A program made the translations under genes and the position numbers. Source: an uncultured Gammaproteobacteria bacterium (GTDB lineage Bacteria; Patescibacteriota; Microgenomatia; UBA10105; UBA927). Taken from it: 64,000 nucleotides of DNA. A model generated the notes under the pieces. It did not search any database. It had not been told where the DNA came from and worked only from the letters and a program-made list of their open reading frames with translations. This document shows positions 1 through 64,000 of the stretch, piece by piece. Each line of letters opens with the position of its first letter. Within the stretch, counting starts at the first letter, position 1. The stretch is taken from positions 8,879 through 72,878 of the forward strand of contig CAZNKB010000006.1 of the NCBI GenBank assembly GCA_964573695.1. Reading direction: 5' to 3'.

Positions 1-377
1 ATAAAATATGAAACGAGACCCAAGCTCATGAGCCCGACAAACACGGGTGCGATACCAATGGCAGCACGTCGGATCGGATCAGATTGGGCGATAGCCACAC
101 TTCCGGTGCGGACGCCTGCCTGCGCAGGCAGGTTTTTTTCTTCCAACCCCTCGGGGACCAATGTGAGGCCGCCGGTATGCACGCCGAGAATTTCTGCAGT
201 AAACAAATGCGCAAGCTCATGGATCACCGTGCCGGGAAAATAAAGAAACGACAGAAATGCTATGGCGACTGATCGGGATTTCGTGAGCAAAAACCATACA
301 ATATAGAGGTTTTGAGAAAGCTTTCTAGACAATAGATACAATGTGAGAATTTCTAAAGCGATAAAAATAAGTGCCAT
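1..377 (-). CDS. Membrane zinc metalloprotease, HExxH in a TM helix (S2P/M50-like). Partial: the C-terminus runs off the window start.
   Basis: Minus-frame translation gives MALIFIALEILTLYLLSRKLSQNLYIVWFLL...YFPGTVIHELAHLFTAEILGVHTGG...GIAPVFVGLMSLGLVSYF with no stop before position 1. Start is the ATG at 375-377, or an upstream GTG/TTG. The + ORFs at 28-243 and 84-272 are its antisense. Confidence 0.45.
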   Translation of the reverse strand, partial: MALIFIALEILTLYLLSRKLSQNLYIVWFLLTKSRSVAIAFLSFLYFPGTVIHELAHLFTAEILGVHTGGLTLVPEGLEEKNLPAQAGVRTGSVAIAQSDPIRRAAIGIAPVFVGLMSLGLVSYF

Positions 378-443
378 ACCCACAGTATAACAATTGACAT
401 CGTTGGGGGCGATACGGTATATACAAAGCAACCATTATCACCT

Positions 444-743
444 ATGCGTATTATCGTTTCGCCGCCACAACGGCTACACAGGGGACTTGGACTGCGCGTC
501 GCGACAGAGACGTCTCCCGGTTGGCCCCGCCGCAACAGAAGCCGTTGGGAGATCGAGTTAGCCGAGGGGAATACGGGAACCGCTGCACTTTTTGATAAGG
601 GACAACCAATGCGTGATCATATGCATATTCTGGTTATTCGTGACGGACGTCTGTTTGTCGACGGTGTGTCCGTTGTGTTGGCGCCGGATCATGAATTATC
701 AGACGGCATCCGTTTATCAAGTCCGCGGTTCGGTGGGAAATAA
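444..743 (+). CDS. hypothetical protein
   Basis: 99 aa ORF divergent from the protease gene. No recognisable motifs. Confidence 0.25.
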   Translation: MRIIVSPPQRLHRGLGLRVATETSPGWPRRNRSRWEIELAEGNTGTAALFDKGQPMRDHMHILVIRDGRLFVDGVSVVLAPDHELSDGIRLSSPRFGGK

Positions 744-773
744 ACGACCATTGATCGGGTATCAGCGTTTCAT

Positions 774-1115
774 ATGTTGAGAACAAGAAGCATCACATTT
801 ACCTTGCCTTTGTTATATCGGGGCGCCGGTTTGGAAATACGCGCGACGACACAGCGCCATGAGGGTAAACCCTGGTGGCCCAAAGACGGAAGCACCCGTG
901 GAGTAACCGTGGTCGTGCTTGACGGGAGCACACCCCGTGTCGTTGATTTTGCCATGTTTCATAATGATCACGAGATTATGGGTGGCCACGTGGTGGTTGA
1001 AAACGGTCAAGTGATGAGTCGCGGCAGGAGGATATTACCCTGGATAGGCGACCGATCACTATTTGACGTAAATATCATCCCCGCTTTTTCCCGAAAAGAA
1101 GCTGCAGTTGTCTAA
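774..1115 (+). CDS. hypothetical protein
   Basis: 113 aa ORF in the same frame as 444-743, separated by one stop codon. No motifs. Confidence 0.3.
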   Translation: MLRTRSITFTLPLLYRGAGLEIRATTQRHEGKPWWPKDGSTRGVTVVVLDGSTPRVVDFAMFHNDHEIMGGHVVVENGQVMSRGRRILPWIGDRSLFDVNIIPAFSRKEAAVV

Positions 1116-2002
1116 TGGTGTCCGCCGCCTTGCTCGCCGCCGGTAGCCAACTGGCTCACGAACATAATTGCGAGTGCTCCGTACATGACTCCCATCATGG
1201 CCTGCTCTTTAAATCCCGGCGCCGGTTCTGTCATACTACTTGCGGCAGAGCCAAAAATTTCTTCGGCTTTTTTCATGTTTTCGTCGGTTTTCGGGATACC
1301 GGCCAAATCGAGCATGACGCCGGGTGTGGGAGTGAGCCGCGTAAATCCGTCTACACCGGTCAATTCTTTCCAGGTCATGGACGCCAGATCGTCATTGGTT
1401 TGCAGGAGCTGTGCGACGGTTTCTGTCGCTTCCCGCTTTCCGGTCCGGATCTGATCGATAACTTGAGGCGGTACAGGAGCATCAGGATGCGTCTCATTAT
1501 AGCGGGTAATCAGTGGTAATGCGGAGCTTTCTTCGGGTTTGGGTTCCGGAATATTCAGGGCTTTGATTTTTTCCTGTAATTGGGTAATTTGAGCTGCCTG
1601 CTCAGGAGGGAATGTTTGTATATCGATAGCCTGTAGACTGCGGAGCGCATCAAGACGGACCTCATTCCCAAGCGGCGTATCAGCGGCCTGGGTGGCGAGC
1701 GACGTCATAAGTAAACGCATGTCCCGCAGTTCCAATAGCAGGGTATTTGCCTCGGAAAGCAGCGCGGAAACGGTTTCACGGCTCGGAGTATTTTCATGTG
1801 CTTTCGCCGCTTCTGCTACAGGAGTACCCGCGGCTATGTCTTCGAGCGTTGCCCTGGCGGAGCCCGGTTCAGCAGTGATTGGTTTTTCGGCCGTTGTCGG
1901 CTGGTCTTTGGGTTGTTCTTTTGGGGCAACGGGAGCGGATTGTTTTGTTTCGGGTGCGGGAGGAGCTTTCGGCGCTTCTGGTGTGTGCGATGGTTCCATC
2001 AT
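1112..2002 (-). CDS. hypothetical protein with a Pro/Ala/Glu-rich N-terminal region and a C-terminal TM anchor
   Basis: 296 aa. N-terminal PEAPKAPPAPETKQSAPVAPKEQPK low-complexity stretch, C-terminal hydrophobic GVMYGALAIMFVSQLATGG. Confidence 0.5.
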   Translation of the reverse strand: MMEPSHTPEAPKAPPAPETKQSAPVAPKEQPKDQPTTAEKPITAEPGSARATLEDIAAGTPVAEAAKAHENTPSRETVSALLSEANTLLLELRDMRLLMTSLATQAADTPLGNEVRLDALRSLQAIDIQTFPPEQAAQITQLQEKIKALNIPEPKPEESSALPLITRYNETHPDAPVPPQVIDQIRTGKREATETVAQLLQTNDDLASMTWKELTGVDGFTRLTPTPGVMLDLAGIPKTDENMKKAEEIFGSAASSMTEPAPGFKEQAMMGVMYGALAIMFVSQLATGGEQGGGHH

Positions 2003-2076
2003 ATATATAAGTATAGGCAGAGTCTCATGGGTTTCGTCAAGCTGCGGGCACGTTTCCTCTATATTGTGTCAAGGAC

Positions 2077-3729
2077 ATGCGATATGATCAACGTATGGAA
2101 CGCGCGAGTAGTGCTGCGGGAGTCGTTGGTGGCAAAGAACCGCTTATAAAGCGTGTGTGGTACGGTGTCGGAAAATTTGCCGAGAGTCAGGGTCCCGAGG
2201 CGTGGGAAAAGCGTCTGACGGGGATTATACGGGCGAAAATTCTCCCCAATCTTTCTCCGACTCAGCAAGAGTGGGCAGCGAAACACCAAGAGGCGATACG
2301 GGATGCGTGTGCGTATGTGGGTGCTGGGATTACCACCGCTGAAATTGTTGGCGGTGTTATCGTGCTCGAAAAACTAACGCATGTCCGGGAATTGTTTTTT
2401 GGATTACCCGCCCCAAAAACCGTACCGATTGAGCGCGTCATACATACAAAAAATAACGTGATAGATCCTGTAGGCGTACTGGTCAAAAGTGTGGATCATA
2501 TGCCCAAAGGTCTTTTGTCGTATCTGCGTCAGGTGGTGAGAGCGGGTGAACACAGCGGGCTTGATACCTTCGGCCAATTAGGGTTAGCGGCTACGCTGTT
2601 GACGATATTTACCAACAAGGCGAACCCCGAATATAGAGAGCTATTTGCAGAGCTTTTGGGGAGCGCAGGGGTAGAGGATATTGCGGAATTGGAACCAGGC
2701 ATCAAAAAATTATTTGCGCGTGCGTATGGTGACACCGCAAGACAATTCCGTTTCGATCCGAATCTATTAGAACCGGATACGCTCTACGCCCATTGGATGC
2801 AGGAAAATGCTCCAGGAGCAAGGCGTGTGTTGCAGGTTTCCGGCATCCCTGCAGGACGGGCCAAACATCTTGTGGGACTCATGCGGGAAAGCATGCATCC
2901 GCGGGCTGTTTCATCCATTGTTGAGGCGCAGGAAATATCACAAACACACGGGGAACTGCCTGGCTTTAATTTTGTCCTCAAAAAAATGCTCGATGTGCCT
3001 CCGCCTGTAGAGGTATTTCAGGAGATGCGTGATGCAGTGCGTTTGTTATCTCGGGAGGGTAATGGTGTTACCAGAACTCAGCGACGGGACATAGAACGCC
3101 GTATCGCGAGTCTATGGGCAGATCACGCTATGCCGAATTTAGCAAAACGGCCGCTGGCCCGCGCTGCGTTTTTGGCGCAACTTGAAGAGGAGGGATTTCC
3201 CGGTATGCCGCGTCCGACAGTACAAAGTCTGCAGCAATATCTCGCGCGTGAATATCTGCCGGTGTCACGCAGTCAGCGGGTAATTGATAGTTTGCGTGAT
3301 GATTTGCCACATATTGATACAGTTATAAAGCACCATACCAGGAGCCATGCTACCGAAAAACCCGTAAGGCAGGATGCTGTTCGAAAAAGCATATCTGCTC
3401 ACGAGATGACTGAGCAGGAAGAGCGCTCACGTCTACAGTCGCTTCGTCAGCGGGAATATAACGAATATATCCGGCAACTTAAATCCGCAGTGCGAAAAAT
3501 CAAGCGCGAGGAAAGAAAAGCGATTGTCGCAGATATAGACGCCCGGCTGGCTCCCGAACGGGAACGGGCGAGAAAAATAAGCCACATTCATGAGGTTACA
3601 AGGGAAACGCCCGGCAGGATAAAAGCAGTGGTGAAGCGGGTCGAGGCGCTTCGGGCCCGTATAAAGCTACGCAGGGAGCTCAAGGAGAAAGCGAAGGCGG
3701 CAAAACAAACAAAGCCCGTTGCGTCGTAA
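2077..3729 (+). CDS. hypothetical protein with a highly charged coiled-coil-like C-terminus
   Basis: 550 aa ORF with an ATG start. C-terminal ~150 aa are rich in R/E/K (EERSRLQSLRQREYNEYIRQLKSAVRKIKREERK...). Confidence 0.55.
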   Translation: MRYDQRMERASSAAGVVGGKEPLIKRVWYGVGKFAESQGPEAWEKRLTGIIRAKILPNLSPTQQEWAAKHQEAIRDACAYVGAGITTAEIVGGVIVLEKLTHVRELFFGLPAPKTVPIERVIHTKNNVIDPVGVLVKSVDHMPKGLLSYLRQVVRAGEHSGLDTFGQLGLAATLLTIFTNKANPEYRELFAELLGSAGVEDIAELEPGIKKLFARAYGDTARQFRFDPNLLEPDTLYAHWMQENAPGARRVLQVSGIPAGRAKHLVGLMRESMHPRAVSSIVEAQEISQTHGELPGFNFVLKKMLDVPPPVEVFQEMRDAVRLLSREGNGVTRTQRRDIERRIASLWADHAMPNLAKRPLARAAFLAQLEEEGFPGMPRPTVQSLQQYLAREYLPVSRSQRVIDSLRDDLPHIDTVIKHHTRSHATEKPVRQDAVRKSISAHEMTEQEERSRLQSLRQREYNEYIRQLKSAVRKIKREERKAIVADIDARLAPERERARKISHIHEVTRETPGRIKAVVKRVEALRARIKLRRELKEKAKAAKQTKPVAS

Positions 3730-3755
3730 CTTCCTCTCGTTCATACTAAACGTAT

Positions 3756-4307
3756 ATGGATTACAAACAATTGTGGGATAGGTGGGTGGCATTGACGTTG
3801 CTTTCAGAAGAAGACCGTACGGACATGGTTGAACGGCTCCACGAAGAGGTGACCAGTGGTGTAACCGCCCTTGCTACTCTTGCCAACGCTCAGGTTGCCA
3901 AAATACTCGCAGACGTCAAATACGAGAAAGCAGACGAGTACCTCAAGGCAATTGCGCCTGTTACCGCCCTTGCTGCACTCGACGGATATTTTCTGTCACT
4001 CATGGAGCATGGAGTAAATCCGCAAACGGCGGCTTTGTCCTCAGTATCAGCTACCAAAGGGCTGGGGGAGCGTTGGAACCGAGGACACAAGAAAGATCAG
4101 AATAAATCGTATATCACGGCAATCGATCCGATTCTCGTACTTATGTTGGAGCGGATTTATGACTTACGGGTCAACCAAACGCTTTCGTTTCATCCGGAAA
4201 TTGTCAACCTCGCCTACAAAATCACGGAGAAGATACATCAGTATCTGGGTTGGGCCGTCTATCAGGGGTATGTGATCGGGGTTATGGAACGGGAATTATC
4301 CGGTTGA
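3756..4307 (+). CDS. hypothetical protein
   Basis: 183 aa ORF, 26 nt downstream of the previous gene on the same strand. Confidence 0.5.
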   Translation: MDYKQLWDRWVALTLLSEEDRTDMVERLHEEVTSGVTALATLANAQVAKILADVKYEKADEYLKAIAPVTALAALDGYFLSLMEHGVNPQTAALSSVSATKGLGERWNRGHKKDQNKSYITAIDPILVLMLERIYDLRVNQTLSFHPEIVNLAYKITEKIHQYLGWAVYQGYVIGVMERELSG

Positions 4308-4347
4308 CCTATAAAGGCTTAAGGCCCTGCACCATACTTATATAACC

Positions 4348-5535
4348 ATGCCGGAACACATTATCGGGGCAAACCCCAAGGACATAGCTCATCATCACAA
4401 GACCAAAGAAGGATCGCTTACGTTTTCATATCACAAGCGTGACATTGTCGCCAATACAATAGGACATGTTCTTGCAGTTCCTACCACGCATACGCTGTTG
4501 TGGACCTGGGGGAGCGCGTTTCAGAATCCTTCCCGGGAGCTTGTGACAAAACTATACGATCGGTACAAGGATGTTCCCTGGAAAGGGGATGTATTGGTTC
4601 GCATCGGACATACGTCATTATTCGGTGATATAAAGCGTATGCTCGCCGCAAACGAAAAAGTTCGTGGCAGACCCTGGAATATCAAAGATCCGATAGGAAG
4701 AACCATAGAATACGCCGGCAAACTCGGAGCGGTCATTCTGATGTTGCCGGGTATGATCAAGAATAAATTTGTCCGGGCCGATTATTACAATCCGTTTAGT
4801 AACACTGCAAATATTTATCACCCCAAACTCGCTCCCGGTATGCATGAGTTAGGGCACGCGGAATTTTTTAACCAAATGGAAAACAAGAAACGCGCGGCAT
4901 ACTATATCGGCATCGTTAATCCGATTGTCACTATTCCGTTTTTTCGGTCGTTTTATGAGTATCAGGCAACGGCCATTGCCATGAAGCGGTTCAAAGGCGA
5001 TGCGGAGCGCCGACAGGGGCTCAAGATTCTGGAAGGCGCGTGGGCTACGTATTTAGCTTTGGATACGCTTATTGTCGGTGCAGCAGTCGCTCCTGCACTC
5101 GCTATACCGCTACTTAAGGCCGCATGGAGTATTCCGTTCACGTTACCCCTGGGACAGGACGTTGTGCTCAAAGCATTGCTAAAGATCGGTATGGCCCCGT
5201 ATGGAGCATCTGTCGGAGGACATTTGATGAACAGGTTGTATCCCAAAAAAGACCAACGGTTCGGCTATATATTTTCCGGCGAAGCCGGATCCCGCTTCGC
5301 GGGAGAGGGCAAAGAGCGCACTATTATACAAAGGGAACTGAAGACCGTGTCTAAACCTGAACCAAAGCCTCCCATACGGAGAACATTATCCGCGCATCAG
5401 GTGTTGACTGCGACCGCAAAAGCGCCTGCTTTGAAGCGGGACAATAATGATCTTCTTAATCGTCAATTTAGTTTTGTTGGGGAGCGAAATGGGAAGCGCC
5501 CGCTTCATAGCAATACGCACCGTGTTACCTTCTAG
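4348..5535 (+). CDS. hypothetical protein with a hydrophobic central segment
   Basis: 395 aa. Ends in PLHSNTHRVTF, and this tail is shared with the next ORF. Confidence 0.55.
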   Translation: MPEHIIGANPKDIAHHHKTKEGSLTFSYHKRDIVANTIGHVLAVPTTHTLLWTWGSAFQNPSRELVTKLYDRYKDVPWKGDVLVRIGHTSLFGDIKRMLAANEKVRGRPWNIKDPIGRTIEYAGKLGAVILMLPGMIKNKFVRADYYNPFSNTANIYHPKLAPGMHELGHAEFFNQMENKKRAAYYIGIVNPIVTIPFFRSFYEYQATAIAMKRFKGDAERRQGLKILEGAWATYLALDTLIVGAAVAPALAIPLLKAAWSIPFTLPLGQDVVLKALLKIGMAPYGASVGGHLMNRLYPKKDQRFGYIFSGEAGSRFAGEGKERTIIQRELKTVSKPEPKPPIRRTLSAHQVLTATAKAPALKRDNNDLLNRQFSFVGERNGKRPLHSNTHRVTF

Positions 5536-5617
5536 CCCGTTAGGACAATATTATTGGCGACCTCACTTGCAATACCCGTAAATATTTGCATACAATTATA
5601 GTTTCCTGCCAAAAATC

Positions 5618-5866
5618 ATGACAACCCAAGAAACAGGCCAGTTCGCCGCCGCACAACCAGAGCCCCTTCAGGATCCGAAGGAAACCCCTCCTGAAGCTCA
5701 CGAAGGACAAATGACCACAGATCAGGTCGGTCCCAAAGAAACGAAAATTGTCATGGAGGTTGTGGACATGCGGATTGAATTCATCCAAAAACGCAAGCAC
5801 GAACGCACTATGGAACGCACGTTACGCTGGCCTATCCATAGCAACACCCCGAGAATTACTTTTTAG
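5618..5866 (+). CDS. small acidic hypothetical protein
   Basis: 82 aa, Pro/Glu-rich. Ends in PIHSNTPRITF, matching the tail of 4348-5535. 11 nt convergent overlap with 5856-8756. Confidence 0.4.
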   Translation: MTTQETGQFAAAQPEPLQDPKETPPEAHEGQMTTDQVGPKETKIVMEVVDMRIEFIQKRKHERTMERTLRWPIHSNTPRITF

Positions 5867-8756
5867 CCCGCCATACAATTATCCCGGGGATAATCAGGGC
5901 AAGAAATCCCAGATATTCCAAAGCTTGCGGGATGAACACGATGATAATTTTTTTGTCTGTCTGGTTAATCCTCCAGCCGTTCGCCCAATTATTGACGAGC
6001 ATGTGATTTTGCAGTGGTACCAGGTCGGTGGTGAATGCCCGCCAGCCAGGATCAAAAGATTGACTGAGTGTCAGCAGACTTTCTTTGTTCTTAGGAGTCA
6101 AATCTACAAAGTAGAGGCTGCTTATCGGGTGGGATACCCGGTCGGGGAGTGTCATCGTCGGTTTGTGTAGGCCGCTAAGATCAGTCAGAGGTGCCGCATC
6201 CATAGTCTGGAGCTGGACGGATAATAGATCATTGATACTTGTGTACTGATTATACGAAACGTTGGATAGCATAATGGTGAGCTCGACCTCTGAGGGGAAT
6301 GTGGGCGGCAGGTAAAAATAATCGTATGCAACGCCCAAATGTTTAGGAACTGTTATGTCTAGACCGGCGGGCCGGCCTTTGTTGATGACAGAAAGCATAA
6401 GCGGTTCACCGGCAATATGGCGTGAGCCAACGCCAATAACGAAAGGATTGGTCGTATTGACGTTGTCCAAGATAAAGGACTGACAAAGCTTGGTGTTTGT
6501 GGCTGTAAGGCGCAAAAGGTTTTCTGAAGCACTTCTCGAGCTGTAAGAATATGTATCTCCCGGTGTGTTTTGGCAGGGCACTGCCTCTGATATGGTCGCA
6601 GCCACGGTTGCGACACGCAAAAACGAGAGGTTTTCCAACGTTTCGCCCGACAAAGGTGTGCCTCGTTTGGAAAACTCCGTGGCGTCAGGATCGGTCAGGT
6701 CAGCGGGTGCTTGGGGATCAGAAACGTACGCAGATGTACTGGCAAATAGTTGATCCAGATCGTTGTATGGTTGTCTCTTGGGGATATTTGGCGGATTCTC
6801 TATTATAGATACGTCTGGTGTATCGAAACTGTTCCGCTCAAATACCGTAATGGGTAATAATTTTTCTGCGGAAAATGTGGTGAGCTTGGTATAGTCAGAT
6901 GCGGTTTCGAGATAGGAGCCGAAATCAAGTGACGACAAAAATCCTTTTTGGCTTCTGCAATGGGTGATATTTTGATCATAGAGTACGTATCGCACACCGT
7001 ATTTATCAAATACCCGTTCGACTCGTTCGTAATCCTGTTGTCGGAGTGCCGAGCTTAGTTCCCAGAAATAATTTTCATTATTGTGGCTCCACACGTCAAA
7101 TGCCCGCGCCATGAACGGGTGGTTGACCCCGTACCAGAGGAATCCTGATCCGAAGTATCCCCATAACTGGTTGTACCAGCCTTCTGCACAATCCTGGGGG
7201 AAGTCTGCAATTCTTCCGAACGGCAACGTATTGAGATACCGGGTAAGGAGTTGATATTGCCGCGGCATCGTAACGAATAGTTTTTGATACACGAGTTTTC
7301 CCTGCCACAGAGGAAGAGCAAAAAAGATAAGCGACGCCACACACGCAGGAACTACAATCCGGGATATGGTGTCGCGTGTTATTCGCGTCAATAGGTTTAT
7401 GAGTACGTAGAGTCCTACTCCGATAAGCAGGCTATAGTGGAAGGCCAGCCCGATGCCAAATTTTGTAAATGTTGTCCTGAATGCCTGGGTGAGTTCGGGT
7501 GAGTATGATTGGATGAGTTGTAGCCCTGTCGAAAAAGGAGGAGTGGCTATGGCGATATTGCCGAAAAAATAGAGTGATGATAGGGCAAATCCCCAAGTAA
7601 GCGGTGTACGCCGTCTACCAAGGCCTAGGAATAATCCCAAGACTGCAAGTCCAAAGAACGTATATCCGATTGCGACAATGCCGGGATTTGCGTGGTGTTC
7701 TTTCCAAGGGGCAAGAATCGCCCCTCCCAGTTCGTTGCTTTCCCATAGGAAGCTTTTGAGAAGTGCCGTATCGGCGAGCGTGCCGTATTGGATGCTTTTG
7801 GCGACGAACTGCGGTGTAGTAGTTATATTGTTATATGCATTGATATAGTCTTTGGATTGGGTCAACGTGAAGTATGCCACCGGGCCTAGCCAATAGGCAT
7901 TCACGCAGATGACACACGCCCATATGATGAGAAACGTCCGGAGGATCTTTTTTTCAAACCGGTGCAGCAAAAGGTATACGCCCGTGATGATAAGGAGTGA
8001 AACGCCGTACGAAGCAAATACTGCCGGGATAAATCCCTGGATCGAGCTTATCCCGAGTGCCATGCAAAAGAAGGCGATGCGCTTGGGTGTGACGCGTTCA
8101 AGGAGTGATAAGAGTCCATAGGTGAGCCAGGGCAGCGCTGCAAAGTGGACGGTAAACGCTTCAAGCGGGAGGTAGAACATTTGTATTGTGCCAAGGTTCG
8201 TGAGGTAGTAAATGCTCGTGACCAAGCCTATATAGGTGCCGAGATTGGCATGAAATTTTCTCGATCCGCTGCTCGCGAGTTTATTTGATGCAGAAGGTAC
8301 ATGCCGATAATCCGTCTGCATACGCTGATCAACTTCGGAGCTCGGGAAGCGATCTTCGAAAATTTCATGACTTCCTCGTACATTTTTGTGTCTCTCAAAG
8401 ATATGGTGTAATAATTTTTGACTAACCAATAGCATTCCCAAGCCCCCAAGGTAATAACAGAGGAATATGAACACACTGCGTACCAGATGTTGCGGGATAG
8501 CAATCGACAACAATCCGATAATGAGTGTGTGCGGCAGGGTCGCGGCAAAGCCATGTCCGCCGACAAGACCAGCGCCATAATATTCCTGCCAGCCGGCAGT
8601 AAGACCTCGCAAAAGGTTTAAGGGGATATTGAGTTCCGGATACAGTCCGTCCCAACCCATAAGTGACTGGTCGATAGAAAAATTGGCCGCAATAATAGTG
8701 CCCACGAAGATGTGATAGAGGATAAGTACTATGGTTTTTGGCGTCAGTTTAATCAT
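5856..8756 (-). CDS. Large polytopic membrane protein, GT-C-fold glycosyltransferase-like (YfhO/AftD-like architecture), with a large extracytoplasmic C-terminal domain and a terminal TM
   Basis: 966 aa. More than 10 predicted TM helices in the N-terminal ~600 aa, a soluble ~330 aa domain, and a final TM (LGFLALIIPGIIVW). Its start overlaps the upstream GT-C gene by 8 nt (ATGATTAA). Confidence 0.55.
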   Translation of the reverse strand: MIKLTPKTIVLILYHIFVGTIIAANFSIDQSLMGWDGLYPELNIPLNLLRGLTAGWQEYYGAGLVGGHGFAATLPHTLIIGLLSIAIPQHLVRSVFIFLCYYLGGLGMLLVSQKLLHHIFERHKNVRGSHEIFEDRFPSSEVDQRMQTDYRHVPSASNKLASSGSRKFHANLGTYIGLVTSIYYLTNLGTIQMFYLPLEAFTVHFAALPWLTYGLLSLLERVTPKRIAFFCMALGISSIQGFIPAVFASYGVSLLIITGVYLLLHRFEKKILRTFLIIWACVICVNAYWLGPVAYFTLTQSKDYINAYNNITTTPQFVAKSIQYGTLADTALLKSFLWESNELGGAILAPWKEHHANPGIVAIGYTFFGLAVLGLFLGLGRRRTPLTWGFALSSLYFFGNIAIATPPFSTGLQLIQSYSPELTQAFRTTFTKFGIGLAFHYSLLIGVGLYVLINLLTRITRDTISRIVVPACVASLIFFALPLWQGKLVYQKLFVTMPRQYQLLTRYLNTLPFGRIADFPQDCAEGWYNQLWGYFGSGFLWYGVNHPFMARAFDVWSHNNENYFWELSSALRQQDYERVERVFDKYGVRYVLYDQNITHCRSQKGFLSSLDFGSYLETASDYTKLTTFSAEKLLPITVFERNSFDTPDVSIIENPPNIPKRQPYNDLDQLFASTSAYVSDPQAPADLTDPDATEFSKRGTPLSGETLENLSFLRVATVAATISEAVPCQNTPGDTYSYSSRSASENLLRLTATNTKLCQSFILDNVNTTNPFVIGVGSRHIAGEPLMLSVINKGRPAGLDITVPKHLGVAYDYFYLPPTFPSEVELTIMLSNVSYNQYTSINDLLSVQLQTMDAAPLTDLSGLHKPTMTLPDRVSHPISSLYFVDLTPKNKESLLTLSQSFDPGWRAFTTDLVPLQNHMLVNNWANGWRINQTDKKIIIVFIPQALEYLGFLALIIPGIIVWRAKK

Positions 8757-10179
8757 AGTTTACATAAAATCCGTCTGTTTCAGGGTTGAGTATCGAGGCT
8801 TTTGATGCTGTTTGGAATGGGCCGCAGGCAGCGATCACCATGTCAATATCACGGGCAAGGACATAGGCTTTTTTGCACACTCCGTTTGTCTTGTATATGG
8901 CAGTTGTCGGATGATCCAGGTCGGTGTGATTCGTGCGGTCGGTAAATATTTCCGGAGTCGGTGAATAGATTGCTGGCCACCGATCAAGGACAAATCTGGC
9001 TATGGGTGAGTGCGTGAGTGTATCGCTAAATCTTGGAAAGATATAGTGATTAAGTGACAGAATATATATTTGGGATATCAGGGTGAGAATAAGTATTCCG
9101 GTCCAAAGTGGTTTTGGCTTGGCGTAGCGCACTGCGGCGGCGATAAGAAACGGCACCATGACAATCGCATGCCGGCTCGGTCCGAATCCCGATGTACCGT
9201 AATGCCACGCCGGGTTGGTTTGAAAGGCAAGTAGGGTTGCGAACCCTATGAGCGTAAGCCAGAGCACCTTTTTGTCGTGTCGTATGGTGGCCATTATGCT
9301 CACGATTCCTGTGATAACCAACATCGGTGCATACCAAAATACGCCTATATTGAGATCAAAAAACTGTTCAAAAAGTTTTCTGATGTGTGCGTTTTGTAGC
9401 CCAAAACCGTTTATAGTAGTCCATCCGTCTTCTAGCATTGTCCAGGGGGTAAAAGATCCGAATATGATGAAGTTATAAAGATAAGGCAATCCCGCAAGGG
9501 ACAAGGTTACTGTTGTACGTATCACGACTTTTTTGTCTACTATCCTGTGTTTTTGTAGTACTCCAAAGAGGAGCATCCCCATGGTGGTGATTATCATCGG
9601 TTGGGATTGCCAGGATGCGATAGCCGTGAGTAGTGCCGCAGGAAATATTCCTCCTTCATAAAACCAAATGAGTGAGATGAGAAGCAGCGACAGGGAAAAT
9701 ACATCCGGCCCCGGCCACCAGAGGAAAAAAATGATCGGCGAGGTAAGAGTAAGCAGGACAAACGTCATTTGGCGCGAAGGCTCCTTCATAAACCGGAGCA
9801 ATATCGTGGTAACCATTCCAAAAAAAATAAGCGTGTTGAACAGAGAAAACACATGGAATTCCGGCATACGGAGCTGCTCTAGAACCAGGCGCACGGGGAC
9901 AAGGAGCAGTGAGTATGCGACGAAGTGCACCGGATATCGGTTTCCGTCGAGCCCGGGTACATAATACCCGGGATTCGAGAAATATTCGGGATGTAGCCGT
10001 TGGGATAGAAGTGTTTGGTCTTCGGGCGTGAGGACCACGGTTCCGTGTCGTAAGACCGACTCGGTGATGCCGAAGTATTCGACAATATCGCCAGCAGGTT
10101 CGGGAGGCTGGGAGGCCAAAAATGCTCCGAAGATGAGCCCTGCAAGAAGCAGGGTAAGAGCGAGCGGGAATAATTTCAT
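8749..10179 (-). CDS. GT-C family glycosyltransferase (PMT/ArnT-like, GT39/GT83-type)
   Basis: 476 aa polytopic membrane protein. Has a signal-anchor, a first-loop acidic motif GDIVEYFGITE, multiple TM helices and a C-terminal soluble domain. Operonic with the GT4 gene upstream and the GT-C gene downstream. Confidence 0.6.
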   Translation of the reverse strand: MKLFPLALTLLLAGLIFGAFLASQPPEPAGDIVEYFGITESVLRHGTVVLTPEDQTLLSQRLHPEYFSNPGYYVPGLDGNRYPVHFVAYSLLLVPVRLVLEQLRMPEFHVFSLFNTLIFFGMVTTILLRFMKEPSRQMTFVLLTLTSPIIFFLWWPGPDVFSLSLLLISLIWFYEGGIFPAALLTAIASWQSQPMIITTMGMLLFGVLQKHRIVDKKVVIRTTVTLSLAGLPYLYNFIIFGSFTPWTMLEDGWTTINGFGLQNAHIRKLFEQFFDLNIGVFWYAPMLVITGIVSIMATIRHDKKVLWLTLIGFATLLAFQTNPAWHYGTSGFGPSRHAIVMVPFLIAAAVRYAKPKPLWTGILILTLISQIYILSLNHYIFPRFSDTLTHSPIARFVLDRWPAIYSPTPEIFTDRTNHTDLDHPTTAIYKTNGVCKKAYVLARDIDMVIAACGPFQTASKASILNPETDGFYVNYD

Positions 10180-10189
10180 AGGCAGTATT

Positions 10190-11545
10190 TCAAGTATATC
10201 GTATTACAGCGCGTGTGCTTAGGGAAATGGCGGGAGAAAATATGATATCCTCGTACCCTTTGGCGACCTTGCCGTACGATCGGGAAGAGCGAAGATTGGT
10301 CGCCATGGCCGCGAGTTTGGTTTTACGGCCGTTTATAAGCACGTCGTGGGTCATATCGATAATGGACTGCGGATACAGATCAAACGTGATGTCGCTGGTT
10401 TTGAGTCCTGCGTCGTTTAGTTGCCGTACGAAATCCTCGCTGTGAAACATCTCTGCCAGAGGGCGCGATATGATAAACGGTTTTTTGTAGGAGAACACGA
10501 GAGAGAGTACTCCTGATGCCGTCATATAGTGGCGGTAAGGAAATACAACCAAATCAGCTGCCGAAAAATACGTCGCGATATCTTTTTGGGGCACGTATCC
10601 GGTAAGTGTGATGTGATTGCTGGTGCGGACAACTTGGCGCACGTCGCGGAAGAAATTCTGGTAATAATGTCGGTTTGCAAGCGTCGGGCTTTCGCCGCCG
10701 GCGATAATGATGTGTACTTTTTTACCAAGCATTTTTTGGACACGGGCAAATGTCCGCGCAAAGATATCAGCGCCCTTGAACCAATTGATGTACCCGAAAA
10801 ACATGATGACGTGGTCACGCGCAGGGATACCGAGTTTTTTGCGGGCGAGTTTCGTGTCTATCGGCTTTAGGTTGGTGTCTACGCCATGCGGCACCGAAAC
10901 CGCATTTACCCAGGGAGCGAGGCTTTCCAGCTTTTCTTTAAGCGATGCCTCCAGTACGATGACCCGTGTTGAAACAAATGCCAGAATTCGGTAAAAAGTG
11001 TGGAATAGCAAATTGTAGATGTTCCCGATAAACTGGTCTTTGGGGCCACTTCCAAGACCTACGTGACCCTTAAGTTTCATGACATCGTCAACCACGTGAT
11101 GAAGGGTCACAAACGTCCGGTACTTGAGCATCCTTAGGAGTCCCAAAAACACGAGCCCGAGAGACGAAACGAATGGGTTGCCGTACATGGCAAAATCATA
11201 CTGTGCGAGCAGTGAGGTAGTGAGCGGGAACAGACGGATAGTTCGATAGATATCGAGCCACATGTCCGCTTTGCCGTGTCTGTAACATCGTATGACCAGA
11301 ACATGGTCTTCTGTATAAGCCTCCGGTTGTGAGTCGATATCGCAAAGTACGATGACACGGCGATCAAGATTTTTGAGCACGTTTTTGGTGTATGAGGCGA
11401 CCCCTGTTTTGCCGGTCGAATACGTTTCTCCCCGTTTCGGGTAGGGAGAAACCACGACAAGCGTATCGGGGTTGTTGTACCGTTTTATGGTCGTATTTGA
11501 TATGGTAGGCATACGATTCATACCAGGTAGTGAAATTTCGACCAT
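10190..11545 (-). CDS. GT4 family (group 1) glycosyltransferase
   Basis: 451 aa. C-terminal GT-B motifs HIIIAGGESP ... TGYVPQKDIATYFSAADLVVFPY. First gene of the minus-strand GT operon. Confidence 0.75.
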   Translation of the reverse strand: MVEISLPGMNRMPTISNTTIKRYNNPDTLVVVSPYPKRGETYSTGKTGVASYTKNVLKNLDRRVIVLCDIDSQPEAYTEDHVLVIRCYRHGKADMWLDIYRTIRLFPLTTSLLAQYDFAMYGNPFVSSLGLVFLGLLRMLKYRTFVTLHHVVDDVMKLKGHVGLGSGPKDQFIGNIYNLLFHTFYRILAFVSTRVIVLEASLKEKLESLAPWVNAVSVPHGVDTNLKPIDTKLARKKLGIPARDHVIMFFGYINWFKGADIFARTFARVQKMLGKKVHIIIAGGESPTLANRHYYQNFFRDVRQVVRTSNHITLTGYVPQKDIATYFSAADLVVFPYRHYMTASGVLSLVFSYKKPFIISRPLAEMFHSEDFVRQLNDAGLKTSDITFDLYPQSIIDMTHDVLINGRKTKLAAMATNLRSSRSYGKVAKGYEDIIFSPAISLSTRAVIRYT

Positions 11546-11672
11546 TGCATTTTTTACGCTGTCGGAATTTCAGGCTCCTTTTTTAAACTGATTGTCTATA
11601 TATCAGGTCGTCTATTCGACGTGCAATGAACGAAAGCGTGTCGAAATTCTACTACCTGGCATATAGTTTTTT

Positions 11673-11712
11673 CATTACCCGGCCCTGATTGGACAGGGAG
11701 GGCCGGGTAATG
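11673..11712. repeat. Perfect 14 bp stem hairpin (CATTACCCGGCCCT / AGGGCCGGGTAATG)
   Basis: Exact inverted repeat with a 12 nt loop, in the GT operon upstream region. T-run on the 5' side and A/T-rich on the 3' side. Confidence 0.5.
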
Positions 11713-11864
11713 AAATATATTATTTGCGTTGTCCTGAACAGAGAAGTGTTTCTCTTTTCGGGACAACGGCATACAGGGATTGTAAAACTACAAAAAAGAT
11801 CGAAGCATAAAAGCTTCAAAATTTAATGCAGTCTACAATTGTAGCCATTTGTCCGACCAATCCT

Positions 11865-11889
11865 GGCCGAGGGTTTGTAGCCCTCGGCC
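11865..11889 (-). terminator. Hairpin GGCCGAGGG-TTTGTAG-CCCTCGGCC downstream of the 11913-13121 gene
   Basis: Perfect 9 bp GC-rich stem, 24 nt after the stop of the minus-strand gene. The U-tract is weak. Confidence 0.35.
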
Positions 11890-11912
11890 AGTTTGTTAGT
11901 TGGTCAGCCAGG

Positions 11913-13121
11913 TTATGGCTTGCAGGTGAATGAGGCTTCCTCAAAGTTCAACTGCTCCAGCAAATAAGCGTCATCGGCAAAGACCGAAACGGCGCCATTG
12001 GCGGCGGTCCACACATCAAACCATCCCGGGCCTCCGGGGTGGGTCAGGTGGTGAAAACCATTGCCTTTGCTGTTGAAGACCCATGCTCCGCCGTCCCAAT
12101 CAGGCTCAGTCCAGAACGAAGGTTCATCACCTCCGAGAATGGCTGTAGCCATGACGGTGCTGGTGGGGCAAGTGGCATCGAGTTCGGGCTGAACCCAGAG
12201 ACCGCGGAGGTTCAGGTTTTTGCCCGGCACGGTGCCATAGCGGGGGTCCTGGCGGAACCCGTAGTTGAATTCGCGCGCCATGAGCGTGACGGCATCGTGA
12301 ACCCATTGTTGGTCTGCGCTGGTGTAGGTTTCCAACTGTCGAATCGTCGCGCCGTACACCCACATGCCCTTATGCGGACCATAGTTCACCGAGACCTTGC
12401 CGTTGGCTTGGGTCACCGTGTACTCGAAGTTATCGAGGAACGGCTGGTAGTACAGACCGATACCAACAGCCTGCACGACCCATTCGCCGCACCCTTCCCA
12501 GGGTACTGCCAAACCATTCTTCAACGGCTTGACGCCGTCATCGGACCAGCCATGGGCGGCGGTCAGTTGGGCGTTGGTGAGGCACGCGGTGGTTGTCGTA
12601 TAGTTCAGGTCCACATTCTGCGCTTCCGCGGGCGCTTCGGTGAAGCTTGCGGGTGCGGGCAGAACTTTGCCGGTACACGGGATGACAACCGGACCAACCT
12701 GAACGTAGGGCGCGCCGCTGGCACAAGACGACACAACCGTGTTGTAGACCGTCTGCTCATCAGAAGGCGCTACCACGGTGGCAGTCGGGTTGCCGAACAA
12801 CAAATACGCCGTAGGCGTGCTGGTCGGAAGTGCGGGCAACGTGGCGGTTGACGTGAACGTCGGGATGCCGGTTTCCGCCGCGTAGGTCGCCGCGATATTC
12901 GTCTGCACGATTTGACCGCTGGCAAGGGTATTGGTCGGTCCAGGACCCTGCGTCGCCGTGCCGTTGACGTTAACATACGCCTGCGTCAATGCGGACTTCA
13001 TCGTCGCGGTGGCGTACGAGTCGTCAATGACTTCCTGAGGAGTCGTCCCCAGGCAAGCCAGTGTGACCGCCAAAATCATGAAGGCGGCTGCAATGATGTT
13101 GAACGTGCGATTTTTGAACAT
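11913..13121 (-). CDS. secreted hypothetical protein (signal peptide)
   Basis: 402 aa. N-terminal MFKNRTFNIIAAAFMILAVTLACLG signal. Thr-rich segments. Confidence 0.55.
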   Translation of the reverse strand: MFKNRTFNIIAAAFMILAVTLACLGTTPQEVIDDSYATATMKSALTQAYVNVNGTATQGPGPTNTLASGQIVQTNIAATYAAETGIPTFTSTATLPALPTSTPTAYLLFGNPTATVVAPSDEQTVYNTVVSSCASGAPYVQVGPVVIPCTGKVLPAPASFTEAPAEAQNVDLNYTTTTACLTNAQLTAAHGWSDDGVKPLKNGLAVPWEGCGEWVVQAVGIGLYYQPFLDNFEYTVTQANGKVSVNYGPHKGMWVYGATIRQLETYTSADQQWVHDAVTLMAREFNYGFRQDPRYGTVPGKNLNLRGLWVQPELDATCPTSTVMATAILGGDEPSFWTEPDWDGGAWVFNSKGNGFHHLTHPGGPGWFDVWTAANGAVSVFADDAYLLEQLNFEEASFTCKP

Positions 13122-13356
13122 GGCTAAGTTTTCTCCTTTTAGCCTCCGAGTAGTTATTAGCTCTCGGACAAGTTGAGATTGGATATCACAGAAAGCGAAA
13201 AGGTTTTTGAGTCCCTAATTACCTCCTGAGTGAATTTTTCCGAGTACCCGAAAGTACTCGAAGAAAAAATATGAACCGGCTACCGCCATAAAAGCAATGA
13301 CAAGCAGTAACCAGATGGTTCCGAGCGTTTTGCGCAACCTCTTCATACCTTACTCG

Positions 13357-14271
13357 CTATTCCCGGCACGTGGTCGTGATGAGATCCAGATAGACGTTGG
13401 TGCCGTTGACGATGACTTCGAAGTGACCGCCAGTGACGTCCATCTCCACCAGTTGGAGCGAGGTTCCTGCTGGAACCGTTCCCAGCTGGGTGTTGGTCGC
13501 ATCAAAGTACGGGACATCTGCGTCGCCATCGTGCATAACGAACCAGGTGTACCAGTTGCCGTCGCGTGTATAGCCCTCTGAGCATTGCCCATGGCTGTAG
13601 TCGTTGAGCGCGATGTAGACTCTGGCCGTGCTGGTGACGTAGGTCACGCCGTCGTAAGTGACATGACTCTGATCAACGTAGGTTACGTCAGTGCCGTTTT
13701 CGACCCACATGACAGGTTGATAGGTCTCCGTCAGAAGCAGTGTCCCCATGCCATTAGCATTGACCAACTTGTAGTCTTTGCCGGCTTTGGGAGCCAGTGC
13801 CGCTGTGTGGGTTTTGTTCCAGACGCCGATTTCCAGCCGCGGGTCATAGTCGCCAATCAACTGATCGCAGGCAACTTTCACGCCGCCGATGTACATGGAT
13901 TCGGGGCGATAGCCGACAACGAGTGACTGGCACAGGTCGTGGGCTTTCAACTCCGCCATGATTACGGCGTTAGGAATCATGCGCACGTCGCCAAGGGACA
14001 AATTCGGCGGGTCGCAGGTTATTGAGTCCGCGTTGCTTGACGCCGACGCCACGGTGATTTCGTACTTGCCGAAGTCCGGGGCATCCGTCGATTCGCCGTA
14101 GTCGCAGACGATTTGCTGGGTCGTCTTGGTCGGTTCAGGCGTGGCAGTCTGGGTCGGTGCTTCGGTTGCCATCGTTTCCACGGGTTGCGCAGGCGCAATC
14201 GGTGTAACGTTTCGGCACGCGAGCAAGAGCGCAATCGCAAGCATCAGGCCTGCAAATTTGTTCTGCTTCAT
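13357..14271 (-). CDS. putative lipoprotein with a Thr/Pro-rich linker
   Basis: 304 aa. Signal MKQNKFAGLMLAIALLLAC (lipobox-like LLAC), then PAQPVETMATEAPTQTATPEPTKTTQQ. Confidence 0.55.
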   Translation of the reverse strand: MKQNKFAGLMLAIALLLACRNVTPIAPAQPVETMATEAPTQTATPEPTKTTQQIVCDYGESTDAPDFGKYEITVASASSNADSITCDPPNLSLGDVRMIPNAVIMAELKAHDLCQSLVVGYRPESMYIGGVKVACDQLIGDYDPRLEIGVWNKTHTAALAPKAGKDYKLVNANGMGTLLLTETYQPVMWVENGTDVTYVDQSHVTYDGVTYVTSTARVYIALNDYSHGQCSEGYTRDGNWYTWFVMHDGDADVPYFDATNTQLGTVPAGTSLQLVEMDVTGGHFEVIVNGTNVYLDLITTTCRE

Positions 14272-14291
14272 GTTTGCTCTCCGTTAAACCA

Positions 14292-15317
14292 TTACTGTTG
14301 CGGGCTCGGAAACGCGCCGCTCATATTGACGAGAACCGTTAGGTCATCATCAACAGTGAAATACGATGAGCCGTTCTCTGTCCGCAGATAGGTGCCGTGG
14401 ACGCAGTATTCCATCGGATCGTCAAAACCGTAGAAACCGACCTCGCCATCCGCGCAGACGTAATAGTTCCAGCCGGGATGCATCTCTTCGATGGAAACCC
14501 ATGCATAGCCGCCAGGAACATACCTCACATCCAGCGTGTAGGCGGTGTCATCATACAGCACGCGATACTTGTCCTTGTTGAGCGTGGTCGTCGGAATGCA
14601 CTTCTGAGTTTGATTGTTAATCAGAAGTCTTTCGCCATGCTGGCTCCAATCGCCTTCAATGAGAGACAGGTCAATGGCGCTCGGAAAGAGCCAGATATCG
14701 GCTTGCGGGATATTCACGCATTGCAGATACTGATTGCCGTTTTCCTGGTTTTCCCATGTAATGAGCGGCGCCTGCGGGAGGGGCGCGACATTCGCAGTCT
14801 GGCTTTTGACGGTGACGCTTGTGGTGCCGATGACGCTCCATGTGTCGCTCGTACAGAGTATCGAATACTCGTCTTCCACTGTCTGCGGGTAGACCGTCCA
14901 CTCGCTTCCAGCTTCCGAATATCTGCCTTCGCTGATGATTTGTTTGCAGGTCGTGCTTTCCAACTTGTCGTTTGCCTCATTGATGAGGTCCACATCCGCG
15001 GTCAGGGCGACGGGGTCGTTTTCATAGATCCACGTTCCTGCTTCGAGTCGAACATAGCCGCGCACGAACTGGTTGTTGATGTACGCCGAGAACGTATCGT
15101 TCGACGTGCATTTGAAATCGCGAACCGTAGATGCATTCACGACTTTATAGTCCGTGTTGCCGCAGTCGTTGAGAACAAACGGATCAGCGGTCATCTCGGT
15201 AGCGACAGGCGTTTCAGTAGCCTTAGGGGCTCCGCCGCCGCACGCCGCGAAAACGAACGAGCAGATAACTAACAGAACGAGCAGACCGTACTTCAACTTG
15301 CTATTTTTTGTTGCCAT
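14292..15317 (-). CDS. putative lipoprotein
   Basis: Start reassigned to the ATG at 15317 (MATKNSKLKYGLLVLLVICSFVFAACGGG), which has GGAGAAATTAATCATG SD spacing. The track ORF extends to 15479 with an unlikely N-terminus. Confidence 0.55.
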   Translation of the reverse strand: MATKNSKLKYGLLVLLVICSFVFAACGGGAPKATETPVATEMTADPFVLNDCGNTDYKVVNASTVRDFKCTSNDTFSAYINNQFVRGYVRLEAGTWIYENDPVALTADVDLINEANDKLESTTCKQIISEGRYSEAGSEWTVYPQTVEDEYSILCTSDTWSVIGTTSVTVKSQTANVAPLPQAPLITWENQENGNQYLQCVNIPQADIWLFPSAIDLSLIEGDWSQHGERLLINNQTQKCIPTTTLNKDKYRVLYDDTAYTLDVRYVPGGYAWVSIEEMHPGWNYYVCADGEVGFYGFDDPMEYCVHGTYLRTENGSSYFTVDDDLTVLVNMSGAFPSPQQ

Positions 15318-15567
15318 GATTAATTTCTCCTTGTTGACTAGGGTTGCCGTCAGCCACAAGTGTGACCGATCGGTATGACTGATTTCCCTTGCGGGACGAA
15401 CGGGGTGAACGATTGAATTCTTTGTTTGGGTTGGTTTTCCTTTCCTTAGGTTGGATTGAAATTCCGTCAGATGATACATATCGGTGTGATAATGTATGTT
15501 TCCCCACTAGACGGATAGCTTGATAGAGCTAGATGTAAGAGATCCTTACTCCTCTTGATTAAATTGT

Positions 15568-15623
15568 GTATATTCCCCAGTTATGTACAGACCTGCCGTT
15601 CTGTACATAGTGGGGGAATATAC
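15568..15623. promoter_or_regulatory. Imperfect 23 bp inverted repeat (20/23 matches) with a 10 nt spacer, upstream of the lipoprotein gene
   Basis: GTATATTCCCCAGTTATGTACAG ... CTGTACATAGTGGGGGAATATAC. Candidate operator or RNA hairpin. Confidence 0.35.
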
Positions 15624-16182
15624 TCACTCTTTTTCGTTCACTCGTTTTTCTAGTCGGAGAATCGCAACATCAGTGTTGTTGTCCGCTTTATTTCCGCTAT
15701 ATATTAAAAAAGAAATAATCATACATCTTTATCGTTTCACTCGATATAGCTTTACACCTCCGAGGTGGAGGAAGAAACTACAGCGAGTGGTAAAAAAGAG
15801 ATGATTTCTACCTCCGCCGATGAGGCAGAAGTAGTTTCCCTGTATGCCTTGTTAAAGTGCGTTTGCACCGTAATCCGCCGATGAGGCAGGTTAAAGTGCT
15901 ATGCTTCATCTTTACTCCAGACACACGCAATTGTGTGTCCTTTGTAAGGACTACGCATATTTCTGAGGTGTTATCCCCAGAAAAGAATCCCGCCCGCCTT
16001 CCTGCCGTAAGGCAAGACGGGACTCATTTCCGAGGGTAAGATTCCATATTTAATTGTTAAGATTTGTTTTCCTCAATGCACAACATACGGTTCTGCATTC
16101 AGGAAAAGGCACGAGTAAATGGTCCCGGTAAAGGGTATTTGGCTACGTGCCATGGTGAGAGAGTTGATTGCAGCGTGAGCTG

Positions 16183-16217
16183 CGAGAGAAAAGGGAGGCT
16201 GACAACTGGTGTCAGCC
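16183..16217 (-). terminator. Intrinsic terminator of the 16228-16704 gene
   Basis: Perfect 8 bp stem GGCTGACA/TGTCAGCC at 16197-16217, followed on the minus strand by UCCCUUUUCUCU, 10 nt after the stop. Confidence 0.5.
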
Positions 16218-16227
16218 TCACTATTGG

Positions 16228-16704
16228 TTACAGGTTGTTGCCTGGCGCTGGAGTAATCAGAAGACCATTCATGATGATCAGATTCCCATTACCTTTGCAG
16301 ATAACGCCAACCGTTTCAGGTTGTCCTTTTACGGCTTCCGTACCGGACACGGTGATAGCGCCAGCACTATTCCAATCGCCAAGGCATTCATAGCCTTGAG
16401 GAGCGGACCAGCTGACGAATGCGCCGTCGTATTCGATAAAGAACGAGGCGGACGATCCGTCGTAAAAGGTGGCGGTTGCTTCCTGCAGGTCGCTTGTGTT
16501 GCAAGTGAAACTCGTCACTTCTCGCTCTTCGCTCATGACCTGGTATTCGCTTGCCTGCGATTGGGAAATCGGGCAGTACCAGTCCACAGCATAGACATGC
16601 GCGAAAGTTATCGAGCCATTGGTGAGTGGACACAGCATCACGCAAATAAGGCAAAATAGCAGGACGCCGCCAAGTACGATCCAAAGCTTTTTGTTTCGTT
16701 TCAT
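16228..16704 (-). CDS. small secreted hypothetical protein
   Basis: 158 aa. Signal MKRNKKLWIVLGGVLLFCLICVMLC. Confidence 0.5.
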   Translation of the reverse strand: MKRNKKLWIVLGGVLLFCLICVMLCPLTNGSITFAHVYAVDWYCPISQSQASEYQVMSEEREVTSFTCNTSDLQEATATFYDGSSASFFIEYDGAFVSWSAPQGYECLGDWNSAGAITVSGTEAVKGQPETVGVICKGNGNLIIMNGLLITPAPGNNL

Positions 16705-16770
16705 CAGATGTTCTCCTCAAAATATGATCTGAGACCGGTACGATGTAGCTGCATCGGTCCCAGTTGATGT

Positions 16771-17883
16771 TTACGTCCCCGGCGTTAGTGACGCTGACGG
16801 CGTATTCGACGGGGTAAGCGTCGGACGCGGAGTCTTGGTAGACGTAGGTAGTGCCGTCGGCGTTTGGGTCGGCGCGATTTTGTGGGTCGCGTCAAATGAA
16901 TCAAACGGCAACGCGTCGCCCAAGATGTCATCCCCGAACCAGTAGTACTCCACGCTAAGCCAGCCTCCCGAAAATTCGTCCATGCGGCTAAGCATGTATT
17001 TGAGTAGCCGGGCGTTTTCCTTGTTCGTGCCTTCGCGCGGCTTGCCGTCTTGGATGAAATAAACATTCTGCATTTCTGCATCTACTTCATCGCACGTCGC
17101 GGTGTATTCTTTCCACAGAACGACGACGGTTTTGACCACATCGCCCTCGCAAGTAAACGAACGGATTGCACCGCCGTCAAACGTGATCTTCTCGCCGGTT
17201 TTTAACTCTTCGAAGGAGCGTGCGGGAAAATGGATGCCTGCAGGAACTTCGACGTTGTGGTCATGGTCAATGGTCACCTCAATGACTTCGCTTGCCGCAG
17301 TCCCTTCGCCTCCGAATCCCTGTCGGCTGAAGATTATCGTATAACCGTTGGGCATGATGCTCTTAAGTTCGTCCTCGTTGGTATCGAGAACATACATGAG
17401 CTCATGCACAGAATCCGAGATGTTCACGTCAACCGTGCTGTTGTAGGTGTAGGCAATGTATGTGCAACCTGGCGCCAGCGTGTAAGACAAGTATGTCTCG
17501 CCGAACCAGAACGTAAATTTCCCGTTGCACTTTGCAATCAGGAACACGTTGTAGCCCTCGGTGAACTTGGTCGTATTCTTCGCGTCATGGTCGTTTTCAT
17601 CGAACCAGCGTCCGAGAAACTCTACCGGTCCGCCGTCAAATATTTCCGCGTTAATCGTGCGAAGCATCAACAAACCCGGATCGGGAATGGGGCTCGCAGT
17701 GACGGTTATAGTGGCGGTGGGCGGTTCGGTTGCTGTATTTGTGGCGCTGGGTTCCGATGTGTTCGTACCGGTTGGAAATGCGGTCGCAGTTGCGGTCGGC
17801 GCATTTGTCAGCGTTTGGCATGCAAGCATTGTAATGAGCAATGCCGCAATGAATGCCGGAAAGCGATAGGCCTTCGTTTTCAT
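16771..17883 (-). CDS. putative lipoprotein with Thr/Pro-rich N- and C-terminal linkers
   Basis: 370 aa. Signal ...ALLITMLAC. N-terminal TNAPTATATAFPTGTNTSEPSATNTATEPPTATITVTASPIPDP. C-terminal APTQTPTALPTSTKTPRPTLTPSNTPSASLTPGT. Confidence 0.55.
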   Translation of the reverse strand: MKTKAYRFPAFIAALLITMLACQTLTNAPTATATAFPTGTNTSEPSATNTATEPPTATITVTASPIPDPGLLMLRTINAEIFDGGPVEFLGRWFDENDHDAKNTTKFTEGYNVFLIAKCNGKFTFWFGETYLSYTLAPGCTYIAYTYNSTVDVNISDSVHELMYVLDTNEDELKSIMPNGYTIIFSRQGFGGEGTAASEVIEVTIDHDHNVEVPAGIHFPARSFEELKTGEKITFDGGAIRSFTCEGDVVKTVVVLWKEYTATCDEVDAEMQNVYFIQDGKPREGTNKENARLLKYMLSRMDEFSGGWLSVEYYWFGDDILGDALPFDSFDATHKIAPTQTPTALPTSTKTPRPTLTPSNTPSASLTPGT

Positions 17884-18575
17884 GGTTTATCTCCCGTGTT
17901 GCATCGAGTAAACGTGCAACAGTAAAAAATGGTCTGATAGACTTCCTCATTATCCCGAGAGGGAAATGAGCTTGATAGTCGCCCGCAAAGCGAACGCTTC
18001 GTGGGTCGTTATCGGCCAAGTTGATTGATTGTAGATATTTGTTCTGTTTTCTCCTGTATGTGTGGAAAAAGGTCGGATAAATCATCCCCTGTAGTGTTTT
18101 GTATACCCCCGGTTCCGCGCAGAATAGCATTCTGCAGAGAACGGGGGATACACGCGCCTCAAGGGACACCTACAATCATGGGAGTAACCATAAACCGTAA
18201 CGGCTTATTACTTATATGTACTCAGCCCCGATCAAATCGGGGTCAACTCTCTCTGTTAATGTGCCCTTTGGTACCGCAGGTTTCATCGCGATGATGAGCT
18301 GCAGAGGCCAAAAGAACCACGAGCGCTCAACTTTTGAGCACGCGTGTTCCTGGTTCATCACCAGAAACGAGGCGGAATAAAGATCCCGTCTCGTTTCCGG
18401 AGACGATGCGTTATCAGTCGTATGTCAAAAGTGCTAATGATATTGTTTCTCCTTGTTTGCACGCCTTAAGTATCAGTTCCTTACCGTCCAACATGGTTTC
18501 GTTATTTGCCAAGCGCTTCGCGCGAACCCATTTTGTTTTGTAACCTCGCGGATCAGAATCCGCTCGTTAACAAAC

Positions 18576-18610
18576 ACAAAAAACCGGCTATCTCTGCCGG
18601 TTATTTTACT
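18576..18610. terminator. Bidirectional intrinsic terminator
   Basis: CCGGC-TATCTCT-GCCGG hairpin at 18584-18600, flanked by AAAAAA on the 5' side and TTATTTTACT on the 3' side. On the minus strand it reads as a hairpin plus UUUUUUGUG, 70 nt after the stop of 18679-19347. Confidence 0.55.
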
Positions 18611-18678
18611 GTTTACTATTAACTGTTAGCTGTTTACTGGTTTTGTGCTCCGGCAGAAGCGTATTTTTTGCCTGCCTT

Positions 18679-19347
18679 TTAGGGTTTAATTGCTCCTTTC
18701 GCGAGAATCCCAAACCCAATGACAGCCAAAGCTAAAAATGGAAGCATATATGCGTAATCTTCGAATCCCGCAACAGGAAGGGTGGTTACACCCATAACTT
18801 TTGTCTGCACGCACATGCTGGCCGTATCCTGGTCGGATTGCCCGCCAGGGCCGGTGGCAGTTACCGTGTTGACGATGTCGCATGTGAGATCATTTTTGAA
18901 TGCAGAGGCGTCTTTGATTTTGACTAATACCCGATTATGGACGGTCGCTCCGGCTTTAAGATCCGAGATTTCGTACGTCAGTTTGTTTGCGTCAGCTTCG
19001 TATCTGCCAGGACCTGAGACAAACGTCACATACTCCGGAAACACATCGATTACCGTAACCGTGGCAAAGTTCACGTTGCTCGTGTTGGTCACCGCTATGT
19101 CGTATTCGACCTCGCTATTCACGGAATACGCGGCATCTGAACTCGTGATGTTTTCAACGAACGTATATGCGTTTTGGGCTTGTCTCACTTTTTTGTTGAC
19201 GACAATTCTGTTTGGGGGACACTCTACGGTATTGCCGTATTGGTTTGTACACGTCGGTGTTTCGTTGTAGTCGGCAAGTACGGTTGGTGTAACCGCAAAC
19301 AATGCGGTTGCCGTTAAGAACAAAGAAATAGCTTTGATTGATTTCAT
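18679..19347 (-). CDS. Cell-surface protein with a DUF11-like repeat domain and a C-terminal sortase sorting signal (LPVAG + TM + basic tail)
   Basis: 222 aa. N-terminal signal MKSIKAISLFLTATALFAV. C-terminal ...TLPVAGFEDYAYMLPFLALAVIGFGILAKGAIKP. Confidence 0.65.
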   Translation of the reverse strand: MKSIKAISLFLTATALFAVTPTVLADYNETPTCTNQYGNTVECPPNRIVVNKKVRQAQNAYTFVENITSSDAAYSVNSEVEYDIAVTNTSNVNFATVTVIDVFPEYVTFVSGPGRYEADANKLTYEISDLKAGATVHNRVLVKIKDASAFKNDLTCDIVNTVTATGPGGQSDQDTASMCVQTKVMGVTTLPVAGFEDYAYMLPFLALAVIGFGILAKGAIKP

Positions 19348-19426
19348 ACTATATAGTTTGCTCTAGTAATTTGAGCGTTTGTGGAGTATATCACACTTAT
19401 ACACCAGAGTCAAGTGTTATAGGCTA

Positions 19427-20305
19427 TTAAATTTTTTGATCCTGGCTTTCTATGAGATCTGCGAATATAAGCAAACGCTGTGTCGTGCTTCCGGGAGGCC
19501 AGCAGGTTTGTAAAATGAGCCTACGAGCACCCCCTTGGGGCGCCAGGTAGGCGACAGCCGTGGGGTCGACGATCTGCTTACCGGTTATTTTGTAGGTGTA
19601 GCTCGCTCCCTTGTAAAACAAAACAACCATGTCGTTCTCTTCCAGATTTTTGAGGAGGTAAAATACGGCATTTAGATCACCCACGAACCAATCGTAATTG
19701 GTGGAGTGGGAAAAGAGGAATACGGTGCCGTCCTCGTTTGGGAAGTAGGAGAGCGAAGAGTGAGCTATACCCTTTTGGAGCGCTGCCAAGTACTCTCCCG
19801 GTTTGGTCGGATTGACAGCCGGAATTACCGCTGCATTGACCCCGATTTTCGGGATAACGAGCGAAAACTCTTTGTTTACCGGATCAATTGAGGCTCCGTC
19901 GGGGGTTTTAAGCGGGTCAAAAACCGCTGGAACTGCCTGTTGAGATGAGGCGACATCTGAAGCATGTTGAGCCTGTTTTGTGCCTGTCAGTCGGGATAGC
20001 TGTGTATTAGCCTCTGCAATGCCAGCTATAACATCGGCTTTGAATCCCGGCCAGGCGTGCTGAGCCTGAATAAGGGCATATTTCGTTTCGAGTCGTATGC
20101 GGGGTGTCAGAGGCCCTGTGAGTCCTCCAAGTGCCAGTGCTATAAGTCCCAATCCCACCAAATGTAGCCCCGATGATTTGTTGCGGTTATGTGAGATTGT
20201 AGATTGGTGTTTTCGTTCGCGTAGGACCGTAAGCGACGAAAGATCGCCGAGAGCGATTTGAGGCTGACTTTGGGTCCATTCAAAGATAATTCCGGTGGGT
20301 TTCAT
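19427..20305 (-). CDS. sortase (transpeptidase) family protein
   Basis: 292 aa. N-terminal TM anchor. Motifs: His in LFSHSTNYDW, catalytic Cys in RLILQTCWPPGS (TLxTC-like), downstream Arg in QRLLIFA. Immediately upstream of the LPVAG substrate gene. Confidence 0.7.
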   Translation of the reverse strand: MKPTGIIFEWTQSQPQIALGDLSSLTVLRERKHQSTISHNRNKSSGLHLVGLGLIALALGGLTGPLTPRIRLETKYALIQAQHAWPGFKADVIAGIAEANTQLSRLTGTKQAQHASDVASSQQAVPAVFDPLKTPDGASIDPVNKEFSLVIPKIGVNAAVIPAVNPTKPGEYLAALQKGIAHSSLSYFPNEDGTVFLFSHSTNYDWFVGDLNAVFYLLKNLEENDMVVLFYKGASYTYKITGKQIVDPTAVAYLAPQGGARRLILQTCWPPGSTTQRLLIFADLIESQDQKI

Positions 20306-20396
20306 GTAATGGGGGAGTATACACTATAAGATATTCTGAAGCAAGCGTATAACGGTTATAAAACGCAAAAGGCGAGAAGATTGTCTTTGGATACTG

Positions 20397-20792
20397 CTAT
20401 ATTTCTATGGGAGCGACGTATTTACCCGCGCGGTAATATCGTCCGTCAGGGCCCTGGGAGTATATACGTCGGTTGCGCGCGATAACTCTAAGTTCCAAAA
20501 TATCGGTGCGCTTCGAAGGAGATCCAAATACTGCAGTCTTGATTCTCCGTTGTCTGCCTGATAATTCCACGACAGTACGCCAGGTGTATGTGCCATGTTG
20601 TTTGGCATCTCTGGCTCCTCTCATACCGTCCCGTAGGCAGGTAAATGACCGGCAATGCCACGCTTTCTCGTCTTCGTATGGTGACACAGGAAGAAGACGA
20701 AGTCCGTCGTCAGTGAGTATTTGGGGAACTAATTCCGTGTGGCACTCGAGTCGTATCGGGCAGCCCTGGCATATGGCGTACTCTTGTTTCAT
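20397..20792 (-). CDS. small Cys-rich hypothetical protein (CxxC-x5-C ... C-x5-C)
   Basis: 131 aa. AICQGCPIRLECH...WHCRSFTCLRDG. Possible metal-binding protein. Overlaps the GNAT gene by 4 nt. Confidence 0.4.
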   Translation of the reverse strand: MKQEYAICQGCPIRLECHTELVPQILTDDGLRLLPVSPYEDEKAWHCRSFTCLRDGMRGARDAKQHGTYTWRTVVELSGRQRRIKTAVFGSPSKRTDILELRVIARNRRIYSQGPDGRYYRAGKYVAPIEI

Positions 20793-21304
20793 ACCAGCTT
20801 CTTTTCAAATTTCAGGAGGCGGGTGTCATTGATTGTCACGTAGTCCGTGAGGGAAAATCCTGCCCCGGTAAATAATTTGATGCTTTTTTCATTGTCCGGT
20901 TTTATAAGCGCCCGCACCGAATGAAGTTGTGCGATATTTTTGGCATAGATAAGGATGTCAGATATTGCCTGTGTCCCGATACCTCGGCTTTGGTACTGCT
21001 TGTCTCCTATGACGATGCCGATTTCTCCCGTCGTTGTGGGGAGTTGATCTTGCCGAAGGCTTACAAACCCGACAGTTTTGTTGTCCGATACGATGTCGAA
21101 GTAATGGCGCAAAGGATCCGTCGTAGCGTTTGTCACCCAACGGTATACTTCTTCAGGATGTTCGGGCAGCACGCCACACATCCATTGTCGTATCTGTGGA
21201 TCCGTGATCCACCGCAGCCAATTGGCTCGTGTTTCTTTGGTCTGTTGGGTCGGCTTTAGGTGGACGTATGCGTGCGTTTCGCGCACTTCCTGTGTTGCAG
21301 TCAT
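20789..21304 (-). CDS. GNAT family N-acetyltransferase
   Basis: 171 aa. Acetyl-CoA motif GIVIGDKQYQSRGIGTQAISDIL (Q/R-x-x-G-x-G/A). Confidence 0.7.
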   Translation of the reverse strand: MTATQEVRETHAYVHLKPTQQTKETRANWLRWITDPQIRQWMCGVLPEHPEEVYRWVTNATTDPLRHYFDIVSDNKTVGFVSLRQDQLPTTTGEIGIVIGDKQYQSRGIGTQAISDILIYAKNIAQLHSVRALIKPDNEKSIKLFTGAGFSLTDYVTINDTRLLKFEKKLV

Positions 21305-21674
21305 GATAAGCGACGGAGTATAACAGAAAAAGTTATAGGATACAAATATAGAGAAAGGATGTATAATGTGTTGTATGTCAGGATATCTTTTTCGTGAACG
21401 AGGGGCCTACATTGTGGGCGTTACGTTTGAGTCGATGAAGCGAGGAAAAGATGCTCGCGACCGATTGCGTGCGCGAGTGTCCTTGCTCACAGAACATTCT
21501 TTCGAAATTGCAGATGCAGCAGATTTGGGAACCGTATGGTTTGGAACGGAAGGGTGGTCTCCCGAACAATTATTACAGGCCGCTCGTAAACGATTTCGTG
21601 CAGCCAGCGGAAAAAGGTGATAACCTCGAGGTCGATGCGTGATAGGAAGTAAGTGGTGATGTGACCCACTCGTT

Positions 21675-24600
21675 TTACACGGCTTTCTTTTTGGCAAACG
21701 ACACTTGAAGTTTGTCCCCCGCAACGTCAATGCGATTTGCTTTCCACGATGGGTTGATCTTGCCGTTTAAGTGCGTGAGTACCAGATCATTGAAATGATC
21801 GAGGCTTTCATGAATTGATTTTTGCCATGGTCTGGCAAGGAGCGGCAAATGGAGGCTCAATGTGTCTTTCTTAACTATGAGGCCATGTGTGGGGTCGGTA
21901 ATGAGTGTCCCCGCAAACTGCGCTTCGCCGACGATTGTTTTGGCCTTCATGTCGGTAAGTTTTACCGTGTTGCCTTCGATTGTAATTTTTCCTCCGGTGA
22001 TCCGGGCCCCCGGTAGTTCGACCGAGGATCGGACGTAATCCATAAGTTCACCGGTGGTAAGTTGTACTGCTGCTTGGGTTTCGCGTGCCTTGTTCAATAC
22101 GTATGTAATACGATCTTCGACTCCTTCAGGGAGGCGCTCGGGAGCGCGAGGTGTCTCCGTTTGTATCGCGGGTGGTTCTGTCGGCTGTGCGTTTGTTACG
22201 TCGGGAGATGCGATGCTTGAGGCGACAGTTTCTGTCGGTGTTTCCGCTTCAGTTGGTTTTTCCGGTTGGTCGCCTGCTAATGTTTCGAGATGTTCGCGGG
22301 GCGATTCGGGTGCGTTCGGGACTGCGGCAACTACCTCTTGCGCTGCGGTTTTTGCAAAGCTCTCAATGTCCGGTGTGGCTGCCATATTGGCGCTGAGGTT
22401 GGTCATATCCGTTATGGTAATCGCACCGTCTTTGAGTTCGTAGGTGAGTCCGAGCGTATCCATGGTGCGTCCAAAATACGCATCAAATCGTGCGGGGTTG
22501 GAAGATTTGAGCGTCGGGTACATGTTGGCATACATATTGTTGATATGGGCCTCCATAGTTTCTTTGGTGAATTGTTCGTTGGCTTTTTTGGCCATGTCTT
22601 CCCAATGCATGTCTTTGTATACTTCGTTGTTTGCAAGCGGCACCGAGGGCTCTGCAAGTCCGAGTTGTTGGAGTTGCATATAAACGGTTTCCTTTGGATC
22701 CATGGTTGCCGCTAACGAAGGGAGAGAAACCGCGACATCCGGAGTTTTTCTGGCGTCCGTTAACATCCAGGCGACCTCCCGTTCTTCCATGAGTGGGGAA
22801 TTGGGGTTATATCCGCCGATAGCAGCTAAAGAACCAGACCGTACAGCAGTGTTTCCCTGAAATGCAGCGGGTACGCTTTGCGTTTCTCCGTGACGGACGA
22901 GGGCATCAAAGATTTCAAACGCACGGTGATGTGCGAATAACATCGGGTAGTTGGCATACGCGTCTTTCGGAAGTTGATATATGCCGCTGACGATATCAAG
23001 AGAAGGATTGGCATCAAATGTATCGATGATGCTGGATAGATACGTGGCTTCGACCGGGTTTCCTGTGCTGTTTTCGGCAATAAGCGAAACTTCCGGCGCG
23101 TCCGGAGGGCGACTTGCGACCAGTGACAATGCGTAGTTACTCAGGTCCCGTTTTATGCGTCCGGAGGTCGGAGGTTCTGCATAGGTATTGGTGATAAATT
23201 GCACCTGCATATCCGGATGATCCGCACGGAAGCGGTCAATTTCTGCTTTGGTGTCTCCTGGTAGTGTGGAGGTGACTGATTCTGCCGGCGGGGTCACGTT
23301 GGCTTCGTAGACGACAAATGCCACGCGCTTCGGATCAAGCGCGGATCCGTCGGCATTTGTTTGTTGCGCGTATGTACTGAGCCGCTGATATATCGTATTG
23401 CCGTTTTGTACCAGGGGAATCGAAACGATTGCTCGTGTGTCAGGCGAGAGGACCGGATTATCTTGAGCTTTGAGCGCTTCAAGTGTTTGTTGTTCTTCCG
23501 GTGTGAGGAGCGAAAGGTACCAATCAATTTCTTCCCGTTCATTGAGTTTTGCTTGCGGATTTTCGGTGAGCCTTGGTGACATACGGTTTGCCCGTGCTTC
23601 ACGGTTTAAGAATGTTTCTTCATAGCCAAACGGACTGATCATGGTTTCACCCGGGATCATCTGACCCATGAGCCCCTCTATGGGAGCGGCTTCGAGGACC
23701 TCTCTATACGGCAAGAAAATCGGTATCCATGGAAGTTCTCGCGCCGCTGCTCCCGGAGTGACAACCGTTTCTACATGGTACGGAATTTCCAGAGGGGCGG
23801 ATGCGAAAATTTTACCCGGCTCATCACTCTTGAATACCTCCGTAAGGGTAAACTGATGTATGGCATCGGTTTTTACCTCAGTTATGGGTGTGGGCACTAT
23901 CGGAGTCCCGACAAATGGCGACTCAGGGCTTTCGGGTAATCCAAGTTTTTCCATGAGAGGAGCTAATTCTGCCTGACTGGGTAAATCGGCATCCCGTCCG
24001 AAATAGCTCATCCGAAGGAGAAGGGCGTCGATTTTGTCCTGATCGGAGCCTTTTTCCAGGAGGTGTAACGCGTCCATAGGACTCTGGCCCGAAGCGACGA
24101 TGTCTTGATAATGTTTGATCGCCAGATCATTCATTTCTGAAAAGCGATGTACGGCTTCCGGACTAAACAGCTCCTTCGGCACATTGATATGCGCATCATT
24201 AGCGATATGGGCGATATCAAATTCTTTGACCGGCGTATCCCCGAATGTGGCATCGCGGAGGCGGGCAACGTGGTCATAGGGGTTGCTTCCGTTATCGCCG
24301 AAACTTACGTTCTGCGGGATTCCGTCGGCCGTATGCGGTACGTAATGCTGTTCATACAGACGGAAAAGATTCTTGATACCATTGGCACTCGCTACCCGAT
24401 GTTCACCACTGGATTTGTCGAGGAAATAATCCCAAAGTCCACCTTCCTGCAGATCACTACCTTTGATGTCGATCATGTCACCTGCATTAGCACTTTCCGG
24501 TGTGCCGGAAACAAATACACTTGTTGCAGGGAACGATTCGATCTTTGCAGGAATGATTTCCTGAGATTTCCACTCAAATCCATTGGCTTTTAGATCTGCC

Positions 24601-27600
24601 GTCAGCTTCGCAAGCTCGGCCGGTGTGCCTTGTAGTTCTCCTGTTTGGGTAAAATCAACGGTACTTACGATTTGCTTATCTGCGTTGAGTATTTGCCAGT
24701 GATGACTACTGTCAAGATATTTGAGTGTATAATCTTCCGGCAATTTCGCGGTAAGTGGCTCTCCGCCTGGTGTTGTCAGGTGGGGAATGGTGACAACGTC
24801 ATGTATGCTGGAGACTGCCTCTCCGGCTTTGTGGGGTTCAGTTATCGATAATCCGGCTTTTACCAGCGCATCTTTGAATTGCTGTTCGGATAAATGCGTT
24901 CCGAGTACCACGTCTTCCTGTCCTTTAAGATTCTCGATAAGGCTGATATCCAATTTTGCGTCATAGAAAACTTTGCCGTTTTCGGTATATGGATTGACAA
25001 TCATTTCTTTGGGTAATTGATATACGTTATGCCCAATGGAAATGATGTGTTCGCCGGTCGGAGGAGATAGTTCGACATGCGACGAACCTGTAGCGTTTGC
25101 TGCGTCAGAAAGTTCGGCTGCCCCCCGGGTAACCGTATCGCTCGTCCCTATATGTGCAAGTCCCTGGAATGCGGCTCCTACCGCGGCTCCGACGACTCCT
25201 GCTTTGACGCCGTATTTGACGGCTTCGATCTTCGCTTCGGATTTGAATTCTTCGAGTATGGCGTCGAGTCCGAGCGCCTTCTCGTCGCCGCTTAGGTTTT
25301 TGGAAGCGAATGGCCACCGGCGCCTCATGATTTCTGCTTCCGGTGCATACGAAGAAACGAGGTTGAGCGTCAATTTCAGCGGATCGTCGAGGGCGTCAAG
25401 CGATTGGGCTCCTTGCCGTAGTACCTGCGTTTGGGTGACCGTTAGTTTTTCCATGAATTCCGCAAATGTATTGCCGCCAAGCACAAGGTCGGCCTGTTCG
25501 GTATGTCCGGCCAGATATGATTCGATATCAGCAAGTGCTTTGTTGGCGGTAAGATCGAGCGCGCTTCGCTCGCTTTCAATGGATTCGCGGTTTGTGTACT
25601 GTATCAAACCGATTCTTTTGGGTCCTGTTTCGCTGACTGCCTTGCGTGCGTGAAGATCGGCAATGGTAGCAAATGACGCCCGTAGTTCATCGTCGGACAG
25701 GTTTGCTTTGAGAGTATCGCCTTCGTAAAGGGAAGATTGCAGTGTCGCGATCATTTCGTCTGCCCTGCGTTGCTTGACTGCAAATTTTTCAAACCAGTTC
25801 CTGCGTTTCTGGGTTTCGGTAAACTGAGCGCCGCTTTCGCGTTCCCGTAGGTGTGTCATGTAATCTTTCTGCAATTGTCCGTATTCACGCCAGCCGGCGA
25901 ACAATCCTCCTGCAAGCGCTCCTCCCGTGAGACTTCCCAGCGGCCCTGTGATAGAGGCGACTGCTTTAAATGGCGCGGTCTTGAGGAAGTTGACTGCCGA
26001 GAGCGCGATTGCAACTCCCGAGCCGATTGTCGCTTCGTTAAAGACCATAGGAACTAAGACATGCTGCTTATTGAGCCAGTCGGCGATTTCCCGGATCTGT
26101 CCGACGCCTTTTTCCACCGCAGTCGGCTCCAAGCTGGTAACTTCTCCCATGGCGCCCAGTCCTAGTCGTATTTGCATGGAGTTTATCGCTTCATCGATAT
26201 TTGCGAGTCCTCCCTCATGGCTCATTTTGGTGCGTAGCGTTTCTGCTACCTCATACAGACTCGAACTATATAATTCTGCCTCAGCAAAAATATCCGGGCG
26301 TGTATTGTTTAGCGTCGCTTTGAAGAATTCTTTTGTTCGGGCATCAAATTCTGCTTTGTCCGCTATTTCGCCACTGGCGTATTGTTTGAGTAAGCTTTGT
26401 ATCCCTTCTACCAACGGTTTGTGTTCTTCGCGTGCAGGGTCGAGAATCTCGAGTTTTTCTCCCAGTTGCTTACGGACGAACTGATCCGCCTGGTCAAAAT
26501 CTCCTCCGAAGCGTGCGCGAACCGCTTTGGCTTCGCGCTCAAATGTCTCGAGACCTTTGATTTCTCCCGTAAGTCTCATGGTTCCGATTTCTTCCAGAGC
26601 GATATTTTGGATTGTGGTGCGCATGCCAACCTTATCTTTGAACCAGTCAACTGCCTTGGTCCCTATTCGGAGTATGAAATTGGAATCTGCCAATTTCGCA
26701 TTGTATTTGTCCGTGGCTCTTCGTTCGGCTAATCTGATCGCGTCTTCCGCAAAGGGTGTTTCTGCTGCCTTGAGCATGTCGATGTAGTATTGGCGGGCTT
26801 TTTCATGGAAATAAATGCCGCCGATGCTTTGCTTCCATGTAGTGACCGCGAAATTTTCTATGTTCGCTACCGCGTCTTTGGTTTTTTCCCAGAGATTGCG
26901 TGTCGCCTGGGTCCGCTCCGCGGATTGCGGATGCGTAAGCTTCTGCATACTACGGTCGGCCAAATCCAGCGCCCGGGTTTCATAGGCTTTGAGCCCCACA
27001 ATGGTAATGACATTGGGGTCTTCGGTCAGGGTTTCCAATATCTCGCGGGCGCCTTTGGCGGGAGTGGGTTCCTGCTGCACTGCCTCCGGCGTTGGAGCCT
27101 CCGGAGCATGTTGCTCTGGAGTCGCGGGAGCGGGAGTTTCGGGAGACAGGGCGGGTGATTCTGTCGGTTTGTCTTGACTTGTCGGGGTTTCCCCAGAGGC
27201 TGCCGGTTCCTGTGGTATTTGAGCCGGTGTTTCCTGTTTGATAGCCGGTGCGGCGGGAGCTTGCGGCTCCAGCGTGAGCATATCTTTCGTGATCATGTGA
27301 GTGGCGTTTTGTTCGTCTGACCATTGCAATCCCGAAATTTTATCCCAGGGTACTTCATCAAAGGCATTGAGATTTGTGAGCGGTTTATCGACGAGCTTGC
27401 CTTCCTCTCCTTTTTTGCGGCTGAGTTCTTTGACGAGAGGAACGATGCTTCCCACTCCGTCGTTGGAGCGTTTCTCTGCCGGTAATATGGTGATATAGGA
27501 AATATCCTTGCCTCCGATAAGCTGCGGCTGTGAAAGATAGATCGGCGTTTCTCCTACGATAATCGATTGCTGTTTGCCGATTTCAGGATTGTTTTGTGGT

Positions 27601-27617
27601 GGGATTGGTTCTGTCAT
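21675..27617 (-). CDS. giant hypothetical protein (1980 aa) with a low-complexity Pro/Glu/Ala/Thr segment and internal glycine-zipper hydrophobic helices
   Basis: Single uninterrupted ORF. Residues ~100-190 are PAAPAIKQETPAQIPQEPAASGETPTSQDKPTESPALSPETPAPATPEQHAPEAPTPEAV. Mid-protein hydrophobic segments VAIALSAVNFLKTAPFKAVASITGPLGSLTGGALAGGLFAGW and VKYGVKAGVVGAAVGAAFQGLAHIG. No enzymatic motif recognised. Confidence 0.6.
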   Translation of the reverse strand: MTEPIPPQNNPEIGKQQSIIVGETPIYLSQPQLIGGKDISYITILPAEKRSNDGVGSIVPLVKELSRKKGEEGKLVDKPLTNLNAFDEVPWDKISGLQWSDEQNATHMITKDMLTLEPQAPAAPAIKQETPAQIPQEPAASGETPTSQDKPTESPALSPETPAPATPEQHAPEAPTPEAVQQEPTPAKGAREILETLTEDPNVITIVGLKAYETRALDLADRSMQKLTHPQSAERTQATRNLWEKTKDAVANIENFAVTTWKQSIGGIYFHEKARQYYIDMLKAAETPFAEDAIRLAERRATDKYNAKLADSNFILRIGTKAVDWFKDKVGMRTTIQNIALEEIGTMRLTGEIKGLETFEREAKAVRARFGGDFDQADQFVRKQLGEKLEILDPAREEHKPLVEGIQSLLKQYASGEIADKAEFDARTKEFFKATLNNTRPDIFAEAELYSSSLYEVAETLRTKMSHEGGLANIDEAINSMQIRLGLGAMGEVTSLEPTAVEKGVGQIREIADWLNKQHVLVPMVFNEATIGSGVAIALSAVNFLKTAPFKAVASITGPLGSLTGGALAGGLFAGWREYGQLQKDYMTHLRERESGAQFTETQKRRNWFEKFAVKQRRADEMIATLQSSLYEGDTLKANLSDDELRASFATIADLHARKAVSETGPKRIGLIQYTNRESIESERSALDLTANKALADIESYLAGHTEQADLVLGGNTFAEFMEKLTVTQTQVLRQGAQSLDALDDPLKLTLNLVSSYAPEAEIMRRRWPFASKNLSGDEKALGLDAILEEFKSEAKIEAVKYGVKAGVVGAAVGAAFQGLAHIGTSDTVTRGAAELSDAANATGSSHVELSPPTGEHIISIGHNVYQLPKEMIVNPYTENGKVFYDAKLDISLIENLKGQEDVVLGTHLSEQQFKDALVKAGLSITEPHKAGEAVSSIHDVVTIPHLTTPGGEPLTAKLPEDYTLKYLDSSHHWQILNADKQIVSTVDFTQTGELQGTPAELAKLTADLKANGFEWKSQEIIPAKIESFPATSVFVSGTPESANAGDMIDIKGSDLQEGGLWDYFLDKSSGEHRVASANGIKNLFRLYEQHYVPHTADGIPQNVSFGDNGSNPYDHVARLRDATFGDTPVKEFDIAHIANDAHINVPKELFSPEAVHRFSEMNDLAIKHYQDIVASGQSPMDALHLLEKGSDQDKIDALLLRMSYFGRDADLPSQAELAPLMEKLGLPESPESPFVGTPIVPTPITEVKTDAIHQFTLTEVFKSDEPGKIFASAPLEIPYHVETVVTPGAAARELPWIPIFLPYREVLEAAPIEGLMGQMIPGETMISPFGYEETFLNREARANRMSPRLTENPQAKLNEREEIDWYLSLLTPEEQQTLEALKAQDNPVLSPDTRAIVSIPLVQNGNTIYQRLSTYAQQTNADGSALDPKRVAFVVYEANVTPPAESVTSTLPGDTKAEIDRFRADHPDMQVQFITNTYAEPPTSGRIKRDLSNYALSLVASRPPDAPEVSLIAENSTGNPVEATYLSSIIDTFDANPSLDIVSGIYQLPKDAYANYPMLFAHHRAFEIFDALVRHGETQSVPAAFQGNTAVRSGSLAAIGGYNPNSPLMEEREVAWMLTDARKTPDVAVSLPSLAATMDPKETVYMQLQQLGLAEPSVPLANNEVYKDMHWEDMAKKANEQFTKETMEAHINNMYANMYPTLKSSNPARFDAYFGRTMDTLGLTYELKDGAITITDMTNLSANMAATPDIESFAKTAAQEVVAAVPNAPESPREHLETLAGDQPEKPTEAETPTETVASSIASPDVTNAQPTEPPAIQTETPRAPERLPEGVEDRITYVLNKARETQAAVQLTTGELMDYVRSSVELPGARITGGKITIEGNTVKLTDMKAKTIVGEAQFAGTLITDPTHGLIVKKDTLSLHLPLLARPWQKSIHESLDHFNDLVLTHLNGKINPSWKANRIDVAGDKLQVSFAKKKAV

Positions 27618-27622
27618 GGTGA

Positions 27623-27961
27623 TTAGTGTGTTTTTTGTTCGGTGACGCCGATATAGAGCCTATGGAAATCACTAAAAATCTGCGCGACCAAGATTTCCGG
27701 TTCTTTTACATAATTACTGATGAATTTTTGCACTTCCTCCGGTGCTGGATTGGTTTTTATGAGTTCGGCAAGCGCGGAGACCGCATCCGGATTGGTGGAG
27801 CTGACCATTTCTATAGTGCGGAGCGTGAGATACTGATTGAGTCTTTCGGTGAGTTCACGCTTGATGTCACTTCTGGTTGCATCGTCAAGGGGACTAGATG
27901 CAAATTTTTCGGCTATGAGCGAGTCGATAAAAGCATCGATAGCAGGAAGCGTAATGTCCAT
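27623..27961 (-). CDS. small acidic helical hypothetical protein
   Basis: 112 aa, 5 nt upstream of the giant gene. Operonic. Confidence 0.45.
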   Translation of the reverse strand: MDITLPAIDAFIDSLIAEKFASSPLDDATRSDIKRELTERLNQYLTLRTIEMVSSTNPDAVSALAELIKTNPAPEEVQKFISNYVKEPEILVAQIFSDFHRLYIGVTEQKTH

Positions 27962-28112
27962 AGATCTACATTATGGTAGTAGTGGGGGGCTGTCAAGGAC
28001 TGTACAACTATATAGAAATGATATGTTTTAAATCAAATAGACTTCATTTGGATTTCGCTTCGCAATGGGACGTGTTGCGAAGCTGATTTTTAGAGAGAAT
28101 GATATAGTTTTT

Positions 28113-28487
28113 TTACTTGGTCTTCGAGCTTCCGGTCCACACCAGTTTCACATCTTGTTTTATCACCTTGTCCGCAAGTTCCTGAGCTTCCTTGTACTGA
28201 CCTGCTTTGATAAGCTGTCGGACCGTCTCGATAGCCGGTTTGGCGACGCCGTCTTCGTAGTCCCGTAAATAAGGAACAATCACATGGGATATCTCCGAAA
28301 AGTTGTCATCTAAGTGTGGCAGTGTTTTGTATAATTCCTCGAGACTCATGCCGGGCTTGAGTCGTTCGAGAATCATCTGCGCCAATGTTTGCGCACGCTC
28401 CTCACTCATCTCCTCTGCTTCGACTTTTTGTTTGATAAGGTCGACAATATCGGCCTCTATTTGCTCTCTGATGTCATCGGGGGACAT
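28113..28487 (-). CDS. small acidic helical hypothetical protein
   Basis: 124 aa. Composition similar to 27623-27961. Same operon. Confidence 0.45.
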   Translation of the reverse strand: MSPDDIREQIEADIVDLIKQKVEAEEMSEERAQTLAQMILERLKPGMSLEELYKTLPHLDDNFSEISHVIVPYLRDYEDGVAKPAIETVRQLIKAGQYKEAQELADKVIKQDVKLVWTGSSKTK

Positions 28488-28543
28488 ATCTCTAGTATCA
28501 CGTATAAGTAGACAGGGATCAAGAGGGGAGGAGTGGGAAATGG

Positions 28544-29434
28544 TCAGGCTGCAAGGAATTTATCGTCGTTTTGGGAAGGATAAGGGAATATCATGCCTTT
28601 TGTTTTGGAAAGCGCATTGATTTGCGTGCTATTGTCTATTTGTTTTACAAGCGCCTCCAGAGCTTCGGGCACTGCTCCGTAGACAAAACGGCGTAAGGTG
28701 GTAAGGTCCAGATGATCCCAGGTGGGAATTTCAAAAAGCAGCTGCGGTTGTAAATTCGGATCTTTTTGGATATAGCATCGAAGCGGCTCCGTTTTGTCGT
28801 AGAGTTCGGTGCCTCCGTTTTGGATCGAAACTCCTCCTGCCGCCATGGTGATGTCTCGTTCTCCATGCGTTTTGATGACGTTCATGATATCCGACATGTC
28901 ATAGGGTCTCATTTTTCCCGCGACGCGCACGAGTACTGTCGCAGGGTGTGCCGACGGATCGGTAATGTCGATTCCGGTGAGAGCGGTACATATTTCAAAG
29001 TTTTTTCCTGATTGTGACAGTGCCCCATTTTCCTGATCCGAAAGCCAATGATCTAAACTAATGGGTTTTTCCAGGACTTTCGGGATATCGTCCGGGGCAT
29101 CGGCGTTATAACTTACCTGTACCGTGTCGGAATACAATCGTATGGTGCGACCTGGTCTCGTACTCACGTCTCCCAATAGACCCTCGCATGCTGTGTTGTT
29201 GACCGCTCCCTGGACAAGAAGTCCGGTTACGTCCTGCAAGGCTTTTTCCTTTGCGACTTCAAAGGGCCACTCGGACGGTGAGCTGTTGACCGGCTTGTGA
29301 ATGACAGTTTCCGTAAATCCGGGTGTCACTTGATGTACGCGATCAGGCGTGAGGAGGGATCGAAACGCCATTATGCGTTCTTTTGAAGATGTCACAACAT
29401 CAAGATAAATTGGTCGCTCGTTTTTGAGTGCCAT
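28544..29434 (-). CDS. hypothetical protein
   Basis: 296 aa. First gene of the minus-strand operon that ends with the giant protein. Confidence 0.5.
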   Translation of the reverse strand: MALKNERPIYLDVVTSSKERIMAFRSLLTPDRVHQVTPGFTETVIHKPVNSSPSEWPFEVAKEKALQDVTGLLVQGAVNNTACEGLLGDVSTRPGRTIRLYSDTVQVSYNADAPDDIPKVLEKPISLDHWLSDQENGALSQSGKNFEICTALTGIDITDPSAHPATVLVRVAGKMRPYDMSDIMNVIKTHGERDITMAAGGVSIQNGGTELYDKTEPLRCYIQKDPNLQPQLLFEIPTWDHLDLTTLRRFVYGAVPEALEALVKQIDNSTQINALSKTKGMIFPYPSQNDDKFLAA

Positions 29435-30080
29435 GTGTATAAATATAATGAACGGAAACGAGCAGGGTAAACAAAAAACTCACGATAAATGATTTTTGTT
29501 GATCGTGAATTTACCCTTTCTTTATACATGAGAGCATCGGTTGCCGGTCAACTGAGGAAAAATGAGAGAATCTATATCAAAGTACGGCAATATTTTGTAT
29601 AATGGCGATTCTTATGACGATTATAGAGTTGACACTCAGTACACCAGAACCGGTTGGCAGGACTATCACCTCTGGTCGGTTGAGGACGCTTGCAGAAACG
29701 GCATGGGCACGAGAATTGGCGCCGGGCACGCGGCGGGAAAATGTCACCGATGACCGGTGGAATCATCAAAGCCATAGCTGGTGGCTTACAGTCCGACGTG
29801 ACGGTATCGGCGTTTTGGAAATCAAACCGGAATGGCAACACGCCGAAATTCATGTGGTACATCATCGTCGGCCTCAACGATTGCGCGGGGTTATTTACAC
29901 GCTGGATAAGCCGCAAGTCCAGCTACTCGCTGGATCTCAGATTATGGATGAAGAGGGTCGTAAAGAAACGATGCTGTTTAAATTGATCTGTTGCACCGAC
30001 GGCAAAACACTTCCGTTTTGAAGCAGAGTCGCATAAATTCCCAATGGAAATATTCATACTAATCCGGTAGGATACATACC

Positions 30081-31358
30081 ATGCTTCCCTATACCAAAAC
30101 AGTCTTACCAAATGGGCTTCGTTTGATCCTTGTTCCCATGGAAGGAGTCAACAGTGTGGCTACCTCCGTTATGGTCGGCGTAGGGAGTCGTTATGAAACA
30201 GCACACATCAATGGTATTTCTCATTTTTTGGAGCACATGGTGTTTAAGGGGACGGATAAATATCCGACGACAGACGACGTCAACACGATCGAACGTGCAG
30301 GGGGTCTTCAGAATGCCTATACCGATATAGACATTACCAATTACCATAACAAAGTCCTGAGTGAGGATTGGTTGCTTGCTTTGGATATCAATAAGGAGTT
30401 GGCGATACATCCCAAGCTGCCGGAGGAGTGGGTGGATCGCGAGCGCGATGTCATTTTGGAAGAAATGAAGCGCTATGAGGATGAGCCGGCAAACAAAGTA
30501 GAAGAAGTCTATCACGGTTTGCTTTATCCCAACACAAAGCTTGGTATGCGCATCATCGGAGAGGAAGCGAGCTTGCGTTCGGTGGGAGCCAAAGAGCTGC
30601 GAGGATATCATGATTCCTGGTATGCGCCAGAGCGCATGGTCATTATGCTTGCAGGTAGATTGGCAGAGCATAGTAGTAAGATAGCGGAACAGGTAGAGGC
30701 GTGGTTTGCTCCCCTCCAGAAGAAAAAAACCGGAGATATCGATGTGGTTACTCCTATGCAAAAGGAGCCGCAGCTTGCCGTGGTCACGAAGCGGGAGGCG
30801 GCACAGGCGCATATGATTATCGGGCTTCGGGCATTTGAGCGCAGTAGCGAGGACCGGTTTGCCTGGAATTTATTTAACCTTATCATGGGGGTGTCGTTTA
30901 CCAGCAGGCTGTTCAAAGAAATCCGGGAGAAACGCGGACTTTGTTACCACGTGCGTAGCGGAAGTTCTTCGTATCACGATGTCGGAAGCTGGGATATCTA
31001 TGCGGGCGTGGCAACAGACAAGGTGGAAGAAGCAACCAAAGCAATTATGGAAGAGCTTGCCAAAGCAAAAGCCAAAGGTATCACGGAAGATGAGCTTGCT
31101 GTGGCCCGTAAGCGTCTCAAAACTATGCTTGCGTTTAGAAGTGAAGACCCTGAATTCTGGACCGAATGGTACGGGCGAGCTGAACTTTTTGGTATGCCGC
31201 TCATGACACTTGAAGACTATATCAAAAAGATAGATATTGTAACAAAAGAAGACATTAATGCCTTGATTATCAAGTACTTTAGAACCGAGCGCCTGAATAT
31301 GTCGCTTGTGTGGAGTAAGCCTCGTGACGAGAATCTTCTGAATTTGCTTCACCTATAA
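30081..31358 (+). CDS. M16 family zinc peptidase (pitrilysin/insulinase-like)
   Basis: 425 aa. Inverted zinc motif HFLEHMVFKGT (HxxEH), a downstream Glu, and a typical M16 N-terminal domain. Confidence 0.8.
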   Translation: MLPYTKTVLPNGLRLILVPMEGVNSVATSVMVGVGSRYETAHINGISHFLEHMVFKGTDKYPTTDDVNTIERAGGLQNAYTDIDITNYHNKVLSEDWLLALDINKELAIHPKLPEEWVDRERDVILEEMKRYEDEPANKVEEVYHGLLYPNTKLGMRIIGEEASLRSVGAKELRGYHDSWYAPERMVIMLAGRLAEHSSKIAEQVEAWFAPLQKKKTGDIDVVTPMQKEPQLAVVTKREAAQAHMIIGLRAFERSSEDRFAWNLFNLIMGVSFTSRLFKEIREKRGLCYHVRSGSSSYHDVGSWDIYAGVATDKVEEATKAIMEELAKAKAKGITEDELAVARKRLKTMLAFRSEDPEFWTEWYGRAELFGMPLMTLEDYIKKIDIVTKEDINALIIKYFRTERLNMSLVWSKPRDENLLNLLHL

Positions 31359-31370
31359 TTGATTTCTTGA

Positions 31371-31658
31371 TTATTTCTGCTCGCGGTGGAGGCGGGAGGC
31401 GGTCTCTGCGAGCATGGTGTGCCACTTGGCGATAGCATGAAAAATCAGTCCCTCTACGTGTAGCTCTGCTTGTTCGACGAAATCTAGTTCCCGACCTGCC
31501 TGAGCCGCAAAGGCATCATTTAACGACGCGATTGAACGTGCTTGGCGAGCAAGCCGGTATTGTGCTGCTATCGGATCAACATTGGTTTCGTCTGCGGGGC
31601 GTCTCCTGGTGTGCATCATGAGAACGGTATTATAGTGCATGCGAGTAATATGTTGCAA
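31371..31658 (-). CDS. hypothetical protein
   Basis: 95 aa ORF, convergent with the peptidase. Confidence 0.3.
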   Translation of the reverse strand: MQHITRMHYNTVLMMHTRRRPADETNVDPIAAQYRLARQARSIASLNDAFAAQAGRELDFVEQAELHVEGLIFHAIAKWHTMLAETASRLHREQK

Positions 31659-31667
31659 TAATAAGAA

Positions 31668-31681
31668 CTATAGGTTATAAT
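31668..31681 (+). promoter_or_regulatory. Promoter motif CTATAGGTTATAAT (extended -10), 22 nt before the start codon
   Basis: An identical 14-mer is repeated at 33677-33690 upstream of the paralogous gene. Confidence 0.4.
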
Positions 31682-31703
31682 TTGTCCTTCGTTATGCCCG
31701 TAT

Positions 31704-32333
31704 ATGCAACCTACTATAATCGGATTACTCGGTAAACCGTTGGCGGGGAAAGACACTGTTGCCCGTGCACTTGCAGACTCGCTTCCGAATCTCGCTACAA
31801 TTTCCATGGGAGAGGTAGTGCGGGAGGTGAAAGCAGTGGGACCTGCTCACCGTTTTTGGAATGAATTACATGATTCTATAGGTATAGCCGATGCTGGCGG
31901 TATCGCTCCGGACGGACCTATTTTCGAATGTCTGACCAAGCTTATCACCGAGCAGTTTGACAAGGGCGCGGAAACAGTTGTTTGGGTTGCCGGCCCGAGA
32001 AGTGAGCAGCAGCTAGACTGGTTGGATTCGTGGACAAAAGATTGCGGATATCAAGAACAATTCGTGTATATCGATGTCCCGGATGAAATGGTGTATGAGC
32101 GGGTTAGTGAGCGCGCTGCACACATGAGAGAAGATGACAAGGTGGTTCCCTATAGACTTGCCGAGTTTGAACGGATTACCAAGCCAGTTATAGATCGGCT
32201 TCGGGAGCAGGGGAGAATCCGCGAGATAAGTGGCTTGGGTGGGAGAGAAGCCGTGGGTTCGCGTGCTGTGGAGATATTTATGCCCGTACAAAAAGAACAC
32301 GAGCCTACATTACCCACGATGGCGCGACGATAA
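31704..32333 (+). CDS. adenylate kinase-like nucleoside monophosphate kinase (divergent, P-loop)
   Basis: 209 aa. Walker A GKPLAGKDT. NMP-binding-like ISMGEVVREV. Ends in LPTMARR. Paralog of 33699-34343. Confidence 0.55.
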   Translation: MQPTIIGLLGKPLAGKDTVARALADSLPNLATISMGEVVREVKAVGPAHRFWNELHDSIGIADAGGIAPDGPIFECLTKLITEQFDKGAETVVWVAGPRSEQQLDWLDSWTKDCGYQEQFVYIDVPDEMVYERVSERAAHMREDDKVVPYRLAEFERITKPVIDRLREQGRIREISGLGGREAVGSRAVEIFMPVQKEHEPTLPTMARR

Positions 32334-32349
32334 TCGGCACGTTTGTATA

Positions 32350-33174
32350 TTAGCGTGAGGAGGATTTCTGTTTGGACGCAGACCGCGCTAAGCGCTTAAG
32401 GCGAATTTTGATGTCATCGACTTCGTTAGTTATGAGTTCCAGTTCTTTGGATAGTGTTGACTTCTGTATATGCCGCGCTTCTTCCATTTCTTCACGCACT
32501 TCCTCAAAGCCACTGATGACGACCCCGATAAACAAATTTAGGATAATCATGGTTCCCACAACGATAAAACTGACGTAGTAAAGCGTCGAGATAAGTGAAT
32601 ATGACTGCAGGGAGTAGATTTCTACCCAGCCCTCTAATGTGACGATCTCAAAAAGGGTGATAAGCGAGCGCCCCAAGTCGCCGAAGTGCGCAGGATCAGA
32701 ATCACCGAATTCTACGTTTCCTATGACAGCATAGATATAGAATTGTATAAAAAGGAGAAGTCCCACATACCCGATAGACGGAATGCTTTTGATGAGTGCA
32801 CCTACGAGGAGTTGAAGGCGGGGAAGCGCGGAAAATACTCGAAAGATCCGCAATATGCGCACGAGTCGCAAGACCGAGGCGTACGCGCCTCCGAATGGCA
32901 GATAAAAAAGACTGGTGACGGCAAAGTCAAATGTATTCCATTTCGAGCGGAAAAATCTCCAGGGTTTATTGCCCAGAGCCAATATCCGCAGCGTAATTTC
33001 CACGGTGAAGATGATTTGGATGATTGTGTCCAGGGTGGCAAACAGTGGATGGAATCGATTGGAAAGATTAGGATACGTTTCTAGTCCTACAGCAAGCGAA
33101 GCGACAAGGATAACTCCCATGATGAAGGGGGCAAACAGACGATGTTGCGTGATCGTGCGTCCTATTGCATTCAT
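32350..33174 (-). CDS. Voltage-gated ion channel, single 6TM domain, NaChBac/BacNaV-like
   Basis: 274 aa. S4 helix with Arg at every third position (VLRLVRILRIFRVFSALPRL). Pore/selectivity filter FEIVTLEGWVEI (TLESW-like). C-terminal coiled-coil. TATAAT immediately before the ATG, so possibly leaderless. Confidence 0.75.
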   Translation of the reverse strand: MNAIGRTITQHRLFAPFIMGVILVASLAVGLETYPNLSNRFHPLFATLDTIIQIIFTVEITLRILALGNKPWRFFRSKWNTFDFAVTSLFYLPFGGAYASVLRLVRILRIFRVFSALPRLQLLVGALIKSIPSIGYVGLLLFIQFYIYAVIGNVEFGDSDPAHFGDLGRSLITLFEIVTLEGWVEIYSLQSYSLISTLYYVSFIVVGTMIILNLFIGVVISGFEEVREEMEEARHIQKSTLSKELELITNEVDDIKIRLKRLARSASKQKSSSR

Positions 33175-33225
33175 GAATATGGATTATAGAAGAATATTTT
33201 TTGGTGGGCAACGATTACTACGCTT

Positions 33226-33465
33226 TTATCTGGTCCGCCTGGGTTTTTGGGCTTCGAGCAGCGTGTGGCGTTCGGTATGAGTTGCCGCATTGCCGAACTG
33301 GGTACGGGATCTCCGTTCATATTGCTCCGCTTCTTCGTGCCGGCCCATTTTAGCAAATATCTCCGCTAACCGGTGATAGACGGCAGACAGATCCCACGCG
33401 AGCTGCGTCATTTTTTCCTCTGTTTGTTGGTGATCTAATATGACCTCAATGGGTTTTGTTGCCAT
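33226..33465 (-). CDS. small hypothetical protein
   Basis: 79 aa ORF. No SD. Confidence 0.3.
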   Translation of the reverse strand: MATKPIEVILDHQQTEEKMTQLAWDLSAVYHRLAEIFAKMGRHEEAEQYERRSRTQFGNAATHTERHTLLEAQKPRRTR

Positions 33466-33676
33466 ACACGTATTGTATCGTATGTGTCACGCAGTGTATT
33501 GTTTTTTCTCTGAGGCCAAAGGAATTGGCCGCACGGAAAAAACGGGGAGACGAGTGAAAAGCGCTTGCAATTGTAGACACTGCATATTATGTGTGTGATC
33601 GAGAAGCAGAAGTCAGGTATTTGAACCTGAATGGGTATTATAACAAAGAGGAAAATACTTGTTGCAAAGAATTATA

Positions 33677-33690
33677 CTATAGGTTATAAT
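33677..33690 (+). promoter_or_regulatory. Promoter motif CTATAGGTTATAAT (duplicate of 31668-31681)
   Basis: Exact 14/14 match, 8 nt before the GTG start of the paralog. Confidence 0.4.
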
Positions 33691-33698
33691 TAAATTTA

Positions 33699-34343
33699 GT
33701 GAAGCCGATCCTCCTTGCAATCATAGGCAAACCCCTTGCCGGCAAAGATACCCAGGCAGATTTACTTGTCGCAGCTCACCCCGAGGCGGTCAAAATATCT
33801 ACAGGGCACATTATGCGTGCGGTGCGTGAGGAAGGCGAAACCCATAGATTTTGGCCTCTTATCGGGCCGTATATCCCCATGATGGAGCAGGGGCTTAAGC
33901 TACCGGATGAACCTACAATTGCGATGCTAGGAGAAGTGATACAAGAGCAGCTTACTGAGGGGAAGCGACTGCTGGTTGTTGCCGGTTCTCCCAGGGGTAC
34001 GGAACAGCTCGAAGGGTTTGAGCGTATCGCAAGCACAACCGGCGCCAAGCTGGTGCTCGTTCATATGGATGCGACCGATGAAGAAACCTACAAAAGAAGT
34101 GCTGCCCGCAACGAGGGAAGGGTAGACGACACACCCCAGGTTCATAAGGTACGGCTTACGGAGTACGAAGAGTATGTCGGGCCTATGGTGGATAAACTCG
34201 CCCGCGAAAACAGGCTTATTTGGGTCAACGGTATGCAGCCGGTTGAGGGGGTATTTCGGCAGTTAGAGCAACAGTTACGTCAGCACATGCTCGACCCTGA
34301 AATCGCCCCGGAAATTACCTTGCCCGCCATGGCCCGCCGTTAA
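33699..34343 (+). CDS. adenylate kinase-like nucleoside monophosphate kinase (paralog)
   Basis: 214 aa, GTG start. GKPLAGKDT. ISTGHIMRAVRE (adenylate-kinase NMP-binding motif). Ends in LPAMARR. Confidence 0.6.
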   Translation: MKPILLAIIGKPLAGKDTQADLLVAAHPEAVKISTGHIMRAVREEGETHRFWPLIGPYIPMMEQGLKLPDEPTIAMLGEVIQEQLTEGKRLLVVAGSPRGTEQLEGFERIASTTGAKLVLVHMDATDEETYKRSAARNEGRVDDTPQVHKVRLTEYEEYVGPMVDKLARENRLIWVNGMQPVEGVFRQLEQQLRQHMLDPEIAPEITLPAMARR

Positions 34344-34386
34344 TATACAGGGCTTCTAGTCCTACATTGAATGGATAATCGTCACT

Positions 34387-34644
34387 TCACCGTACCCTTT
34401 GGAGTCGGGGGAGTAGTCGATGAGGAATGGTTTTGTGTTCTTTGCGCGTAGGGAATCCACTTCTTTCCGCTTCTTCTACTGTTGCCATACGGAGGCCATG
34501 TTTTTCGAAATAAGCCGCGAGCGCGGGTCTCACGCTCTCTCGGTCAACGACATGGGTCATGATATTGCTGATGTCTGCAATGTGCACGTGTCCATTGGGC
34601 TCAACGACGATAATTTGATTACCTAAGACAACTTCATGGGTCAC
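34387..34644 (-). CDS. hypothetical protein
   Basis: 85 aa ORF. Confidence 0.35.
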   Translation of the reverse strand: MTHEVVLGNQIIVVEPNGHVHIADISNIMTHVVDRESVRPALAAYFEKHGLRMATVEEAERSGFPTRKEHKTIPHRLLPRLQRVR

Positions 34645-34670
34645 AAAGCAATGATACCACTAGAGAAGTT

Positions 34671-35021
34671 TCACCTGTGTTTTGAGAATTGCTCGTATTT
34701 ATTATGGTGCGGTCGTCGTTTTGGCAGAGTCGTCGGTTGATTGAGTGAAGATAGGAGTTCTCGTATGCTACCCACTCGGGCGCCACGGCTTACCGACATA
34801 AGGGCCGCGAAGTCTTTGGCTGCTGCCCGCGTGCCATGCTCTACAGTCCAGCCGATGCCCTCGTGGCCGAACATGCGGGAAAGGTCGATAGCAATATTGC
34901 GCTCATATGTGCCTTCCGACTCAAGAACCCCGCGTTTCCGGACGTCTACCGATCGTTTTTTCCACCCACCACGCCCGTCTGCTACCATGATTTCCCGTTT
35001 TGGCATTGTGATTGAGTTCAC
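34671..35021 (-). CDS. hypothetical protein
   Basis: 116 aa basic ORF. Confidence 0.35.
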   Translation of the reverse strand: MNSITMPKREIMVADGRGGWKKRSVDVRKRGVLESEGTYERNIAIDLSRMFGHEGIGWTVEHGTRAAAKDFAALMSVSRGARVGSIRELLSSLNQPTTLPKRRPHHNKYEQFSKHR

Positions 35022-35083
35022 GATACCTCTGTGTAAATACTTTTTTCAAGATATTTTTTTTGAATTCCATATCTGATATACTC

Positions 35084-35509
35084 ATGAGTCCTATGATCGA
35101 AAAAACCGTTGTTCTCATTAAGCCGGACGGCATGGAAAAACACGTCGTCGGTGAAATCATTACCCGTTTTGAGAAGGCTGGATTGAGACTGGCAGCGCTT
35201 AAGTTAGTTCAGCTCACTCAGCCTATCCTCGATACGTGGTACGCACACCACAAAGACAAGCCGTTTTTTCCTGAATTGTCGAAACAAATGATGTCTACTC
35301 CCGTTGTTGCGATAGTGCTGGAAGGCGACGGGGTGATCCAGAAGGTATTTGATATTTGCGGTCCGACTGACCCGGCGGAAGCTGCTCCAGGCACGATTCG
35401 ACGGGATTTCGGAGTGGATAAGCCGCACAATGTGGTTCACCGGTCTGATTCCGCCGAGGCCGCAGCCAAAGAAATCAGCCTGTTGTTTGGGTCCAGTGAC
35501 ATATATTAG
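35084..35509 (+). CDS. ndk: nucleoside diphosphate kinase
   Basis: Start moved to the internal ATG (MSPMIEKTVVLIKPDGMEKHVVGEIITRFEKAGLRLAALK). Active-site His in NVVHRSDSAEAAAKEISLLF (NxxHGSDS pattern). Confidence 0.85.
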   Translation: MSPMIEKTVVLIKPDGMEKHVVGEIITRFEKAGLRLAALKLVQLTQPILDTWYAHHKDKPFFPELSKQMMSTPVVAIVLEGDGVIQKVFDICGPTDPAEAAPGTIRRDFGVDKPHNVVHRSDSAEAAAKEISLLFGSSDIY

Positions 35510-35535
35510 GGTGCATATTTGAAAGTCATGCACCT

Positions 35536-35787
35536 GTGCGATACAATACAGTTTCTATGGCAGGTATAGGTATTCTTAAAGAAGCGGGGCTTAGATTGCT
35601 TGGGGTCAGACCAACCCAACAGGAAGATCTCATGCATTACGTCCCACAAGCCCTAATGCAAAACGGTGGCGTGCCGCCTCTAAAACCGGAAGAGAAGCCG
35701 CGTCGGAAATCAGCAAGAGCTATCCGCCGGGAACTCGAAGCAGCGGCAAAAGCCTCATTTACCTCAGGTCGTACTACCAGGCGTTGA
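35536..35787 (+). CDS. hypothetical protein
   Basis: 83 aa ORF. Confidence 0.3.
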   Translation: MRYNTVSMAGIGILKEAGLRLLGVRPTQQEDLMHYVPQALMQNGGVPPLKPEEKPRRKSARAIRRELEAAAKASFTSGRTTRR

Positions 35788-35871
35788 GTGGATTATCGTT
35801 CCCCATGCATCGATCGGTGAAACGTCACTTTTTGGCCTTTTGACGGCGTATTTAGTATAATTCCCTTTTCT

Positions 35872-36201
35872 TTGGGAGAATATATGACGCTAAAGGAAGC
35901 TGAGGGATTTCTATTACATCCAAGGTCACGGCATAGCAGACCGATTTCCGTGATGTTTACGCGGGAAAACGGTCTTGCTGATCTGACTATTACCGCTGAC
36001 GGAGAACAGCTATTTTCCGGGCGGGTATTAGGGGCGTTTGCCGGAATTCTAAAAACGGTGGCGGAAATGGAAGAAGCCGCACGTGTGGCAAAAGGTGACA
36101 ATGACATGATGAAGTACTTCGGCTGCATGTTTATCGCCCGTACCGGACGAACTCAGATAGCGAGCCGCCTAAACATTCCTGAGTTGGCTGAGTACGATTA
36201 G
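35872..36201 (+). CDS. hypothetical protein
   Basis: 109 aa ORF. Confidence 0.35.
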   Translation: MGEYMTLKEAEGFLLHPRSRHSRPISVMFTRENGLADLTITADGEQLFSGRVLGAFAGILKTVAEMEEAARVAKGDNDMMKYFGCMFIARTGRTQIASRLNIPELAEYD

Positions 36202-36210
36202 CAATTTTCC

Positions 36211-36492
36211 ATGTATACCCCTGAACACAAAAAACGCGTTGGCGGTCGTATGTATTATTCCCAAGTGGGGCTGGCTCAGGAGCAGGACGGGTATGTGTCG
36301 GTTTCCCTTATCGCGCTTATCCATGAGCCGAAGATCGTGACCCGTTCCATGCGGCTACGCATTCCCATGCATCGGTATATTCATTTTTTGGAGGCACTTC
36401 AGGCGCAAACGCATGCGCGGTTTTCTTTAGGAAGGAGCGAATATTTCCGAAAAACCAGATATCTGCGTACAGTGATGCACTGGGGAGTATAG
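36211..36492 (+). CDS. hypothetical protein
   Basis: 93 aa ORF, 10 nt after the previous gene. Confidence 0.3.
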   Translation: MYTPEHKKRVGGRMYYSQVGLAQEQDGYVSVSLIALIHEPKIVTRSMRLRIPMHRYIHFLEALQAQTHARFSLGRSEYFRKTRYLRTVMHWGV

Positions 36493-36515
36493 GCAGGCGA
36501 TTATGTACGGGTTAT

Positions 36516-37400
36516 TTAGCCGAGCGCGTGTAAAACGATTCGGAATGTTTCGAAGAGACCATAGACGCCGAGTCCGATAAAAGCAAGAGCCCCCAAAAAC
36601 GAAACCACTTCGTTCTTCACGACGATAATTGTTTTTTTGGGAGAGAGGAAGAGCGCGATATTGAGTAACGTGTGTGAAGCGATGACACCTATGGCGAATC
36701 CATATACGTTGACGACCGTAAACAATGGTACATAGCCAGCAAAATCATCCAGTCCCAAGATAAAGGGTACACTTGCAGAAAATATGAGGAGCTGCGGCCA
36801 GGGCAAGCTGGATTTTCCTTTCATGGCACTTCCTAAGTCTGGCATGACTCTGCGGAGGAGCGGATCGATGATTTTTTTGACCCGATCAAGGAGTCCATGC
36901 ATAAGGTAAAACAGAATGCGCTTCATCCCTCCCTGGCCCTGCCAGTTCGCAAAATGCTCCAGCGATCCGTGCGCAAGCTCAAAGAGAACCAAAGAGGCGA
37001 TAAATACCATAAGTGCGAGCAGAAGGTCGACGTGTTTGAGTGTGACCCATAGGCCGATAATGGCAATAGTGCCGATTGTATTGCCGGCAGCGGTGCCGAT
37101 TTCAAGAGCGATGCGATTGCGCCAGCCTGGATTGGCCGCCATCATTCTGCCGATAAATATGGCGAAGTCGATACTGGTTTTAAGATATATGGTCGAGCCG
37201 ACGAGGATGTCTACCCAGCGGATTTCGAGGTGGATTTTTTCCGATGAAGGGATGAGGTTAAATATAACGATTGCCCCGTGCAGTAGCCCTAGGAATCCCG
37301 CCATAACTACTCCGGTCAAGGCAATAGGGATAAACTGGGAAAGAGCGGATGAGCGGTCGATTTTTTCCAAAAGTCTGTTCATGAAGATATATTGTAACAA
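36516..37400 (-). CDS. integral membrane protein (possibly TerC/DUF475-like)
   Basis: 294 aa with ~8 TM helices. ILGLDDFAGYVP motif. Family assignment is uncertain. Confidence 0.5.
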   Translation of the reverse strand: MLQYIFMNRLLEKIDRSSALSQFIPIALTGVVMAGFLGLLHGAIVIFNLIPSSEKIHLEIRWVDILVGSTIYLKTSIDFAIFIGRMMAANPGWRNRIALEIGTAAGNTIGTIAIIGLWVTLKHVDLLLALMVFIASLVLFELAHGSLEHFANWQGQGGMKRILFYLMHGLLDRVKKIIDPLLRRVMPDLGSAMKGKSSLPWPQLLIFSASVPFILGLDDFAGYVPLFTVVNVYGFAIGVIASHTLLNIALFLSPKKTIIVVKNEVVSFLGALAFIGLGVYGLFETFRIVLHALG

Positions 37401-37423
37401 ATAAGACGTGCGAATACTTACGA

Positions 37424-38452
37424 CTATGTGACAAAAGTACTGAGAAATTCCATGCTCGGATACCCATAGCTAGTCACTGGAGTTCCGGAAGCGCGATACA
37501 ACGTCCATGGGCCGTTATGACGTTGTATGCGATCGAAAAAAGGAGAGAATGCTTGTGTGTTTGGGATCCGTATTCGTATGTCTCTTCCGGCATCGTGGGC
37601 AACCGCGGTCGCAACTTGTATAGCACCTCGCAAGACTTGCGCATCGTGATTTGAAATCCTGTCTGAGTTATGCGTTGCACGAAGCCATAATTGCCACCCA
37701 TTCCCTTCGTTCGGAAGTTCAATGGTGTGCTCTTGTGTCGTTTGCAGGGTAAATTTCGTGTGATTATACCGTTTGACCCCATGAGTCCGGGAGAACTCCC
37801 GTCTGCCGGTGAGCAGCGTCCAGAGAGGGGACTTAAGGAGGTTTTCTGCTTTGAGCGTGGGGTTCTGTACGAGGTGTTCGATGATATCCAGTCTTCCTGT
37901 GAGAGACCATTCTGTCGTATCAGGTCGTATCAGATCAAATCCCAAGGTGGGAGCGCGTTTACTGCCAGCAAGTGACGTTCGGCCGGTGATAAATCCTATC
38001 GGAGTATCAGGATGATAACAGTTAAATGCTTCTATCCAGCCGGCCAGTTGCGCTGCCGAATTGGGGAGATCCTGAGGAAGCTGCCGTACGGCTTCTGGCG
38101 GCCGGGGAGGGATATGAAGATCCAGCATCCTCGTATAAGGATGCGCTTTGCGTTTCCTCGCATACGCCCGTAATGTATCGCGCTCAAGTATTTGTGGAGT
38201 GGGATCTTTGCCTGCAGCTCTCAAATGGGCAATTGTGTCTTCATAGCCTGTCTCTACGCATTCGATATTTGACGTGATACGTCTCGGATCCGTGAGACGA
38301 AATAGTCCGACATCGAACCAAGGACTTACATGAGTGTTGTTCCACCAATGTGGGCGAAGTTCCGAAGCGACACCTTCCAAACGTGAACACGTTTCTGCAA
38401 ACGATTCAGTCGGCGCATGTACGCGGCGGAAGTGTTCGATAATCTGAGACAT
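37424..38452 (-). CDS. hypothetical protein
   Basis: 342 aa ORF. Confidence 0.5.
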   Translation of the reverse strand: MSQIIEHFRRVHAPTESFAETCSRLEGVASELRPHWWNNTHVSPWFDVGLFRLTDPRRITSNIECVETGYEDTIAHLRAAGKDPTPQILERDTLRAYARKRKAHPYTRMLDLHIPPRPPEAVRQLPQDLPNSAAQLAGWIEAFNCYHPDTPIGFITGRTSLAGSKRAPTLGFDLIRPDTTEWSLTGRLDIIEHLVQNPTLKAENLLKSPLWTLLTGRREFSRTHGVKRYNHTKFTLQTTQEHTIELPNEGNGWQLWLRATHNSDRISNHDAQVLRGAIQVATAVAHDAGRDIRIRIPNTQAFSPFFDRIQRHNGPWTLYRASGTPVTSYGYPSMEFLSTFVT

Positions 38453-38530
38453 ATTGATATAGTAAGATGCATATTATACAACAAAGCACTCCTCAACGAG
38501 TGCTTTGTAAGGGCAAGAATCGTATATTCA

Positions 38531-38737
38531 TTATCGGTGAGGCCGACGTGCGACGTCTCTTCGAGCTTCTCTTCCCGCTGCGTGTTTTGATAATCCTTCC
38601 AGAGTACGTATAACTGATTGATCTTCGGATCCACTGGTTGCTTTCGTGCCTTTTCCAAGAAAGCTTTGCGGTTCGGCAGGTTTCACTGGTTCGATAATTG
38701 TTGCAGATTTGACTTCTTTGCGAAATAACCCTGACAT
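38531..38737 (-). CDS. small hypothetical protein with a strong Shine-Dalgarno
   Basis: 68 aa. AAGGGAGGTGA lies 6 nt upstream of the ATG. Confidence 0.4.
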   Translation of the reverse strand: MSGLFRKEVKSATIIEPVKPAEPQSFLGKGTKATSGSEDQSVIRTLEGLSKHAAGREARRDVARRPHR

Positions 38738-38902
38738 GACTTATCACCTCCCTTTTTGAAACGAGAATTCAAAGTATAGAAAGAACATATGATGCCGTCA
38801 ATATGCATTTATGATGTATGGTAGGTTACAAAAATCTGCAAAAAATCTTGGCGTATTGCTTCGCTATGGATACAGAAAAGGGAGTGGGGTGGGAAGAGTT
38901 AT

Positions 38903-39568
38903 TTACTGCGTGACCGGCGCGTCGATGATTTTGGTAGACCGAAGGATCGGGAGTAATATTTCGAACGGCAGGCCGATGACGTTGGTATACGAGCCGTCGA
39001 TTTTGGTCACTAAATCCCATGGCGTTTCGTTGAGGGCATAGCCTGCTGCGAATCTCGTGAAGTCATATCGGTTGACATAGTTTTCGAGTTCGGTGCCGGT
39101 AAGTTTGCGAAGCGTGACTTTGGTGGTCACCGTTTTGGTCCAGGTTTTTTTTACCTTGCCTTTGTCCATATGGACGATGTGGGCAACTGTCGTAAATACA
39201 TGCGTTTTCCCCATGAGTTCTTTGAGTATTTTGGTCGCATCCTCGCGGTCGAGTGCTTTGCCATACATTTTTTTGCCGACGATAGCCATGCTGTCTGCCG
39301 CGATGACGATGACCTCACGGTCTTCCGGGATCATATAAACGCGGGGGTTATTGACGACTTCATTGGCTTTGGCAATTGCACGTTTCTGGATTGTCTTGAG
39401 AGGATTCGCGTCGGTAATTTTGTCTTCATCGAGTCGCGTGACAGCCACACGAAAACGTAGCCCTAGTTTTTCGAGTAATGTCCGGCGTCCTATGGATTGT
39501 GAGGCAAGGACGACGTCCGGAGCAAGGATAATATCTTCCTGATTTTTCGAGGAGAACGATAATTTCAT
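38903..39568 (-). CDS. maf: Maf-like nucleoside triphosphate pyrophosphatase
   Basis: 221 aa. VVLASQSIGRRTLLEKLGL, IVIAADSMAIVGKKMYGKALDREDATKILKEL, YTNVIGLPFE. Confidence 0.8.
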   Translation of the reverse strand: MKLSFSSKNQEDIILAPDVVLASQSIGRRTLLEKLGLRFRVAVTRLDEDKITDANPLKTIQKRAIAKANEVVNNPRVYMIPEDREVIVIAADSMAIVGKKMYGKALDREDATKILKELMGKTHVFTTVAHIVHMDKGKVKKTWTKTVTTKVTLRKLTGTELENYVNRYDFTRFAAGYALNETPWDLVTKIDGSYTNVIGLPFEILLPILRSTKIIDAPVTQ

Positions 39569-39840
39569 TAGTTCGTATTATATCCTGAATGCGGTGATAT
39601 TGAAAGAAGGAGATTACGCGGTAACGGAGGCACGCCTGCGAGAGCGGGGTCGGCGGGACAGTACGTCTTGGCCCCAGTTCCGGATGCCGCGCTGTGCCGC
39701 CTTTCGAAATACTGCATCAGGATCATGAGCATCTGAGGCCTCAGTTGCTGCCTGATTAAAAATTTGTTGCATGCGCCGGTAGTAAGTGCGATATCCGATT
39801 TCTTTTTTCCGGCTCCCTTGACTGACAACGATTTTAGGGA

Positions 39841-40236
39841 GTGATGCTGTCATATATGTATTATATCGTACTGAATCAAGTTTTGGCGCAGCATATAGTT
39901 GGTATATGGAGTATACTTCCTCATATGGGCGCAGAAGACGGATTTGACAGGGCAATCGACAAATTAAAACAAGCAGTCAACATCCTGCTGCCTGATCCGA
40001 TCAAGCACACTTCTGGGAAGGCACAAGGAACCGGCGAAATATCACCTATAAAGCCACTTAGGTTTAAGCACGATCGGCGACCTCTCGCTACGCTAAACAT
40101 AGATCAAATTATCGTTGCAGCAAAAAAACGGGGTCACACTATTTCTTCTGCCCAGGCATTGATGGTGCAAAAAGAGGCAAGGGGAAGAATCGTGGACAAC
40201 ATCGACGACGTGTTGTCCGGTATGGGAGCTTCGTAG
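39841..40236 (+). CDS. hypothetical protein
   Basis: 131 aa ORF. Confidence 0.3.
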   Translation: MMLSYMYYIVLNQVLAQHIVGIWSILPHMGAEDGFDRAIDKLKQAVNILLPDPIKHTSGKAQGTGEISPIKPLRFKHDRRPLATLNIDQIIVAAKKRGHTISSAQALMVQKEARGRIVDNIDDVLSGMGAS

Positions 40237-40274
40237 CATCGCCTGACGCGACGTGTTACCCGCGATGATTTTTG

Positions 40275-40347
40275 TCGGAGTGGAGAGATTCGAACTCTCG
40301 ATCTCACGGTCCCGAACCGTGCGCATTACCAACTGTGCTACACCCCG
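40275..40347 (-). tRNA. tRNA-Pro (anticodon CGG)
   Basis: Manual fold: acceptor CGGGGTG/CACTCCG, perfect anticodon stem CACGG/CCGTG, loop TTCGGGA, T-arm GAGAG-TTCGAAT-CTCTC, discriminator A. No encoded CCA. Confidence 0.8.
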
Positions 40348-40425
40348 TAGTCATGGTATTGTAGCATAAATTTGCGGTAGAATAGGGGAGCTGTCCCCCG
40401 TAGCCCTGCTCGCCAGTGCCACAGG

Positions 40426-40497
40426 GCCCTTGTAGCTCAATGGATAGAGCAGACCCGTCCTAAGGGTAAGATGGGGGTTCGATTCCCTCCAGGGGCA
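40426..40497 (+). tRNA. tRNA-Arg (anticodon CCU)
   Basis: Acceptor GCCCTTG/CAGGGGC, D-arm GCTC-AATGGATA-GAGC, anticodon loop GTCCTAA, T-arm GGGGG-TTCGATT-CCCTC, discriminator A. Confidence 0.75.
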
Positions 40498-40502
40498 CAG
40501 GC

Positions 40503-40612
40503 GTTGGCAGGCGGGTCAATGGACAGTCGCCTCATCGGCGACCCGCCGGAGAGGCGGGAGCAGTGAGGCCCGTCCTAATGGCAAGATGAGGGTTCGATTC
40601 CTTCTGGGGGCA
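40503..40612 (+). pseudogene. Degenerate tRNA-Arg(CCU)-like 3' half (anticodon loop, T-arm, acceptor 3' strand) preceded by two perfect GC hairpins. No matching 5' acceptor strand.
   Basis: 40567-40612 is ~83% identical to the 3' 46 nt of the tRNA-Arg gene. T-stem changes are compensatory (GGGGG/CCCTC becomes GAGGG/CCTTC). An AATGGACA D-loop-like motif sits at 40518. Hairpins GTCGCC-TCAT-CGGCGAC and CCCGCC-GGAGA-GGCGGG. Confidence 0.35.
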
Positions 40613-40622
40613 CTCGTTACGT

Positions 40623-40874
40623 ATGGAAACAGAAACAACACATCAACACGGAGGCCAACGGGCATATTACCGGCGTCTTATTAAGCTTGCGCCTATGATT
40701 ACACGCCGGGCCGTACGGAGTGAAAATCTTGCCTTTCATACAATTCGCGCATTGGATAAGACAGAGCAATTCTTTATAGATTATTACGAAACGCCGGTTA
40801 TTCGTATTGCGGAGCATCTGGAGGATTGGTGGAACGGACCCCGGAATATTTTTTGGTATATCCGCCTTCCGTAA
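40623..40874 (+). CDS. hypothetical protein
   Basis: 83 aa ORF immediately after the tRNA cluster. Confidence 0.3.
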   Translation: METETTHQHGGQRAYYRRLIKLAPMITRRAVRSENLAFHTIRALDKTEQFFIDYYETPVIRIAEHLEDWWNGPRNIFWYIRLP

Positions 40875-40933
40875 CGTGTAGCCGCGTATACGGCTTGTTT
40901 GGAATATGTAAATAACCTATAATTCTTCGTCTT

Positions 40934-41248
40934 ATGACAAAGCCCCCCGAGTTTCCCGAAGTCACTTACGGCAATACGGCACAAACAACCCGAGTCATCA
41001 AGGGTTGGATTTCACTACGGAATCCTCGTCAATTTGAACGTGCCCGTACGATTTGCGAAATGTTTTGTCCGCATATGAAAGCGGGAGGGGATATAGAATG
41101 TTCCGGGATCGGATCGGCGGGAAATGCGCATATCCAGGTGAGGAGAAGCGAGCGAAGACAAAAATGGCTTCGGTTTCGCGTGGCTCGAGCCTTTGACGCG
41201 CCATGCAAAGTCACCTATGACGACATAGCGAAGAAACGAAGGAAGTGA
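40934..41248 (+). CDS. hypothetical protein
   Basis: 104 aa. Stop and start are adjacent (TGATATG) with the next ORF. Confidence 0.35.
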   Translation: MTKPPEFPEVTYGNTAQTTRVIKGWISLRNPRQFERARTICEMFCPHMKAGGDIECSGIGSAGNAHIQVRRSERRQKWLRFRVARAFDAPCKVTYDDIAKKRRK

Positions 41249-41249
41249 T

Positions 41250-41561
41250 ATGACGACAGAAATACTGACGATGAAATCATGGTGGGTACTGAAATTCATC
41301 AAGCAGCGCGTCGTACAGGACGGGGAGGTATTGACCTTTGGTACGCGAATGCGGCATCCATTGGTCGGCAGGCGAATTATTGAAATGAAATTTACCGTGG
41401 GAAGCTCACGGCATATGACCGTCGTAGAAGTTGATCCACGGCCGATCCTTCCGGTGCAACACATCATCCTTACTGATAGCGAGCCTAAATTTGTTTTACC
41501 GGGTGCGTTGTCTATATCGCATGTGCCTTACCGAACACTGAATAAATCTGCGCGCGGGTAA
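41250..41561 (+). CDS. hypothetical protein
   Basis: 103 aa. Tightly coupled to the upstream ORF. Confidence 0.35.
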   Translation: MTTEILTMKSWWVLKFIKQRVVQDGEVLTFGTRMRHPLVGRRIIEMKFTVGSSRHMTVVEVDPRPILPVQHIILTDSEPKFVLPGALSISHVPYRTLNKSARG

Positions 41562-41573
41562 CAGTGTAAGAGG

Positions 41574-41861
41574 TTACATCGAGACTTTTCGGAGGATACT
41601 TCCCAAGAATTCGCGCGAGACGTTGATCGGTTCTTCTGAGGTTACATTGCGACCTACGTAGATTACGAATTCTTCATAATTAGCACCAATTCCTAGAGCT
41701 GAACGATGATCCTGTTCGCGCCGGATTGGCGAATAATCACCCATAAATCCACGAACACAGATATCGACGACCCGCTCAATCTGGTCGGCAGTTGCCTGAG
41801 GGAAATATGTCGCCATATGTCGTGCGGCTAACCGTTTGCGTTCACGTTCACGTATTGGCAT
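41574..41861 (-). CDS. hypothetical protein
   Basis: 95 aa ORF. Confidence 0.3.
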   Translation of the reverse strand: MPIRERERKRLAARHMATYFPQATADQIERVVDICVRGFMGDYSPIRREQDHRSALGIGANYEEFVIYVGRNVTSEEPINVSREFLGSILRKVSM

Positions 41862-41872
41862 AAGAAATGGTA

Positions 41873-42241
41873 CTAGAGTGAGAGCAATGTGTCTGCTTTT
41901 TGTTTATGAATGATCGTTTGTGCTATCGCAATTGCGTACCAAAGCAGCCTCGCCTTTTTATACTCCTGGTCTACTTCTTCATGAAATGCCCGCGGTACAC
42001 CAAGCCTGTCATTGTGGGTTTTTTGGTGCCAGACGATTTTGATTGCTACATGTCCTGCCGGTACGATCGGATGATGTTCGAATCCGAGTGCCGTAGGGCG
42101 TTGCCCTGCGCGAGCTAAACAGCGGACACTGAGCGCTTCCCAGCGTCGCTTGCGTGCAGTGTGTTCTATAGCTAGTGCTCTGGCGACAGGTACGTGGACA
42201 ATGCCCGTCTCTCCACAGATGAGTGCGCGTTCAACTGCCAT
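41873..42241 (-). CDS. hypothetical protein
   Basis: 122 aa ORF. Confidence 0.3.
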   Translation of the reverse strand: MAVERALICGETGIVHVPVARALAIEHTARKRRWEALSVRCLARAGQRPTALGFEHHPIVPAGHVAIKIVWHQKTHNDRLGVPRAFHEEVDQEYKKARLLWYAIAIAQTIIHKQKADTLLSL

Positions 42242-42305
42242 ATTGTCGGGTTATACCATGTTTTGAGCGTACGGACAAGATATTTGATACTTGTGGTCGC
42301 GTGTA

Positions 42306-43610
42306 TTACCGGAGATTCACGAGGTAGAGATTGTTGACTGCCGATGCCGCACTATTGAGGTTTGTGAGTATGACCAATTTGCCGCCGGAAGCCCACGGAA
42401 CGGCAAACGCATCCCAAAAAGGTCCTGCATACGCCGTACGCTTGTTCATACCGTCATAATCCATGATTTCTACCTTGTCTTTCGTCACTACGACAAGATG
42501 CCGCGAGGTAGGAAGCCAATGCAGCACGCTTGTCACGTCAAAATTGACTGCAGGAGTATTTTTGCCTATAGGAGTAGGTGGGAGGGGGGCAAGTGTGCCC
42601 GATTTGAAGATGAGATAGTTTTTATCCTCTTTGATGTCATAGACGTAGATTGTGCCGGGCTCCAGTGTGCGGGATTCTTCCGTGGGATTGGCTCCGATTA
42701 ATTGGGGAGTAATAATTTGCGGAAGTATGGCAGATCCGGTAGCTTCATAGAGGATTTTGGTTTCGTCGGGCGAAAGGGACAGGAGTTTGGCGGATGTGCT
42801 GGCCATATCGGTAAACGCTTTCGGAACAGTGACGAGTTGTTCTTTTATTCTTTGGTCTTTGATCTTTTGCCACTCACTTTGTATGAGTTTGATATTGCTC
42901 ACTGCTTGCGGTGATTCCGTTATCTGGTCTGCCGGCAGGACGTAGTTTGCCGTCGGGGAGATCGTTGCGAGAATTTCCTTGCTGTCTGCTGACCAGGTGA
43001 GGGTTGCCTTGGAAAAATTGATGCCACCTGTCTGAGCAGGCAGGGATCTGGCTATTTGACGGGCGTCACGGTTTAGCCCAAGCGGCTTATCGACGATATC
43101 AAGGATCCATACTCCCGGCTTTGTAGTTGTGAGGGCTGCAGATGCTGTTGCGGGTGTAGTGTTGGGTACGATAAATGCGAGTTTTGCCCCGTCTGGCGAG
43201 AGGGACGGGTTGACGACCCCGCTTGCGGTCAATGCGGTGAGGCTCGGATTAATAGGAAGCAACAGTGCGTCTGCTTTGGCGACGACTTCTCCTTGGACTT
43301 TCATGCGCTTGTGCCATGACTGGAATCCGTCTTTTGAGATCGTAACGTTATACCAACCCGGTGGCAGAGTAAGAGTCGCCTGTGTGGCGGTTTTTACCTT
43401 GTCATCGATGATAATTTGTGCGCCCGAGGGATCGGATTGGAGCACGATGAGCCCTGTTGGCTTCACTGATCCGTCTGTGTGTAACCGATATCCACGGCCA
43501 TACGCAATAATCGCCGCTGCGACACCAAGAATGATGCTAAAGGTAACAAAAGGTATCAGGAATGATCGGATTTTTGCTGTCATATGCGTTTGAGGGTGGA
43601 GCCGCCTCAT
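42306..43610 (-). CDS. membrane-anchored protein with a PEGA domain and a C-terminal beta-rich (propeller-like) region
   Basis: Start trimmed to an internal Met (M59 at 43610, or M68 at 43583) to avoid a 140 nt antisense overlap with mreB. TM FLIPFVTFSIILGVAAAIIAYG. PEGA-like DPSGAQIIIDDKVKTATQATLTLPPGWYNVTISKDGFQSWHKRMKVQGEVV. Confidence 0.5.
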   Translation of the reverse strand: MRRLHPQTHMTAKIRSFLIPFVTFSIILGVAAAIIAYGRGYRLHTDGSVKPTGLIVLQSDPSGAQIIIDDKVKTATQATLTLPPGWYNVTISKDGFQSWHKRMKVQGEVVAKADALLLPINPSLTALTASGVVNPSLSPDGAKLAFIVPNTTPATASAALTTTKPGVWILDIVDKPLGLNRDARQIARSLPAQTGGINFSKATLTWSADSKEILATISPTANYVLPADQITESPQAVSNIKLIQSEWQKIKDQRIKEQLVTVPKAFTDMASTSAKLLSLSPDETKILYEATGSAILPQIITPQLIGANPTEESRTLEPGTIYVYDIKEDKNYLIFKSGTLAPLPPTPIGKNTPAVNFDVTSVLHWLPTSRHLVVVTKDKVEIMDYDGMNKRTAYAGPFWDAFAVPWASGGKLVILTNLNSAASAVNNLYLVNLR

Positions 43611-43641
43611 AGTATACAGCACATTATGATAGAATGCCATT

Positions 43642-44736
43642 ATGTTCAGTTTCACGAAGCGTCTCGGCATTGATCTCGGTACGGCAAATTCCGTAGTTTG
43701 GCTGGCTGGCGTGGGAGTGGTACTTAACGAGCCGACGGTAGTAGCTGTAACCACCGATGACGGTAGAGTGGTGGCAGTAGGCAATGAAGCGAAAGAAATG
43801 TTGGGAAGAACCCCGGGGAATATTATGGCGAGCCGGCCGATGCGGGACGGTGTGATCGCTGATTATCGGATAACGGAAGCCATGCTTTCCCATTTTATCG
43901 ATCGGGCGGTCGGTCGAAACCGTATTTTCAAACCGGAGGTAATGATCTGTGTGCCGACAGGTGCGAGCCAGGTGGAGCGCCGCGCGGTGATAGACGCCAC
44001 GCTTGCCGCAGGAGCCAGGGTCGCGTATCTTATCGAGGAGCCGTTGGCGGCCGCTATAGGAGCCAAAGTTCCCATTGCACAGGCCAGTGGCCATATGATT
44101 GTGGATATGGGGGGAGGGAGTACGGAGGCCGCAGTAATTTCCTTGGGCGGCGTTGTGGTACACAAAAGCGCTCGGGTGGCAGGGAACAAAATAGACGAAG
44201 CGATCGCAAACTACGTCAAAAAAAACTTCAACCTCATTATCGGTGAACGTATGGCCGAAACAATCAAAATAACCATTGGGGATGCGATTGCCGGTACGGC
44301 CATTCCAGCAAAGGCGGGAATCAGTTCTGGTAGCGATACCAAAAACCAAGATCGGTCTCCGGCGAAACCAGGGGTAACAAAAGAGGGAGAAGCTATGGAG
44401 GTTCGTGGCCGCGATGCGATCACTGGTTTGCCCCGCATTATCAATCTCACCCGCGCGGAGGTGACACAGGCGATAACACCTGTGCTTCATTTGGTCATCA
44501 CCGCGATAAAAAGCGTATTGGAGGAAACGCCGCCGGAGCTTGCTGCAGATATAATCGATAAAGGTATTGTCATGGCAGGCGGGACGAGTTTGCTTAGGAA
44601 CTTCGATAAGTTGGTGACCAAAATGACTGGCGTACCTGCTCATATTGCCGATGAACCGCTTCTGTGTGTCGTGCGGGGAACAGGTGTGGCTATAGAGAAT
44701 ATTGAATTATACAAGCGAAGCATCAGCAAAAAGTAA
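43642..44736 (+). CDS. mreB: rod shape-determining actin homolog MreB (with a ~30 aa low-complexity insertion)
   Basis: 364 aa. GIDLGTANS, actin-fold phosphate-1/2 motifs, DMGGGSTE, MAGGTSLLRNFDKL. Insertion AGTAIPAKAGISSGSDTKNQDRSPAKPGVTKEGEAM. Confidence 0.85.
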   Translation: MFSFTKRLGIDLGTANSVVWLAGVGVVLNEPTVVAVTTDDGRVVAVGNEAKEMLGRTPGNIMASRPMRDGVIADYRITEAMLSHFIDRAVGRNRIFKPEVMICVPTGASQVERRAVIDATLAAGARVAYLIEEPLAAAIGAKVPIAQASGHMIVDMGGGSTEAAVISLGGVVVHKSARVAGNKIDEAIANYVKKNFNLIIGERMAETIKITIGDAIAGTAIPAKAGISSGSDTKNQDRSPAKPGVTKEGEAMEVRGRDAITGLPRIINLTRAEVTQAITPVLHLVITAIKSVLEETPPELAADIIDKGIVMAGGTSLLRNFDKLVTKMTGVPAHIADEPLLCVVRGTGVAIENIELYKRSISKK

Positions 44737-45032
44737 GTCGTCTCACGGTAGCAAGCCGGAGAGTGGAAAACGCCTCTAGCTGTCTCGGCAGCCACCGCCG
44801 AAGAGGCAGGTTATTTATAAATGCCTTATAGTAAATACAGATAGATAGAAATAATTGGAAAATCGGTGAATATGCGGAAAATACGTATTTTTATAAATGT
44901 AGCTTATAATAATTTATCTGCTATCGAGAATTTCGCACGGGCTTCAAGAGAGAATCAGCTATATTTTATTGTGTTCAATGTTGGTGATTTGTGAAAAGTT
45001 TAAAAAGAAATAAACACATTTAAAAATATATT

Positions 45033-45866
45033 ATGAGTCTTAGTAGTCAAAAAATACTTCAAGTTAAGATAACCACAGCTTCAAAAAAATTAATCCTAGA
45101 GGAAATAAAAAAGTACCTCATTCAATCCGTTCGCGTCTCATCATCCGGTACTTCCCGTAAGGTCCGACCATTTATTATTACGACGCCGAATCCGGAACAA
45201 ATCGTTTTTGCTCAGTCGCATAGTGATTTTCGAAATATACTTAATCGGGCCGATGTGGCGCTCCCTGACGGAATCGGATTGCTTCTTGCCAGCAGGATTT
45301 TATCCGGCAAAGTACTGGGAGCTCCGGGTGTGCAAATTTCCCAGCGGGTGGCCGGTGTTGATTTTATGAATGAACTCGTCACCTTGGCAGAGCTTCAGCG
45401 CGTCAGTATAGGACTTATAGGCGGTTACAACGGTTTAGCAGTCAAAGCGTTAGATTGCTTACAGGCATCACACCCGAAGCTATCGGGGTGGGCCATGGAC
45501 GGGCCGGAGTTAGTCGGAGAAGATTTTGACTCCATACAATGGCCGGGTGATCAATACTGGGTAAATCTGGCAAAAAAAATTCGGGAAACCCATACGCATA
45601 TCGTCTTTGTGGGGCTTGGCGCCCCAAAGCAGGAATATGTGACTATGCGATTGAGTGATAAAATGAATTTTCCGGTCATATATATGAGTGTCGGAGGATC
45701 GTTTGATGTGATAGCTGGTAGACTTCGTCGTGCACCGATTTGGATTAGATCGATAGGGTTTGAGTGGTTTTGGCGATTACTTCAGGAGCCATGGCGTTGG
45801 CGCCGACAGCGAGCCTTGCTGCAATTTATGGTATTGATGTTAAAAAACATCGCCCTGTCGCGTTAA
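45033..45866 (+). CDS. WecB/TagA/CpsF family glycosyltransferase (GT26)
   Basis: 277 aa. LPDGIGLLLAS, VGLGAPKQEYV, GGSFDVIAGRLRRAPIWIRSIGFEWFWRLLQEPWRWRRQ. Confidence 0.8.
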   Translation: MSLSSQKILQVKITTASKKLILEEIKKYLIQSVRVSSSGTSRKVRPFIITTPNPEQIVFAQSHSDFRNILNRADVALPDGIGLLLASRILSGKVLGAPGVQISQRVAGVDFMNELVTLAELQRVSIGLIGGYNGLAVKALDCLQASHPKLSGWAMDGPELVGEDFDSIQWPGDQYWVNLAKKIRETHTHIVFVGLGAPKQEYVTMRLSDKMNFPVIYMSVGGSFDVIAGRLRRAPIWIRSIGFEWFWRLLQEPWRWRRQRALLQFMVLMLKNIALSR

Positions 45867-45905
45867 ATAGATTCAAAGCCAGGCTTTGATGTAGAGGGGA
45901 GGGGT

Positions 45906-46142
45906 ATGGCTCAAGATATAGAAATTGAAGTACAAATGAGAATAAAGAGGAGGATACGCGTTCCCTTGATTGCGGGATTTGCACTGGTGCAACAAGCCGG
46001 ACGCATGAGTCGTATATTTGATATCGGAAAAGCAAGAGCGATAGATATGTATGAAGCAGGAGTAGCGCTCTTGGGGCGTAATCAGGAAGTGCTTGTAGAA
46101 GATGCCAAGGGACGAAAGGTGTTTCGACGACGCAATCGTTAG
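45906..46142 (+). CDS. hypothetical small protein
   Basis: 78 aa ORF. Confidence 0.25.
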   Translation: MAQDIEIEVQMRIKRRIRVPLIAGFALVQQAGRMSRIFDIGKARAIDMYEAGVALLGRNQEVLVEDAKGRKVFRRRNR

Positions 46143-46233
46143 CGTTAAGCACAAATTATGATATGTATTTCAGATAGCTGATATTGTTTGTTATATAAAC
46201 GTCTTTAGATTTTTTTAGTATTACGATGCTTCT

Positions 46234-46506
46234 ATGAGGAGAGGGAAGTGTCTGCCCCAAGGTTTGGACGAGGGCGCCTGCGGTGCCGGAACCCCTGTTA
46301 TAGAACGACCTGCCCGGGTTGTGTTGTCTTGGGGCAGAACATATGAAACGCAGAATTATCGGGTTGACGTGCTGCAAGCATGGTTGGATCGAGGCGATTT
46401 CGCTGATCACGAGCGTGTTTTCGTATGGAAGCATGTCGGGATACTTTGGTGGCGACGAAAAATCGCCCACAGTGTGAAGCCAAGAGATATCCTCGGTATA
46501 AAATGA
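46234..46506 (+). CDS. hypothetical small protein
   Basis: 90 aa ORF. Confidence 0.25.
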   Translation: MRRGKCLPQGLDEGACGAGTPVIERPARVVLSWGRTYETQNYRVDVLQAWLDRGDFADHERVFVWKHVGILWWRRKIAHSVKPRDILGIK

Positions 46507-46640
46507 GATTTTAAGTTATCTATTGATATAGATAATAGTATTTTGCACTAAGAAGATGCCAAAAAATATTTTTACCATATCTTTCTATAATATAAAGATA
46601 TCTTTCGGCCGGGCTCTCGCATAGCTTAGATGTTATCTTC

Positions 46641-46982
46641 GTGATATACTCCCTCCCTAATGGAGTTTGTATGAAAAAGACGTGTGAAAACGCGGGCTGC
46701 ATATTAAATCAGCTTGGAAACTGTTTTGGGGCGAGATTTCTAGGCGAGCAACCGAGCGTGTTGCAAAGTGAGGAGTATTGGCGGGCCAAAGCAGAAGAAG
46801 AAAATAGTCGCAGACGGCAGGCAAATATGGCTCCCGCACAGCCTGATTTTCTTCGGCGTGAGCACATCAAAGATACCCGATATACCTGGCAGGTCGCCAA
46901 GCGCGAACATTGCCGCAGAAGCGATCGTGCATTGGGCAGCGCATTGAGGGCCTACGATGTGATAGCTGCCCCATTTTTATGA
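46641..46982 (+). CDS. hypothetical protein
   Basis: 113 aa ORF. Confidence 0.3.
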   Translation: MIYSLPNGVCMKKTCENAGCILNQLGNCFGARFLGEQPSVLQSEEYWRAKAEEENSRRRQANMAPAQPDFLRREHIKDTRYTWQVAKREHCRRSDRALGSALRAYDVIAAPFL

Positions 46983-46992
46983 CAATTATCCT

Positions 46993-47304
46993 ATGACTAC
47001 AAGAGTCGCCTGTCACCAGGGGAAGGAACGGAGTGTCGCCGTAGCAGGATTATACAGGTCTAAAGGATATGACTATGTATCGTTTTACGGTGGGATAGAG
47101 CGGATGATTACGTTAAGCGTAAGAGAGCTCAGGAGAGAAGTGACGCGAGACGATGACGTCATATTAATCTGTGAACCGTGGAGAGAGTGGGATCCGCAAC
47201 TGAAAGCCGTGGAACAGGCAGAAGAACTTCTCAAGCGCGCCGGCAGACGATATAGTCGATCAACGACAACAGAATTGATGAAGGCTTTGATAGGAAGACG
47301 ATAA
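46993..47304 (+). CDS. hypothetical protein
   Basis: 103 aa ORF, 10 nt after the previous one. Confidence 0.3.
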   Translation: MTTRVACHQGKERSVAVAGLYRSKGYDYVSFYGGIERMITLSVRELRREVTRDDDVILICEPWREWDPQLKAVEQAEELLKRAGRRYSRSTTTELMKALIGRR

Positions 47305-47404
47305 TTTTGTTATAGATGCGTTGATATCATCGAAGCCGTTAGTCACCGCTCAATCCTGTCGAATGGTACTGCGTATCTGAGCGAACGTGAAGTGGTTCGT
47401 GACG

Positions 47405-47650
47405 TTATTTACGAAGTGGTCGTCTTCGGGAGCCTGTGGGCGGACCGAATGCTTCATGTGTTGATTTCGTATACTCGCGCGTTCCATGATCCACCGCAGC
47501 TCCCACGACGCTTTCCATGAGTTTTCGTAATCGGGATCCTGCCCAATTTGTCAGCGCTCGGAATTTTTCCCGAGTAAGAAATCGTTTAGGTTGAGTTGTT
47601 TCGGCTGTCATATAGTCGCGTATGGTATGTTTTTTCCGTGTCAAATGCAA
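47405..47650 (-). CDS. hypothetical protein
   Basis: 81 aa ORF. Confidence 0.3.
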   Translation of the reverse strand: MHLTRKKHTIRDYMTAETTQPKRFLTREKFRALTNWAGSRLRKLMESVVGAAVDHGTREYTKSTHEAFGPPTGSRRRPLRK

Positions 47651-47736
47651 TATGTCTGTAAATCATGCTCCGCAATTGATCTTCGATTCATGGTATAATA
47701 CCAGTCATATCGAGGCAAACGTAAGAAACGTCCGTC

Positions 47737-48948
47737 ATGAGAATTCTATATCTTCAAACGTTTCCGTTTTGGGGAAGCGGCTCAGGCACATACGCACGAC
47801 ATTTGGCGAGCGAAGTGGGTCGTCGTCATAAAGTCGCCATTCTTGCTCCCGACACACGTCCCATTGAGCGAGCTAAGTTGTATTCTGTGGCACTTCCATT
47901 CCCGGTAGCCTTTACCGGGCATCCTGAGTGGCCCGATTGCAAGCTTTATACACAACTTAATAATGACGAAATATACCGGGTTTACAAGGTGCTGCTTGAG
48001 TCTGCGATAGCAGCAGTAGTCGATTTCCGGCCCGATATCATTCATGTTCACCACGCCTTCCCGTTTTCTTGGGCTGCGGCGTTTATCAAGGATTTTTATA
48101 ACATTCCGTACGTAGTGACGATTCATGGATCCGAACTGCCGTCCATGGAAAAAGAGAAACGGTTTATTAGGGCTACATATTATGCGATGTATCGTGCTAA
48201 ACAGATATTTCCGAATTCCGGATATACGAGAGACTGGTTTTTGAGAATTTTCAAGGGAGATTTTCATGAAAAAAGCCGAGTAATCCCCGGGGGTGTGAAC
48301 GTCGACAAATTCATCTATAGCGAGTCGGGCGCGAAATCCGTCGATAAGGAACTCAAGCTACATGGTAAGCCGGTCGTGGTATTTGCCGGAAAACTCACAA
48401 AATACAAAGGAGTAGAGTTCCTCGTCGGGGCGGCAAAAAATATCCATGGGGAAGTCGTCATATTGGGGGACGGTCCGGAAAAACAGCGCTTACAGGAAAA
48501 AGCGAGACAACTGAATTTAACAAATATTCATTGGGTGGGTCATTTGGGTGCAGGGATCAAAAAGCTCGTACCGTATTATTCCCGGGCGGACGTATTTGTA
48601 GCTCCCAGCGTGTGGGACGAGCCGTTGGGGCTCGTCATATTGGAAGCTATGGCATGTCAGACACCAGTTGTGGTTACCAGAAAAGGCGGAATTCCGCTTG
48701 CCGTCAAAGAAGGATATAACGGGCTGTTTGTCCGTGCGCGAAATAGTGCTGAGATCGTCGAGAAGGTCAATAAACTATTAGATAACGCGTCTTTTCGGTA
48801 TAAAATGGGCCAGAACGCACGTAAATCGGTAGAAGAAAAATTCTCCTGGGAAACGATTGCGCATAAATTCGAACTTTCGTATGCCAAATATGCCAAAAAA
48901 TCCAACGGATCGGCGTTTTCCGTGCAAGCACCGGCGGCAAAGAGCTGA
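47737..48948 (+). CDS. GT4 family glycosyltransferase
   Basis: 403 aa. MRILYLQTFPFWGSGSGTYARHL. C-terminal GHLGAGIKKLVPYYSRADVFVAPSVWDEPLGLVILEAMACQTPVVVTRKGG (E-x7-E). Confidence 0.8.
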   Translation: MRILYLQTFPFWGSGSGTYARHLASEVGRRHKVAILAPDTRPIERAKLYSVALPFPVAFTGHPEWPDCKLYTQLNNDEIYRVYKVLLESAIAAVVDFRPDIIHVHHAFPFSWAAAFIKDFYNIPYVVTIHGSELPSMEKEKRFIRATYYAMYRAKQIFPNSGYTRDWFLRIFKGDFHEKSRVIPGGVNVDKFIYSESGAKSVDKELKLHGKPVVVFAGKLTKYKGVEFLVGAAKNIHGEVVILGDGPEKQRLQEKARQLNLTNIHWVGHLGAGIKKLVPYYSRADVFVAPSVWDEPLGLVILEAMACQTPVVVTRKGGIPLAVKEGYNGLFVRARNSAEIVEKVNKLLDNASFRYKMGQNARKSVEEKFSWETIAHKFELSYAKYAKKSNGSAFSVQAPAAKS

Positions 48949-49013
48949 CGTAATATATCGTACATCCAAATACCACACAGACCGTTACAATAAGATTTCT
49001 CTATTATATTACT

Positions 49014-49247
49014 ATGCGTAAAACAACAACCGAAGTTACCGGGTATACCATGTATTATTCTGAGCCAGGTGAACTCGACAAGATTATGGCCCAGGGTCAC
49101 GAGTATGATATTTGTAAAATTGGCTGGACCGGTCCCAACACCGGGGCAAGGCGTGTCGCATTTACATCCGATGAATCAGGAAATCGGAGATTCGAGCGTA
49201 AAATGCGCGCACTCAAATTTGAAATTCAGGACGTATCCGCAGTCTGA
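49014..49247 (+). CDS. hypothetical small protein
   Basis: 77 aa ORF between GT4 genes. Confidence 0.3.
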   Translation: MRKTTTEVTGYTMYYSEPGELDKIMAQGHEYDICKIGWTGPNTGARRVAFTSDESGNRRFERKMRALKFEIQDVSAV

Positions 49248-49294
49248 TTTGTCTTTCAGGTGACTTCTTTTTCCGTTTGACATACACTGGTTGT

Positions 49295-50365
49295 ATGAGA
49301 ATCCTCATATTAGGTTCCGTTGCATTGCCTGTTCCTCCTCCCATGCAGGGAGGTACTGAGCGTATAGCCTATTGGCAGGCTTTGGGGCTTGCCAAGCGCG
49401 GACACCAAGTGACGCTTATCGCAGCGAAGGGATCGAAAAAGGATCCGTCCTACACGCTGGTTGAAATTGGCGGCGGCGATACGGTAACAGGGTCTTCGAC
49501 TCAGTCCACAGTTAACTTTACAGAAGGCTCGCGAGCCATGCGCAAGGAATTGGTGTACATGGCAAACGTTTCCCAGTGGATGTTGGATCACGGGAAAGAA
49601 TTTGATGTAATCCTCAATAACATGCGCGGCGGCGAATCCATGCTGCTTCCTATCGCCAAAAAATTAGGCGTGCAGTTTGCAACCGTGATGCATTTGCCGA
49701 TATTTGCGGAATTAGCCGATGAATTCCGTATATATAACACGCCCGTTATCACTATTAGCAATGCTCAGAAAGAAGGTTTTGACGGACTCAATTACATTGG
49801 CACTGTTTATAACGCTACCGATGTAGAAGAGTTACCATTCCAGGAAAAAGCCGGAGAGTATCTCCTCATGATGGGCAGTATCGCGCCGCATAAAAATCAA
49901 AAAGACGGAATTCTTGCTGCAAAAGCGGTGGGTCAAAAAATTATTCTGGCCGGTAAAATCGGGAATCAAACCTATTGGGAGAGTGAGGTGGCTCCGCTTG
50001 TGGACGGAACAACGGTGATACACAAAGGCGAAATGGGGATAGCGGAAAAGGCAGCTTTACTGGGTAACGCCCAAGCCTTGTTATTCCCGATTGTCTGGCC
50101 GGAACCGTTCGGACTCGTCATGATAGAGGCATTGGCGACGGGCACACCTGTGGTCGCGTACGGTAACGGCGCTGTTTCGGAGGTTGTTACGGACGGAAAA
50201 ACGGGCTTTATCGTCGATCAGTCACAAGGTGTTGGGGGGCTGGCCGTCGCTACCAAACGAGTTGGAGAAATCAATCGGGCCGATTGTCGTGCCGATGTGG
50301 AGAAGAGATTCACGATAGAAAAAATGATAGAAAGCCTCGAAGTAGCACTCCGGACCGTTGCGTAG
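49295..50365 (+). CDS. GT4 family glycosyltransferase (paralog 1 of 3)
   Basis: Start set to ATG 49295 (MRILILGSVALPVPPPMQGGTERI), which matches the paralog N-termini. The track start at 49277 is a TTG. C-terminal FPIVWPEPFGLVMIEALATGTPVVAYGNGAVSEVV. Confidence 0.8.
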   Translation: MRILILGSVALPVPPPMQGGTERIAYWQALGLAKRGHQVTLIAAKGSKKDPSYTLVEIGGGDTVTGSSTQSTVNFTEGSRAMRKELVYMANVSQWMLDHGKEFDVILNNMRGGESMLLPIAKKLGVQFATVMHLPIFAELADEFRIYNTPVITISNAQKEGFDGLNYIGTVYNATDVEELPFQEKAGEYLLMMGSIAPHKNQKDGILAAKAVGQKIILAGKIGNQTYWESEVAPLVDGTTVIHKGEMGIAEKAALLGNAQALLFPIVWPEPFGLVMIEALATGTPVVAYGNGAVSEVVTDGKTGFIVDQSQGVGGLAVATKRVGEINRADCRADVEKRFTIEKMIESLEVALRTVA

Positions 50366-50441
50366 GTGATTTTTGGTTTTCCTTGTTTGTCCCCTTTGTG
50401 GTACGATCGGGGCTCCGTTTAGAAGTGGGTATACGTAAGCT

Positions 50442-50660
50442 ATGCACGAACGAAAGCGTCTTCATTTGCTGACTGGCCTCATGCGCAGAGTGGAAGAGTT
50501 TGAGGAAGAAGCTGTGGACATTGAGGTATTTCTTGGTGGAGAGTGGAAAGCCCGGGTTATGGTGCTGCCGCGTTGGCAGATAGAGATTATGCAGCGACGC
50601 GGCGTATATCACATGACTGATGATGATAAAGAAGAAATTCAGGTCCGGTTAGCCTCGTAG
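50442..50660 (+). CDS. hypothetical small protein
   Basis: 72 aa ORF. Confidence 0.3.
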   Translation: MHERKRLHLLTGLMRRVEEFEEEAVDIEVFLGGEWKARVMVLPRWQIEIMQRRGVYHMTDDDKEEIQVRLAS

Positions 50661-50711
50661 TTAAGGTAAGCGCATTCATCAGTATCCAAATCTACATGGT
50701 ATGATGAATAT

Positions 50712-51752
50712 ATGAAGATTGCAGTTCTTGCCCCTCCGTATTTACCAGTGCCTCCGCCACTTTACGGCGGAACAGAAAAAATAGTCTCGCTTTTGACGGA
50801 AGGATTAGTCGACCAGGGCCATGATGTGACGTTGTTTGCAAGCGGAGATAGTGTCACCCACGCGAAGCTATCGAGTATGTTTCCCACCGCATTAGGTAAC
50901 AGCGGGCTTACCAAAGGAAATACGGATAAGCCATTGGCGCATTACCACGCGTGTTATGCTAGAGCTGACGAATTCGATGTCATTCACAGCCACGGCCAGT
51001 ATCTGAGTTTGCCGGAAGCTTCAACGATCAAAACACCTGTTGTATTTACTTGGCATGGATCATTTTATCCGGGAGAAACAACGGAGGAAAAGCGGGAGAT
51101 ACTCAAAAAATACAAACATCTTAATTATATTTCCATTTCCAACAATCAACGTGCTGGTTTAGCTGATCTTCATTATGTAGCGACGGTATATAACGCACTG
51201 GATATAGCGGAGTATCCGTTTATTCCTGCCCCGGGCGATTATCTCCTCTGGATCGGTAGGGTGAATCCCAAAAAAGGTGCTCTGGATGCCATACAGGCCG
51301 CGAAACGGCTGGGTATACGGCTGGAAATGGCCGCTGCTATCGATCCCATTGATCACCAGTATTTTGAAGAAACGATTAAACCACATATTGACGGCGAACG
51401 TGTCGTATTCCACGGAGAGATAGGACATAGTGCTCTCGTCGAATTATATGGAGGAGCGCTTGCCACGCTATATCCTATTTCCTGGCATGAACCGTTTGGA
51501 CTCGTTATGGCCGAGAGCATGTCGTGCGGGACTCCTGTGATTGCCTATAACGTGGGGTCGGTACCGGAAATAGTACGAGATAGATTGACAGGATTTGTTA
51601 TAGATCCGTCTTTGGGAGTTGAGGGACTTGTAGATGCGGTCAAAAAGCTAGATACCATAGATCGATCTCGCTGCAGGAAACACACCGAGGCATATTTTCA
51701 TAAAGACAGAATGGTCAGAGATTATGAAGCGGTCTATGAGGCGCTGCTATGA
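50712..51752 (+). CDS. GT4 family glycosyltransferase (paralog 2)
   Basis: 346 aa. MKIAVLAPPYLPVPPPLYGGTEKI. YPISWHEPFGLVMAESMSCGTPVIAYNVGSVPEIV. Confidence 0.8.
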   Translation: MKIAVLAPPYLPVPPPLYGGTEKIVSLLTEGLVDQGHDVTLFASGDSVTHAKLSSMFPTALGNSGLTKGNTDKPLAHYHACYARADEFDVIHSHGQYLSLPEASTIKTPVVFTWHGSFYPGETTEEKREILKKYKHLNYISISNNQRAGLADLHYVATVYNALDIAEYPFIPAPGDYLLWIGRVNPKKGALDAIQAAKRLGIRLEMAAAIDPIDHQYFEETIKPHIDGERVVFHGEIGHSALVELYGGALATLYPISWHEPFGLVMAESMSCGTPVIAYNVGSVPEIVRDRLTGFVIDPSLGVEGLVDAVKKLDTIDRSRCRKHTEAYFHKDRMVRDYEAVYEALL

Positions 51753-52867
51753 GAATCGGACTGTATATTTCACCTTCGCACCGAGTTCCTCCTGACGAAA
51801 AAAGCATCCTGGCTCCTTGGGTGTTGGTCCAACAACTGGCAGACGGCTTGGTCGCAAAGCATCACGATGTGACACTTTTTGCTGCCAAGGGAAGTAACAC
51901 ATCCGCCAAACTTATACACGGAGGGATAGACGCAACGATAAATCGGATTTCGGAGTATGGAGATCATGATGACTACCGGGCGTATGTCATTGCCCAGGAG
52001 CTTGCACTTATGCGCGAGGTCATCGTTTGGGCAAAAGAAGGAAAGCTTGATGTGGTGCATATACACCAACCGGTCGAGCGACTGTATCCTGCTCTTCTGG
52101 CTATGCCGGCTAAGGTGCCTGTTGTCATAACGTTTCATGATCCCATTAATCCCGAGAGGTTTGCAGCCCTCGAAAAGCTTATGGAATTGGGGAATATTCA
52201 TCTGGTTTCACTCTCCAAAGCCCAACAGCATCAGGTGCCATTCCCATTTGCCGGCGTTGTGCCAAACGGCGTAGATACGTCTCGATTTGTGCCCGACGGA
52301 CAGTTGCCGCTTCGTAAGCGCCCGCTACTTATCACCGGACGCATCGTGCCTCAAAAAGGATTCACGGATGCGATAGAAGCTGCTCGCGCCGTTCACATGC
52401 GCCTGATGATTGTCGGGCAGGAATACGAGCAACAGAAAGTGTCCCGCGAATATTTTGAGGGAGAGGTGAAGCCGGCAATAGACGGCAAAAACGTACTTTG
52501 GGAATCCGTCGTAAAACAGGAGCATCTTGTGGGGCATTATCAGACAGCAGCAGCGCTTCTTTTCCCCATACGCTGGGAGGAGCCATTCGGACTGGTTATG
52601 ATAGAGGCTATGGCAACCGGTACGCCCGTGATTGCCTATAATCGGGGATCCGTGCCGGAGATTATCATTGACGGCAAAACCGGGTTTATCGTTGACCCGA
52701 AAGAAGGAGTAAAGGGATTGGTCCAAGCCATTAAACGGATCGATGAGATTGATCGAATGGCCTGCCGTCGTCATGTCGAGCGTTATTTTTCTCTTGCCAC
52801 GATGATCGCGGGTTACGAAGCCGTGTACAAAAAAGTCAGTCGTACGGCAAAACTTCCTGTCAAGTAG
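51749..52867 (+). CDS. GT4 family glycosyltransferase (paralog 3)
   Basis: 372 aa. ATGA overlap with the upstream gene. FPIRWEEPFGLVMIEAMATGTPVIAYNRGSVPEII. Confidence 0.8.
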   Translation: MRIGLYISPSHRVPPDEKSILAPWVLVQQLADGLVAKHHDVTLFAAKGSNTSAKLIHGGIDATINRISEYGDHDDYRAYVIAQELALMREVIVWAKEGKLDVVHIHQPVERLYPALLAMPAKVPVVITFHDPINPERFAALEKLMELGNIHLVSLSKAQQHQVPFPFAGVVPNGVDTSRFVPDGQLPLRKRPLLITGRIVPQKGFTDAIEAARAVHMRLMIVGQEYEQQKVSREYFEGEVKPAIDGKNVLWESVVKQEHLVGHYQTAAALLFPIRWEEPFGLVMIEAMATGTPVIAYNRGSVPEIIIDGKTGFIVDPKEGVKGLVQAIKRIDEIDRMACRRHVERYFSLATMIAGYEAVYKKVSRTAKLPVK

Positions 52868-52907
52868 AGTACATACACGCTTCTATTCTCCGTGCTAAGA
52901 TAAATTC

Positions 52908-54338
52908 ATGCGGGTTTTATTTGTCACCAGTGAGATAGCCACGCTTTATAAGCGGGGGGGGTTGGCTGATGTAAGTTACGCATTGCCGGTATCTCTTTCC
53001 CAATTAGGGGTAAATGTCTCTGTTGCCATGCCATATTATGCCAGCGTAACGACGAAAGGTGTGACCTGTGTCGGGCAATTGGCGATTGATTATGATAGGC
53101 GGCGCGAATTGGTATTTGTGTTTCGGACGCTGCTACCACATTCTCATGTGCGTGCATATCTGTTCCGGCATCCGCTGCTTAATGACTATGATGATGCGCA
53201 CATTGCCGATCGGTTTGCCTTTTTTTCCAAGGCAGTAGCCCAGCTCTCGTTGTATTCGGAAGGTGTACTTGGGGGCCCGTATGACATTATTCACTGCAAC
53301 GACTGGCATACGGCATTGATCCCGATGCTTATCGGAGAGCAGAGTAAGGTAGGATATCGGGAACGGGAAACGATACAATCCCGAAGAGTCAAAACGATCC
53401 TCACCGTGCACAATCTGCTGTATCAGGGGGAGACGGGATTTTCGATTACGCTCAAGCTCGGGTTTCCTAAAACGATATTTCATCCCTTTATGACGCCGCT
53501 TGGTCGGGCAGTGCGACTACTCACCGAAGGATTTGAGTATGCCGATAAAGTGACAACCGTTTCCCCGACGTATGCCAAAGAAATAGCCCGCGGGGTCCAC
53601 GGCAAGCGCGTCGTCGAGGTGTTTAAACGCAGAAAAGACCGAATGATAGGGATACTCAATGGTCTTGATACCAAATTGTGGGATCCAAAAACGGATCCGT
53701 CGCTCCCTGTGCATTATGAAACAAGCTCAGTGGTGCAAGCCAAGCGCGCGATAAAAGAGCAACTACAGAAAGCCCTCCGTCTTCCTGTTTCCCCCGTGCC
53801 TTTGTTCGGATTTGTCGGCCGGTTAGAAAAACGTCAAAAAGGACTTGATCTTATTGCCCGAGTCATTGCAAAGCTTAAGGGAGAAGACTACCAGTTGGTG
53901 CTTTTGGGCACCGGGCAAAAAAAGCTTGTGACTCTGTTTGAAAAGCTTGCCAGTGAGAATGAACATATAGCTTTTGTCCATACGTTTGATGAACGGCTCG
54001 CGCGGCGGATCTATGCCGGAAGCGATGTTATGCTGGTTCCCTCGAAGTTTGAGCCGTGTGGCCTGACACAAATGATTGCCATGCGCTATGGAACATTGCC
54101 CTTGGTGCGTAACACCGGTGGGCTAGCTGATACGGTCAGCGACGGGGAGACCGGTTTCGTATTCGGACCATATACCAGCACCGCACTTGCTGCCAAGATG
54201 AAAGAAGCTATCTTACTTTATCGGGATAATCCGACCAAATTCACTCGAATGATGAAGCACGTTATGCGGGTGGATTTTTCCTGGGCCCACCAGGTTAAGG
54301 AATATATGCGGCTTTATCAGAAGCTTATTTCTTCCTAG
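52908..54338 (+). CDS. glgA: glycogen/starch synthase (GT5)
   Basis: 476 aa. MRVLFVTSEIATLYKRGGLADVSYALP (KxGGL), CNDWHTALIP, GILNGLDTKLWDP, LVPSKFEPCGLTQMIAMRYGTLPLVRNTGGLADTV. Confidence 0.85.
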   Translation: MRVLFVTSEIATLYKRGGLADVSYALPVSLSQLGVNVSVAMPYYASVTTKGVTCVGQLAIDYDRRRELVFVFRTLLPHSHVRAYLFRHPLLNDYDDAHIADRFAFFSKAVAQLSLYSEGVLGGPYDIIHCNDWHTALIPMLIGEQSKVGYRERETIQSRRVKTILTVHNLLYQGETGFSITLKLGFPKTIFHPFMTPLGRAVRLLTEGFEYADKVTTVSPTYAKEIARGVHGKRVVEVFKRRKDRMIGILNGLDTKLWDPKTDPSLPVHYETSSVVQAKRAIKEQLQKALRLPVSPVPLFGFVGRLEKRQKGLDLIARVIAKLKGEDYQLVLLGTGQKKLVTLFEKLASENEHIAFVHTFDERLARRIYAGSDVMLVPSKFEPCGLTQMIAMRYGTLPLVRNTGGLADTVSDGETGFVFGPYTSTALAAKMKEAILLYRDNPTKFTRMMKHVMRVDFSWAHQVKEYMRLYQKLISS

Positions 54339-54457
54339 CCGCTCGGCCTTGTGTAGGACAAAGAGATACTTTGTGGATTTTTACCAATATCTCCCAAAGT
54401 TTTTACAAGTATTTACAAGTAGTTACCAGTTTTATATAGGGCGTACTGACGCGACGT

Positions 54458-55456
54458 TTATGCTAATGTGTAATACACGCTCCGCCCCCTGCCGCTCGAG
54501 AGAAGGAATCCGAAGGAAACGAGTTTCGTAAGGTCGCGACTTGCGGTAATTTGTGAGATTCGGAATCGTTTTTGGACCTCGCGATTCGTGACTTTTGCTG
54601 ACGGTACATCAAGCAGCATAAGGATATGTTTTTGGCGCTCATTGAGTGACGCAAACGACTGTGTGTGCGTCGCTGTGCGGCCGGCTCGTTCCCGTATATC
54701 CTGAAGCAGGGTCATATATGCCTCGTGTGTTGCCCGGACAAAATATTCTAGCCAAACGGTCATCTGGCCAAGTGAACCAATACTTGTAAGCGCATGGGTA
54801 TAGGCATTGGGATCCCGGGTAAGGGCATATTCCAGATTGAGCATCCCTCGGCAGTCATACCCGTATTTGGCCATGATAAGGCTGCTTGTGAGGAGCGCCA
54901 TGCGCCGGTGCGACTGTTTCTGAATATCAGTATGTGCCGTCGCTGCGTGTGCTACGCCTGCGATAAGAAGCGGATGATCACCGGATTGCGTCTCTATATA
55001 TGCCACGAGTCGCTTAAGGTCGATAGCACTTTCGCGAATTGAGCGGGATATGCGGGAAAACGGAAGCGAAAGCGCGACGCTCATGAGTATTTCCAGGCTA
55101 GCAAGGGTGACAGGTTTGGAGCTCCCGGTCCATTCGTTGCGGATATACGTTAAAGCCTGGCGGTAAAGAAGGGCTTCCTGTTCCATGGGGTGGGGTCTTT
55201 TGGGCGTATTGGATAGCAATCTGTTGAGCTCGACGATCGTCATGGGGATATCGGCTAGCCGAAGGGCAGTCAGGATTCTTCCGGTCGTTGCCAGGTAGCG
55301 AAGTTCAATTTCTCTCCGGGGGGATAAAGGCCAAGAAAGGAGATGGCTGCGATACAGGTCTATATCTTTCGTTTGATTTTGAAGAAACGGCGAAAACGTG
55401 TATGCAATTGGTATTCCCATACAGCTCAAGGAGTAGTTACATTTGGATCGTATCAC
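54458..55456 (-). CDS. Fic-domain-like protein with a degenerate active-site motif and a C-terminal winged HTH
   Basis: 332 aa. GDHPLLIAGVAHAATAH...HRRMALLTSSLIMAKYGY sits where HPFx[DE]GNGR...RLL...GY is expected. C-terminal REVQKRFRISQITASRDLTKLVSFGFL. Assignment is tentative. Confidence 0.4.
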   Translation of the reverse strand: MIRSKCNYSLSCMGIPIAYTFSPFLQNQTKDIDLYRSHLLSWPLSPRREIELRYLATTGRILTALRLADIPMTIVELNRLLSNTPKRPHPMEQEALLYRQALTYIRNEWTGSSKPVTLASLEILMSVALSLPFSRISRSIRESAIDLKRLVAYIETQSGDHPLLIAGVAHAATAHTDIQKQSHRRMALLTSSLIMAKYGYDCRGMLNLEYALTRDPNAYTHALTSIGSLGQMTVWLEYFVRATHEAYMTLLQDIRERAGRTATHTQSFASLNERQKHILMLLDVPSAKVTNREVQKRFRISQITASRDLTKLVSFGFLLSSGRGRSVYYTLA

Positions 55457-55704
55457 GAGGTCTAGAAAAAATCAAAGTATATCTAAGCTTGTTAGTACGG
55501 GAAATATGCGTTTATGTGATAAGAGAACGATAAGATTATGATCTGGTTAGTCCGGTGCTTGACAAGGTGTGAAAAGCAGGCGTACAGTAGATATATAACT
55601 TACACATATTAGTAATAACTGTGAAAGTTATTGGTAAGCACTTGTAAAAACTTGGTTTAATTTCGCATTGGTACGGGCTAAAGGGTTTGGGAGCCTGCCT
55701 GGAC

Positions 55705-57636
55705 ATGCCCAAAACATATACTGTCAAAGAAGTCGCTGATATACTCGGGTTTAGCACGAATAGCATCTACACGTTCCTAAAAGAGAAGCGGATAAAAGGC
55801 GTGCGCGTCGGCAAAGGCCGGTTCCGTATCCCCGAAGAGGAATTAGCACGCATACTCCATATCAGTAAGAAGTCAGCCGCTACAACACCCGCCCCCGTGG
55901 AAGCCCCAGAAGGTGTATCTGCCCCAGTACTCAAGCCCGAAGGCGATGCTGCATTTATTACGTCTCAGAGCTCCTATGAGTCGGGGAAGGCAAATGATGT
56001 CCTTGTACCCAATATTTTTGATTGGTTTGTCGGCTTGGCGTCTCTGATTGCCGGAGTGGGATTATTTTTGTTTAATTCCTCGACCAATTCGCTTGAGGTT
56101 ACACGAACTACTTTGGTTTTTCCTGTTATTCGCGTGGTACTGATCGCCTGCGGATTTGGCGTCATACTAAGCAGTATTTTTGCACAAGGAAGGAATTGGC
56201 ATAGGGTTTTCCTCTATGCGCTTTCCATGCTGGGGTTTGTAAATGCATTCGGACTTGCCCGAAACGGGGATATGGAGGGAGCGTTTTTGTATGGCGGGTT
56301 AGCACTTATCATCGGCGTGACGAATGTCGTTCCCTTTGGGGGAATTGTCTCGATCGGATTGTATGTGACGCTTGTGGCGTTGTTGTATCCGGTGACTATA
56401 GTGTTTTTTCCTAGTGACACACACGTTCAGTTACTCTCTGGGGCACTTCACTTGTCGGCCCCGCTTATGGTCGTGGGGTCATTGATTGTCGGCATTGTGT
56501 TGCCGATTCTTTTTTGGGTGGGATATGCGAGCAATCGCAGGCTTTTCATCGCGACGACTGCTTTGTTGGGACTTGCGGATATGGTTGTCGCTGTTTGGTA
56601 TGCGCACCTGCAACTATGGAGCAGATCGTTTTTTATCATCGTACTCGGATACTTCACAGTGTTCTTACCGCATTGGTGGCCTTTGCAGCAAAAAATTGCA
56701 AGGCGCTACAAGCTTGTGCTGCACGGGTTGTTTTTGGTGATCGGAAGCATATTGGTCATAGCCGTGCTTGTTGTGTATTTGTTGCAGCAAAACCTTTGGA
56801 ACTCGCGGGAAAGTGAATTCGCGAATAAAATAAAAGTAGCGCAGTTGTCGCTAAACAGGGCGGTTGAGTCCGTGCAGGGTTCGCTCACTGTTGCGGCACA
56901 AAATCGTGAATTTACCGATACGTTGGTGAAGAAGGATCTGGAAAAACTGACCGTGTTTGCCAAAATTGTGTATGAGAGTAACCCCAATATCCGCCGGCTC
57001 GTATTTTTGGACAAAGAGGGTGATGGCGTCGCGCTTTATCCATACGGAACATTTGACCAGCCGAATTTATCTTACCGCGATTATTTTACCCAGGCCAAAT
57101 CAACAGGTCGCCCGTATGTCTCAAACGTATTTCAGTCCCAGGCAGATCATGCCGGTCGGTATGTGGTGGTTGTGGCAGTGCCGTTTCAGGATGCCAAGGG
57201 AGATTTTGCCGGAGTCATAACCGGCTCGATTGATTTGCGTCGCGTGGGACTCCAGCTCGCACAGATAGCCGCTGATACTCGCGGAGAGTATTTTGTCGTG
57301 ACCGATGCGAAAGGGGTTATTCTCATTCACCCGGATGAAAAACTTATCGGGACGGACGTCTCTTCCGGTGATCCGATGCTGCGGGGGTTATCGGGGGCTC
57401 CCGGGGTAAACCACGGAATTACTATTGACGCTTCTTACGGTATGGTCGCCTATGCTGATGTGCCGATACTTCGGTGGGTTATAAGCCTGCGGGTGCCGGC
57501 GGAAAACGTATTTGAACTCACCTATGTGAGCATCTGGTATGTCTATGGAACGGTGGTCGTTCTTCTGCTTATTGGTATCTATATTTTTTCCTACGCCAGA
57601 CTAAGAATGGGACAATCGAAAGAAGGCGGGACCTGA
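55705..57636 (+). CDS. Membrane one-component regulator: N-terminal excisionase/MerR-type HTH, polytopic membrane domain, periplasmic Cache-like sensor domain, C-terminal TM
   Basis: ATG at 55705 is preceded by a GGGAG SD; the track start at 55687 is a [53 protein letters not shown]. ~8 TM helices. A ~260 aa extracytoplasmic domain with Cache-like features ([20 protein letters not shown]...VVVVAVPF). Terminal TM. Its stop overlaps the next start (TGATGA). Confidence 0.65.
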
Positions 57637-58403
57637 TGAACAAAACTTCCATAAGACCAGAGAAACAACAGAAATCCGCAGTCAGCGGATTTCTCGCTGT
57701 AAAGGGTTTTGGGCCATTCGGCCGATTGTCATTAATCGGCGGCTTTTCGCCGATCATGCCGTTTCTTTTTGCTGTCGTTATCGGAGGATTGGGATTTGTG
57801 TTATTTGAAGCGTTTCGTTTGAGTAGTACGGGTTTGGTAAAAAAGAGTCAGGATCAGATAGCATCACCAATCATTAACCGCTTGACGGAGAAGGTGATTT
57901 CGGAAAGCACATGGATACGTCCGTTTATCGTATTGGTCCAGCGAGCCGATGGATCGTTTGCGTATGCCTATGTAGAAAACGCCGTAGTAAAAAATGATGC
58001 GTTTGTCGGAGATGTGACCATTCGCTATACCAATGGTGAGCGCGGGATCGTGCATGACGAGAACGGATACTTCCGGTTTTTCCTGACAAAGCAGGGTAGC
58101 CAGGAATCGGTGAGAATTCTGGTGCCGATCATTACGGGTATCAGATTGCCCGACGATACAATCATCCTGGCGCAATTTTCTGACGGTACAATTATAGACG
58201 AACAGTTTGTGGGGCCGTTTTCGGCCCTCACTGTGCTTGAGAAATTGCAAATTACGGGAACCCGCTCGGCTCAGGGCGGATACATCACCATAACAGTTAA
58301 CCCGACGCTCAAGTCTGTTGATACAGGTGTGGCGCTCATAGAGCGTGAGATTTTGAAAATGGCCCTTTCTGCAATGGGTCACACAGACAGCGTGTTGGGG
58401 GTA
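57636..58403 (+). CDS. membrane-anchored hypothetical protein (N-terminal TM, ~200 aa extracytoplasmic domain)
   Basis: 255 aa ORF, verified codon by codon in frame 0 ([60 protein letters not shown]...). Not in the supplied track. Ends at TAA 58401-58403, in the same frame as the collagen-like ORF. Confidence 0.5.
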
Positions 58404-58472
58404 ACGACAGATACGCCGGGGATCGATAAACCTCTTAACTTGCCGATATTATCATCGAGCATTGGTACGAAT

Positions 58473-61400
58473 ATGCTGATCCAACGGTTTGAAGGAGAAG
58501 GAGTGGTTCGTATTGTTCCACAAAGTAACAATATAGATCAATCTATAACAAACATACAAAATCTGAATCCTTCGTTTGATACCACGACAATCAACCAGTC
58601 ATCACAGCTTGCGTCCAATCAGGGATTTTATCCTTCTTTATATAGTGGGGGCGCAGGAACAACCGGTGTGACCGGAGCGACAGGCGCTACTGGCATACAG
58701 GGAGCAAAAGGGGATTCCGGAGCAAAAGGAGCACAAGGATCCAATGGAGTCGACGGACCAACGGGAGCGACGGGAACTGGTGAGTTGGGGCCGATTGGTC
58801 CGACAGGAGCAACAGGGTCAGGCGGTGGAGGTGGTGGCGGAGGTGGCGCAGACGGACCAACGGGAGCAACAGGGGCGACCGGAGGAATTGGTGCAAGCGG
58901 ACCAACAGGGTCTACAGGAGCAACTGGTGCCAATGGCCCCACAGGATCGACCGGAGTCACCGGAACACAAGGTGCTTCCGGCCCGACCGGTTCAACTGGT
59001 GCCACAGGTGGAGTCGGGGCCTCCGGTCCAACGGGTTCGACAGGAGCGACTGGCAGTGTAGGAACAACTGGTCCTACTGGTTCGACAGGAGCGACGGGAT
59101 CACAGGGTGCATCAGGTCCCACTGGTTCCACAGGTTCCACAGGTGGAGTTGGTGCATCAGGTCCAACGGGAAGTACGGGATCCACTGGCTTGCTTGGCGC
59201 ATCAGGCCCGACTGGTTCTACTGGAGTACAAGGCTCTTCCGGTCCCACTGGATCAACCGGTGCGACCGGTTCGCAAGGTGCTTCCGGTCCGACAGGGTCT
59301 ACAGGAGCAACGGGTGGAGTTGGTGCAAGCGGCCCGACGGGAAGTACTGGGGCAACAGGAGGCGTTGGATCGAGTGGTCCGACTGGTGCTACCGGATCAA
59401 CGGGAGCAACTGGTTTACAGGGATCTTCAGGTCCCACCGGATCTACAGGTACAACAGGTCAAGGTGGTCCGACTGGTGCCACAGGTCCTACCGGCTCTCA
59501 AGGGGGAGCCGAAGGCGCACCAGGTCCTACTGGCTCAACCGGAGCAACTGGGAGTGTAGGTGCATCAGGCCCGACGGGTAGCACCGGTGCCACTGGAGGA
59601 ATTGGAGCCAGCGGCCCGACAGGATCTACAGGTGCAACCGGAACGCTGGGAGCAAGTGGACCAACGGGAAGTACGGGATCCACTGGCTCACAAGGAGCAA
59701 GTGGTCCTACCGGCCCAACAGGAAGCACAGGATCTACGGGAGGCGATGGTGCCTCGGGCCCAACCGGTACAACCGGATCTACCGGTACTCAAGGAACAAG
59801 CGGTCCGACGGGTTCAACAGGTGCAACAGGTTCTCAAGGTGCATCAGGTCCTACCGGAGCAACTGGCGCCACGGGTACCAATGGCCCAACAGGATCAACA
59901 GGCGCTACTGGTGGAGTTGGCGCAAGTGGACCTACAGGCGCAACAGGAGCAACTGGAACACAAGGAAATCCAGGAATTGACGGAGCAAATGGTCCTACAG
60001 GTTCTACAGGAGCAACTGGTGCAAATGGAGCAAATGGTCCTACAGGTTCTACAGGAGCAACTGGTGCAAATGGAGCAAGCGGACCGACAGGTTCAACAGG
60101 TGCGACTGGAACTCAAGGGGCAAGCGGTCCAACGGGTTCAACTGGCACCACTGGAACCAATGGTCCAACGGGTTCGACAGGAGCAACAGGAGGCGTTGGT
60201 GCATCAGGCCCGACGGGAAGTACTGGGGCAACAGGAGTGCAAGGAGCTTCGGGTCCGACAGGAAGTACCGGAGCTACAGGTGGAGTCGGAGCCAGTGGCC
60301 CGACAGGATCTACCGGCGCAACTGGTTCACAGGGGTCTTCCGGCCCAACCGGAAGTACCGGAGCTACAGGTGGAGTCGGAGCCAGTGGCCCGACAGGATC
60401 AACGGGAGCTACAGGTTCAGTAGGGCAACAAGGTGCTTCAGGTCCGACTGGTTCTACTGGATCCACAGGAACAAATGGAGCATCCGGTCCGACCGGATCA
60501 ACGGGAGCAACCGGCGTAAATGGAGCGAGCGGACCCACTGGTTCAACGGGAGCTACTGGGTCTCAAGGATCTTCTGGTCCAACAGGATCAACAGGAGCTA
60601 CTGGTGGAGTTGGAGCCAGTGGCCCGACCGGATCAACCGGATCAACAGGTACTCAAGGGGGTGTTGGCGCATCAGGTCCAACGGGAAGTACAGGGGTAAC
60701 GGGAAGTAACGGTCCAACTGGTTCTACGGGAGCGACCGGAAATGCAGGAGAAAATGGTCCGACAGGTAGTACGGGAGCAACTGGTGGCATCGGTGCATCA
60801 GGCCCAACTGGCTCAACCGGCGCGACTGGAATACAAGGAGCTAGTGGCCCAACTGGAAGTACGGGTGCTACAGGATTTCAAGGAGCGAGTGGGCCTACCG
60901 GATCTACTGGCGCTACAGGTGAAGTTGGTACGTCAGGCCCGACTGGTTCAACTGGCTCTACCGGCGCAAATGGACCTACTGGTTCTACTGGGGCAACAGG
61001 TTCCCAGGGAGTAAGTGGGCCTACGGGCTCCACTGGTTCTACCGGAGGAGTTGGTGCTTCTGGTCCGACTGGTTCTACTGGTGCTACGGGAACGCAAGGT
61101 GCCTCCGGACCCACAGGAAGCACCGGGGCTACCGGAAATGCAGGAGAAAATGGTCCGACCGGGAGTACGGGAGGAACTGGAGCGGTTGGCGCCAGTGGTC
61201 CCACAGGCTCTACCGGGGCTACTGGTTCTGTTGGAGCGAGTGGTCCAACAGGAAGTACCGGATCCACTGGGGTTCAGGGAGCATCCGGTCCTACCGGTTC
61301 CACTGGGGCAACGGGAATTCAGGGAGCGAGTGGTCCGACCGGGAGTACGGGAGCAACAGGAGTTAATGGTGCATCAGGACCAACCGGATCCACAGGAGCA

Positions 61401-64000
61401 ACTGGTGGAGTAGGAGTTACAGGTCCGACGGGAGCAACAGGCTCTACTGGTACGAATGGTCCAAGTGGATCAACAGGGGCTACGGGTGAAGTTGGAGCCA
61501 GTGGTCCAACCGGATCTACTGGCGCTACTGGTATTCAAGGTGCATCAGGACCAACCGGATCTACAGGAGCTACCGGAACACAAGGCGCTTCAGGTCCTAC
61601 GGGAAGTACGGGAGCAACAGGTGGCAATGGTGCATCAGGACCAACCGGATCTACAGGAGCAACGGGTGGCAATGGTGCCTCCGGTCCTACGGGATCAACT
61701 GGGTCAACAGGATCTGCGGGAGTTCAGGGAGCATCTGGTCCCACAGGAAGTACGGGTGCCACCGGTACTGCTGGAGCGACTGGCCCTACCGGTTCCACTG
61801 GGGCAACGGGAGTTCAGGGAGCGAGTGGTCCTACTGGATCTACTGGTGCGACTGGAACACAGGGAGCAAGTGGACCAACCGGAAGTACCGGAGCAACTGG
61901 TGGAATTGGAGCGTCTGGTCCGACCGGATCTACGGGAGCTACCGGAAATGTAGGAGAAAGTGGTCCTACCGGTTCAACAGGTACCACGGGAATCAATGGT
62001 CCGACGGGTTCGACAGGATCTACAGGAAGTGTTGGCTCATCCGGTCCGACTGGATCTACTGGTGCGACAGGAACACAAGGAGCGAGTGGTCCCACCGGAT
62101 CAACAGGAGCTACCGGAACACAAGGTGCTTCAGGTCCTACGGGAAGTACGGGTGCAACTGGCGGTGCTGGAGAGAATGGTCCCACCGGATCAACAGGAGC
62201 TACCGGAACACAAGGTGCCTCCGGTCCCACAGGATCAACCGGGTCAACAGGTGCTCAAGGAAGCGTTGGTGCTTCAGGGCCAACTGGTTCAACAGGAGCC
62301 ACGGGAGTCCAAGGCGCCTCTGGGCCTACTGGCTCAACTGGATCTACCGGTGGTGTTGGTGCATCTGGTCCTACAGGATCTACCGGTGCAACTGGAGTTC
62401 AGGGAGCCTCCGGTCCCACCGGATCGACCGGAGCGACCGGAACGCAAGGAGCAAGTGGTCCAACTGGTGCAACAGGTGCGACTGGCACTCAAGGTGCCTC
62501 CGGTCCAACCGGATCCACAGGTGCTACCGGAGCGAATGGTCCCACCGGATCGACCGGAGCGACCGGAACGCAAGGTGCGTCTGGACCGACTGGTTCTACC
62601 GGTGCCACAGGAATGCAAGGAGCCTCCGGTCCCACAGGAAGTACGGGGGCGACTGGTATTCAAGGAGCGAGTGGTCCCACCGGATCTACTGGCGCTACTG
62701 GTATTCAAGGTGCATCAGGACCAACCGGTTCAACAGGTGCAACTGGTAGCAATGGTGCATCGGGTCCCACCGGATCTACTGGCGCTACTGGTATTCAAGG
62801 TGCATCAGGACCAACCGGGAGTACAGGAGCTACCGGAACACAAGGTGCTTCAGGTCCTACGGGATCGACTGGCGCAACTGGAACACAGGGAGCCTCTGGA
62901 CCTACGGGATCCACAGGAGCTACAGGAATTGCTGGAGTTACAGGTCCGACCGGGGCAACCGGAGCCACGGGAACGGCTGGAGCCAGTGGTCCGACCGGGG
63001 CAACCGGAACAACAGGCGTGCAAGGTCCAACGGGACCTGCAGGTCCAGGCGGAGAAACATTTATTTTGGACGGCGGGGCATACCTTTATCCGAATAATAC
63101 ATACGCGACTGACTTTAATTTTGATGACTTGGTCTTAGGGCTAGACGGAGAGGCAGGAGCGACCATAACTACCAATGATACGAACGAAACGCTTGATATC
63201 AATACCAATGGTACGGGAGCTATCACCATAGGCAGCGGTGCGAGTGCAAAATCGGTAACAATCGGCAACTCGACGACGACATCGAGCGTCGTATTGACAA
63301 AGGGAGCTTCAGGAAATATCACATTTACCGGGTTTGATTGCTCCGGCCTTACCAATGGTGGTGCGCTTACGGCTGACGCCAGCGGAAATATTTCCTGTAG
63401 CAATGACGATGGTGGTGGTGGCTCGACGACGCTGAAAGCTGCGTATGATGCGGATGTCGACGGATCCGACGCGGTGATCCTTATGACATCTACCGACGGA
63501 AGTATTATTTTCCAAACTGTTGCGGGGACGAATTTCCAGGTCGTTGCAACGGCGGCACCCACCGTAGATTTGCAGACAATCACCAATGCCGGTCAGGGAG
63601 TCACCAGTACCTCTGGAGTTGATGGACTATCGATCACCTATGTCCAGTCAACCGACGCCGGAACTATTACAGGGTCTGGGCTTGATATTACGGTGACGCC
63701 GTCTGGCGATGCGGCAGATACTATCCGTGCAATTACCATTAATAATGTGAGCGCAGGATCATCAACGGAAACAGGGCTTTACCTTGGCACCGGGTATGAT
63801 AAAGATATTCAATTTGCCGATCAAACACCGGTCATTCAAGTACCGGACGCGACGACCACGTTCGCTTCTCTCAATTTTCAGAATGCATCCGGCACGGTTC
63901 TGGCTTCGCTCAAGGAGTATTTTGCCGGGGAGAATTATGGTGCGATTGAGTCTGGAGGATTTATCAATATCGACGGAAGTTTCTATATGGATAACTTCAG
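58473..64000 (+). CDS. Giant collagen-like repeat protein (partial, continues beyond the window): short N-terminal region, ~1470 aa of uninterrupted Gly-X-Y triplets ([10 protein letters not shown] type), and a Thr/Asn/Gly-rich fiber-like C-terminal domain
   Basis: Frame 0 is open from 58404 to 64000, checked at multiple points. First ATG at 58473 ([23 protein letters not shown]...), with TTG 58440 as an alternative. GXY from ~58650 to 63053 with a ~15 aa (45 nt) period [15 protein letters not shown]. C-terminal [81 protein letters not shown]... Absent from the track because it has no in-window stop. Frame 1 and the minus frames are also open over the repeat but lack Gly periodicity. Confidence 0.7.
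58650..63053 (+). repeat. Coding tandem repeat array, ~45 nt periodicity (collagen-like G-X-Y)
   Basis: Reiterated variants of GGT CC(N) AC(N) GG(N) TC(N) AC(N) GG(N) GC(N) AC(N) GG(N) ... spanning ~4.4 kb. Confidence 0.8.

Follow-up and report, generated by a model that had tools for sequence, protein, structure and literature searches.

A conserved Patescibacteria gene cassette encoding one GT4-like and two GT-C-fold proteins, and its possible role in cell-surface glycan assembly

Patescibacteria (CPR) account for a large share of bacterial diversity. Their genomes are tiny, they are found attached to other cells and the chemistry of their envelope is almost unknown. In this work, we considered a minus-strand locus of one of these bacteria and asked what its three tightly packed genes might contribute to the cell surface. 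An earlier note on this DNA had described three co-directional genes within positions 5856-11545, with spacings of 10 nt and -8 nt, in a small genome, and had proposed that they form a lipid-carrier glycosylation module. The layout was confirmed by the list of open reading frames (ORFs) and by reading the junctions in the window, i.e. the whole stretch of DNA that was analysed (64 kb), and the assignment of the host to the Patescibacteria is consistent with a small genome. The three genes and their two junctions are:

10190..11545, minus strand: gene A, cytoplasmic GT-B glycosyltransferase, GT4-like according to Pfam, 451 aa as ORF
10180..10189, strand not applicable: A/B spacer of 10 nt (aatactgcct), read directly, with the TGA stop of A before it and the ATG of B after it
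8749..10179, minus strand: gene B, polytopic membrane protein with a GT-C fold, 476 aa, no family by sequence
8749..8756, minus strand: overlap of the B stop and the C start, 8 nt ATGATTAA, read directly
5856..8756, minus strand: gene C, AftD-like GT-C glycosyltransferase, 966 aa

The order A-B-C, the common strand and the tight spacing were kept in every related locus with enough flanking sequence, representing 24 species genomes of Patescibacteria, and additional contigs beyond these species-level genomes displayed the same synteny, in which stop and start codons overlap. Such recurrence indicates that the arrangement is not due to chance. Called genes of three other lineages (L001, L004 and L006) exhibited B/C overlaps of 14-23 nt, and the 8-nt overlap of the window is read here as translational coupling. 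Judging from sequence, A, B and C are both translationally coupled and co-inherited. The complete genomes that carry the cassette include CP066689.1 of Roizmanbacteria. A literature search for such a cassette in CPR returned nothing relevant. In the hydropathy analysis, no hydrophobic segment of A reached the transmembrane threshold, and hydropathy and structure models showed both B and C to be polytopic, as previously claimed. Extracytoplasmic parts, also expected for both, were recovered as a domain of ~450 aa in C, placed between the last of its N-terminal helices and a helix at the C-terminus, and, in B, only as a C-terminal domain of ~75 aa together with long loops.

The first gene had been called a GT4, and A indeed exceeded the Pfam thresholds for Glyco_trans_1_4 (46.4 bits, cutoff 27), Glycos_transf_1 (37.8 bits, cutoff 26.4) and Glyco_transf_4 (28.8 bits, cutoff 28.5). 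Its closest solved relative was the GT4 enzyme MshA (3c4q/3c48, E about 4e-5). Comparison with relatives places its true start probably at Met9 (ATGAATCGT, position 11521), which would give a protein of 443 aa. A is the best conserved of the three genes, with 86-87% identity to Gottesmanbacteria-like relatives, and contains a hydrophobic stretch at residues 123-140. One region sets it apart from canonical GT4 enzymes:

10475..10540, minus strand: A motif PYRHYMTASGVLSLVFSYKKPF, at the EX7E position of canonical GT4, located by alignment with four GT4s of the window

Both glutamates of EX7E are missing in A, whereas the four canonical GT4s of the same window read P..W.EPFGLV..EA at this position. 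EX7E was replaced by PYRH[YF]MTASGVLSLxFS in all 48 family members, among which P336, Y337, R338, S344, G345, S348 and S352 were invariant, and this type of motif was retained even in a GT4 subtype of other cassettes that is only 28-30% identical. Profile alignments of A to PDB entries ended exactly at the Pro of the motif. Lacking both glutamates, A may perform a chemistry that differs from that of ordinary GT4 enzymes.

For B, sequence searches of solved structures were empty, both with phmmer and with a profile of 56 sequences, so that its fold was revealed by structure prediction alone. Each of the 20 best structural neighbours of the high-confidence model was either a GT-C enzyme or a protein with the GT-C fold, Pmt4, Pmt2 and ArnT being among them; the best match was ALG12, to which B is at least as close as to PMT/ArnT. 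B had been described as a PMT/ArnT-like GT-C: the GT-C fold and these neighbours support that description, but by sequence B belongs to neither GT39/PMT nor GT83/ArnT. Weak matches to GT87 (the PimE family) were found in 3 of 56 B-family members, and the MIR domain was missing from both the Pfam matches and the model of B. Two regions of B were outstanding in their conservation:

10075..10092, minus strand: B residues 30-35 (GDIVEY), candidate catalytic acidic motif, defined by conservation, coordinates checked by translation
9169..9222, minus strand: B residues 320-337 (QTNPAWHYGTSGFGPSRH), most conserved loop, with Q320, N322, P323, G328, G331, G333, P334 and H337 invariant

In the first region, D31 was present in 56/56 sequences and E34 in 54/56, G30 and Y35 being invariant as well. 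The model places this motif in the first loop, directly after TM1 (helix 4-22) and at the start of the next helix (32-45). The second region includes the least confident part of the model (residues 328-331, pLDDT < 50); being most conserved yet least confidently modelled, this loop is probably a mobile substrate loop.

The third protein, announced as a GT-C-like membrane protein of ~1000 aa, had AftD as the best structural match of its high-confidence model. Its architecture can be divided as follows:

7302..8756, minus strand: C residues 1-485, transmembrane GT-C module (model helices, hydropathy, Pfam AftD match at residues 203-510)
8634..8657, minus strand: C residues 34-41 (GWDGLYPE), acidic motif of the first outside loop and catalytic candidate
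5949..7301, minus strand: C residues 486-936, extracytoplasmic part made of an alpha/beta domain and then one or more CBM-like beta-sandwich domains
5973..6062, minus strand: C residues 899-928 (QSFDPGW.A...VNNWANGW), C-terminal motif common to AftD
5859..5948, minus strand: C residues 937-966, single C-terminal membrane anchor helix (model helices 944-953 and 955-965; hydropathy 937-955)

The window protein scored 18.0 bits against Pfam PF11847 (GT-C_AftD), below the gathering threshold of 26, and sub-threshold matches to this family were found in 18 of 44 relatives (E ≤ 1, best E 4.4e-7). Using a profile of 57 C sequences, residues 899-928 aligned weakly (E 0.11) to positions ~1196-1255 of AftD (6w98/6wbx). 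At the sequence level, the relationship between C and AftD thus appears to be a distant one and not a curated membership. Neither phmmer with C nor a profile of the membrane module (22 sequences) retrieved any solved structure. Pfam YfhO (PF09586) matched neither C nor its sets of 9 and 44 relatives, closeness to YfhO being judged via Pfam only. The C-family profile collected over 5,000 representatives of clusters formed at 50% identity; the best 150 matches were all full-length relatives, and so exposed no bridge to named families, and the members examined had neither an informative name nor a Pfam domain. B and C are not paralogues, this possibility being rejected by an hhalign probability of 0.9%.

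A DE-type motif had been expected in the first extracytoplasmic loop of the membrane proteins. Acidic motifs do occur there in both, in the form of DxxE in B and Dx4E in C, and not as adjacent DE; in C, D36 and E41 of the motif W35-D36...E41 were invariant in 57 and in 44 further sequences. Basic residues are invariant as well, namely H85, H337 and R415 in B and R427 and K432 in C. In GT-C enzymes, the catalytic Asp lies at the tip of the first juxtamembrane helix (PMC12041525), and the corresponding location of the acidic residues of B and C was counted in favour of a catalytic role. From sequence position and predicted secondary structure, we infer that D31/E34 of B and D36/E41 of C are candidate catalytic residues. 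K39 and D41, which lie in the first loop of AftD, are essential to that enzyme, and its CBMs bind the glycan acceptor. A first-loop Asp is conserved in both proteins (D36 of C, D41 of AftD), though the empty search with the 22-sequence membrane-module profile leaves the equivalence of these two residues without alignment support.

The comparison with AftD of Mycobacterium and Corynebacterium (PF11847; 6w98, 6wbx) can be extended to the whole protein, since C likewise combines a GT-C module, an alpha/beta domain, CBM-like beta-sandwiches and a C-terminal membrane segment, and shares the C-terminal motif ...GW.A...VN.W..GW. Identity is nonetheless about 10-12%, and C is shorter (966 aa versus about 1,400 aa), has fewer beta-sandwich domains and ends in one kinked helix (944-965), whereas AftD has a four-helix bundle (TM13-16) that binds acyl carrier protein. 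The hosts differ as well, AftD being mycobacterial or corynebacterial and C belonging to Patescibacteria, which are not known to make arabinan.

Among pathways that pair both enzyme types, PIM/LM/LAM synthesis employs PimA/PimB (GT4, cytoplasmic, GDP-Man) and then PimE, MptA/B, EmbC and AftD (GT-C, periplasmic, polyprenyl-phosphate sugars). [quoted passage not shown] The eukaryotic lipid-linked oligosaccharide pathway is comparable, ALG2 and ALG11 (GT4, cytosolic) being followed by ALG3, ALG9 and ALG12 (GT-C, luminal), the last being the best structural match of B; identity is however about 13%, Pfam Glyco_transf_22 gave no match, and the host of the cassette is bacterial, so that the carrier would be undecaprenyl instead of dolichyl. 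In Gram-positive bacteria, wall polymers are modified by large GT-C enzymes whose carbohydrate-binding domains are extracellular (PMC8035078). The multi-component systems of these bacteria (CsbB/GtrB GT2, GtcA/GtrA flippase and YfhO/PMT_2 GT-C) likewise have a cytoplasmic glycosyltransferase gene adjoining a GT-C gene, whereas in the cassette a GT-B (GT4-like) partner takes the place of the GT-A/GT2 polyprenyl-phosphate sugar synthase, two GT-C genes that differ from each other stand in tandem, and a flippase gene and YfhO/PMT_2 membership are both missing. Finally, PMT (GT39) and ArnT (GT83) are no closer to B and C than other GT-C families are. Besides the difference between DxxE/Dx4E and DE, and the missing MIR domain, Pfam PMT (PF02366) and PMT_2 (PF13231) matched neither B nor C of the window (E ≤ 1) and none of 100 relatives (56 of the B family, E ≤ 0.1; 44 of the C family, E ≤ 1).

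The DNA upstream of A carries three further features:

11913..13121, minus strand: gene X, 402 aa, product secreted or tethered to the membrane, its linker rich in Thr/Pro/Ala and its C-terminal domain conserved and containing 4 Cys
11719..11912, minus strand: structured RNA of ~195 nt, leader or intercistronic, beginning 1 nt past the X stop and upstream of A
11546..11718, minus strand: lineage-specific hairpin-rich stretch from the RNA element to A

X is a frequent fourth member of the cassette: of 22 informative GTDB loci, 15 had a homologue of X directly upstream of the GT4 gene and in the same orientation, as did 6/6 metagenome loci. X had no match in Pfam, NCBIfam or PDB, and a meaningful NCBIfam hit was likewise missing for B, for C and for the neighbours of these genes. 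A signal peptide together with a Thr/Pro/Ala-rich linker is found in X and in two more ORFs upstream; the X linker of some lineages (L023, L016) is rich in Asp/Glu and not in Thr/Pro. Additionally, a DUF11/CLIPPER sortase substrate is encoded 2-7 kb upstream of the cassette in about 19 loci.

The segment 11719-11912 is a previously undescribed structured RNA with strong covariation. Its DNA is near-invariant in relatives whose flanking proteins are 52-87% identical, metagenome matches to its core lay between X and GT4 in 6/6 cases, and the covariance model recovered copies outside its training set, in the corresponding position of L021 (180 bits) and of L025 (110 bits). The element includes an internal hairpin plus U-tract. 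The structure has 67 pairs, with 97% of cells paired, and 14 pairs with compensatory changes, compared with 7.0 ± 1.4 in shuffled and 1-3 in slid controls. Rfam gave nothing at gathering thresholds for this segment, the only hits being chance hairpins (E of at least 0.03) far below them. The adjoining stretch 11546-11718 contains a perfect 17-bp hairpin (11673-11712) and a promoter-like site (11646-11675); some of its parts are shared with L009 only and others with L029 only, and it is missing in L010 and L021.

What, then, could this cassette do? We propose, with a probability of roughly 0.55, that it is a Patescibacteria-specific operon by which a cell-surface glycan is made or decorated via lipid-linked intermediates, from the inside out. 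At the inner membrane face, A would take one or more sugars from an activated donor in the cytoplasm and add them to an acceptor anchored by a lipid, either a glycolipid or a glycan linked to polyprenyl-(di)phosphate. Once flipped, the glycan would be extended or branched on the outer face, first by B and subsequently by C, with polyprenyl-phosphate sugars supplied by enzymes encoded elsewhere. D31/E34 of B and D36/E41 of C would act as catalytic or acceptor-activating residues, and the beta-sandwich domains of C may hold a polymeric glycan acceptor, as in AftD. X would probably be an extracytoplasmic accessory or product-handling factor and the structured RNA probably a cis-regulatory element of the operon. 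The idea of a lipid-carrier glycosylation module thus gains support from the GT4 Pfam matches, the GT-C folds and the acidic motifs, while the lipid linkage of the donor, the kind of sugar and the choice between a protein and a glycan as acceptor are parts that we infer; the CBM-like domains of C and the binding of the glycan acceptor by the CBMs of AftD support a glycan. Donor supply is assumed, since neither the 64-kb window nor the conserved neighbourhood encodes a GT2 polyprenyl-phosphate sugar synthase or a flippase of the GtrA, Wzx or MATE type; the called genes of L001, L004 and L006 likewise include neither this synthase nor a small flippase, and the window showed no DPPR synthase of the UbiA type. 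Functional coupling of a cytoplasmic glycosyltransferase to a GT-C protein is suggested by a natural fusion, within a large glycosyltransferase cluster, of a cytoplasmic GT2 to a C-like membrane domain.

An alternative reading is PMT-like protein O-glycosylation, in which B and/or C would move a polyprenyl-phosphate sugar to Ser/Thr of secreted proteins, i.e. X, neighbouring Thr/Pro-rich lipoprotein-like proteins or the sortase-anchored DUF11 protein, with A supplying or extending the glycan. Pmt4 and Pmt2 do figure among the best structural matches of both B and C, and candidate targets are close at hand, whether X (linked to the cassette in 15/22 loci), the two other upstream ORFs with a signal peptide and a Thr/Pro/Ala-rich linker, or the DUF11/CLIPPER protein. 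However, X is not beside the cassette in 7/22 loci, and its Asp/Glu-rich linker in L023 and L016 makes a conserved O-glycosylated linker unlikely; PMT/PMT_2 membership and the MIR domain are missing, and the CBM-like domains and AftD likeness of C point to a glycan acceptor. We consider this explanation unlikely, though worth keeping in mind.

The missing GT2 synthase could alternatively mean that the system is self-contained, the EX7E-less A being itself a polyprenyl-phosphate sugar synthase or primer maker that replaces the GT2 of classical three-component systems, with B and C consuming its product outside. It would fit with A being the most conserved component, with the retention of its PYR...S-G...S motif even in the divergent subtype and with the hydrophobic stretch 123-140, which could dock A on the membrane, and the GT2 fusion ties a cytoplasmic glycosyltransferase to this very GT-C. 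But the GT2 of that fusion is closer to the chain-building EpsE and TuaG than to GtrB or DPM1, the gene for the synthase may simply lie in another part of the genome and we know of no GT-B-fold polyprenyl-phosphate sugar synthase, so this option seems quite doubtful to us. Its boldest extension must be taken as speculation, and as a whole has slightly less in its favour: a lineage-specific, self-contained surface-glycan machine of Patescibacteria, in which A would make a lipid-linked primer or donor. Outside the cell, a lipoglycan or wall polysaccharide would be polymerised by two uncurated GT-C families, including a 'mini-AftD' that does not depend on ACP, and its handling would fall to the Cys-rich X. 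The ~195-nt leader, as a new riboswitch-like RNA, would switch the whole unit by sensing a precursor or envelope signal.

It is very unlikely that the cassette works en bloc in the manner of OST, A helping to build a polyprenyl-diphosphate-linked oligosaccharide that C (or B) would transfer whole to a protein or another acceptor: the motif WWD[YWF]G occurred in 0/101 C-family sequences, Pfam STT3 gave no match, and an OST reading was rejected on the missing WWDYG motif together with the Foldseek ranking. Least credible is a role of one or both membrane proteins as GT-C-fold scaffolds without catalysis, comparable to PIG-U or GAB1, or in some function other than glycosyl transfer, such as transport or polymer export, given that the first-outside-loop acidic residues are invariant or nearly so, that true glycosyltransferases score much higher, that the genes are tightly coupled to a GT4-like gene and that membrane transporter families, whose matching in place of GT-C similarity had been named earlier as what would refute the glycosylation module, gave no match apart from noise-level hits to SMR and TIGR04002 (NCBIfam), on which ground a transporter reading was rejected.

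Coming back to the proposed inside-out glycan operon, it would not represent a new principle, as a GT-B acting inside followed by a GT-C acting outside is well established in mycobacteria and in eukaryotic N-glycan assembly. It does offer handles for tests, namely D31 and E34 of B, D36 and E41 of C, the PYR motif of A, X and the covarying leader RNA. Recognising both membrane proteins would moreover provide a functional label for thousands of 'hypothetical proteins'. Finally, the coupling of C to a second uncharacterised GT-C and to an atypical GT4 argues for an investment of these bacteria in an extracytoplasmically assembled glycan, which could serve host attachment or envelope integrity.

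The locus and the elements preceding it are listed below by window position.

5856..8756, minus strand: gene C, 966 aa, AftD-like GT-C membrane protein (ORF list)
8749..10179, minus strand: gene B, 476 aa, GT-C-like polytopic membrane protein (ORF list)
10190..11545, minus strand: gene A, 451 aa, GT4-like protein (ORF list)
11546-11718: lineage-specific, hairpin-rich DNA that separates the RNA element from A
11719-11912, minus strand: structured RNA (~195 nt) after the stop of X and upstream of A (conservation and covariation)
11913..13121, minus strand: gene X, 402 aa, Cys-rich protein, ORF directly upstream of the RNA element and A

The earlier note had described three minus-strand genes within 5856-11545, with a 10-nt spacer and an 8-nt overlap. 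The ORF list and a direct reading of the junctions agree, and this observation is therefore correct as written: the TGA of A is followed by 10 nt and the ATG of B, and the octamer ATGATTAA is common to the TAA of B and the ATG of C. The gene 3' of C is convergent and a 367-nt non-coding stretch lies upstream of A, for which comparison with relatives indicates Met9 (11521) as the probable true start.

One genome per species was scanned, yielding 24 loci, and tblastn and HMM searches found the order and strand of A, B and C identical in every locus with enough flank; among called genes of three other lineages, B and C overlap by 14-23 nt. The C profile retrieved 5,123 cluster representatives at E<=1e-3 and 1,599 at E<=1e-30. 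No Pfam domain or informative name was found among B and C homologues, save the GT2 domain of one fusion protein (P0193). Taxon-labelled homologues of the three proteins belong to Patescibacteria (i.e. Gottesman-, Roizman-, Shapiro-, Woese- and Giovannonibacteria), with two kinds of exception: one A homologue labelled as a Nitrososphaeria archaeon, and several cassette-bearing MAGs labelled Gammaproteobacteria or Pseudomonadales, presumably by mislabelling. GTDB representatives titled 'uncultured Gammaproteobacteria' or 'Pseudomonadales' occur at ten of the compared loci (L011, L015, L017, L018, L020, L021, L023, L024, L026 and L030); these titles, too, look erroneous. Gottesmanbacteria-like MAGs stand closest, in keeping with the small genome proposed previously.

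Protein A exceeded the Pfam thresholds for Glyco_trans_1_4, Glycos_transf_1 and Glyco_transf_4, no transmembrane segment was found in it, and among solved structures the GT4 enzyme MshA comes closest. It is thus GT4 by domain, yet without the EX7E signature: alignment with four ordinary GT4 genes of the window, which read P..W.EPFGLV..EA in this region, gave PYRH[YF]MTASGVLSLxFS for A and 48/48 sampled relatives, neither glutamate position holding Glu. This is why the A-MshA alignments end exactly at the Pro preceding the signature. A PYR...S(G/F)..S pattern is kept in a GT4 subtype of some cassettes that is 28-30 % identical to A. Identity to the closest relatives reached 86-87 % for A, 68 % for B and 60-64 % for C, so that A, the most conserved of the three, is under strong constraint and not a decaying gene. 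In some cassettes (L017 5347-7837 and L018), the GT4-like gene is duplicated in tandem as two 395-aa copies of a divergent subtype, likewise without EX7E. The window holds a second glycan gene cluster (45033-54338, plus strand), comprising a WecG/TagA-family GT, four canonical GT4 genes, all with EX7E, and a GT5 starch-synthase-like gene.

In B, the first loop helix after the first transmembrane segment (residues 4-22) begins with the motif G30-D31-I-x-E34-Y35; its G30, D31 and Y35 never vary, and 54 of 56 sequences have E34. This is the place of the catalytic aspartate in GT-C enzymes (PMC12041525). The loop Q320-H337 combines the highest conservation with the lowest confidence in the predicted model and may resemble the mobile substrate loops of other GT-C enzymes. 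No relationship between B and C was found at the profile level.

Protein C scored 18 bits against Pfam GT-C_AftD, below the threshold of 26, and weak matches to this family were found in 18 of 44 diverse C-family members (best E 4.4e-7), the same 44 giving no match to YfhO, PMT or STT3. The C-terminal motif GW.A...VNNW.NGW of the C-family profile aligns to the AftD C-terminus (E 0.11). First-loop D36 and E41 are invariant in 101 sequences; in AftD, first-loop K39 and D41 are essential. The predicted model (pLDDT 91.1) comprises an N-terminal helical membrane module (1-485), an alpha/beta domain, beta-sandwich domain(s) and one C-terminal helix. AftD is longer (about 1,400 residues versus 966) and has more beta-sandwich domains, and its four-helix bundle binding acyl carrier protein is absent from C, which ends in the single helix. 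An insertion of ~40 aa (window 8277-8387, C residues ~124-160), which all close homologues lack or have in a much shorter form, is the sole low-confidence part of the model (pLDDT <50 at residues 130-152).

Upstream of A, X combines a signal or lipobox-like N-terminus, a Thr/Pro/Ala-rich linker (Asp/Glu-rich in some lineages) and a conserved 4-Cys C-terminal domain, with no match in Pfam, NCBIfam or PDB sequences. An X homologue directly precedes the GT4 gene in 15 of 22 informative species loci and in 6/6 metagenome loci. Two further minus-strand ORFs (13357-14271 and 14292-15479) have a signal or lipobox-like N-terminus and a Thr/Pro-rich linker; they lack a family match and are poorly conserved even among the closest relatives. 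A DUF11/CLIPPER (isopeptide-domain) protein adjoins a sortase gene (18679-19347 and 19427-20305, minus strand) and ends in a sortase sorting signal (LPVAG, hydrophobic helix, KGAIKP); in about 19 related loci a DUF11 homologue recurs at 2-7 kb upstream of the cassette, which suggests a conserved cell-surface neighbourhood. The 1,980-aa ORF at 21675-27617 (minus strand), without Pfam match, probably encodes a giant surface protein. Elsewhere (31704-34343 and 35012-35509), two adenylate-kinase-like paralogues flank a voltage-gated-type ion channel gene and are followed by a nucleoside diphosphate kinase gene, and region 58000-62000 (GC 0.565-0.589 versus about 0.48 elsewhere) carries ORFs without Pfam match.

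Compared with shuffled sequence, the whole 367-nt X-A spacer folds much more strongly (z = -11.9). Over its first ~195 nt (11912 to 11719, operon strand), the DNA hardly varies among relatives, even though their flanking proteins share only 52-87 % identity. A 20-mer from the core of this element occurs once in the window and gave six metagenome hits, 6/6 between X and GT4. A covariance model built from six sequences recovered, at the corresponding site, two more divergent copies from outside its training set, in L021 (180 bits) and the Woesebacteria-labelled L025 (110 bits), whose cassette proteins are 40-47 % identical to those of the window. In the eight-sequence alignment, itself fitted to the model, 7 helices and 67 pairs were obtained, with 97 % of cells paired and compensatory double changes in 14/67 pairs, against 7.0 +/- 1.4 in shuffles (0/500 reaching 14) and 1-3 in slid controls. 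The G-U pairs are consistent with the operon strand, and no Rfam match was found. In two loci (L010 and L021), 8-10 nt separate the end of the RNA from the GT4 start codon, which marks it as a predicted operon leader or intercistronic element. Within it, a U-run comes after an internal hairpin; the RNA may act as a riboswitch-like leader, as an attenuator or in intercistronic processing. Within 11546-11718, which includes a perfect 17-bp hairpin (11673-11712), one piece is common only to L009 and another only to L029, none being found in L010 or L021; these pieces look like small palindromic insertions.

The best-supported reading of the locus is an inside-outside glycan assembly line, B and C working as putative GT-C glycosyltransferases. 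A would glycosylate a lipid-anchored acceptor at the cytoplasmic face, and its product would be flipped across the membrane; once outside, it would receive more sugars from B and C, which would draw on polyprenyl-phosphate donors while the CBM-like domains of C keep hold of a polymeric acceptor. The same logic operates in eukaryotes with ALG2/ALG11, then ALG3/9/12. Mycobacteria likewise use PimA/PimB, then PimE and AftD (PMC12041525). P0193 (L008 2087-6283), a 1,398-aa natural fusion of an EpsE/TuaG-like GT2 domain with a C-like GT-C membrane domain, stands in a large GT cluster with four more GT2 genes, one GT4 gene and one faint PIG-V-like gene, and supports the coupling of a cytoplasmic GT to a C-type GT-C. 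One rival is PMT-like O-glycosylation of X or other secreted proteins; B and C showed no sequence membership in PMT/GT39, PMT_2/GT83, YfhO or STT3, so that of the PMT/ArnT-like, GT-C-like reading proposed in the earlier note the GT-C likeness held and the PMT/GT39 and PMT_2/GT83 membership did not. Another takes A itself as a donor synthase; no polyprenyl-phosphate sugar synthase or flippase was found encoded in the 64-kb window. OST-like en bloc transfer is a further rival, set beside the missing STT3 relationship, and non-catalytic scaffolds are the last, set beside the conserved first-loop acidic residues of B and C.

Fold and logic are already known, and the A-B-C locus differs in composition from the classical three-component system (GT2, flippase and GT-C). 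What is new is B, without a curated sequence family, C as a distant, sub-threshold AftD relative, an unusual cytoplasmic partner (A) beside two GT-C genes, the fixed order GT4, GT-C, AftD-like GT-C, often with X in front, and the RNA associated with the operon. GT-C enzymes in CPR bacteria are no great surprise to a specialist; with so large an unannotated family, an AftD-like protein outside Actinobacteria and a covarying leader RNA, however, this locus is a useful, directly testable entry point to CPR envelope biology.

Follow-up and report, generated by a model that had tools for sequence, protein, structure and literature searches.

A broad set of dispersed substrates is typical of housekeeping sortases (classes A and E), and those of class E, found in Actinobacteria, read an LAxTG signal. 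The class GN ('marine') sortase (TIGR03784) stands for a single-target arrangement, with an adjacent and dedicated target. In class C systems (SpaA, RrgB, BcpA) the sortase adjoins the gene for an Ig-like protein of the isopeptide type. CLIPPER (formerly DUF11) domains, known from the stalks of fibrillar adhesins, carry a Lys–Asn isopeptide bond formed with Asp as the catalyst (PMC12617251). Sorting signals with Ala in place of Thr at the fourth position occur in Staphylococcus aureus, where two LPxAG proteins are minority substrates of the general LPxTG sortase SrtA (PMC3436756). For bacteria of the CPR, near-complete peptidoglycan synthesis has been described (PMC7143001).

Positions 18679-20305 of the 64-kb window (the whole stretch of DNA that was analysed) hold exactly two open reading frames, both on the minus strand, which encode a sortase and a small surface protein. 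The two adjoining genes are a conserved module of Microgenomates, present in Gottesmanbacteria, Woesebacteria and their relatives. Most probably, this is a single-substrate sortase that cuts the LPVAG motif of its neighbour between Ala and Gly and joins an isopeptide-stabilised, Ig-like CLIPPER protein to peptidoglycan. The first-pass annotation of this DNA had already reported a sortase next to an LPVAG protein, and domains, motifs and tail were all found to be present; its interpretation survived in part, namely as to the dedicated pairing, the DUF11 fold and the LPxAG specificity, but not as to a 'housekeeping-type' system. Altogether, the pair with its LPxAG tag is a real yet modest variation of a well-known system.

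The sortase gene (19427-20305, minus strand) was delineated from the open reading frame, and its 292-aa product was characterised by Pfam search, alignment, an AF2 model and PDB fold matches. It matched PF04203 (Sortase) with an E-value of 4e-20 and 72.3 bits (cut-off 26.6) over residues 149-284, and these match boundaries place the catalytic domain at 19454-19861 (minus strand). A 100% identical protein (P0001) is present in the database. The catalytic motifs read LFSH(200)STNY, LILQTC(268)WPPGS and QR(277)LLIFAD, with the minus-strand codons of His200, Cys268 and Arg277 at 19706-19708, 19502-19504 and 19475-19477, respectively. All three residues were invariant in the alignment of 44 sortase sequences, so that the His, the TLxTC-type Cys and the Arg named in the first-pass annotation do align among homologs. 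Trp269, beside Cys268, is invariant as well. The N-terminal anchor it described is likewise evident: the cytoplasmic N-tail has a conserved MxxSGIIY-like start, and basic residues precede the hydrophobic segment LHLVGLGLIALALGGLTGPL (at about residues 47-66), the one transmembrane anchor of the protein. In the AF2 model the anchor helix spans residues 47-60 and a long helix residues 67-106. Neither sequence nor model has a hydrophobic segment at the C-terminus, and the chain ends eight residues past the last strand. The catalytic domain was modelled as a beta-barrel, with pLDDT of 72-91 over most of its length and of 43 in the loop 201-210. Solved sortases of classes C, D, E and A matched this eight-stranded fold with rmsd of 1.7-3 A and E-values from 1e-10 to 2e-11. 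Judged by its domain, catalytic triad and fold, the protein is a member of the sortase superfamily (PF04203, peptidase family C60), with a predicted transpeptidase activity.

None of the curated class cut-offs of NCBIfam was reached by this sortase. The best score was 42.7 bits against a cut-off of 140 with the class D model NF058671, and a further class D model, NF033746, gave 41.7 bits against 165. With the class C model NF033745 the window protein scored 40 bits against 160, equivalent to an E-value of about 1e-10, the best value among 44 members of the sortase family being 1.6e-13. The class F model NF033748 did not match the window sortase and matched 2 of the 44 homologs (E 3e-04), and no NCBIfam match specific to class A or B was obtained for the window protein. 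The generic sortase model TIGR01076 gave 39.2 bits, against a cut-off of 39.35. Among solved structures, the best sequence-profile match was to the class E sortase SrtE of Thermobifida fusca (PDB 9iok; E 1.2e-09, 41 bits), and solved class A chains matched the C-terminal half of the sortase only (20-30 bits). An assignment from the fold matches was considered and rejected, because the scores for C, D, E and A are all no more than an order of magnitude apart.

The window sortase resembles class E enzymes in its N-terminal membrane anchor, its His-Cys-Arg triad and a non-canonical signal in which one position is changed. The changed position is, however, the second in class E (LAxTG, Ala for Pro) and the fourth here (LPxAG, Ala for Thr), class E enzymes have many dispersed substrates whereas this sortase has a single neighbour, and the class E model NF033747 stayed far below its cut-off (32.7 against 160 bits). 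Class GN systems, like the window pair, combine a sortase with a single target beside it and with a variant signal peculiar to the lineage, but they belong to Proteobacteria and not to CPR and differ in target fold and signal; TIGR03784 gave 27.6 bits against 158 on the window sortase.

The substrate (222 aa, encoded at 18679-19347, minus strand) comprises a Sec signal peptide (MKSIKAISLFLTATALFAVTPTVLA, followed by D), a small N-terminal loop bracketed by Cys (CTNQYGxxVxC), a CLIPPER domain, a short stalk and the sorting signal. It matched PF01345 (DUF11, now named CLIPPER) with an E-value of 3.4e-10 (40.7 bits against 24.6) and TIGR01451 with 30 bits (cut-off 24). Model strands and invariant columns delimit the CLIPPER beta-sandwich at residues 48-181 (18805-19206, minus strand). 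The AF2 model (pLDDT 87) had its closest PDB fold in the CLIPPER domain 9IFR (E 9.3e-07, TM 0.75 on target), and the earlier description as a DUF11-like surface protein thus proved correct. CLIPPER domains are usually arranged as tandem repeats in long adhesins (PMC12617251), whereas a single one accounts for almost the whole mature protein here. We found 88 homologs of the substrate, and their sequences are unusually conserved, with 60-87% identity across species. Homologs of 108-132 aa in three loci (L044, L049, L050) appeared truncated, which turned out to be an artefact of genes running off the locus end.

The triad positions of CLIPPER domains (Lys, Asp and Asn) are conserved, since Lys52, Asp101 and Asn160 were invariant among 59 substrate homologs. 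In the HMM alignment to 9IFR, the Asp of LNDTLG is matched by Asp101 and the Asn of VVNKVTA by Asn160; counted along the 9IFR chain, the catalytic Asp has a residue number one off that given in the publication. The three residues are the probable intramolecular isopeptide triad of the substrate. Of the 59 family members, 32 matched TIGR04226, the model of a domain that forms Lys-to-Asn isopeptide bonds and takes its name from fimbrial proteins. Cys156 and Cys179 were invariant as well.

The C-terminus of the substrate (TTLPVAGFEDYAYMLPFLALAVIGFGILAKGAIKP) runs from TTLPVAGFED through a hydrophobic helix to KGAIKP, and the LPVAG motif, the hydrophobic stretch and the tail reported by the first-pass annotation can all be read from it. 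LPVAG itself (residues 190-194; 18766-18780, minus strand; codons CTT CCT GTT GCG GGA) is followed, after three residues, by a helix of about 19 residues (approximately 198-216) and the basic tail (217-222), together encoded at 18682-18756 (minus strand); in the AF2 substrate model the helix covers residues 197-219. The same layout was seen in 139 tails, with 22-33 residues after the Gly and, in 131 of them, two to five K/R among the last ten. The motif is the core of an extended conserved signal, (A/V)TTLPVAGF(E/N/D)D. Among the 139 distinct signals, Pro and Gly were present in every one and Ala in 138, while Thr never occurred at the fourth position; after the Gly at the presumed cut site, Phe occupied position +1 in 117 and Asp position +3 in 129. 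A single transition (here GCG to ACG) would convert Ala to Thr, yet Thr is absent from the signals. Ala at the fourth position, where the canonical residue is Thr, thus appears to be required or strongly preferred by the sortase, and LPxAG, which had been put forward as an unusual variant hinting at non-canonical specificity, does look like a real specificity feature in these alignments. S. aureus has LPxAG proteins among the LPxTG substrates of one enzyme (PMC3436756), unlike the window family with its fixed Ala.

In the 64-kb window the substrate is the only open reading frame with such a C-terminal signal. When a profile of the signal was compared with 1.84 billion protein representatives, 29 matches were retrieved, all but one being members or fragments of one family of about 220 aa; as the profile spans just 37 positions, some of them reflecting the membrane helix as it is in this family, other substrates whose helix diverges may fall below the threshold. 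The exception (P0221, 686 aa) was rejected as a tandem-repeat artefact, in which only the hydrophobic part of the profile was matched.

For the comparison across relatives we used 80 loci, of which 60 carry this sortase type (GTDB species representatives) and 20 a more distant, Levybacteria-type enzyme. A substrate homolog was located near the sortase in 55 of the 60 loci, and in 55 of the 56 evaluable ones, since four of the five loci without it end less than 360 bp past the sortase gene; the fifth (L048) extends 2.4 kb downstream of the sortase and has no substrate. For 48 loci the homolog follows downstream of the sortase, on the same strand and at a distance of up to about 900 bp, and for seven it lies 2.6-4.5 kb from the sortase. 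The pair is retained while flanking genes differ, as seen between loci L001 and L002. The nearest relatives are 'Candidatus Gottesmanbacteria', with 71% identity of the sortase and 87% of the substrate in locus L005; the window accordingly appears to come from an ultra-small, uncultivated bacterium of this kind within the CPR. Credible sorting signals in the 80 loci were confined to CLIPPER homologs. These results support the 'dedicated' pairing that the first-pass annotation had claimed, and the recurrence of both signal and gene adjacency in dozens of species is more than chance. In contrast, 19 of the 20 Levybacteria-type loci had no adjacent substrate.

The 79-bp spacer between the two genes holds a putative promoter (TTGACT, 17 nt, TATACT, preceded by TG; 19385-19413, minus strand), recognised in a scan by 10 of 12 matches. 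This separate, strong-looking promoter would predict a much higher abundance of the substrate than of the sortase. Hairpin scan and folding placed an intrinsic terminator behind the substrate gene, at 18582-18602 (minus strand), with seven pairs, five of them G-C, a dG of -11.9 kcal/mol (z -3.2) and, 3' of the hairpin on the minus strand, the U-run UUUUUUGUGUUUG. It is a normal terminator of the substrate transcript; the attribute 'bidirectional', given to it earlier, is only nominal, since on the plus strand the T-run is less pronounced and the terminator does not follow any supported gene. Searches against Rfam revealed just two tRNAs in the 64-kb window, neither of them close to the pair. 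Genes nearby in the window include those for MreB, a PEGA protein and WecG/TagA, which, like the peptidoglycan synthesis of CPR bacteria, suit an attachment to the wall. The surroundings of the sortase gene are a conserved core region, with genes for an M16 peptidase, NDK, Maf, PEGA and MreB. The upstream genes for a 131-aa protein, a GNAT protein and a 1980-aa protein were considered as parts of the module and left out, because only close relatives (L001) have them in common with the window, whereas L002 does not. Another open frame in the window, from 58302, encodes a collagen-like protein and runs past base 64000.

By analogy with other sortases, the module would operate as follows. The 222-aa protein would be exported by Sec, its signal peptide being removed after VLA, and would fold into one Ig-like CLIPPER (DUF11) domain. 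This domain would probably be locked by an isopeptide bond between Lys52 and Asn160, with Asp101 as the catalyst, and two disulfides (Cys33-Cys43 and Cys156-Cys179) would probably form. While the C-terminal hydrophobic helix and basic tail would hold the protein in the membrane, the extended signal TTLPVAGF(E/N/D)D would be recognised by the neighbouring membrane-anchored sortase. Cys268 would then cut at the presumed scissile bond between Ala193 and Gly194, giving a thioester, and the protein would be transferred to an amino group of a peptidoglycan precursor. The outcome would be a small Ig-like protein of great stability, bound covalently to the wall.

Three other explanations need to be weighed against wall attachment by a single-substrate enzyme. 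The sortase could be a class C-like pilin polymerase, joining the carbonyl of Ala193 to a lysine or the N-terminal amine of the next CLIPPER subunit, with a covalent pilus of single-domain subunits as the product. The arrangement of a sortase gene next to that of an Ig-like, isopeptide-type protein does recall pilus islands, class C pilus sortases rank at the top of the fold matches (4g1j, E 1.9e-11; 2xwg), the major pilin SpaD (4hss, E 1.8e-04) is among the fold matches of the substrate, the family matches to TIGR04226 carry a fimbrial name, and the sortase alignment has a conserved F-D/N-P-L stretch upstream of the barrel, where class C lids sit, in a region modelled with low confidence. Polymerisation is nevertheless unlikely, because the only invariant lysine among the 59 homologs is Lys52, which pairs with the invariant Asn160 and Asp101 in the putative intramolecular triad; Lys53 and the remaining lysines are all variable, which leaves no conserved lysine of a pilin motif, and the mature N-terminus differs in length and sequence among homologs. 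The enzyme, too, departs from class C in its low score with the class C model and its missing C-terminal membrane anchor, classes D, E and A fit its fold almost as well, and neither tip or base pilin genes nor a second sortase were found in the examined loci.

It is equally improbable that the enzyme is a general housekeeping sortase, the only one of its cell, with many substrates across the genome and the CLIPPER protein as a neighbour by chance. The position of its gene in the conserved core region would suit such a role, the Levybacteria-type relatives would have their substrates encoded elsewhere, and S. aureus SrtA illustrates that one enzyme may take both LPxTG and LPxAG proteins (PMC3436756). 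Against this, the signal-profile search yielded one family, a second open reading frame with a sorting signal was not found in the 64 kb, the 80 loci had credible signals in CLIPPER homologs only, and the conservation of an 11-residue signal without Thr points to a tight one-to-one pairing. The label 'housekeeping-type' given to the pair by the first-pass annotation had therefore to be abandoned, with no class cut-off reached, the substrate adjoining in nearly all evaluable loci and the signal restricted to one family. Finally, the 222-aa protein might be merely anchored in the membrane by its C-terminus, with LPVAG and the sortase unrelated to it. Processing of the substrate is a prediction by analogy, and the LPXTG anchor model TIGR01167 failed to detect the window protein even at E 1 and matched 5 of 59 homologs weakly (best E 0.078). 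We consider this explanation very remote, however, as Pro, Ala and Gly are fixed exactly where sortases read, at a set distance before a helix and a basic tail, and the genes stay adjacent though the surrounding genes change.

Protein ligation makes use of LPxTG sortases, and an enzyme tied to a fixed LPxAG signal, with conservation extending past the cut site, would be a useful addition provided that it proves orthogonal to them in specificity. The LPxAG family escapes surveys based on motifs such as LPxT[GAND] and LAxTG; the sortase-motif patterns of the CLIPPER survey do not include LPxAG, and the family would consequently not have been counted there as sortase-anchored (PMC12617251). A more far-reaching proposal, which we regard as rather doubtful, is that the Microgenomates enzyme would found a sortase class of its own, with Ala instead of Thr as a prerequisite before the scissile bond and with an extended 11-residue signal, and that the CLIPPER substrate would be a core structural part of the envelope of these ultra-small cells, perhaps the wall-bound base for the surface layer or host attachment, or a head-to-tail covalent fibre. 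The general understanding of sortases is not overturned by the wall-attaching pair that we favour. It offers a concrete and testable enzyme-substrate couple for the cell biology of CPR bacteria, and its substrate may be the sole protein that these cells attach covalently to the wall.

The interval 18679-20305 contains two open reading frames, both on the minus strand, and the first-pass annotation was right to see here a sortase with an adjacent LPVAG substrate. The upstream frame (19427-20305) specifies the 292-aa sortase, residues 149-284 of which match Pfam PF04203 (72.3 bits, cut-off 26.6; E 4e-20). A basic N-terminal stretch is followed by a single hydrophobic segment (approximately residues 47-66) and, in the AF2 model, by a long helix (67-106) preceding the catalytic barrel; comparison of the model with solved sortases gives E-values of 1e-10 to 2e-11. 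The catalytic residues align as first read, His200 (LFSHSTNYDWF), Cys268 (LILQTCWPPGS) and Arg277 (RLLxFA) being invariant among 44 aligned sortases. The protein reaches the cut-off of no curated NCBIfam class, scoring 42.7 and 41.7 bits against class D (cut-offs 140 and 165), 40 bits against class C (160), 32.7 bits against class E (160) and 27.6 bits against class GN (158), with no match to the class F model. Its 42.7 bits correspond to E 4.9e-11, and matches of the remaining 43 family members to these models are weak (best E 3.1e-15). The best profile match among solved structures is Thermobifida fusca SrtE (41 bits), and fold matches to classes C, D, E and A all lie within one order of magnitude.

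Another observation concerns the sortase N-terminus: residues 1-8 (20281-20305, minus strand) form a cytoplasmic motif, M-x-x-(S/T/Y)-G-(I/V)-I-(Y/F), conserved in the same alignment with Gly5 and Ile7 almost invariant, and missing from Levybacteria-type sortases. Conservation of the cytoplasmic tail is unusual among sortases; the tail might dock a partner.

The downstream frame (18679-19347, minus strand) encodes the 222-aa substrate, which has a typical Sec signal peptide (…TPTVLA↓DYNE), a single DUF11 domain (PF01345, E 3.4e-10; also TIGR01451) and the C-terminus TTLPVAGFED-YAYMLPFLALAVIGFGILA-KGAIKP, with LPVAG encoded at 18766-18780 (CTT CCT GTT GCG GGA). PF01345, now named CLIPPER, has a CnaA-like Ig fold (crystal structure 9IFR) stabilised by a Lys-Asn isopeptide bond with Asp as catalyst (PMC12617251). 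The confident AF2 model of the substrate (pLDDT 87) has 9IFR as its top PDB match (E 9.3e-07; TM 0.75 on target). Invariant positions among 59 family members include Lys52, Asp101 and Asn160, four cysteines (33, 43, 156 and 179), and Pro191, Ala193 and Gly194. In the profile alignment to 9IFR, Asp101 corresponds to the Asp of LNDTLG, whose count on the 9IFR chain is off by one from the paper's numbering, and Asn160 to the Asn of VVNKVTA; TIGR04226, the Lys-to-Asn isopeptide domain, is matched by 32 of the 59. We infer a putative intramolecular Lys52-Asn160 bond and two predicted disulfides.

The 79-bp spacer between the genes holds a promoter-like site on the minus strand (TTGACT, 17 nt, TATACT). 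This separate site suggests that substrate output would exceed that of the sortase. The unit is closed by a G+C-rich 7-bp terminator hairpin followed by a U-run (18602-18582, minus strand). It had been called bidirectional and does fold on the plus strand too, yet it lies at the end of no supported plus-strand gene, so the qualifier adds nothing.

Close homologs of both proteins are all from Patescibacteria (CPR), the named ones from Gottesmanbacteria or Woesebacteria, and in the nearest locus, L005 from a Candidatus Gottesmanbacteria MAG, the sortase and substrate are 71% and 87% identical to ours. Across GTDB species, each represented by one genome, 336 genomes encode a relative of the sortase, and 80 loci were examined. 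The Gottesmanbacteria/Woesebacteria-type sortase occurs in 60 of these, 55 with a substrate homolog; because four of the other five end less than 360 bp past the sortase gene, the pair is present in 55 of 56 evaluable loci, which bears out its description as dedicated. The substrate lies on the same strand within about 900 bp downstream in 48 loci, 2.6-3.8 kb downstream in four, and on the other strand, about 4.5 kb away, in three. The pair is kept where flanking genes differ (locus L001 versus L002). The distant Levybacteria-type sortases (35-40% identity) have an adjacent substrate in 1 of 20 loci.

Several Levybacteria-type sortase genes adjoin two genes in whose products DsbA/MdbA-like (…STPSFFINGK…) and VKOR-like (HAFCQYCL) motifs were recognised by eye (L066, 3211-4348; L073, 5455-6724; L076, 3638-4716). 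Such neighbours are consistent with the presence of four invariant cysteines in the CLIPPER substrate and with the published enrichment of MdbA and VKOR in CPR (PMC6744442). In several genomes, the substrate gene directly adjoins one for a conserved protein of roughly 210 aa (L002, 9558-10187; L044, 9439-10077; L049, 9536-10174; L050, 9447-10091). At the N-terminus of this protein is a sequence similar to a twin-arginine signal (SRRDxxKGAG), Pfam gives no match for the L002 copy, and no counterpart lies beside the pair in the window.

The sorting signal is strongly constrained. Among 139 distinct C-termini, Pro and Gly are universal (139/139 each), Leu occurs in 132, and position 3 is Val in 120 (otherwise Glu, Lys, Thr, Ala, Ile or Gln). 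Position 4 is Ala in 138 and Asn in one, never Thr, which supports the non-canonical specificity proposed earlier. Flanking residues are Thr at -1 (121), Phe at +1 (117), Glu, Asn or Asp at +2 (127) and Asp at +3 (129). Further variants in the loci are LPVSG (L026), LPSAG (L061), LPVNG (L057) and QPEAG (L081, Roizmanbacteria). A single transition (here GCG to ACG) would turn Ala into Thr, and substrates in other loci are 26-87% identical to ours; that Thr is entirely absent across these species points to selection rather than drift. The substrate tail is not recognised by the curated LPXTG-anchor model.

In the sorting mechanism we propose, the substrate would be exported by Sec, lose its signal peptide, fold with formation of the isopeptide bond and disulfides, and be retained by its C-terminal helix. 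The membrane-anchored sortase would recognise TTLPVAGF(E/N/D)D, Cys268 would attack between Ala193 and Gly194, and the substrate would be transferred to an amino group of a peptidoglycan precursor; the catalytic steps are all modelled on established sortase chemistry. Peptidoglycan synthesis is near-complete in CPR genomes (PMC7143001).

The conservation pattern makes it very unlikely that the substrate is a membrane protein left unprocessed. The initial label of a housekeeping-type enzyme, serving many proteins, is disfavoured by the signal search: a 37-position profile, short and partly family-specific, retrieved 29 matches from 1.84 billion cluster representatives (E ≤ 0.001), all from the 210-237 aa substrate family or its fragments save one repeat artefact. 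Credible signals in the 80 loci likewise belong to CLIPPER homologs only, and the 64-kb window has no second frame with such a C-terminus. This confinement supports a sortase dedicated to one substrate, with the reservation that such a profile carries. The most interesting rival is that the sortase polymerises the substrate into a pilus, which the gene layout, the class C sortases as top fold matches and the TIGR04226 matches favour; however, the sole invariant lysine is Lys52 of the triad, the mature N-terminus is variable, the substrate is a single domain, and the sortase lacks those class C features that were tested.

The window (G+C about 49%) shares its gene neighbourhood with relatives (compare L002), including genes for an M16 peptidase (30081-31358), NDK (35012-35509), Maf (38903-39568), a PEGA protein (42306-43784), MreB (43642-44736, plus strand) and WecG/TagA (45033-45866). 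Upstream of the sortase lies a gene for a 1980-aa protein without Pfam match (21675-27617, minus strand); L001 has a 1984-aa counterpart in the corresponding place. The L002 context lacks this gene, which, along with those for a Cys-rich 131-aa protein (20397-20792) and a GNAT acetyltransferase (20789-21304), seems to have entered the ancestral neighbourhood as an insertion of about 8 kb. A run of GT4-family glycosyltransferase genes (47737-54338, plus; 10190-11545, minus) and a starch-synthase-like gene (52908-54338) suggest, with WecG/TagA, a locus for a wall polymer or surface glycan. Two adenylate-kinase-like paralogs (31704-32333 and 33699-34343, both plus), about 1.4 kb apart, flank an ion-transport channel gene (32350-33174, minus).

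The stretch 11913-17883 (minus) encodes several secreted or lipoprotein-like proteins (402, 304, 395, 158 and 370 aa), none with a Pfam match or a sortase signal; the protein at 16771-17883 (minus) has Thr/Pro-rich linkers. A collagen-like frame of at least 1899 codons (58302-64000, plus), in a region of higher G+C (0.55-0.59), carries G-X-Y repeats and then a non-repeat Thr-, Ser- and Gly-rich C-terminal region; it continues past the window end, its C-terminus and any sorting signal lying beyond. None of the 32 consecutive 2-kb bins shows a negative GC skew, regardless of gene orientation, and the cumulative skew climbs steadily to 3.14, reminiscent of a disparity in strand composition described in a Microgenomates genome (PMC7143001). 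Many GTDB representative records with the typical Microgenomates pair (L006, L008, L012, L017-L019 and many others) bear the title 'uncultured Gammaproteobacteria bacterium', which in these third-party assemblies has the look of a placeholder or of mislabelled taxonomy.

Méheust et al. (2019) found a sortase family to be present in over half of the CPR genomes and near-ubiquitous in Microgenomates, with MdbA-like oxidoreductase and VKOR enriched, and named no sortase substrate (PMC6744442); other CPR papers note the presence of sortases, nothing more. Our literature search returned no paper connecting a CPR sortase with a DUF11 protein or LPxAG, and the sortase-motif patterns of an isopeptide survey do not include LPxAG. 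The motif is already known from two substrates of S. aureus SrtA (PMC3436756), and the pair varies a well-understood system in a lineage-specific way. Its main value is in giving access to the CPR envelope and in providing a candidate orthogonal sortase.

Follow-up and report, generated by a model that had tools for sequence, protein, structure and literature searches.

A two-gene DUF5663-giant protein module of Candidate Phyla Radiation bacteria as a putative membrane-associated platform for envelope glycans

The window analysed here, a stretch of 64,000 nucleotides, carries a minus-strand locus for a giant protein of 1980 aa and several smaller neighbours. We tentatively propose, giving this reading a little less than an even chance, that the giant and its partners form a membrane-associated platform that builds or modifies a cell-envelope glycoconjugate. 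According to this proposal, the gene of a 112-aa protein and that of the giant would make up a module of two genes found specifically in Candidate Phyla Radiation (CPR) bacteria, to which a 124-aa protein would be added as a third conserved partner in the window lineage. Glycine-zipper helices in a conserved helical N-terminal region, the N-module, most likely dock the giant on or in the cytoplasmic membrane and would give this region its role as the platform, while the C-terminal half would contribute beta-rich domains and a GT2-like GT-A glycosyltransferase-fold domain. The 112-aa protein, related to the family DUF5663, is probably linked to the giant by translational coupling; it would most likely interact with the giant as a stoichiometric subunit or as a holder of the N-module. 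Candidate acceptors of the activity would be a glycan, either lipid-linked or of the wall, or the DUF11 surface protein, which depends on a sortase and is encoded immediately downstream.

Four co-directional ORFs of 296, 124, 112 and 1980 aa lie on the minus strand (28544-29434, 28113-28487, 27623-27961 and 21675-27617, respectively), separated in that order by 56, 151 and 5 nt, which reproduces exactly the arrangement with short gaps described in an earlier note on this DNA. The giant (pI 4.97, no Cys) is a real conserved CPR protein. The probability of a 1980-codon ORF of random origin is about 5e-42, and 68 homologues, mostly full length and with 30-93% identity, are found in independent Gottesmanbacteria/Patescibacteria assemblies, the gene being contiguous in 30 independent loci. 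Because of these homologues, the giant is not an assembly chimera, an origin that the earlier note had taken into account. In Gottesmanbacteria MAGs the gene is vertically inherited, single-copy and syntenic.

The description of the locus as a four-gene operon holds only in part. Three features mark the interval between the 124-aa and the 112-aa genes. These are a hairpin with an 11-bp stem (28057-28083, with a T-run on the plus strand), a putative promoter, TTGACA-15 nt-CATAAT, located 8 nt before the 112-aa ATG (27970-27996, minus strand), and the presence in relatives of extra genes, some of them on the opposite strand, inserted at this point. The promoter-like site was read from the sequence and is absent from the consensus-scan list because its spacer is 15 nt. 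Neither do the four genes form one conserved unit, since the 112-aa and giant genes are universal, the 124-aa gene is conserved at the level of the lineage, and the 296-aa gene is confined to the closest relatives.

Two small acidic proteins precede the giant, as had been noticed before, with pI values of 4.70 and 4.81. The 112-aa protein, with 86 homologues, shows no match to PF18908 (DUF5663) at E<=0.1 and so stays below the Pfam gathering score. Its relationship to the family was found through a Pfam-positive DUF5663 protein, to which it aligns by hhalign with 97.9% probability (E 4.5e-13, 97 columns); the neighbour of the giant in locus L026 scores 28.1 bits against the DUF5663 cut-off of 23.7, and the HMM of the 112-aa family recovers the ORFs that lie upstream in L026-L029 (5e-15 to 3e-20). 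In 30/30 loci, including those of other CPR lineages, the gene that immediately precedes the giant on its strand is DUF5663-like, and in many of them the gap is 2-12 nt; in the window, the 112-aa stop codon lies 5 nt before the giant ATG. By profile comparison, the 112-aa protein is a divergent DUF5663 member that accompanies N-module giants across the CPR. The co-occurrence with giant genes, which the earlier note had proposed to check for both small acidic genes, is complete for this one in the loci compared. For the 124-aa gene (106 homologues with 52-100% identity, all unannotated) it holds at the level of the lineage: the gene lies upstream, co-directional with the giant, in L029 and in 23/25 loci of the Gottesmanbacteria level, while L026-L028 lack it.

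The small proteins had also been likened to secretion chaperones on the basis of size and charge, an idea that found no homology support, the 112-aa protein being affiliated instead to DUF5663. Neither protein has a Pfam or NCBIfam match above threshold, T3SS and T7SS chaperones and WXG100 proteins included; the 112-aa protein has no WXG motif because it has no tryptophan, and the 124-aa protein has only a WTG 5 residues from its C-terminus. No paralogy between the 112-aa and 124-aa proteins was detected, nor was any Rosetta-stone fusion of DUF5663 to the giant among 141 + 68 proteins. The 296-aa protein has no family matches in Pfam, NCBIfam or PHROGs, and its gene, found in 4/8 loci searched, all from closer relatives (the near-identical L001/L002, L003 and L005), is probably outside the core module. 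Literature searches on DUF5663 and on CPR giant glycosyltransferases returned no description of the giant's family; within the library searched no paper mentions DUF5663, for which neither a function nor a partner is described.

The giant begins with a beta-rich domain (aa 18-110; 27288-27566, minus strand, as for all domains of the protein) modelled by AF2 with a pLDDT of 80-90, which is kept in the close family and occurs in 13/141 superfamily representatives. No N-terminal hydrophobic segment is found in the giant or in the 70 superfamily representatives listed, in agreement with the earlier observation that it has no signal peptide. The low-complexity N-terminal stretch was likewise confirmed as a P/A/E/T/Q-rich linker (aa 117-190; 27048-27269), modelled as disordered (pLDDT <40) and poorly conserved (alignment occupancy 0.33). 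It is followed by the best-conserved part of the giant, the helical N-module of about 640 aa (aa 190-825; 25143-27050), which is the signature of a superfamily that counts at least 593 clusters at E<=1e-3, or 392 at E<=1e-10, the window protein being a founding member. The profile match spans aa ~355-745, a stretch that holds both the NEAT...GGxxAGGxFAG hairpin and the REY..TH.RE.E.G motif, and the consensus motifs are retained in distant members. Structure prediction by segment led to a recognised GT-A fold in the C-terminal half and to none for the N-module, which has no match in Pfam, the PDB or fold entries.

Gly/Ala-rich hydrophobic helices are present mid-protein, as had been reported, although their number is three (aa 526-547, 556-576 and 803-822) instead of two. 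The first two form a Gly-zipper helical hairpin (aa 526-576, FNEATIGSGVAIALS...GGALAGGLFAGW; 25890-26042) with invariant N527, E528, G566 and G575, which belongs to the core common to the most distant relatives. The third Gly-zipper helix (aa 803-822, GVKAGVVGAAVGAAFQGLAH; 25152-25211) has invariant G803, G807 and G814. Taking segments of at least ~19 residues with KD19 >1.6 as canonical transmembrane helices, the three window helices are marginal, with KD19 maxima of 1.52, 1.14 and 1.36 (family medians of 1.55, 1.19 and 1.34) and uncharged runs of 17, 25 and 21 residues, the family median for the third run being only 15 residues. The equivalent segments of more distant members are clearly hydrophobic, reaching KD19 of 1.7-2.07. 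AF2 models the region as helical, yet its confidence is lowest exactly at the hairpin. The net charge is 0 in the Arg/Lys-rich stretch after helix 2 and -3 after helix 3. A Wzz/PCP-like topology, with an outside helical loop between two transmembrane segments, was set aside in view of that Arg/Lys-rich stretch and the shortness of the helices.

The C-terminal half starts with middle beta and alpha/beta domains (aa 845-1279; 23781-25085), modelled by AF2 with high confidence. They are the most variable sequence of the giant, and parts of them are common to 31-45/141 superfamily representatives. Then, contrary to the earlier impression that no enzymatic motif was recognisable, comes a GT2-like GT-A glycosyltransferase-fold domain with a helical extension (aa 1330-1780, core 1390-1660; 22278-23630). 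It has the single Rossmann-like alpha/beta/alpha fold of GT-A enzymes, and fold searches with the multidomain model were filled by GT-A matches. At the sequence level it belongs to no GT2 family (PF00535/PF13632 above gathering score), with no Pfam match even at E 0.1; a few relatives have weak Pfam matches, and P0156 scores 39.4 bits against a cut-off of 23.3. The domain, ancestral to the N-module superfamily, is present in 69/141 superfamily representatives.

The state of its active-site motifs differs between subclades. At the end of strand 4, where the metal-binding DxD is expected, basal family members and 61/69 distant relatives carry [NE]DAD, whereas the window protein has E1515-N-S-T in the loop SLIAENSTG (aa 1511-1518, SLIA-ENST; 23061-23087). 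P0053 and P0059 are examples of DAD-bearing orthologues. Because the DxD is replaced, the window GT-A domain may be catalytically altered, or it may act only as a sugar- or nucleotide-binding or scaffolding domain; the variable non-DxD sequences found at this site across the window subclade suggest relaxed or changed catalysis. The 'ED' catalytic-base-type motif, present in a similar form in 51/69 distant relatives, lies in LMEEREVA (22770-22793) as E1611-E1612, against ED in 43/51 of the family: E1611 is found in 43/51 and E1614 in 48/51, while position 1612 is D in 43 and E in 8. Where the base-binding acidic residue is expected after strand 2, the window protein has E1438 and the family D (23), N (9) or E (8). 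The substitutions at E1438 and E1612 are conservative and may or may not affect function. After the ED motif there is no QxxRW processivity motif, with only a conserved Gln. A second P/T/E-rich linker, predicted as disordered (aa 1784-1826; 22140-22268; pLDDT <50), leads to a C-terminal alpha+beta domain (aa 1830-1976; 21690-22130; AF2 pLDDT >90) that is absent from basal family members and occurs in 1/141 superfamily representatives. Other superfamily members have GT9, FkbM methyltransferase, or FHA and PP2C domains C-terminal to the N-module, all of them cytoplasm-type domains.

The neighbourhood of the module is one of envelope glycan biogenesis. Downstream of the giant, also on the minus strand, Pfam matches identify a sortase (19427-20305) and a DUF11/CLIPPER surface protein (18679-19347), a pair that keeps this position in L001-L008 and in L029, and that L026-L028 lack; common descent within a single lineage could suffice to explain the synteny. 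L006-L008 come from the Hainich groundwater wells. The window also encodes a GT-C-like gene, five GT4 genes, a GT5, a WecG/TagA, MreB and a PEGA protein. L026 includes BacA, two DedA/VTT genes, a GT2-GtrA gene and a PG-binding protein, and L027 two GT4 genes, WecG and MreB.

Some observations weigh against the platform. The window GT-A domain is without a DxD, at a site variable across its subclade; the helices are short and marginally hydrophobic, so that their insertion is putative; and, if all three helices span the membrane, the charge distribution would place the C-terminal half and its GT-A domain outside the cell, where no nucleotide-sugar donors are available. This last topology is the basis of a surface structural protein or adhesin, an unlikely reading that nevertheless deserves consideration, in which the C-terminal 1150 residues would be displayed outside (N-in, C-out). 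This half, with its beta domains, PT linker, C-terminal domain and a GT-A domain serving as a pseudoenzyme that binds glycans, would attach to glycans of the host or of the wall. The flanking charges, with the net -3 after helix 3, fit this orientation, beta-rich domains with PT-rich linkers are typical of surface proteins, the DxD has been lost in the window subclade, and a sortase and a surface protein adjoin. Giant CPR proteins have, moreover, been generally proposed as surface or attachment factors (PMC8080830). However, the canonical DAD and ED motifs are retained by basal members and most of the superfamily; they imply a chemistry of nucleotide sugars and therefore a cytoplasmic location. 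In relatives, the N-module is followed by FHA, PP2C and GT9 domains. In addition, helix 3 has only ~15 uncharged residues in most members, and the giant has no signal peptide, recognised adhesin domain or LPXTG sorting signal.

A broader and distinctly unlikely view would make DUF5663 and the N-module an undescribed CPR-wide machine whose hairpin inserts into the cell's own or a host membrane to position or deliver interchangeable enzymes (GT2-like, GT9, methyltransferase or FHA/PP2C). In a host-directed reading, which we consider improbable, the giant would be an effector or toxin, with the N-module as a self-inserting translocation or pore module delivering variable C-terminal payloads (GT-A, GT9, methyltransferase, FHA/PP2C) into the host and the DUF5663 protein as a chaperone or immunity factor. 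The Gly/Ala hairpin of this module would be buried, as in colicins, the diphtheria toxin T domain or TcdB; the hydrophobic hairpin seen here is marginal and A/G-rich, like those of pore-forming toxins. A constant N-terminal module combined with C-terminal enzyme domains that differ across lineages, the tightly coupled gene of a small acidic partner, and the episymbiotic life of CPR bacteria would also suit a toxin. The vertical, single-copy, syntenic inheritance of the gene and the cytoplasm-type enzyme domains of relatives disfavour toxin and adhesin alike, and the host-interaction factor, attachment factor or membrane-inserting toxin considered in the earlier note found no homology support. 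What has been borne out is the physical description and the notion of a lineage-specific giant with membrane-active-looking helices and dedicated small partners.

The giant could also be a soluble cytoplasmic scaffold or regulator that organises cell-shape or wall-synthesis enzymes with no sugar transfer, its Gly/Ala helices being the buried core of a bundle, which seems to us quite improbable. All three helices are under the usual transmembrane thresholds, AF2 models the region as helical, the DxD is lost in the window clade, and the wider surroundings repeatedly include MreB and PEGA genes. Against this stand the clear hydrophobicity of the equivalent segments in distant members (KD19 up to 2.07), the drop in AF2 confidence at the hairpin itself, and the invariant Gly-zipper spacing, typical of helix packing in membranes.

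A mobile-element protein, a link that had been raised before, is scarcely credible and largely refuted. The giant would then be an Rhs/polymorphic toxin, the tape measure of a phage, or a protein secreted by a T4SS/T7SS and accompanied by its chaperones, and only size, small acidic neighbours and low-complexity linkers point that way. The giant has no match in Pfam (RHS/YD included), NCBIfam, PHROGs or PADLOC, where the small proteins gave only sub-threshold chance matches. No relative was found among IMG/VR contigs or the phages of GenBank, and the PDB, searched by sequence with the giant alone and with profiles made from its full length, the N-module or the GT region, returned only chance-level matches (E >=0.4). 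Moreover, the 112-aa protein has no WXG, no secretion ATPase or other secretion gene appears among the 38 window ORFs scanned (a set that leaves out 3756-4307 and 16168-18169), and the chromosomal synteny is stable.

CPR/Patescibacteria represent a large share of bacterial diversity, and their cell-surface biology is, to our knowledge, almost entirely unknown. The locus exposes a two-gene module in which DUF5663 is paired with an N-module of ~640 aa without fold match, extending over at least 593 clusters and usually fused to a GT2-like glycosyltransferase. For DUF5663 this is the first genomic partner, and it places the family in a functional context, the assembly of envelope glycans, that can be put to the test; the DAD-bearing and DxD-less subclades offer a natural contrast for the pseudoenzyme question. 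Should the N-module turn out to be a new device for membrane insertion or delivery, this would bear directly on how episymbiotic CPR bacteria build or use their surface; a CPR-wide machine would amount to a membrane platform or translocator of a new class, with a central place in that surface.

Among known systems, the locus recalls staphylococcal SdgA/SdgB, which glycosylate sortase-anchored surface proteins in the cytoplasm (PMC3794999), in that a glycosyltransferase-type gene lies near a sortase and a sortase-substrate surface protein. This analogy is one of context only, there being no homology and no SD-repeat substrate, and the glycosylation of the DUF11 protein is hypothetical. TcdA/TcdB-type toxins are also giant multidomain proteins without a signal peptide, in which Gly/Ala-rich helices of marginal hydrophobicity occur together with a GT-A domain. 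However, the domain order is reversed in the giant, its GT-A domain is GT2-like and not GT44, and there is no autoprotease or CROP; the N-terminal GT44, cysteine protease and delivery domain of large clostridial glycosylating toxins are not found, no toxin matches it structurally, and its gene is a vertically inherited core gene. The 112-aa protein shares with Pfam DUF5663 (PF18908), a small uncharacterised CPR family, its place immediately upstream of an N-module giant, and differs in scoring below the Pfam threshold. Also close are the membrane-associated inverting GT2 enzymes, including PcManGT (6yv7), GlfT2, DPMS/GtrB/ArnC, TarP and the catalytic domains of hyaluronan, cellulose and chitin synthases. 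The giant has no sequence-level match to them, with Pfam GT2 models below threshold and PDB profile searches empty, nor does it have QxxRW or a multi-helix channel, and ENST replaces DxD in its subclade; contrary to these enzymes, its GT-A domain is embedded in a protein of 1980 aa, behind an N-module of 640 aa.

The robust unit in this region is not a four-gene operon but the pair formed by the 112-aa gene and the giant gene that follows it. The four minus-strand ORFs of the earlier note, encoding proteins of 296 aa (28544-29434), 124 aa (28113-28487), 112 aa (27623-27961) and 1980 aa (the giant, 21675-27617), are all present in the ORF listing, co-directional and separated by short gaps of 56, 151 and 5 nt, the chance of a random 1980-codon ORF being about 5e-42. 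Their reading as a single operon holds only in part, since the gap between the 124-aa and 112-aa genes holds a perfect hairpin with an 11-bp stem (GCTTCGCAATG..., 28057-28083), just past the 124-aa gene, and a promoter-like TTGACA-15-CATAAT element, 8 nt 5' of the ATG of the 112-aa gene, and since unrelated genes are interposed between these two genes in relatives. The T-run of the hairpin is on the plus strand, where no gene ends at this site; the same intergenic position is occupied in a close relative (locus L001) by an opposite-strand 224-aa gene. The hairpin is therefore possibly a remnant, or else a terminator that acts in both directions.

A profile of the 112-aa family recovered the ORF directly upstream of the giant, on the same strand, in all 29 loci (101-160 aa when counted from the first start codon in frame), with values of 5e-15 to 3e-20 at four distant ones; in a thirtieth locus, a gene of DUF5663, a small protein family of the Candidate Phyla Radiation (CPR), lies 12 nt upstream of the giant. 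In L026, a distant locus from Paceibacterota, a 102-aa protein matching DUF5663 (28.1 bits; cut-off 23.7) is encoded by a gene ending 5 nt before that of an 1164-aa protein with the N-module, the conserved helical part of the giant, and hhalign aligns the 112-aa family to it over 97 columns (97.9% probability, E 4.5e-13). This match, together with the upstream position at all loci, shows that the 112-aa gene diverged within DUF5663 and is obligately paired with the N-module in genomes. Its 86 homologues all belong to the same lineage, many on contigs with giant homologues, and are better conserved than the giant; no fused DUF5663-giant version was found. The 124-aa protein (106 homologues, 52-100% identity, among them an identical entry from a 73-kb NCBI contig) is encoded upstream on the same strand at 23 of 25 Gottesmanbacteria-level loci and at the distant locus L029, and not at L026-L028. 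Both small proteins are acidic (pI 4.81 and 4.70), as the earlier note had described; on comparison they are unrelated to each other. The 296-aa protein is present in four of the eight loci searched, all from closer relatives.

Searches of NCBI, JGI, ENA and Logan assemblies gave 68 homologues of the giant (30-93% identity, most of 1,577-2,139 aa), a number and spread of sources that rule out the assembly chimera considered earlier. Those named are Patescibacteria or Candidatus Gottesmanbacteria, and the scanned GTDB species genomes contain 17 giant loci, the best, in a Gottesmanbacteria MAG, having 90% identity over the N-module. The window thus belongs to a Gottesmanbacteria genome (Microgenomates, CPR). 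The title 'uncultured Gammaproteobacteria bacterium', borne by several MAG records with this CPR-specific gene cluster (L011, L015, L018, L020, L022-L025), is almost certainly a taxonomic error or a placeholder. The giant, acidic at pI 4.97, contains no cysteine. The low-complexity stalk noticed before is indeed present at aa 117-190, rich in P/A/E/T/Q, poorly conserved (occupancy 0.33) and disordered in the model, and a second linker of this kind spans aa ~1784-1826. Conservation per 40 residues peaks at aa ~190-825 (0.56-0.78) and is lowest at aa 830-1290.

This conserved part defines a wider superfamily. In an exhaustive search of 1.84 billion cluster representatives, a profile of aa 186-830 matched 593 sequences at E<=1e-3, 392 at E<=1e-10 and 64 at E<=1e-30; full-length members are mostly of 1,000-3,100 aa, and one distant member is annotated as Candidatus Paceibacterota, so that the superfamily covers at least two CPR lineages. 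The core common to distant members (profile positions ~170-560, aa ~355-745 of the giant) holds the hydrophobic hairpin, followed by the motif REY..L..EY.TH.RE.E.G. The domains that follow the N-module in distant members include GT2 (4 of 27 scanned), GT9 (4 of 27), FkbM methyltransferase, FHA with PP2C, and protein kinase. Two architectural variants are P0062 (L006, 8001-13862), with an extra FkbM methyltransferase domain (PF05050, 1.5e-13), and the 3132-aa P0185 (L028, 6001-15399), whose N-module is followed by GT9, FHA and PP2C domains.

The giant was modelled with AlphaFold2 in two parts, using the family as the alignment. The model of aa 831-1980 is confident (mean pLDDT 83.4) and comprises beta-rich and alpha/beta domains (aa 845-1279), a large alpha/beta domain (aa ~1330-1780) and, after a disordered linker, an alpha+beta C-terminal domain (aa 1830-1976). 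That of aa 1-830 is weaker (67.1), with a beta domain (aa 18-110), a disordered linker and an all-helical region (aa 188-825), in which confidence drops to its minimum right at the hydrophobic hairpin (aa 519-561).

Contrary to the earlier impression that no enzymatic motif was recognisable, the giant has a GT-A glycosyltransferase fold with an ED-type motif, EERE. No Pfam model matched it; in relatives, GT2-clan models match weakly in a few, and PF00535 exceeds the threshold in one distant relative. The ED-type motif is kept in the family (E1611 in 43 of 51; position 1612 D in 43 and E in 8; E1614 in 48 of 51). The DxD site reads [N/G/M]DAD in basal members (P0050-P0068), and ENST, DNGT, DAGT, DPG, DRGQ, AFVE and others in the subclade of the window. 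The domain was found with the family HMM in 69 of 141 wider-superfamily representatives, with D-x-D in 61 (nearly always NDAD or EDAD) and an ED-like motif in 51, which marks the ancestral domain, as judged from these motifs, as a canonical GT2-like enzyme dependent on metal. Within the subclade of the window, DxD has been lost and its site looks unconstrained, with the remainder of the domain conserved, which makes catalysis by the giant of the window doubtful.

The Gly/Ala-rich hydrophobic helices reported earlier are real, but number three instead of two (aa 526-547, 556-576 and 803-822), and invariant residues are spaced as in glycine zippers (G566/G570/G575; G803/G807/A811/G814). In the close family they are short and marginal, with median KD19 maxima of 1.55, 1.19 and 1.34, median uncharged runs of 17, 18 and 15 residues, and crude Hessa-scale sums of +5 to +7 kcal/mol; equivalent segments of distant members reach KD19 values of 1.7-2.07. 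If all three spanned the membrane, flank charges would favour an N-in/C-out topology, in conflict with what relatives carry, namely canonical nucleotide-sugar motifs and FHA, PP2C and GT9 domains. We therefore favour a putative anchor, either monotopic or of hairpin type, whose two flanks would both be cytoplasmic.

The window forms an island of envelope-glycan genes, with a GT-C-like gene (966 aa, weak AftD match, 5856-8756) and a GT4 gene (10190-11545) on one side, and PEGA, MreB and WecG/TagA (from 42306, 42.3-45.9 kb) plus a run of four GT4 genes and one GT5 gene of the starch-synthase type (47.7-54.3 kb, to 54338) on the other. This theme is repeated at distant loci: L027 has two GT4, WecG, MreB, PEGA and Maf, and L026 (2366-14838) has BacA (undecaprenyl-diphosphatase), two DedA/VTT, GT2-GtrA and DUF5666 beside the DUF5663-giant pair, then a protein of 1085 aa that combines beta-propeller, FN3-like and peptidoglycan-binding domains. 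Two genes downstream of the giant are kept in L001-L008, all the Gottesmanbacteria-level loci examined, and in L029. One encodes a sortase (19427-20305), the other a DUF11/CLIPPER surface protein (18679-19347) with a signal peptide and, at its C-terminus, an LPVAG-type sorting signal, then a transmembrane segment and a basic tail. A GNAT gene occurs in four of L001-L008; its stop codon is overlapped by 4 nt by the gene of a basic, five-cysteine protein of 131 aa (20397-20792), which lacks a family match and is shared with no relative but the closest (L001/L002). Elsewhere in the window, adenylate-kinase-like P-loop paralogues (31704-32333 and 33699-34343), a duplicated pair that L001 and L005 share, lie on either side of a gene for a voltage-gated-type Ion_trans channel (32350-33174, E 2.5e-49), and a 649-aa protein (55687-57636) joins an N-terminal HTH_17 DNA-binding domain to a dCache sensor domain, an unusual one-component architecture. 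Segments 12001-14000 and 58001-64000 have a G+C content of 0.55-0.59, against ~0.48 elsewhere, and are possibly foreign or in some other way unusual; Pfam gave no matches for their ORFs (11913-13121, 58628-59437, 59560-60423 and 61960-63138).

The best-supported reading, which we hold tentatively, is a CPR-specific membrane-associated platform for the assembly or modification of envelope glycoconjugates. Anchoring and scaffolding would fall to the N-module with its glycine-zipper helices. DUF5663 would be a bound partner, as would, in this case, the 124-aa protein, and the end that does the work or binds the substrate would be the GT2-like domain. The DxD motif is lost in this subclade. A surface-displayed protein, whose GT-A fold would be a glycan-binding pseudoenzyme, is unlikely; the giant lacks any N-terminal hydrophobic segment, in agreement with the signal peptide being reported as absent, and no N-terminal signal or anchor was found in the superfamily representatives examined. 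More improbable is an effector aimed at the host, which would insert by its own hairpin and for which the varied C-terminal domains would be swappable payloads, and slightly more so a soluble scaffold, in which the marginal segments would stay out of the membrane. A mobile-element, toxin or secretion-substrate protein can practically be dismissed, since PHROGs, Pfam and PADLOC gave nothing above threshold, including the tape-measure, Rhs/toxin and T4SS/T7SS components suggested before, and no viral or phage relative was found. For the module itself, a new membrane platform or translocator is a less likely alternative to the glycoconjugate platform.

No family, fold or literature record was found for the N-module, nor, in the literature searched, any paper mentioning DUF5663, and their pairing across CPR appears undescribed so far. 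The GT-A domain of the giant instead has a known fold in divergent form; its further matches, lower in order, are chitin synthase, WrtF, BcsA, RmlT, TarP, DPMS, ArnC and GtrB.

Follow-up and report, generated by a model that had tools for sequence, protein, structure and literature searches.

Operators in the spacer or -10 region of sigma-70 promoters, such as MerR-type sites and the LexA and Fur boxes, are gene-specific elements that lie between the -35 and -10 hexamers, occur at related genes, and are conserved across species while the neighbouring positions drift. Next to nothing is known of gene regulation in the Patescibacteria (CPR), since the group is uncultured and recognisable transcription factors are few in it. 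CPR bacteria are believed to rely on salvage for their nucleotides, and the substrates and partners of the two kinases described below are therefore relevant to how the symbionts manage their nucleotide pools. Here we describe a locus of an uncultured member of the Gottesmanbacteria (CPR), within a window of 64,000 nucleotides (the whole stretch of DNA analysed), where two paralogous kinase genes, K1 and K2, share a promoter box that resembles the spacer operators in all of these respects. The box differs from the MerR-type, LexA and Fur sites in being only 8-10 nt long and non-palindromic, and in lying in a spacer of the optimal 17 nt where MerR-type promoters have 19-20 nt. We think it probable that this dedicated, family-specific box co-regulates the two ancient kinase paralogues through their own promoters, that its identity at the two genes is due to purifying selection, and that the block carrying a channel gene between them was recombined in. 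The coordinates of the features discussed are collected in Table 1.

Table 1. Features of the kinase locus, in window coordinates.
Feature	Position	Strand	Remarks
M16 peptidase gene, conserved upstream neighbour	30081..31358	+	tblastn 69-86% identity in L001, L002, L004, L005, L007
Block replaced or inserted relative to closest relative	31342..33661		small minus-strand ORF, K1 allele, BacNaV channel, 79-aa ORF
Small ORF, 82 aa from ATG 31619	31371..31619	-	divergent from K1; lineage-specific
K1 promoter -35, TTGCAA	31653..31658	+	palindromic; could double as -35 of a divergent minus-strand promoter
K1 box copy, ACTATAGG(T)	31667..31675	+	3' half of 17-nt spacer
K1 promoter -10, TATAAT	31676..31681	+	
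K1, 209-aa putative short-LID NMP kinase, ADK fold	31704..32333	+	P-loop GKPLAGKDT, HRFW, tail TLPTMARR
BacNaV-type voltage-gated cation channel, 274 aa	32350..33174	-	convergent with K1; Ion_trans E 2.5e-49
Channel promoter, TTGCCC-17-TATAAT	33183..33211	-	ends 8 nt before ATG (leaderless geometry); no ACTATAGG box
79-aa ORF, weak TPR-like similarity	33226..33465	-	sub-threshold TPR matches
K2 promoter -35, TTGCAA	33662..33667	+	
K2 box copy, ACTATAGG(T)	33676..33684	+	
K2 promoter -10, TATAAT	33685..33690	+	ends 8 nt before GTG start
K2, 214-aa putative short-LID NMP kinase, ADK fold	33699..34343	+	GTG start
Nucleoside diphosphate kinase gene (ndk), conserved downstream neighbour	35093..35509	+	Pfam NDK E 2e-50; synteny

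The two kinases and their closest relatives

K1 and K2 align over their full length with 33% identity (E 3e-34) and share a common adenylate kinase (ADK) fold, which bears out the first-pass annotation of them as paralogous kinases with GKPLAGKDT and LPxMARR motifs. Both exceed the gathering cut-off of the Pfam ADK family (PF00406; 43.5 bits for K1 and 54.5 bits for K2, cut-off 26.8), and neither reaches the cut-off of its best NCBIfam model (59.6 against 154 for K1 with NF011100; 83.1 against 187 for K2 with NF001381), of TIGR01351 (K2 67.9 and K1 58.1; cut-off 168) or of the UMP-CMP kinase model TIGR01359 (K2 76.0 and K1 40.8; cut-off 207.6). AF2 models of K2 (pLDDT 90.6) and K1 (pLDDT 88.7) display the three-domain CORE/NMPbind/LID fold, and a Foldseek comparison with the PDB gave for both, as top matches, nothing but adenylate and UMP-CMP kinases, each at a probability of 1.00. 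For K1 the human UMP-CMP kinase 7e9v ranks marginally first, followed by short adenylate kinases; for K2 the matches are adenylate kinases with TM scores of 0.75-0.79.

The closest described systems are thus the short adenylate and UMP-CMP kinases, namely AK1, M. tuberculosis Adk (2cdn), T. thermophilus Adk (3cm0), yeast Ura6 (1uky) and human CMPK1 (7e9v), which have the same fold as K1 and K2 (query-normalised TM 0.75-0.79, target-normalised TM 0.80-0.87). Common to all are the absence of a long LID, the catalytic lysine, the full set of catalytic arginines, the GRxDD motif and the glutamine after the PR motif. K16, R99, R133, R137, R141 and R152 are invariant across K1 and K2, and conservation of R40, D143 and D144 is 90% or higher; the catalytic arginines and the GRxDD motif align with the corresponding residues of AK1 and T. 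thermophilus Adk. As in the adenylate kinases, a conserved glutamine (Q103) follows the PR motif, a residue that takes part in adenine recognition in those enzymes, and K1 carries a methionine where K2 and the adenylate kinases carry the threonine of the TGD/TGH motif.

K1 and K2 also differ from these enzymes. In place of the P-loop GxPGxGKGT, K1 and K2 have an invariant GKPLAGKDT, with leucine for the fourth glycine and aspartate for the glycine after the lysine, which still satisfies the general Walker A pattern GxxxxGK. They also have an invariant HRFW in the NMP-binding helices and a conserved C-terminal extension, DPEITLPxMARR, whose PEITLPxMARR tail both proteins share; in the models this tail comes out as disordered (pLDDT around 50) and stands apart from the fold. 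The tail of K2 in the window, DPEIAPEITLPAMARR, contains a 4-residue tandem duplication seen in this genome only. Identity to the short adenylate and UMP-CMP kinases is 20-27%, and the scores fall 2-4 fold under every curated cut-off for adenylate or UMP-CMP kinases.

It had been suggested that the kinases lack a canonical LID and so may not be true adenylate kinases. The first part of this stands in that the long insertion of the bacterial long-type Adk (some 27 residues, in many cases bearing a Zn-binding Cys4) is absent; alignments to long forms break at around query residue 138 and those to short forms run end to end, and the target-normalised TM score is higher for short forms than for long. 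The arginines of a short LID (R133, R137, R141 and R152) are kept, however, and since AK1, UMP-CMP kinase and M. tuberculosis Adk are also short-LID enzymes, a missing long LID is by itself no argument against an adenylate kinase. A better argument against that identity comes from the curated adenylate kinase cut-offs, all of which both proteins miss by a wide margin.

K1 and K2 are probably ancient paralogues and belong to a narrow group of short-LID NMP kinases from Candidatus Gottesmanbacteria, with putative NMP substrates; with their altered P-loop and conserved terminal peptide these kinases make up a divergent branch of the ADK fold. A profile search of 1.84 billion representatives yielded about five single-domain clusters belonging to the family; the top of its list was taken up mostly by eukaryote-type proteins of several domains in which the kinase domain is repeated, and these are uninformative. 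A tblastn search of the window with E. coli Adk finds K1 and K2 only, with no canonical adk. Proteins of this type are already annotated generically as nucleoside monophosphate kinases; our literature search found nothing on them, on the box or on leaderless promoters in Patescibacteria.

The promoter box

The 14-mer CTATAGGTTATAAT occurs exactly at 31668-31681 and 33677-33690 on the + strand, in each case 5' of one of the paralogous P-loop kinase genes, as first reported, and no further copy is present in the window with up to two mismatches allowed. Exact identity spans 16 nt (ACTATAGGTTATAATT; 31667-31682 and 33676-33691), and two further blocks are shared upstream, TGTTGCAA at 31651-31658 and 33660-33667 and GGTATTATA at 31626-31634 and 33634-33642. 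Outside a collagen-like repeat region the window contains four exact 16-mer pairs against 0.5 expected; an exact repeat of such length is thus not rare, and the significance of this one comes from its equivalent promoter position and its conservation across species, not from the repeat alone.

The 14-mer is composed of a core, ACTATAGG(G/T), fused to a -10 hexamer. Both copies sit inside near-consensus sigma-70-type promoters (TTGCAA-N17-TATAAT) with hexamers matching the sigma-70 consensus at 10 of 12 positions, and the earlier reading of the shared sequence as a promoter is thereby supported at both genes. The geometry is kept in 24 distinct promoters (10 of K1 and 14 of K2) from at least 14 related genomes, a set that takes in orthologues just 52-60% identical as well as P0128, the representative of a separate 50%-identity cluster. 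Throughout this set ACTATAGG is nearly invariant, and its conservation exceeds that of the -35 and of the middle of the -10. Measured over 19 unique promoters, the information content is 1.7-2.0 bits at its eight positions and 2.0 bits at the adjoining TA; the TTG of the -35 reaches 1.1-2.0 bits, and most positions of the 5' spacer and flanks stay under 0.6 bits.

Restriction of the box to these genes is just as sharp. In 206 kb (the window plus the relatives' loci, both strands) every ACTATAGG 8-mer lies on the sense strand upstream of a K gene, with the sole exception of one in an unrelated archaeal locus, and relaxed patterns of the box show the same restriction over the window and loci. 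The box may also occur at genes beyond the roughly 200 kb examined. In genomes with K2 only, the box, read as CTA TAG, contains the stop codon of the M16 peptidase gene. Conservation is just as strong at intergenic copies of the box, and coding overlap therefore does not explain it. By its distribution and conservation the box looks like a deeply conserved, dedicated regulatory site and not a chance repeat or a recent copy. Because it is kept upstream of both genes in all relatives, co-regulation, as suggested at the outset, is the natural reading.

The K2 promoters further bear on where transcription may begin. In all 14 K2 promoters the GTG start follows the -10 at a distance of 6-9 nt, and this constancy supports TAnnnT as a real -10 and, from the geometry, implies a leaderless K2 mRNA. 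For K1, where the start codon lies 6-24 nt after the -10, transcription is predicted to start at or just before the start codon in some genomes only. Genomes with the two genes in tandem retain a separate K2 promoter within the 41-60 nt gap. The K2 arrangement is like that of leaderless mRNAs in Actinobacteria, Deinococcus and archaea, where the -10 ends 6-9 nt before the start, a Shine-Dalgarno interaction is impossible and GTG serves as first codon; mycobacterial leaderless genes have a comparable geometry and accept GTG. It differs in that the start sites here are predicted ones, and in that leaderless expression in Patescibacteria is not documented in the literature searched.

What may act at the box

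The explanation that we favour can be set out as follows. Each kinase gene would be transcribed from its own near-consensus sigma-70-type promoter (TTGcaa, 17 nt, TAtaaT), starting at the start codon or immediately upstream of it, in every case for K2 and in some for K1. The asymmetric invariant box, (T)ACTATAGG(G/T), would fill the 3' half of the spacer from about -22 to -13 and serve as the recognition site of a dedicated trans-acting factor, which could be a repressor or activator binding between the -35 and -10 or a promoter-specific contact of RNA polymerase or sigma factor. Both kinases would thus be placed under one control, in either direction. The identity of the 14/16-mer would result from purifying selection on the box together with the fact that both -10 hexamers are the consensus TATAAT, with no recent copying, and the 2.3 kb block with the channel and small ORFs would have been brought in by recombination in this lineage while K2 retained its own promoter. 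A short and asymmetric site is unlike the typical palindromic operators of dimeric repressors, which counts against this explanation.

A second difficulty is that the GG(G/T)TAY portion of the box also resembles the -10 of sigma-B/F-type promoters, whose sigma-B/SigF consensus is GGGTAT. The box could on this account be part of an alternative-sigma promoter, with a sigma-B/F-like -10 (GGGTAY) and a GTTG-type -35 about 14 nt upstream, and the two genes would be co-regulated through sigma availability. The sequence GG(G/T)TA(T/C/A) is invariant at GG and TA, GTTG is found at the -35 in all K1 promoters, and the pattern TTGnnn-N13-15-GGKTAnnnT matches almost only K promoters. However, the ACTATA 5' of the GG is equally invariant and is not explained by a sigma-B-type -10, TTGcaa-17-TAtaaT is an excellent housekeeping promoter by itself, and no sigma or anti-sigma gene is found in the window or loci, which cover about 5% of a genome. 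On balance we consider an alternative sigma factor possible but unlikely. Nor did Pfam scans of 40 other ORFs reveal an adk, a sigma factor or an obvious regulator close to the locus, and no transcription factor is encoded among the genes conserved beside it.

A more ambitious proposal is that the ACTATAGG box, the GKDT P-loop and the PEITLPxMARR tail together mark an undescribed, lineage-specific CPR module for the control of nucleotide salvage, in which a nucleotide-sensing factor, possibly the kinases themselves via their basic tail, would bind the box and set the levels of two NMP kinases with different substrates. This we regard as distinctly unlikely, although if it were true the locus would be among the first cis-regulatory circuits defined in Patescibacteria. 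The specific form in which the kinases regulate themselves, the basic C-terminal tail or the whole protein binding the box and coupling nucleotide status to transcription, is very improbable. Every K1, K2 and P0128-type gene examined has both the box and the tail, and a disordered, detached tail is what would be predicted for a docking peptide; but common descent explains the co-occurrence equally well, the kinases have no DNA-binding domain, and we know of no precedent for proteins of the adenylate kinase fold as sequence-specific DNA binders.

There is also the reading, raised in the first-pass annotation as the outcome that would make the 14-mer uninformative, that the motif is the general strong-promoter or extended -10 consensus of the organism, with no bearing on these genes. 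TATAAT hexamers and -35 elements of the TTG type do occur frequently in the window, where many genes look leaderless. The box is nevertheless present at only 2 of the 38 TATAAT sites in the window, the remaining 36 being without it; allowing one mismatch in ACTATAGGKTA adds just two matches, neither of them promoter-like, and in the relatives' loci the 8-mer occurs at K genes only. A general consensus is accordingly a most unlikely account of the box.

Several known elements can be set aside briefly. A Shine-Dalgarno or leader motif, or a known RNA element, was rejected, as Rfam gave no match over 31300-34450 at E up to 1 and the distance from the box to the K1 start is variable. A T7-type promoter was considered, as the box equals T7 positions -6 to +3 (ACTATAGGG); in T7 promoters a conserved specificity region precedes the TATA initiation region, at about -17 to -7, and here most of the nine positions 5' of the box have under 0.6 bits, leaving no such region. 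The NrdR site is a 16-bp palindrome, acaCwAtATaTwGtgt, usually in tandem pairs; the box has just a half-site-like ACTATA, its invariant GG breaks the palindrome, and there is a single copy per promoter.

It is not unusual for paralogous genes to share an operator, and the finding is in this sense modest. The box is nonetheless a sharply defined cis-element tied to a single gene family, and offers a handle for pull-downs, reporter assays and regulon searches.

History of the locus and the intervening channel

A Peptidase_M16 gene lies upstream of K1 or K2 in all of the long loci, and in the relatives K1 and K2 either stand directly in tandem between this gene and ndk or are represented by K2 alone. 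We take this to be a locus of nucleotide metabolism. The initial description of two paralogues bracketing a minus-strand channel and a small ORF holds for the window but is not the normal arrangement in the relatives; the channel belongs to a lineage-specific replaced block. Compared with the closest relative, L020, the flanks are 88-91% identical and K1 just 67.7%; compared with L010 the flanks are 74-76% identical and K1 83%. Homology to L020 restarts at 33662, the first base of the K2 -35. The K2 promoter of the window is thus orthologous to that of L020, and K1 with its promoter comes from an L010-like allele. Of the small ORFs in the block, the 82-aa ORF has no Pfam or NCBIfam match and no tblastn match in the relatives' loci, and is preceded by a minus-strand TATAAT (31634-31629) 9 nt before its ATG; the 79-aa ORF is a singleton, the one member of its 90%-identity cluster, and was not found in the relatives' loci.

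This history bears on the suggestion that the identical 14-mer reflects gene conversion, or a recent duplication, of the regulatory region in this genome. The -35 (TTGCAA), the variable T of the box and the -10 (TATAAT) are identical in both promoters, giving 8 + 16 identical bases, and the two promoters of the sister genome L010 differ at those positions. Of the 8 nt that separate the identical blocks, however, 6 differ between the two promoters, and the same box is found in 24 promoters across genomes. L020 has an identical 16-mer at both of its genes, TACTATAGGGTATAAT, with a sequence other than that of the window. The window K2 promoter is colinear with that of L020 at 88% and K1 with its promoter is L010-like, so the two promoters have different histories; as only about four positions are free to vary, coincidental identity is likely. 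Recent copying is for these reasons highly unlikely, and gene conversion is unnecessary as an explanation, the box being equally invariant where the two promoters differ elsewhere, as in the 5' half of the spacer here.

The channel itself was correctly recognised as BacNaV-like. It matches NaChBac (6vwx) over its full length (residues 7-261, E 1e-51), and NavMs and others at E 1e-39 to 1e-40. A functional link between channel and kinases was rejected on account of the variable arrangements: the channel adjoins K genes in three genomes, in three arrangements, and is located elsewhere in two others, and we treat the site as one of variable insertion and not as an operon. Like NaChBac and other BacNaV channels, the protein has a single 6-TM domain, S4 arginine repeats (RxxRxxRxxR in the translation), a TLExW filter and a C-terminal helical tail. 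It differs from NaChBac and NavAb, which have the filter TLESW, in its CPR host, in a gene position that is different in each relative, and in a glycine in place of the filter serine (TLEGW).

Conserved promoter element of the kinase genes

The 14-mer CTATAGGTTATAAT, noted previously ahead of two paralogous ADK-fold kinase genes, K1 and K2, is confirmed as an exact repeat, with no third copy in the window even when two mismatches are allowed. The full identical stretch is 16 nt (ACTATAGGTTATAATT) and lies at both genes in a promoter of the form TTGCAA-17 nt-TATAAT; two more blocks are common to both promoters 5' of it, TGTTGCAA and then, about 20 nt farther upstream, GGTATTATA, the latter in this genome only. 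Outside the collagen-like repeat region the window holds four exact 16-mer pairs against 0.5 expected, and the repeat alone is nothing remarkable; the case is therefore built on its position and on comparative data. At both kinase promoters the palindromic TTGCAA also has a TATAAT on the minus strand, 18-19 nt away, an arrangement that suggests back-to-back promoters with one common -35, serving divergent small ORFs.

Coordinates of the features discussed (window positions unless a related locus is named)
Feature	Position	Strand	Remark
14-mer copies	31668; 33677	+	
K1	31704-32333	+	209 aa, ATG start
K2	33699-34343	+	214 aa, GTG start
PEIA-PEIT duplication in K2	34283-34339		12 nt
Minus-strand TATAAT at kinase promoters	31629-31634; 33637-33642	-	
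TATAAT close to ATG	33183-33188; 39865; 39582	-	examples from sequence
TATAAT close to ATG	29598; 40918	+	examples from sequence
Replaced block	~31342-33661		
Small ORFs between K2 and ndk	34387-34644; 34671-35021	-	
1,980-aa ORF	21675-27617	-	
HTH_17/dCache_1 protein	55687-57636	+	649 aa
Giant ORF	57516-63998	+	frame 3
Box at M16 3' end	L014 5960-5990; L018 5960-5990		
Channel homologues	L022 3277-5824; L023 45-1562; L024 1190-1996; L026 423-1217		

From the sequences upstream of all K1 and K2 genes we obtained 24 distinct promoters (10 K1, 14 K2), and the layout is identical in all of them: TTGnnn, then nine bases with little conservation, then (T)ACTATAGG(G/T) and TAnnnT. In a logo of 19 sequences the information content is 1.7-2.0 bits at the eight positions of the ACTATAGG core, hereafter the box, 2.0 bits at the flanking TA, 1.1-2.0 bits at the TTG of the -35, 0.9-1.3 bits in the middle of the -10 and mostly less than 0.6 bits at other spacer positions and flanks. 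The box is kept in orthologues with protein identity down to 52-60%, and likewise in P0128, which represents a 50%-identity cluster of its own. Across 206 kb (the window and the related loci, both strands) every Gottesmanbacteria ACTATAGG is a sense-strand copy 5' of a K gene, and the remaining 36 TATAAT sites of the window all lack the box; the element is therefore specific to the gene family and no general promoter consensus. Paralogues with a common operator or promoter element are already familiar; the novelty is a cis-element of sharp definition and deep conservation that, in a CPR lineage, is restricted to a single gene family.

K2 starts at GTG, 6-9 nt 3' of the -10, in all 14 promoters, while K1 starts at ATG, either 6-8 nt (three cases) or 21-24 nt (seven cases) from it; these assignments are supported by the N-termini of the paralogues, which align from residue one. 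With transcription starts as we infer them, the spacing matches leaderless mRNA geometry. Many window genes have TATAAT 6-10 nt before the ATG, with no space for a Shine-Dalgarno sequence, and the sequence suggests that leaderless mRNAs are common in this CPR genome; a literature search for leaderless mRNAs in Patescibacteria found nothing.

Proposed role of the box

The box lies at about -22 to -13 in an otherwise excellent housekeeping-type promoter. Our best inference is that it is the binding site of a dedicated regulator, which would act between the -35 and the -10 and thereby control K1 and K2 together, even where the two are apart as in this genome. The co-regulation proposed in the first-pass annotation is strengthened by the strong cross-species conservation of the box. 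No regulator gene conserved beside the kinase locus was found in the loci of relatives or among the window ORFs, and an Rfam search of the locus returned no match. Only one protein recognisable as DNA-binding was found in the window; it is a one-component-like regulator with an N-terminal HTH_17 (MerR/excisionase-type) and a dCache_1 sensor domain, and nothing ties it to the box.

The main alternative to a dedicated regulator is that an alternative sigma factor recognises these promoters. The GG(G/T)TAY part of the box resembles the -10 consensus of sigma-B/F-type promoters, but this leaves ACTATA, which is equally invariant, without explanation. Coding constraint could be considered for K2-only genomes, where the promoter and the 3' end of the M16 peptidase gene overlap and the M16 stop TAG falls inside the box; elsewhere the box is intergenic, and coding constraint is therefore no explanation. 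In L014 and L018, two of the related loci, one sequence has two uses, the box encoding the last M16 codons and stop (…CTA TAG). The box also looks like a T7-type initiation region (ACTATAGGG) and like half of an NrdR site; both readings were rejected, as it lacks the defining features of each.

History of the locus and arrival of the channel

Homologues of K1 and K2 come from Patescibacteria metagenome bins, and the matches in a genome collection bear the title Candidatus Gottesmanbacteria. Loci from at least 14 genomes have a conserved order: on the 5' side a giant protein some 1,900 aa long, small ORFs, frequently a BrnT/CopG pair, and M16; then K1-K2 or K2 alone, two small minus-strand ORFs and ndk; and farther 3' maf, a PEGA-domain protein and mreB. 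The 1,980-aa ORF of the window keeps its synteny upstream of the locus in most relatives (1,880-1,980 aa), and no Pfam domain is recorded on these counterparts. The small ORFs before ndk (~76-96 aa and 105-116 aa) recur in almost every relative, L012, L017, L018, L020 and L022 among them, and have no Pfam match. K1 forms one clade in a neighbour-joining tree, with K2 as its sister, and the duplication is therefore older than the sampled lineages.

Among relatives the 16-mer varies at only about four positions (the G/T position and three inner -10 bases). This genome has T and TATAAT at both promoters; its closest relative, L020, has G and TATAAT at both, giving a different identical 16-mer, and in L001, L005, L007 and L010 the K1 and K2 promoters are not alike. 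Gene conversion of the regulatory region, as had been suggested, would be unnecessary and is unlikely, because six of the eight nucleotides from the -35 to the box differ between the window's two promoters and their evolutionary origins are different.

Compared with L020, the window has 88-91% nucleotide identity on both sides and only 67.7% in K1, and L020 lacks both the channel gene between the kinases and its neighbouring 79-aa ORF; against the more distant L010, the flanks have 74-76% identity and K1 83%. Because K1 is nearest L010 while the flanks are nearest L020, the stretch of about 31342-33661 is a replaced block; with it came the channel, the 79-aa ORF, a K1 allele of the L010 type and a small ORF in divergent orientation. 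The right breakpoint falls at the -35 of the K2 promoter, the very point from which homology to L020 returns. K1 alleles appear to have been exchanged between Gottesmanbacteria lineages.

The intervening gene is a bona fide BacNaV channel, as first annotated (Ion_trans E 2.5e-49; full-length match to NaChBac 6vwx, E 1e-51), and its own promoter is leaderless-type, without the box. The description of the paralogues as bracketing it does not hold more widely: relatives with both kinases have K1-K2 directly in tandem (gap 41-60 nt), and the channel is a lineage-specific arrival. Channel homologues (56-64% identity) adjoin K genes in two other genomes in differing arrangements, an association that is recurrent, not fixed; in our reading the region takes variable insertions and is no functional unit. 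One homologue lies between M16 and K1, and another, with an IS200/IS605 Y1 transposase beside it, is divergent from K1 over an 84-nt gap; two further genomes have theirs elsewhere, after rplJ/rplL or near DsbA-like genes.

A divergent family of kinases

K1 and K2 prove homologous over their whole length (33% identity, E 3e-34 by protein alignment) and match Pfam ADK; in NCBIfam their scores are 2-4 fold under each of the curated cut-offs for adenylate kinase and UMP-CMP kinase. Confident AlphaFold models (pLDDT 90.6 for K2, 88.7 for K1) match adenylate and UMP-CMP kinases, and fit best the short-LID forms AK1, M. tuberculosis Adk, Ura6 and CMPK1. The long LID is indeed missing, as the first-pass annotation remarked, but this does not argue against activity; both proteins are probably active phosphotransferases, because the catalytic Lys, all catalytic Arg and GRxDD show little or no variation in either paralogue. 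K1 has Met in place of Thr in the TGx motif and a UMP-CMP kinase as its top structural match, while K2 appears nearer to adenylate kinase; there are hints, not decisive, that their substrates differ.

Three features set the family apart: its P-loop reads GKPLAGKDT, the NMP-binding helices hold an invariant HRFW, and the C-terminus is extended by DPEITLPxMARR, a segment with conserved sequence and predicted disorder. These kinases, newly delineated here as a divergent NMP-kinase subfamily, form a narrow family inside a broader GKDT-type branch, since a profile search of 1.84 billion representatives gave only about five single-domain clusters above 220 bits, with the next single-domain proteins at about 137 bits, several of them GKDT-type kinases with basic C-termini. 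The K2 of this genome carries a tandem duplication (PEIA-PEIT) in the conserved tail that is present in 0 of 47 other aligned family members.

Elsewhere in the window, a giant ORF, 2,161 aa or longer and running past the window end, consists largely of collagen-like Gly-X-Thr triplet repeats; its DNA is 55-59% GC and holds 84 of the window's 88 exact 16-mer repeat pairs.
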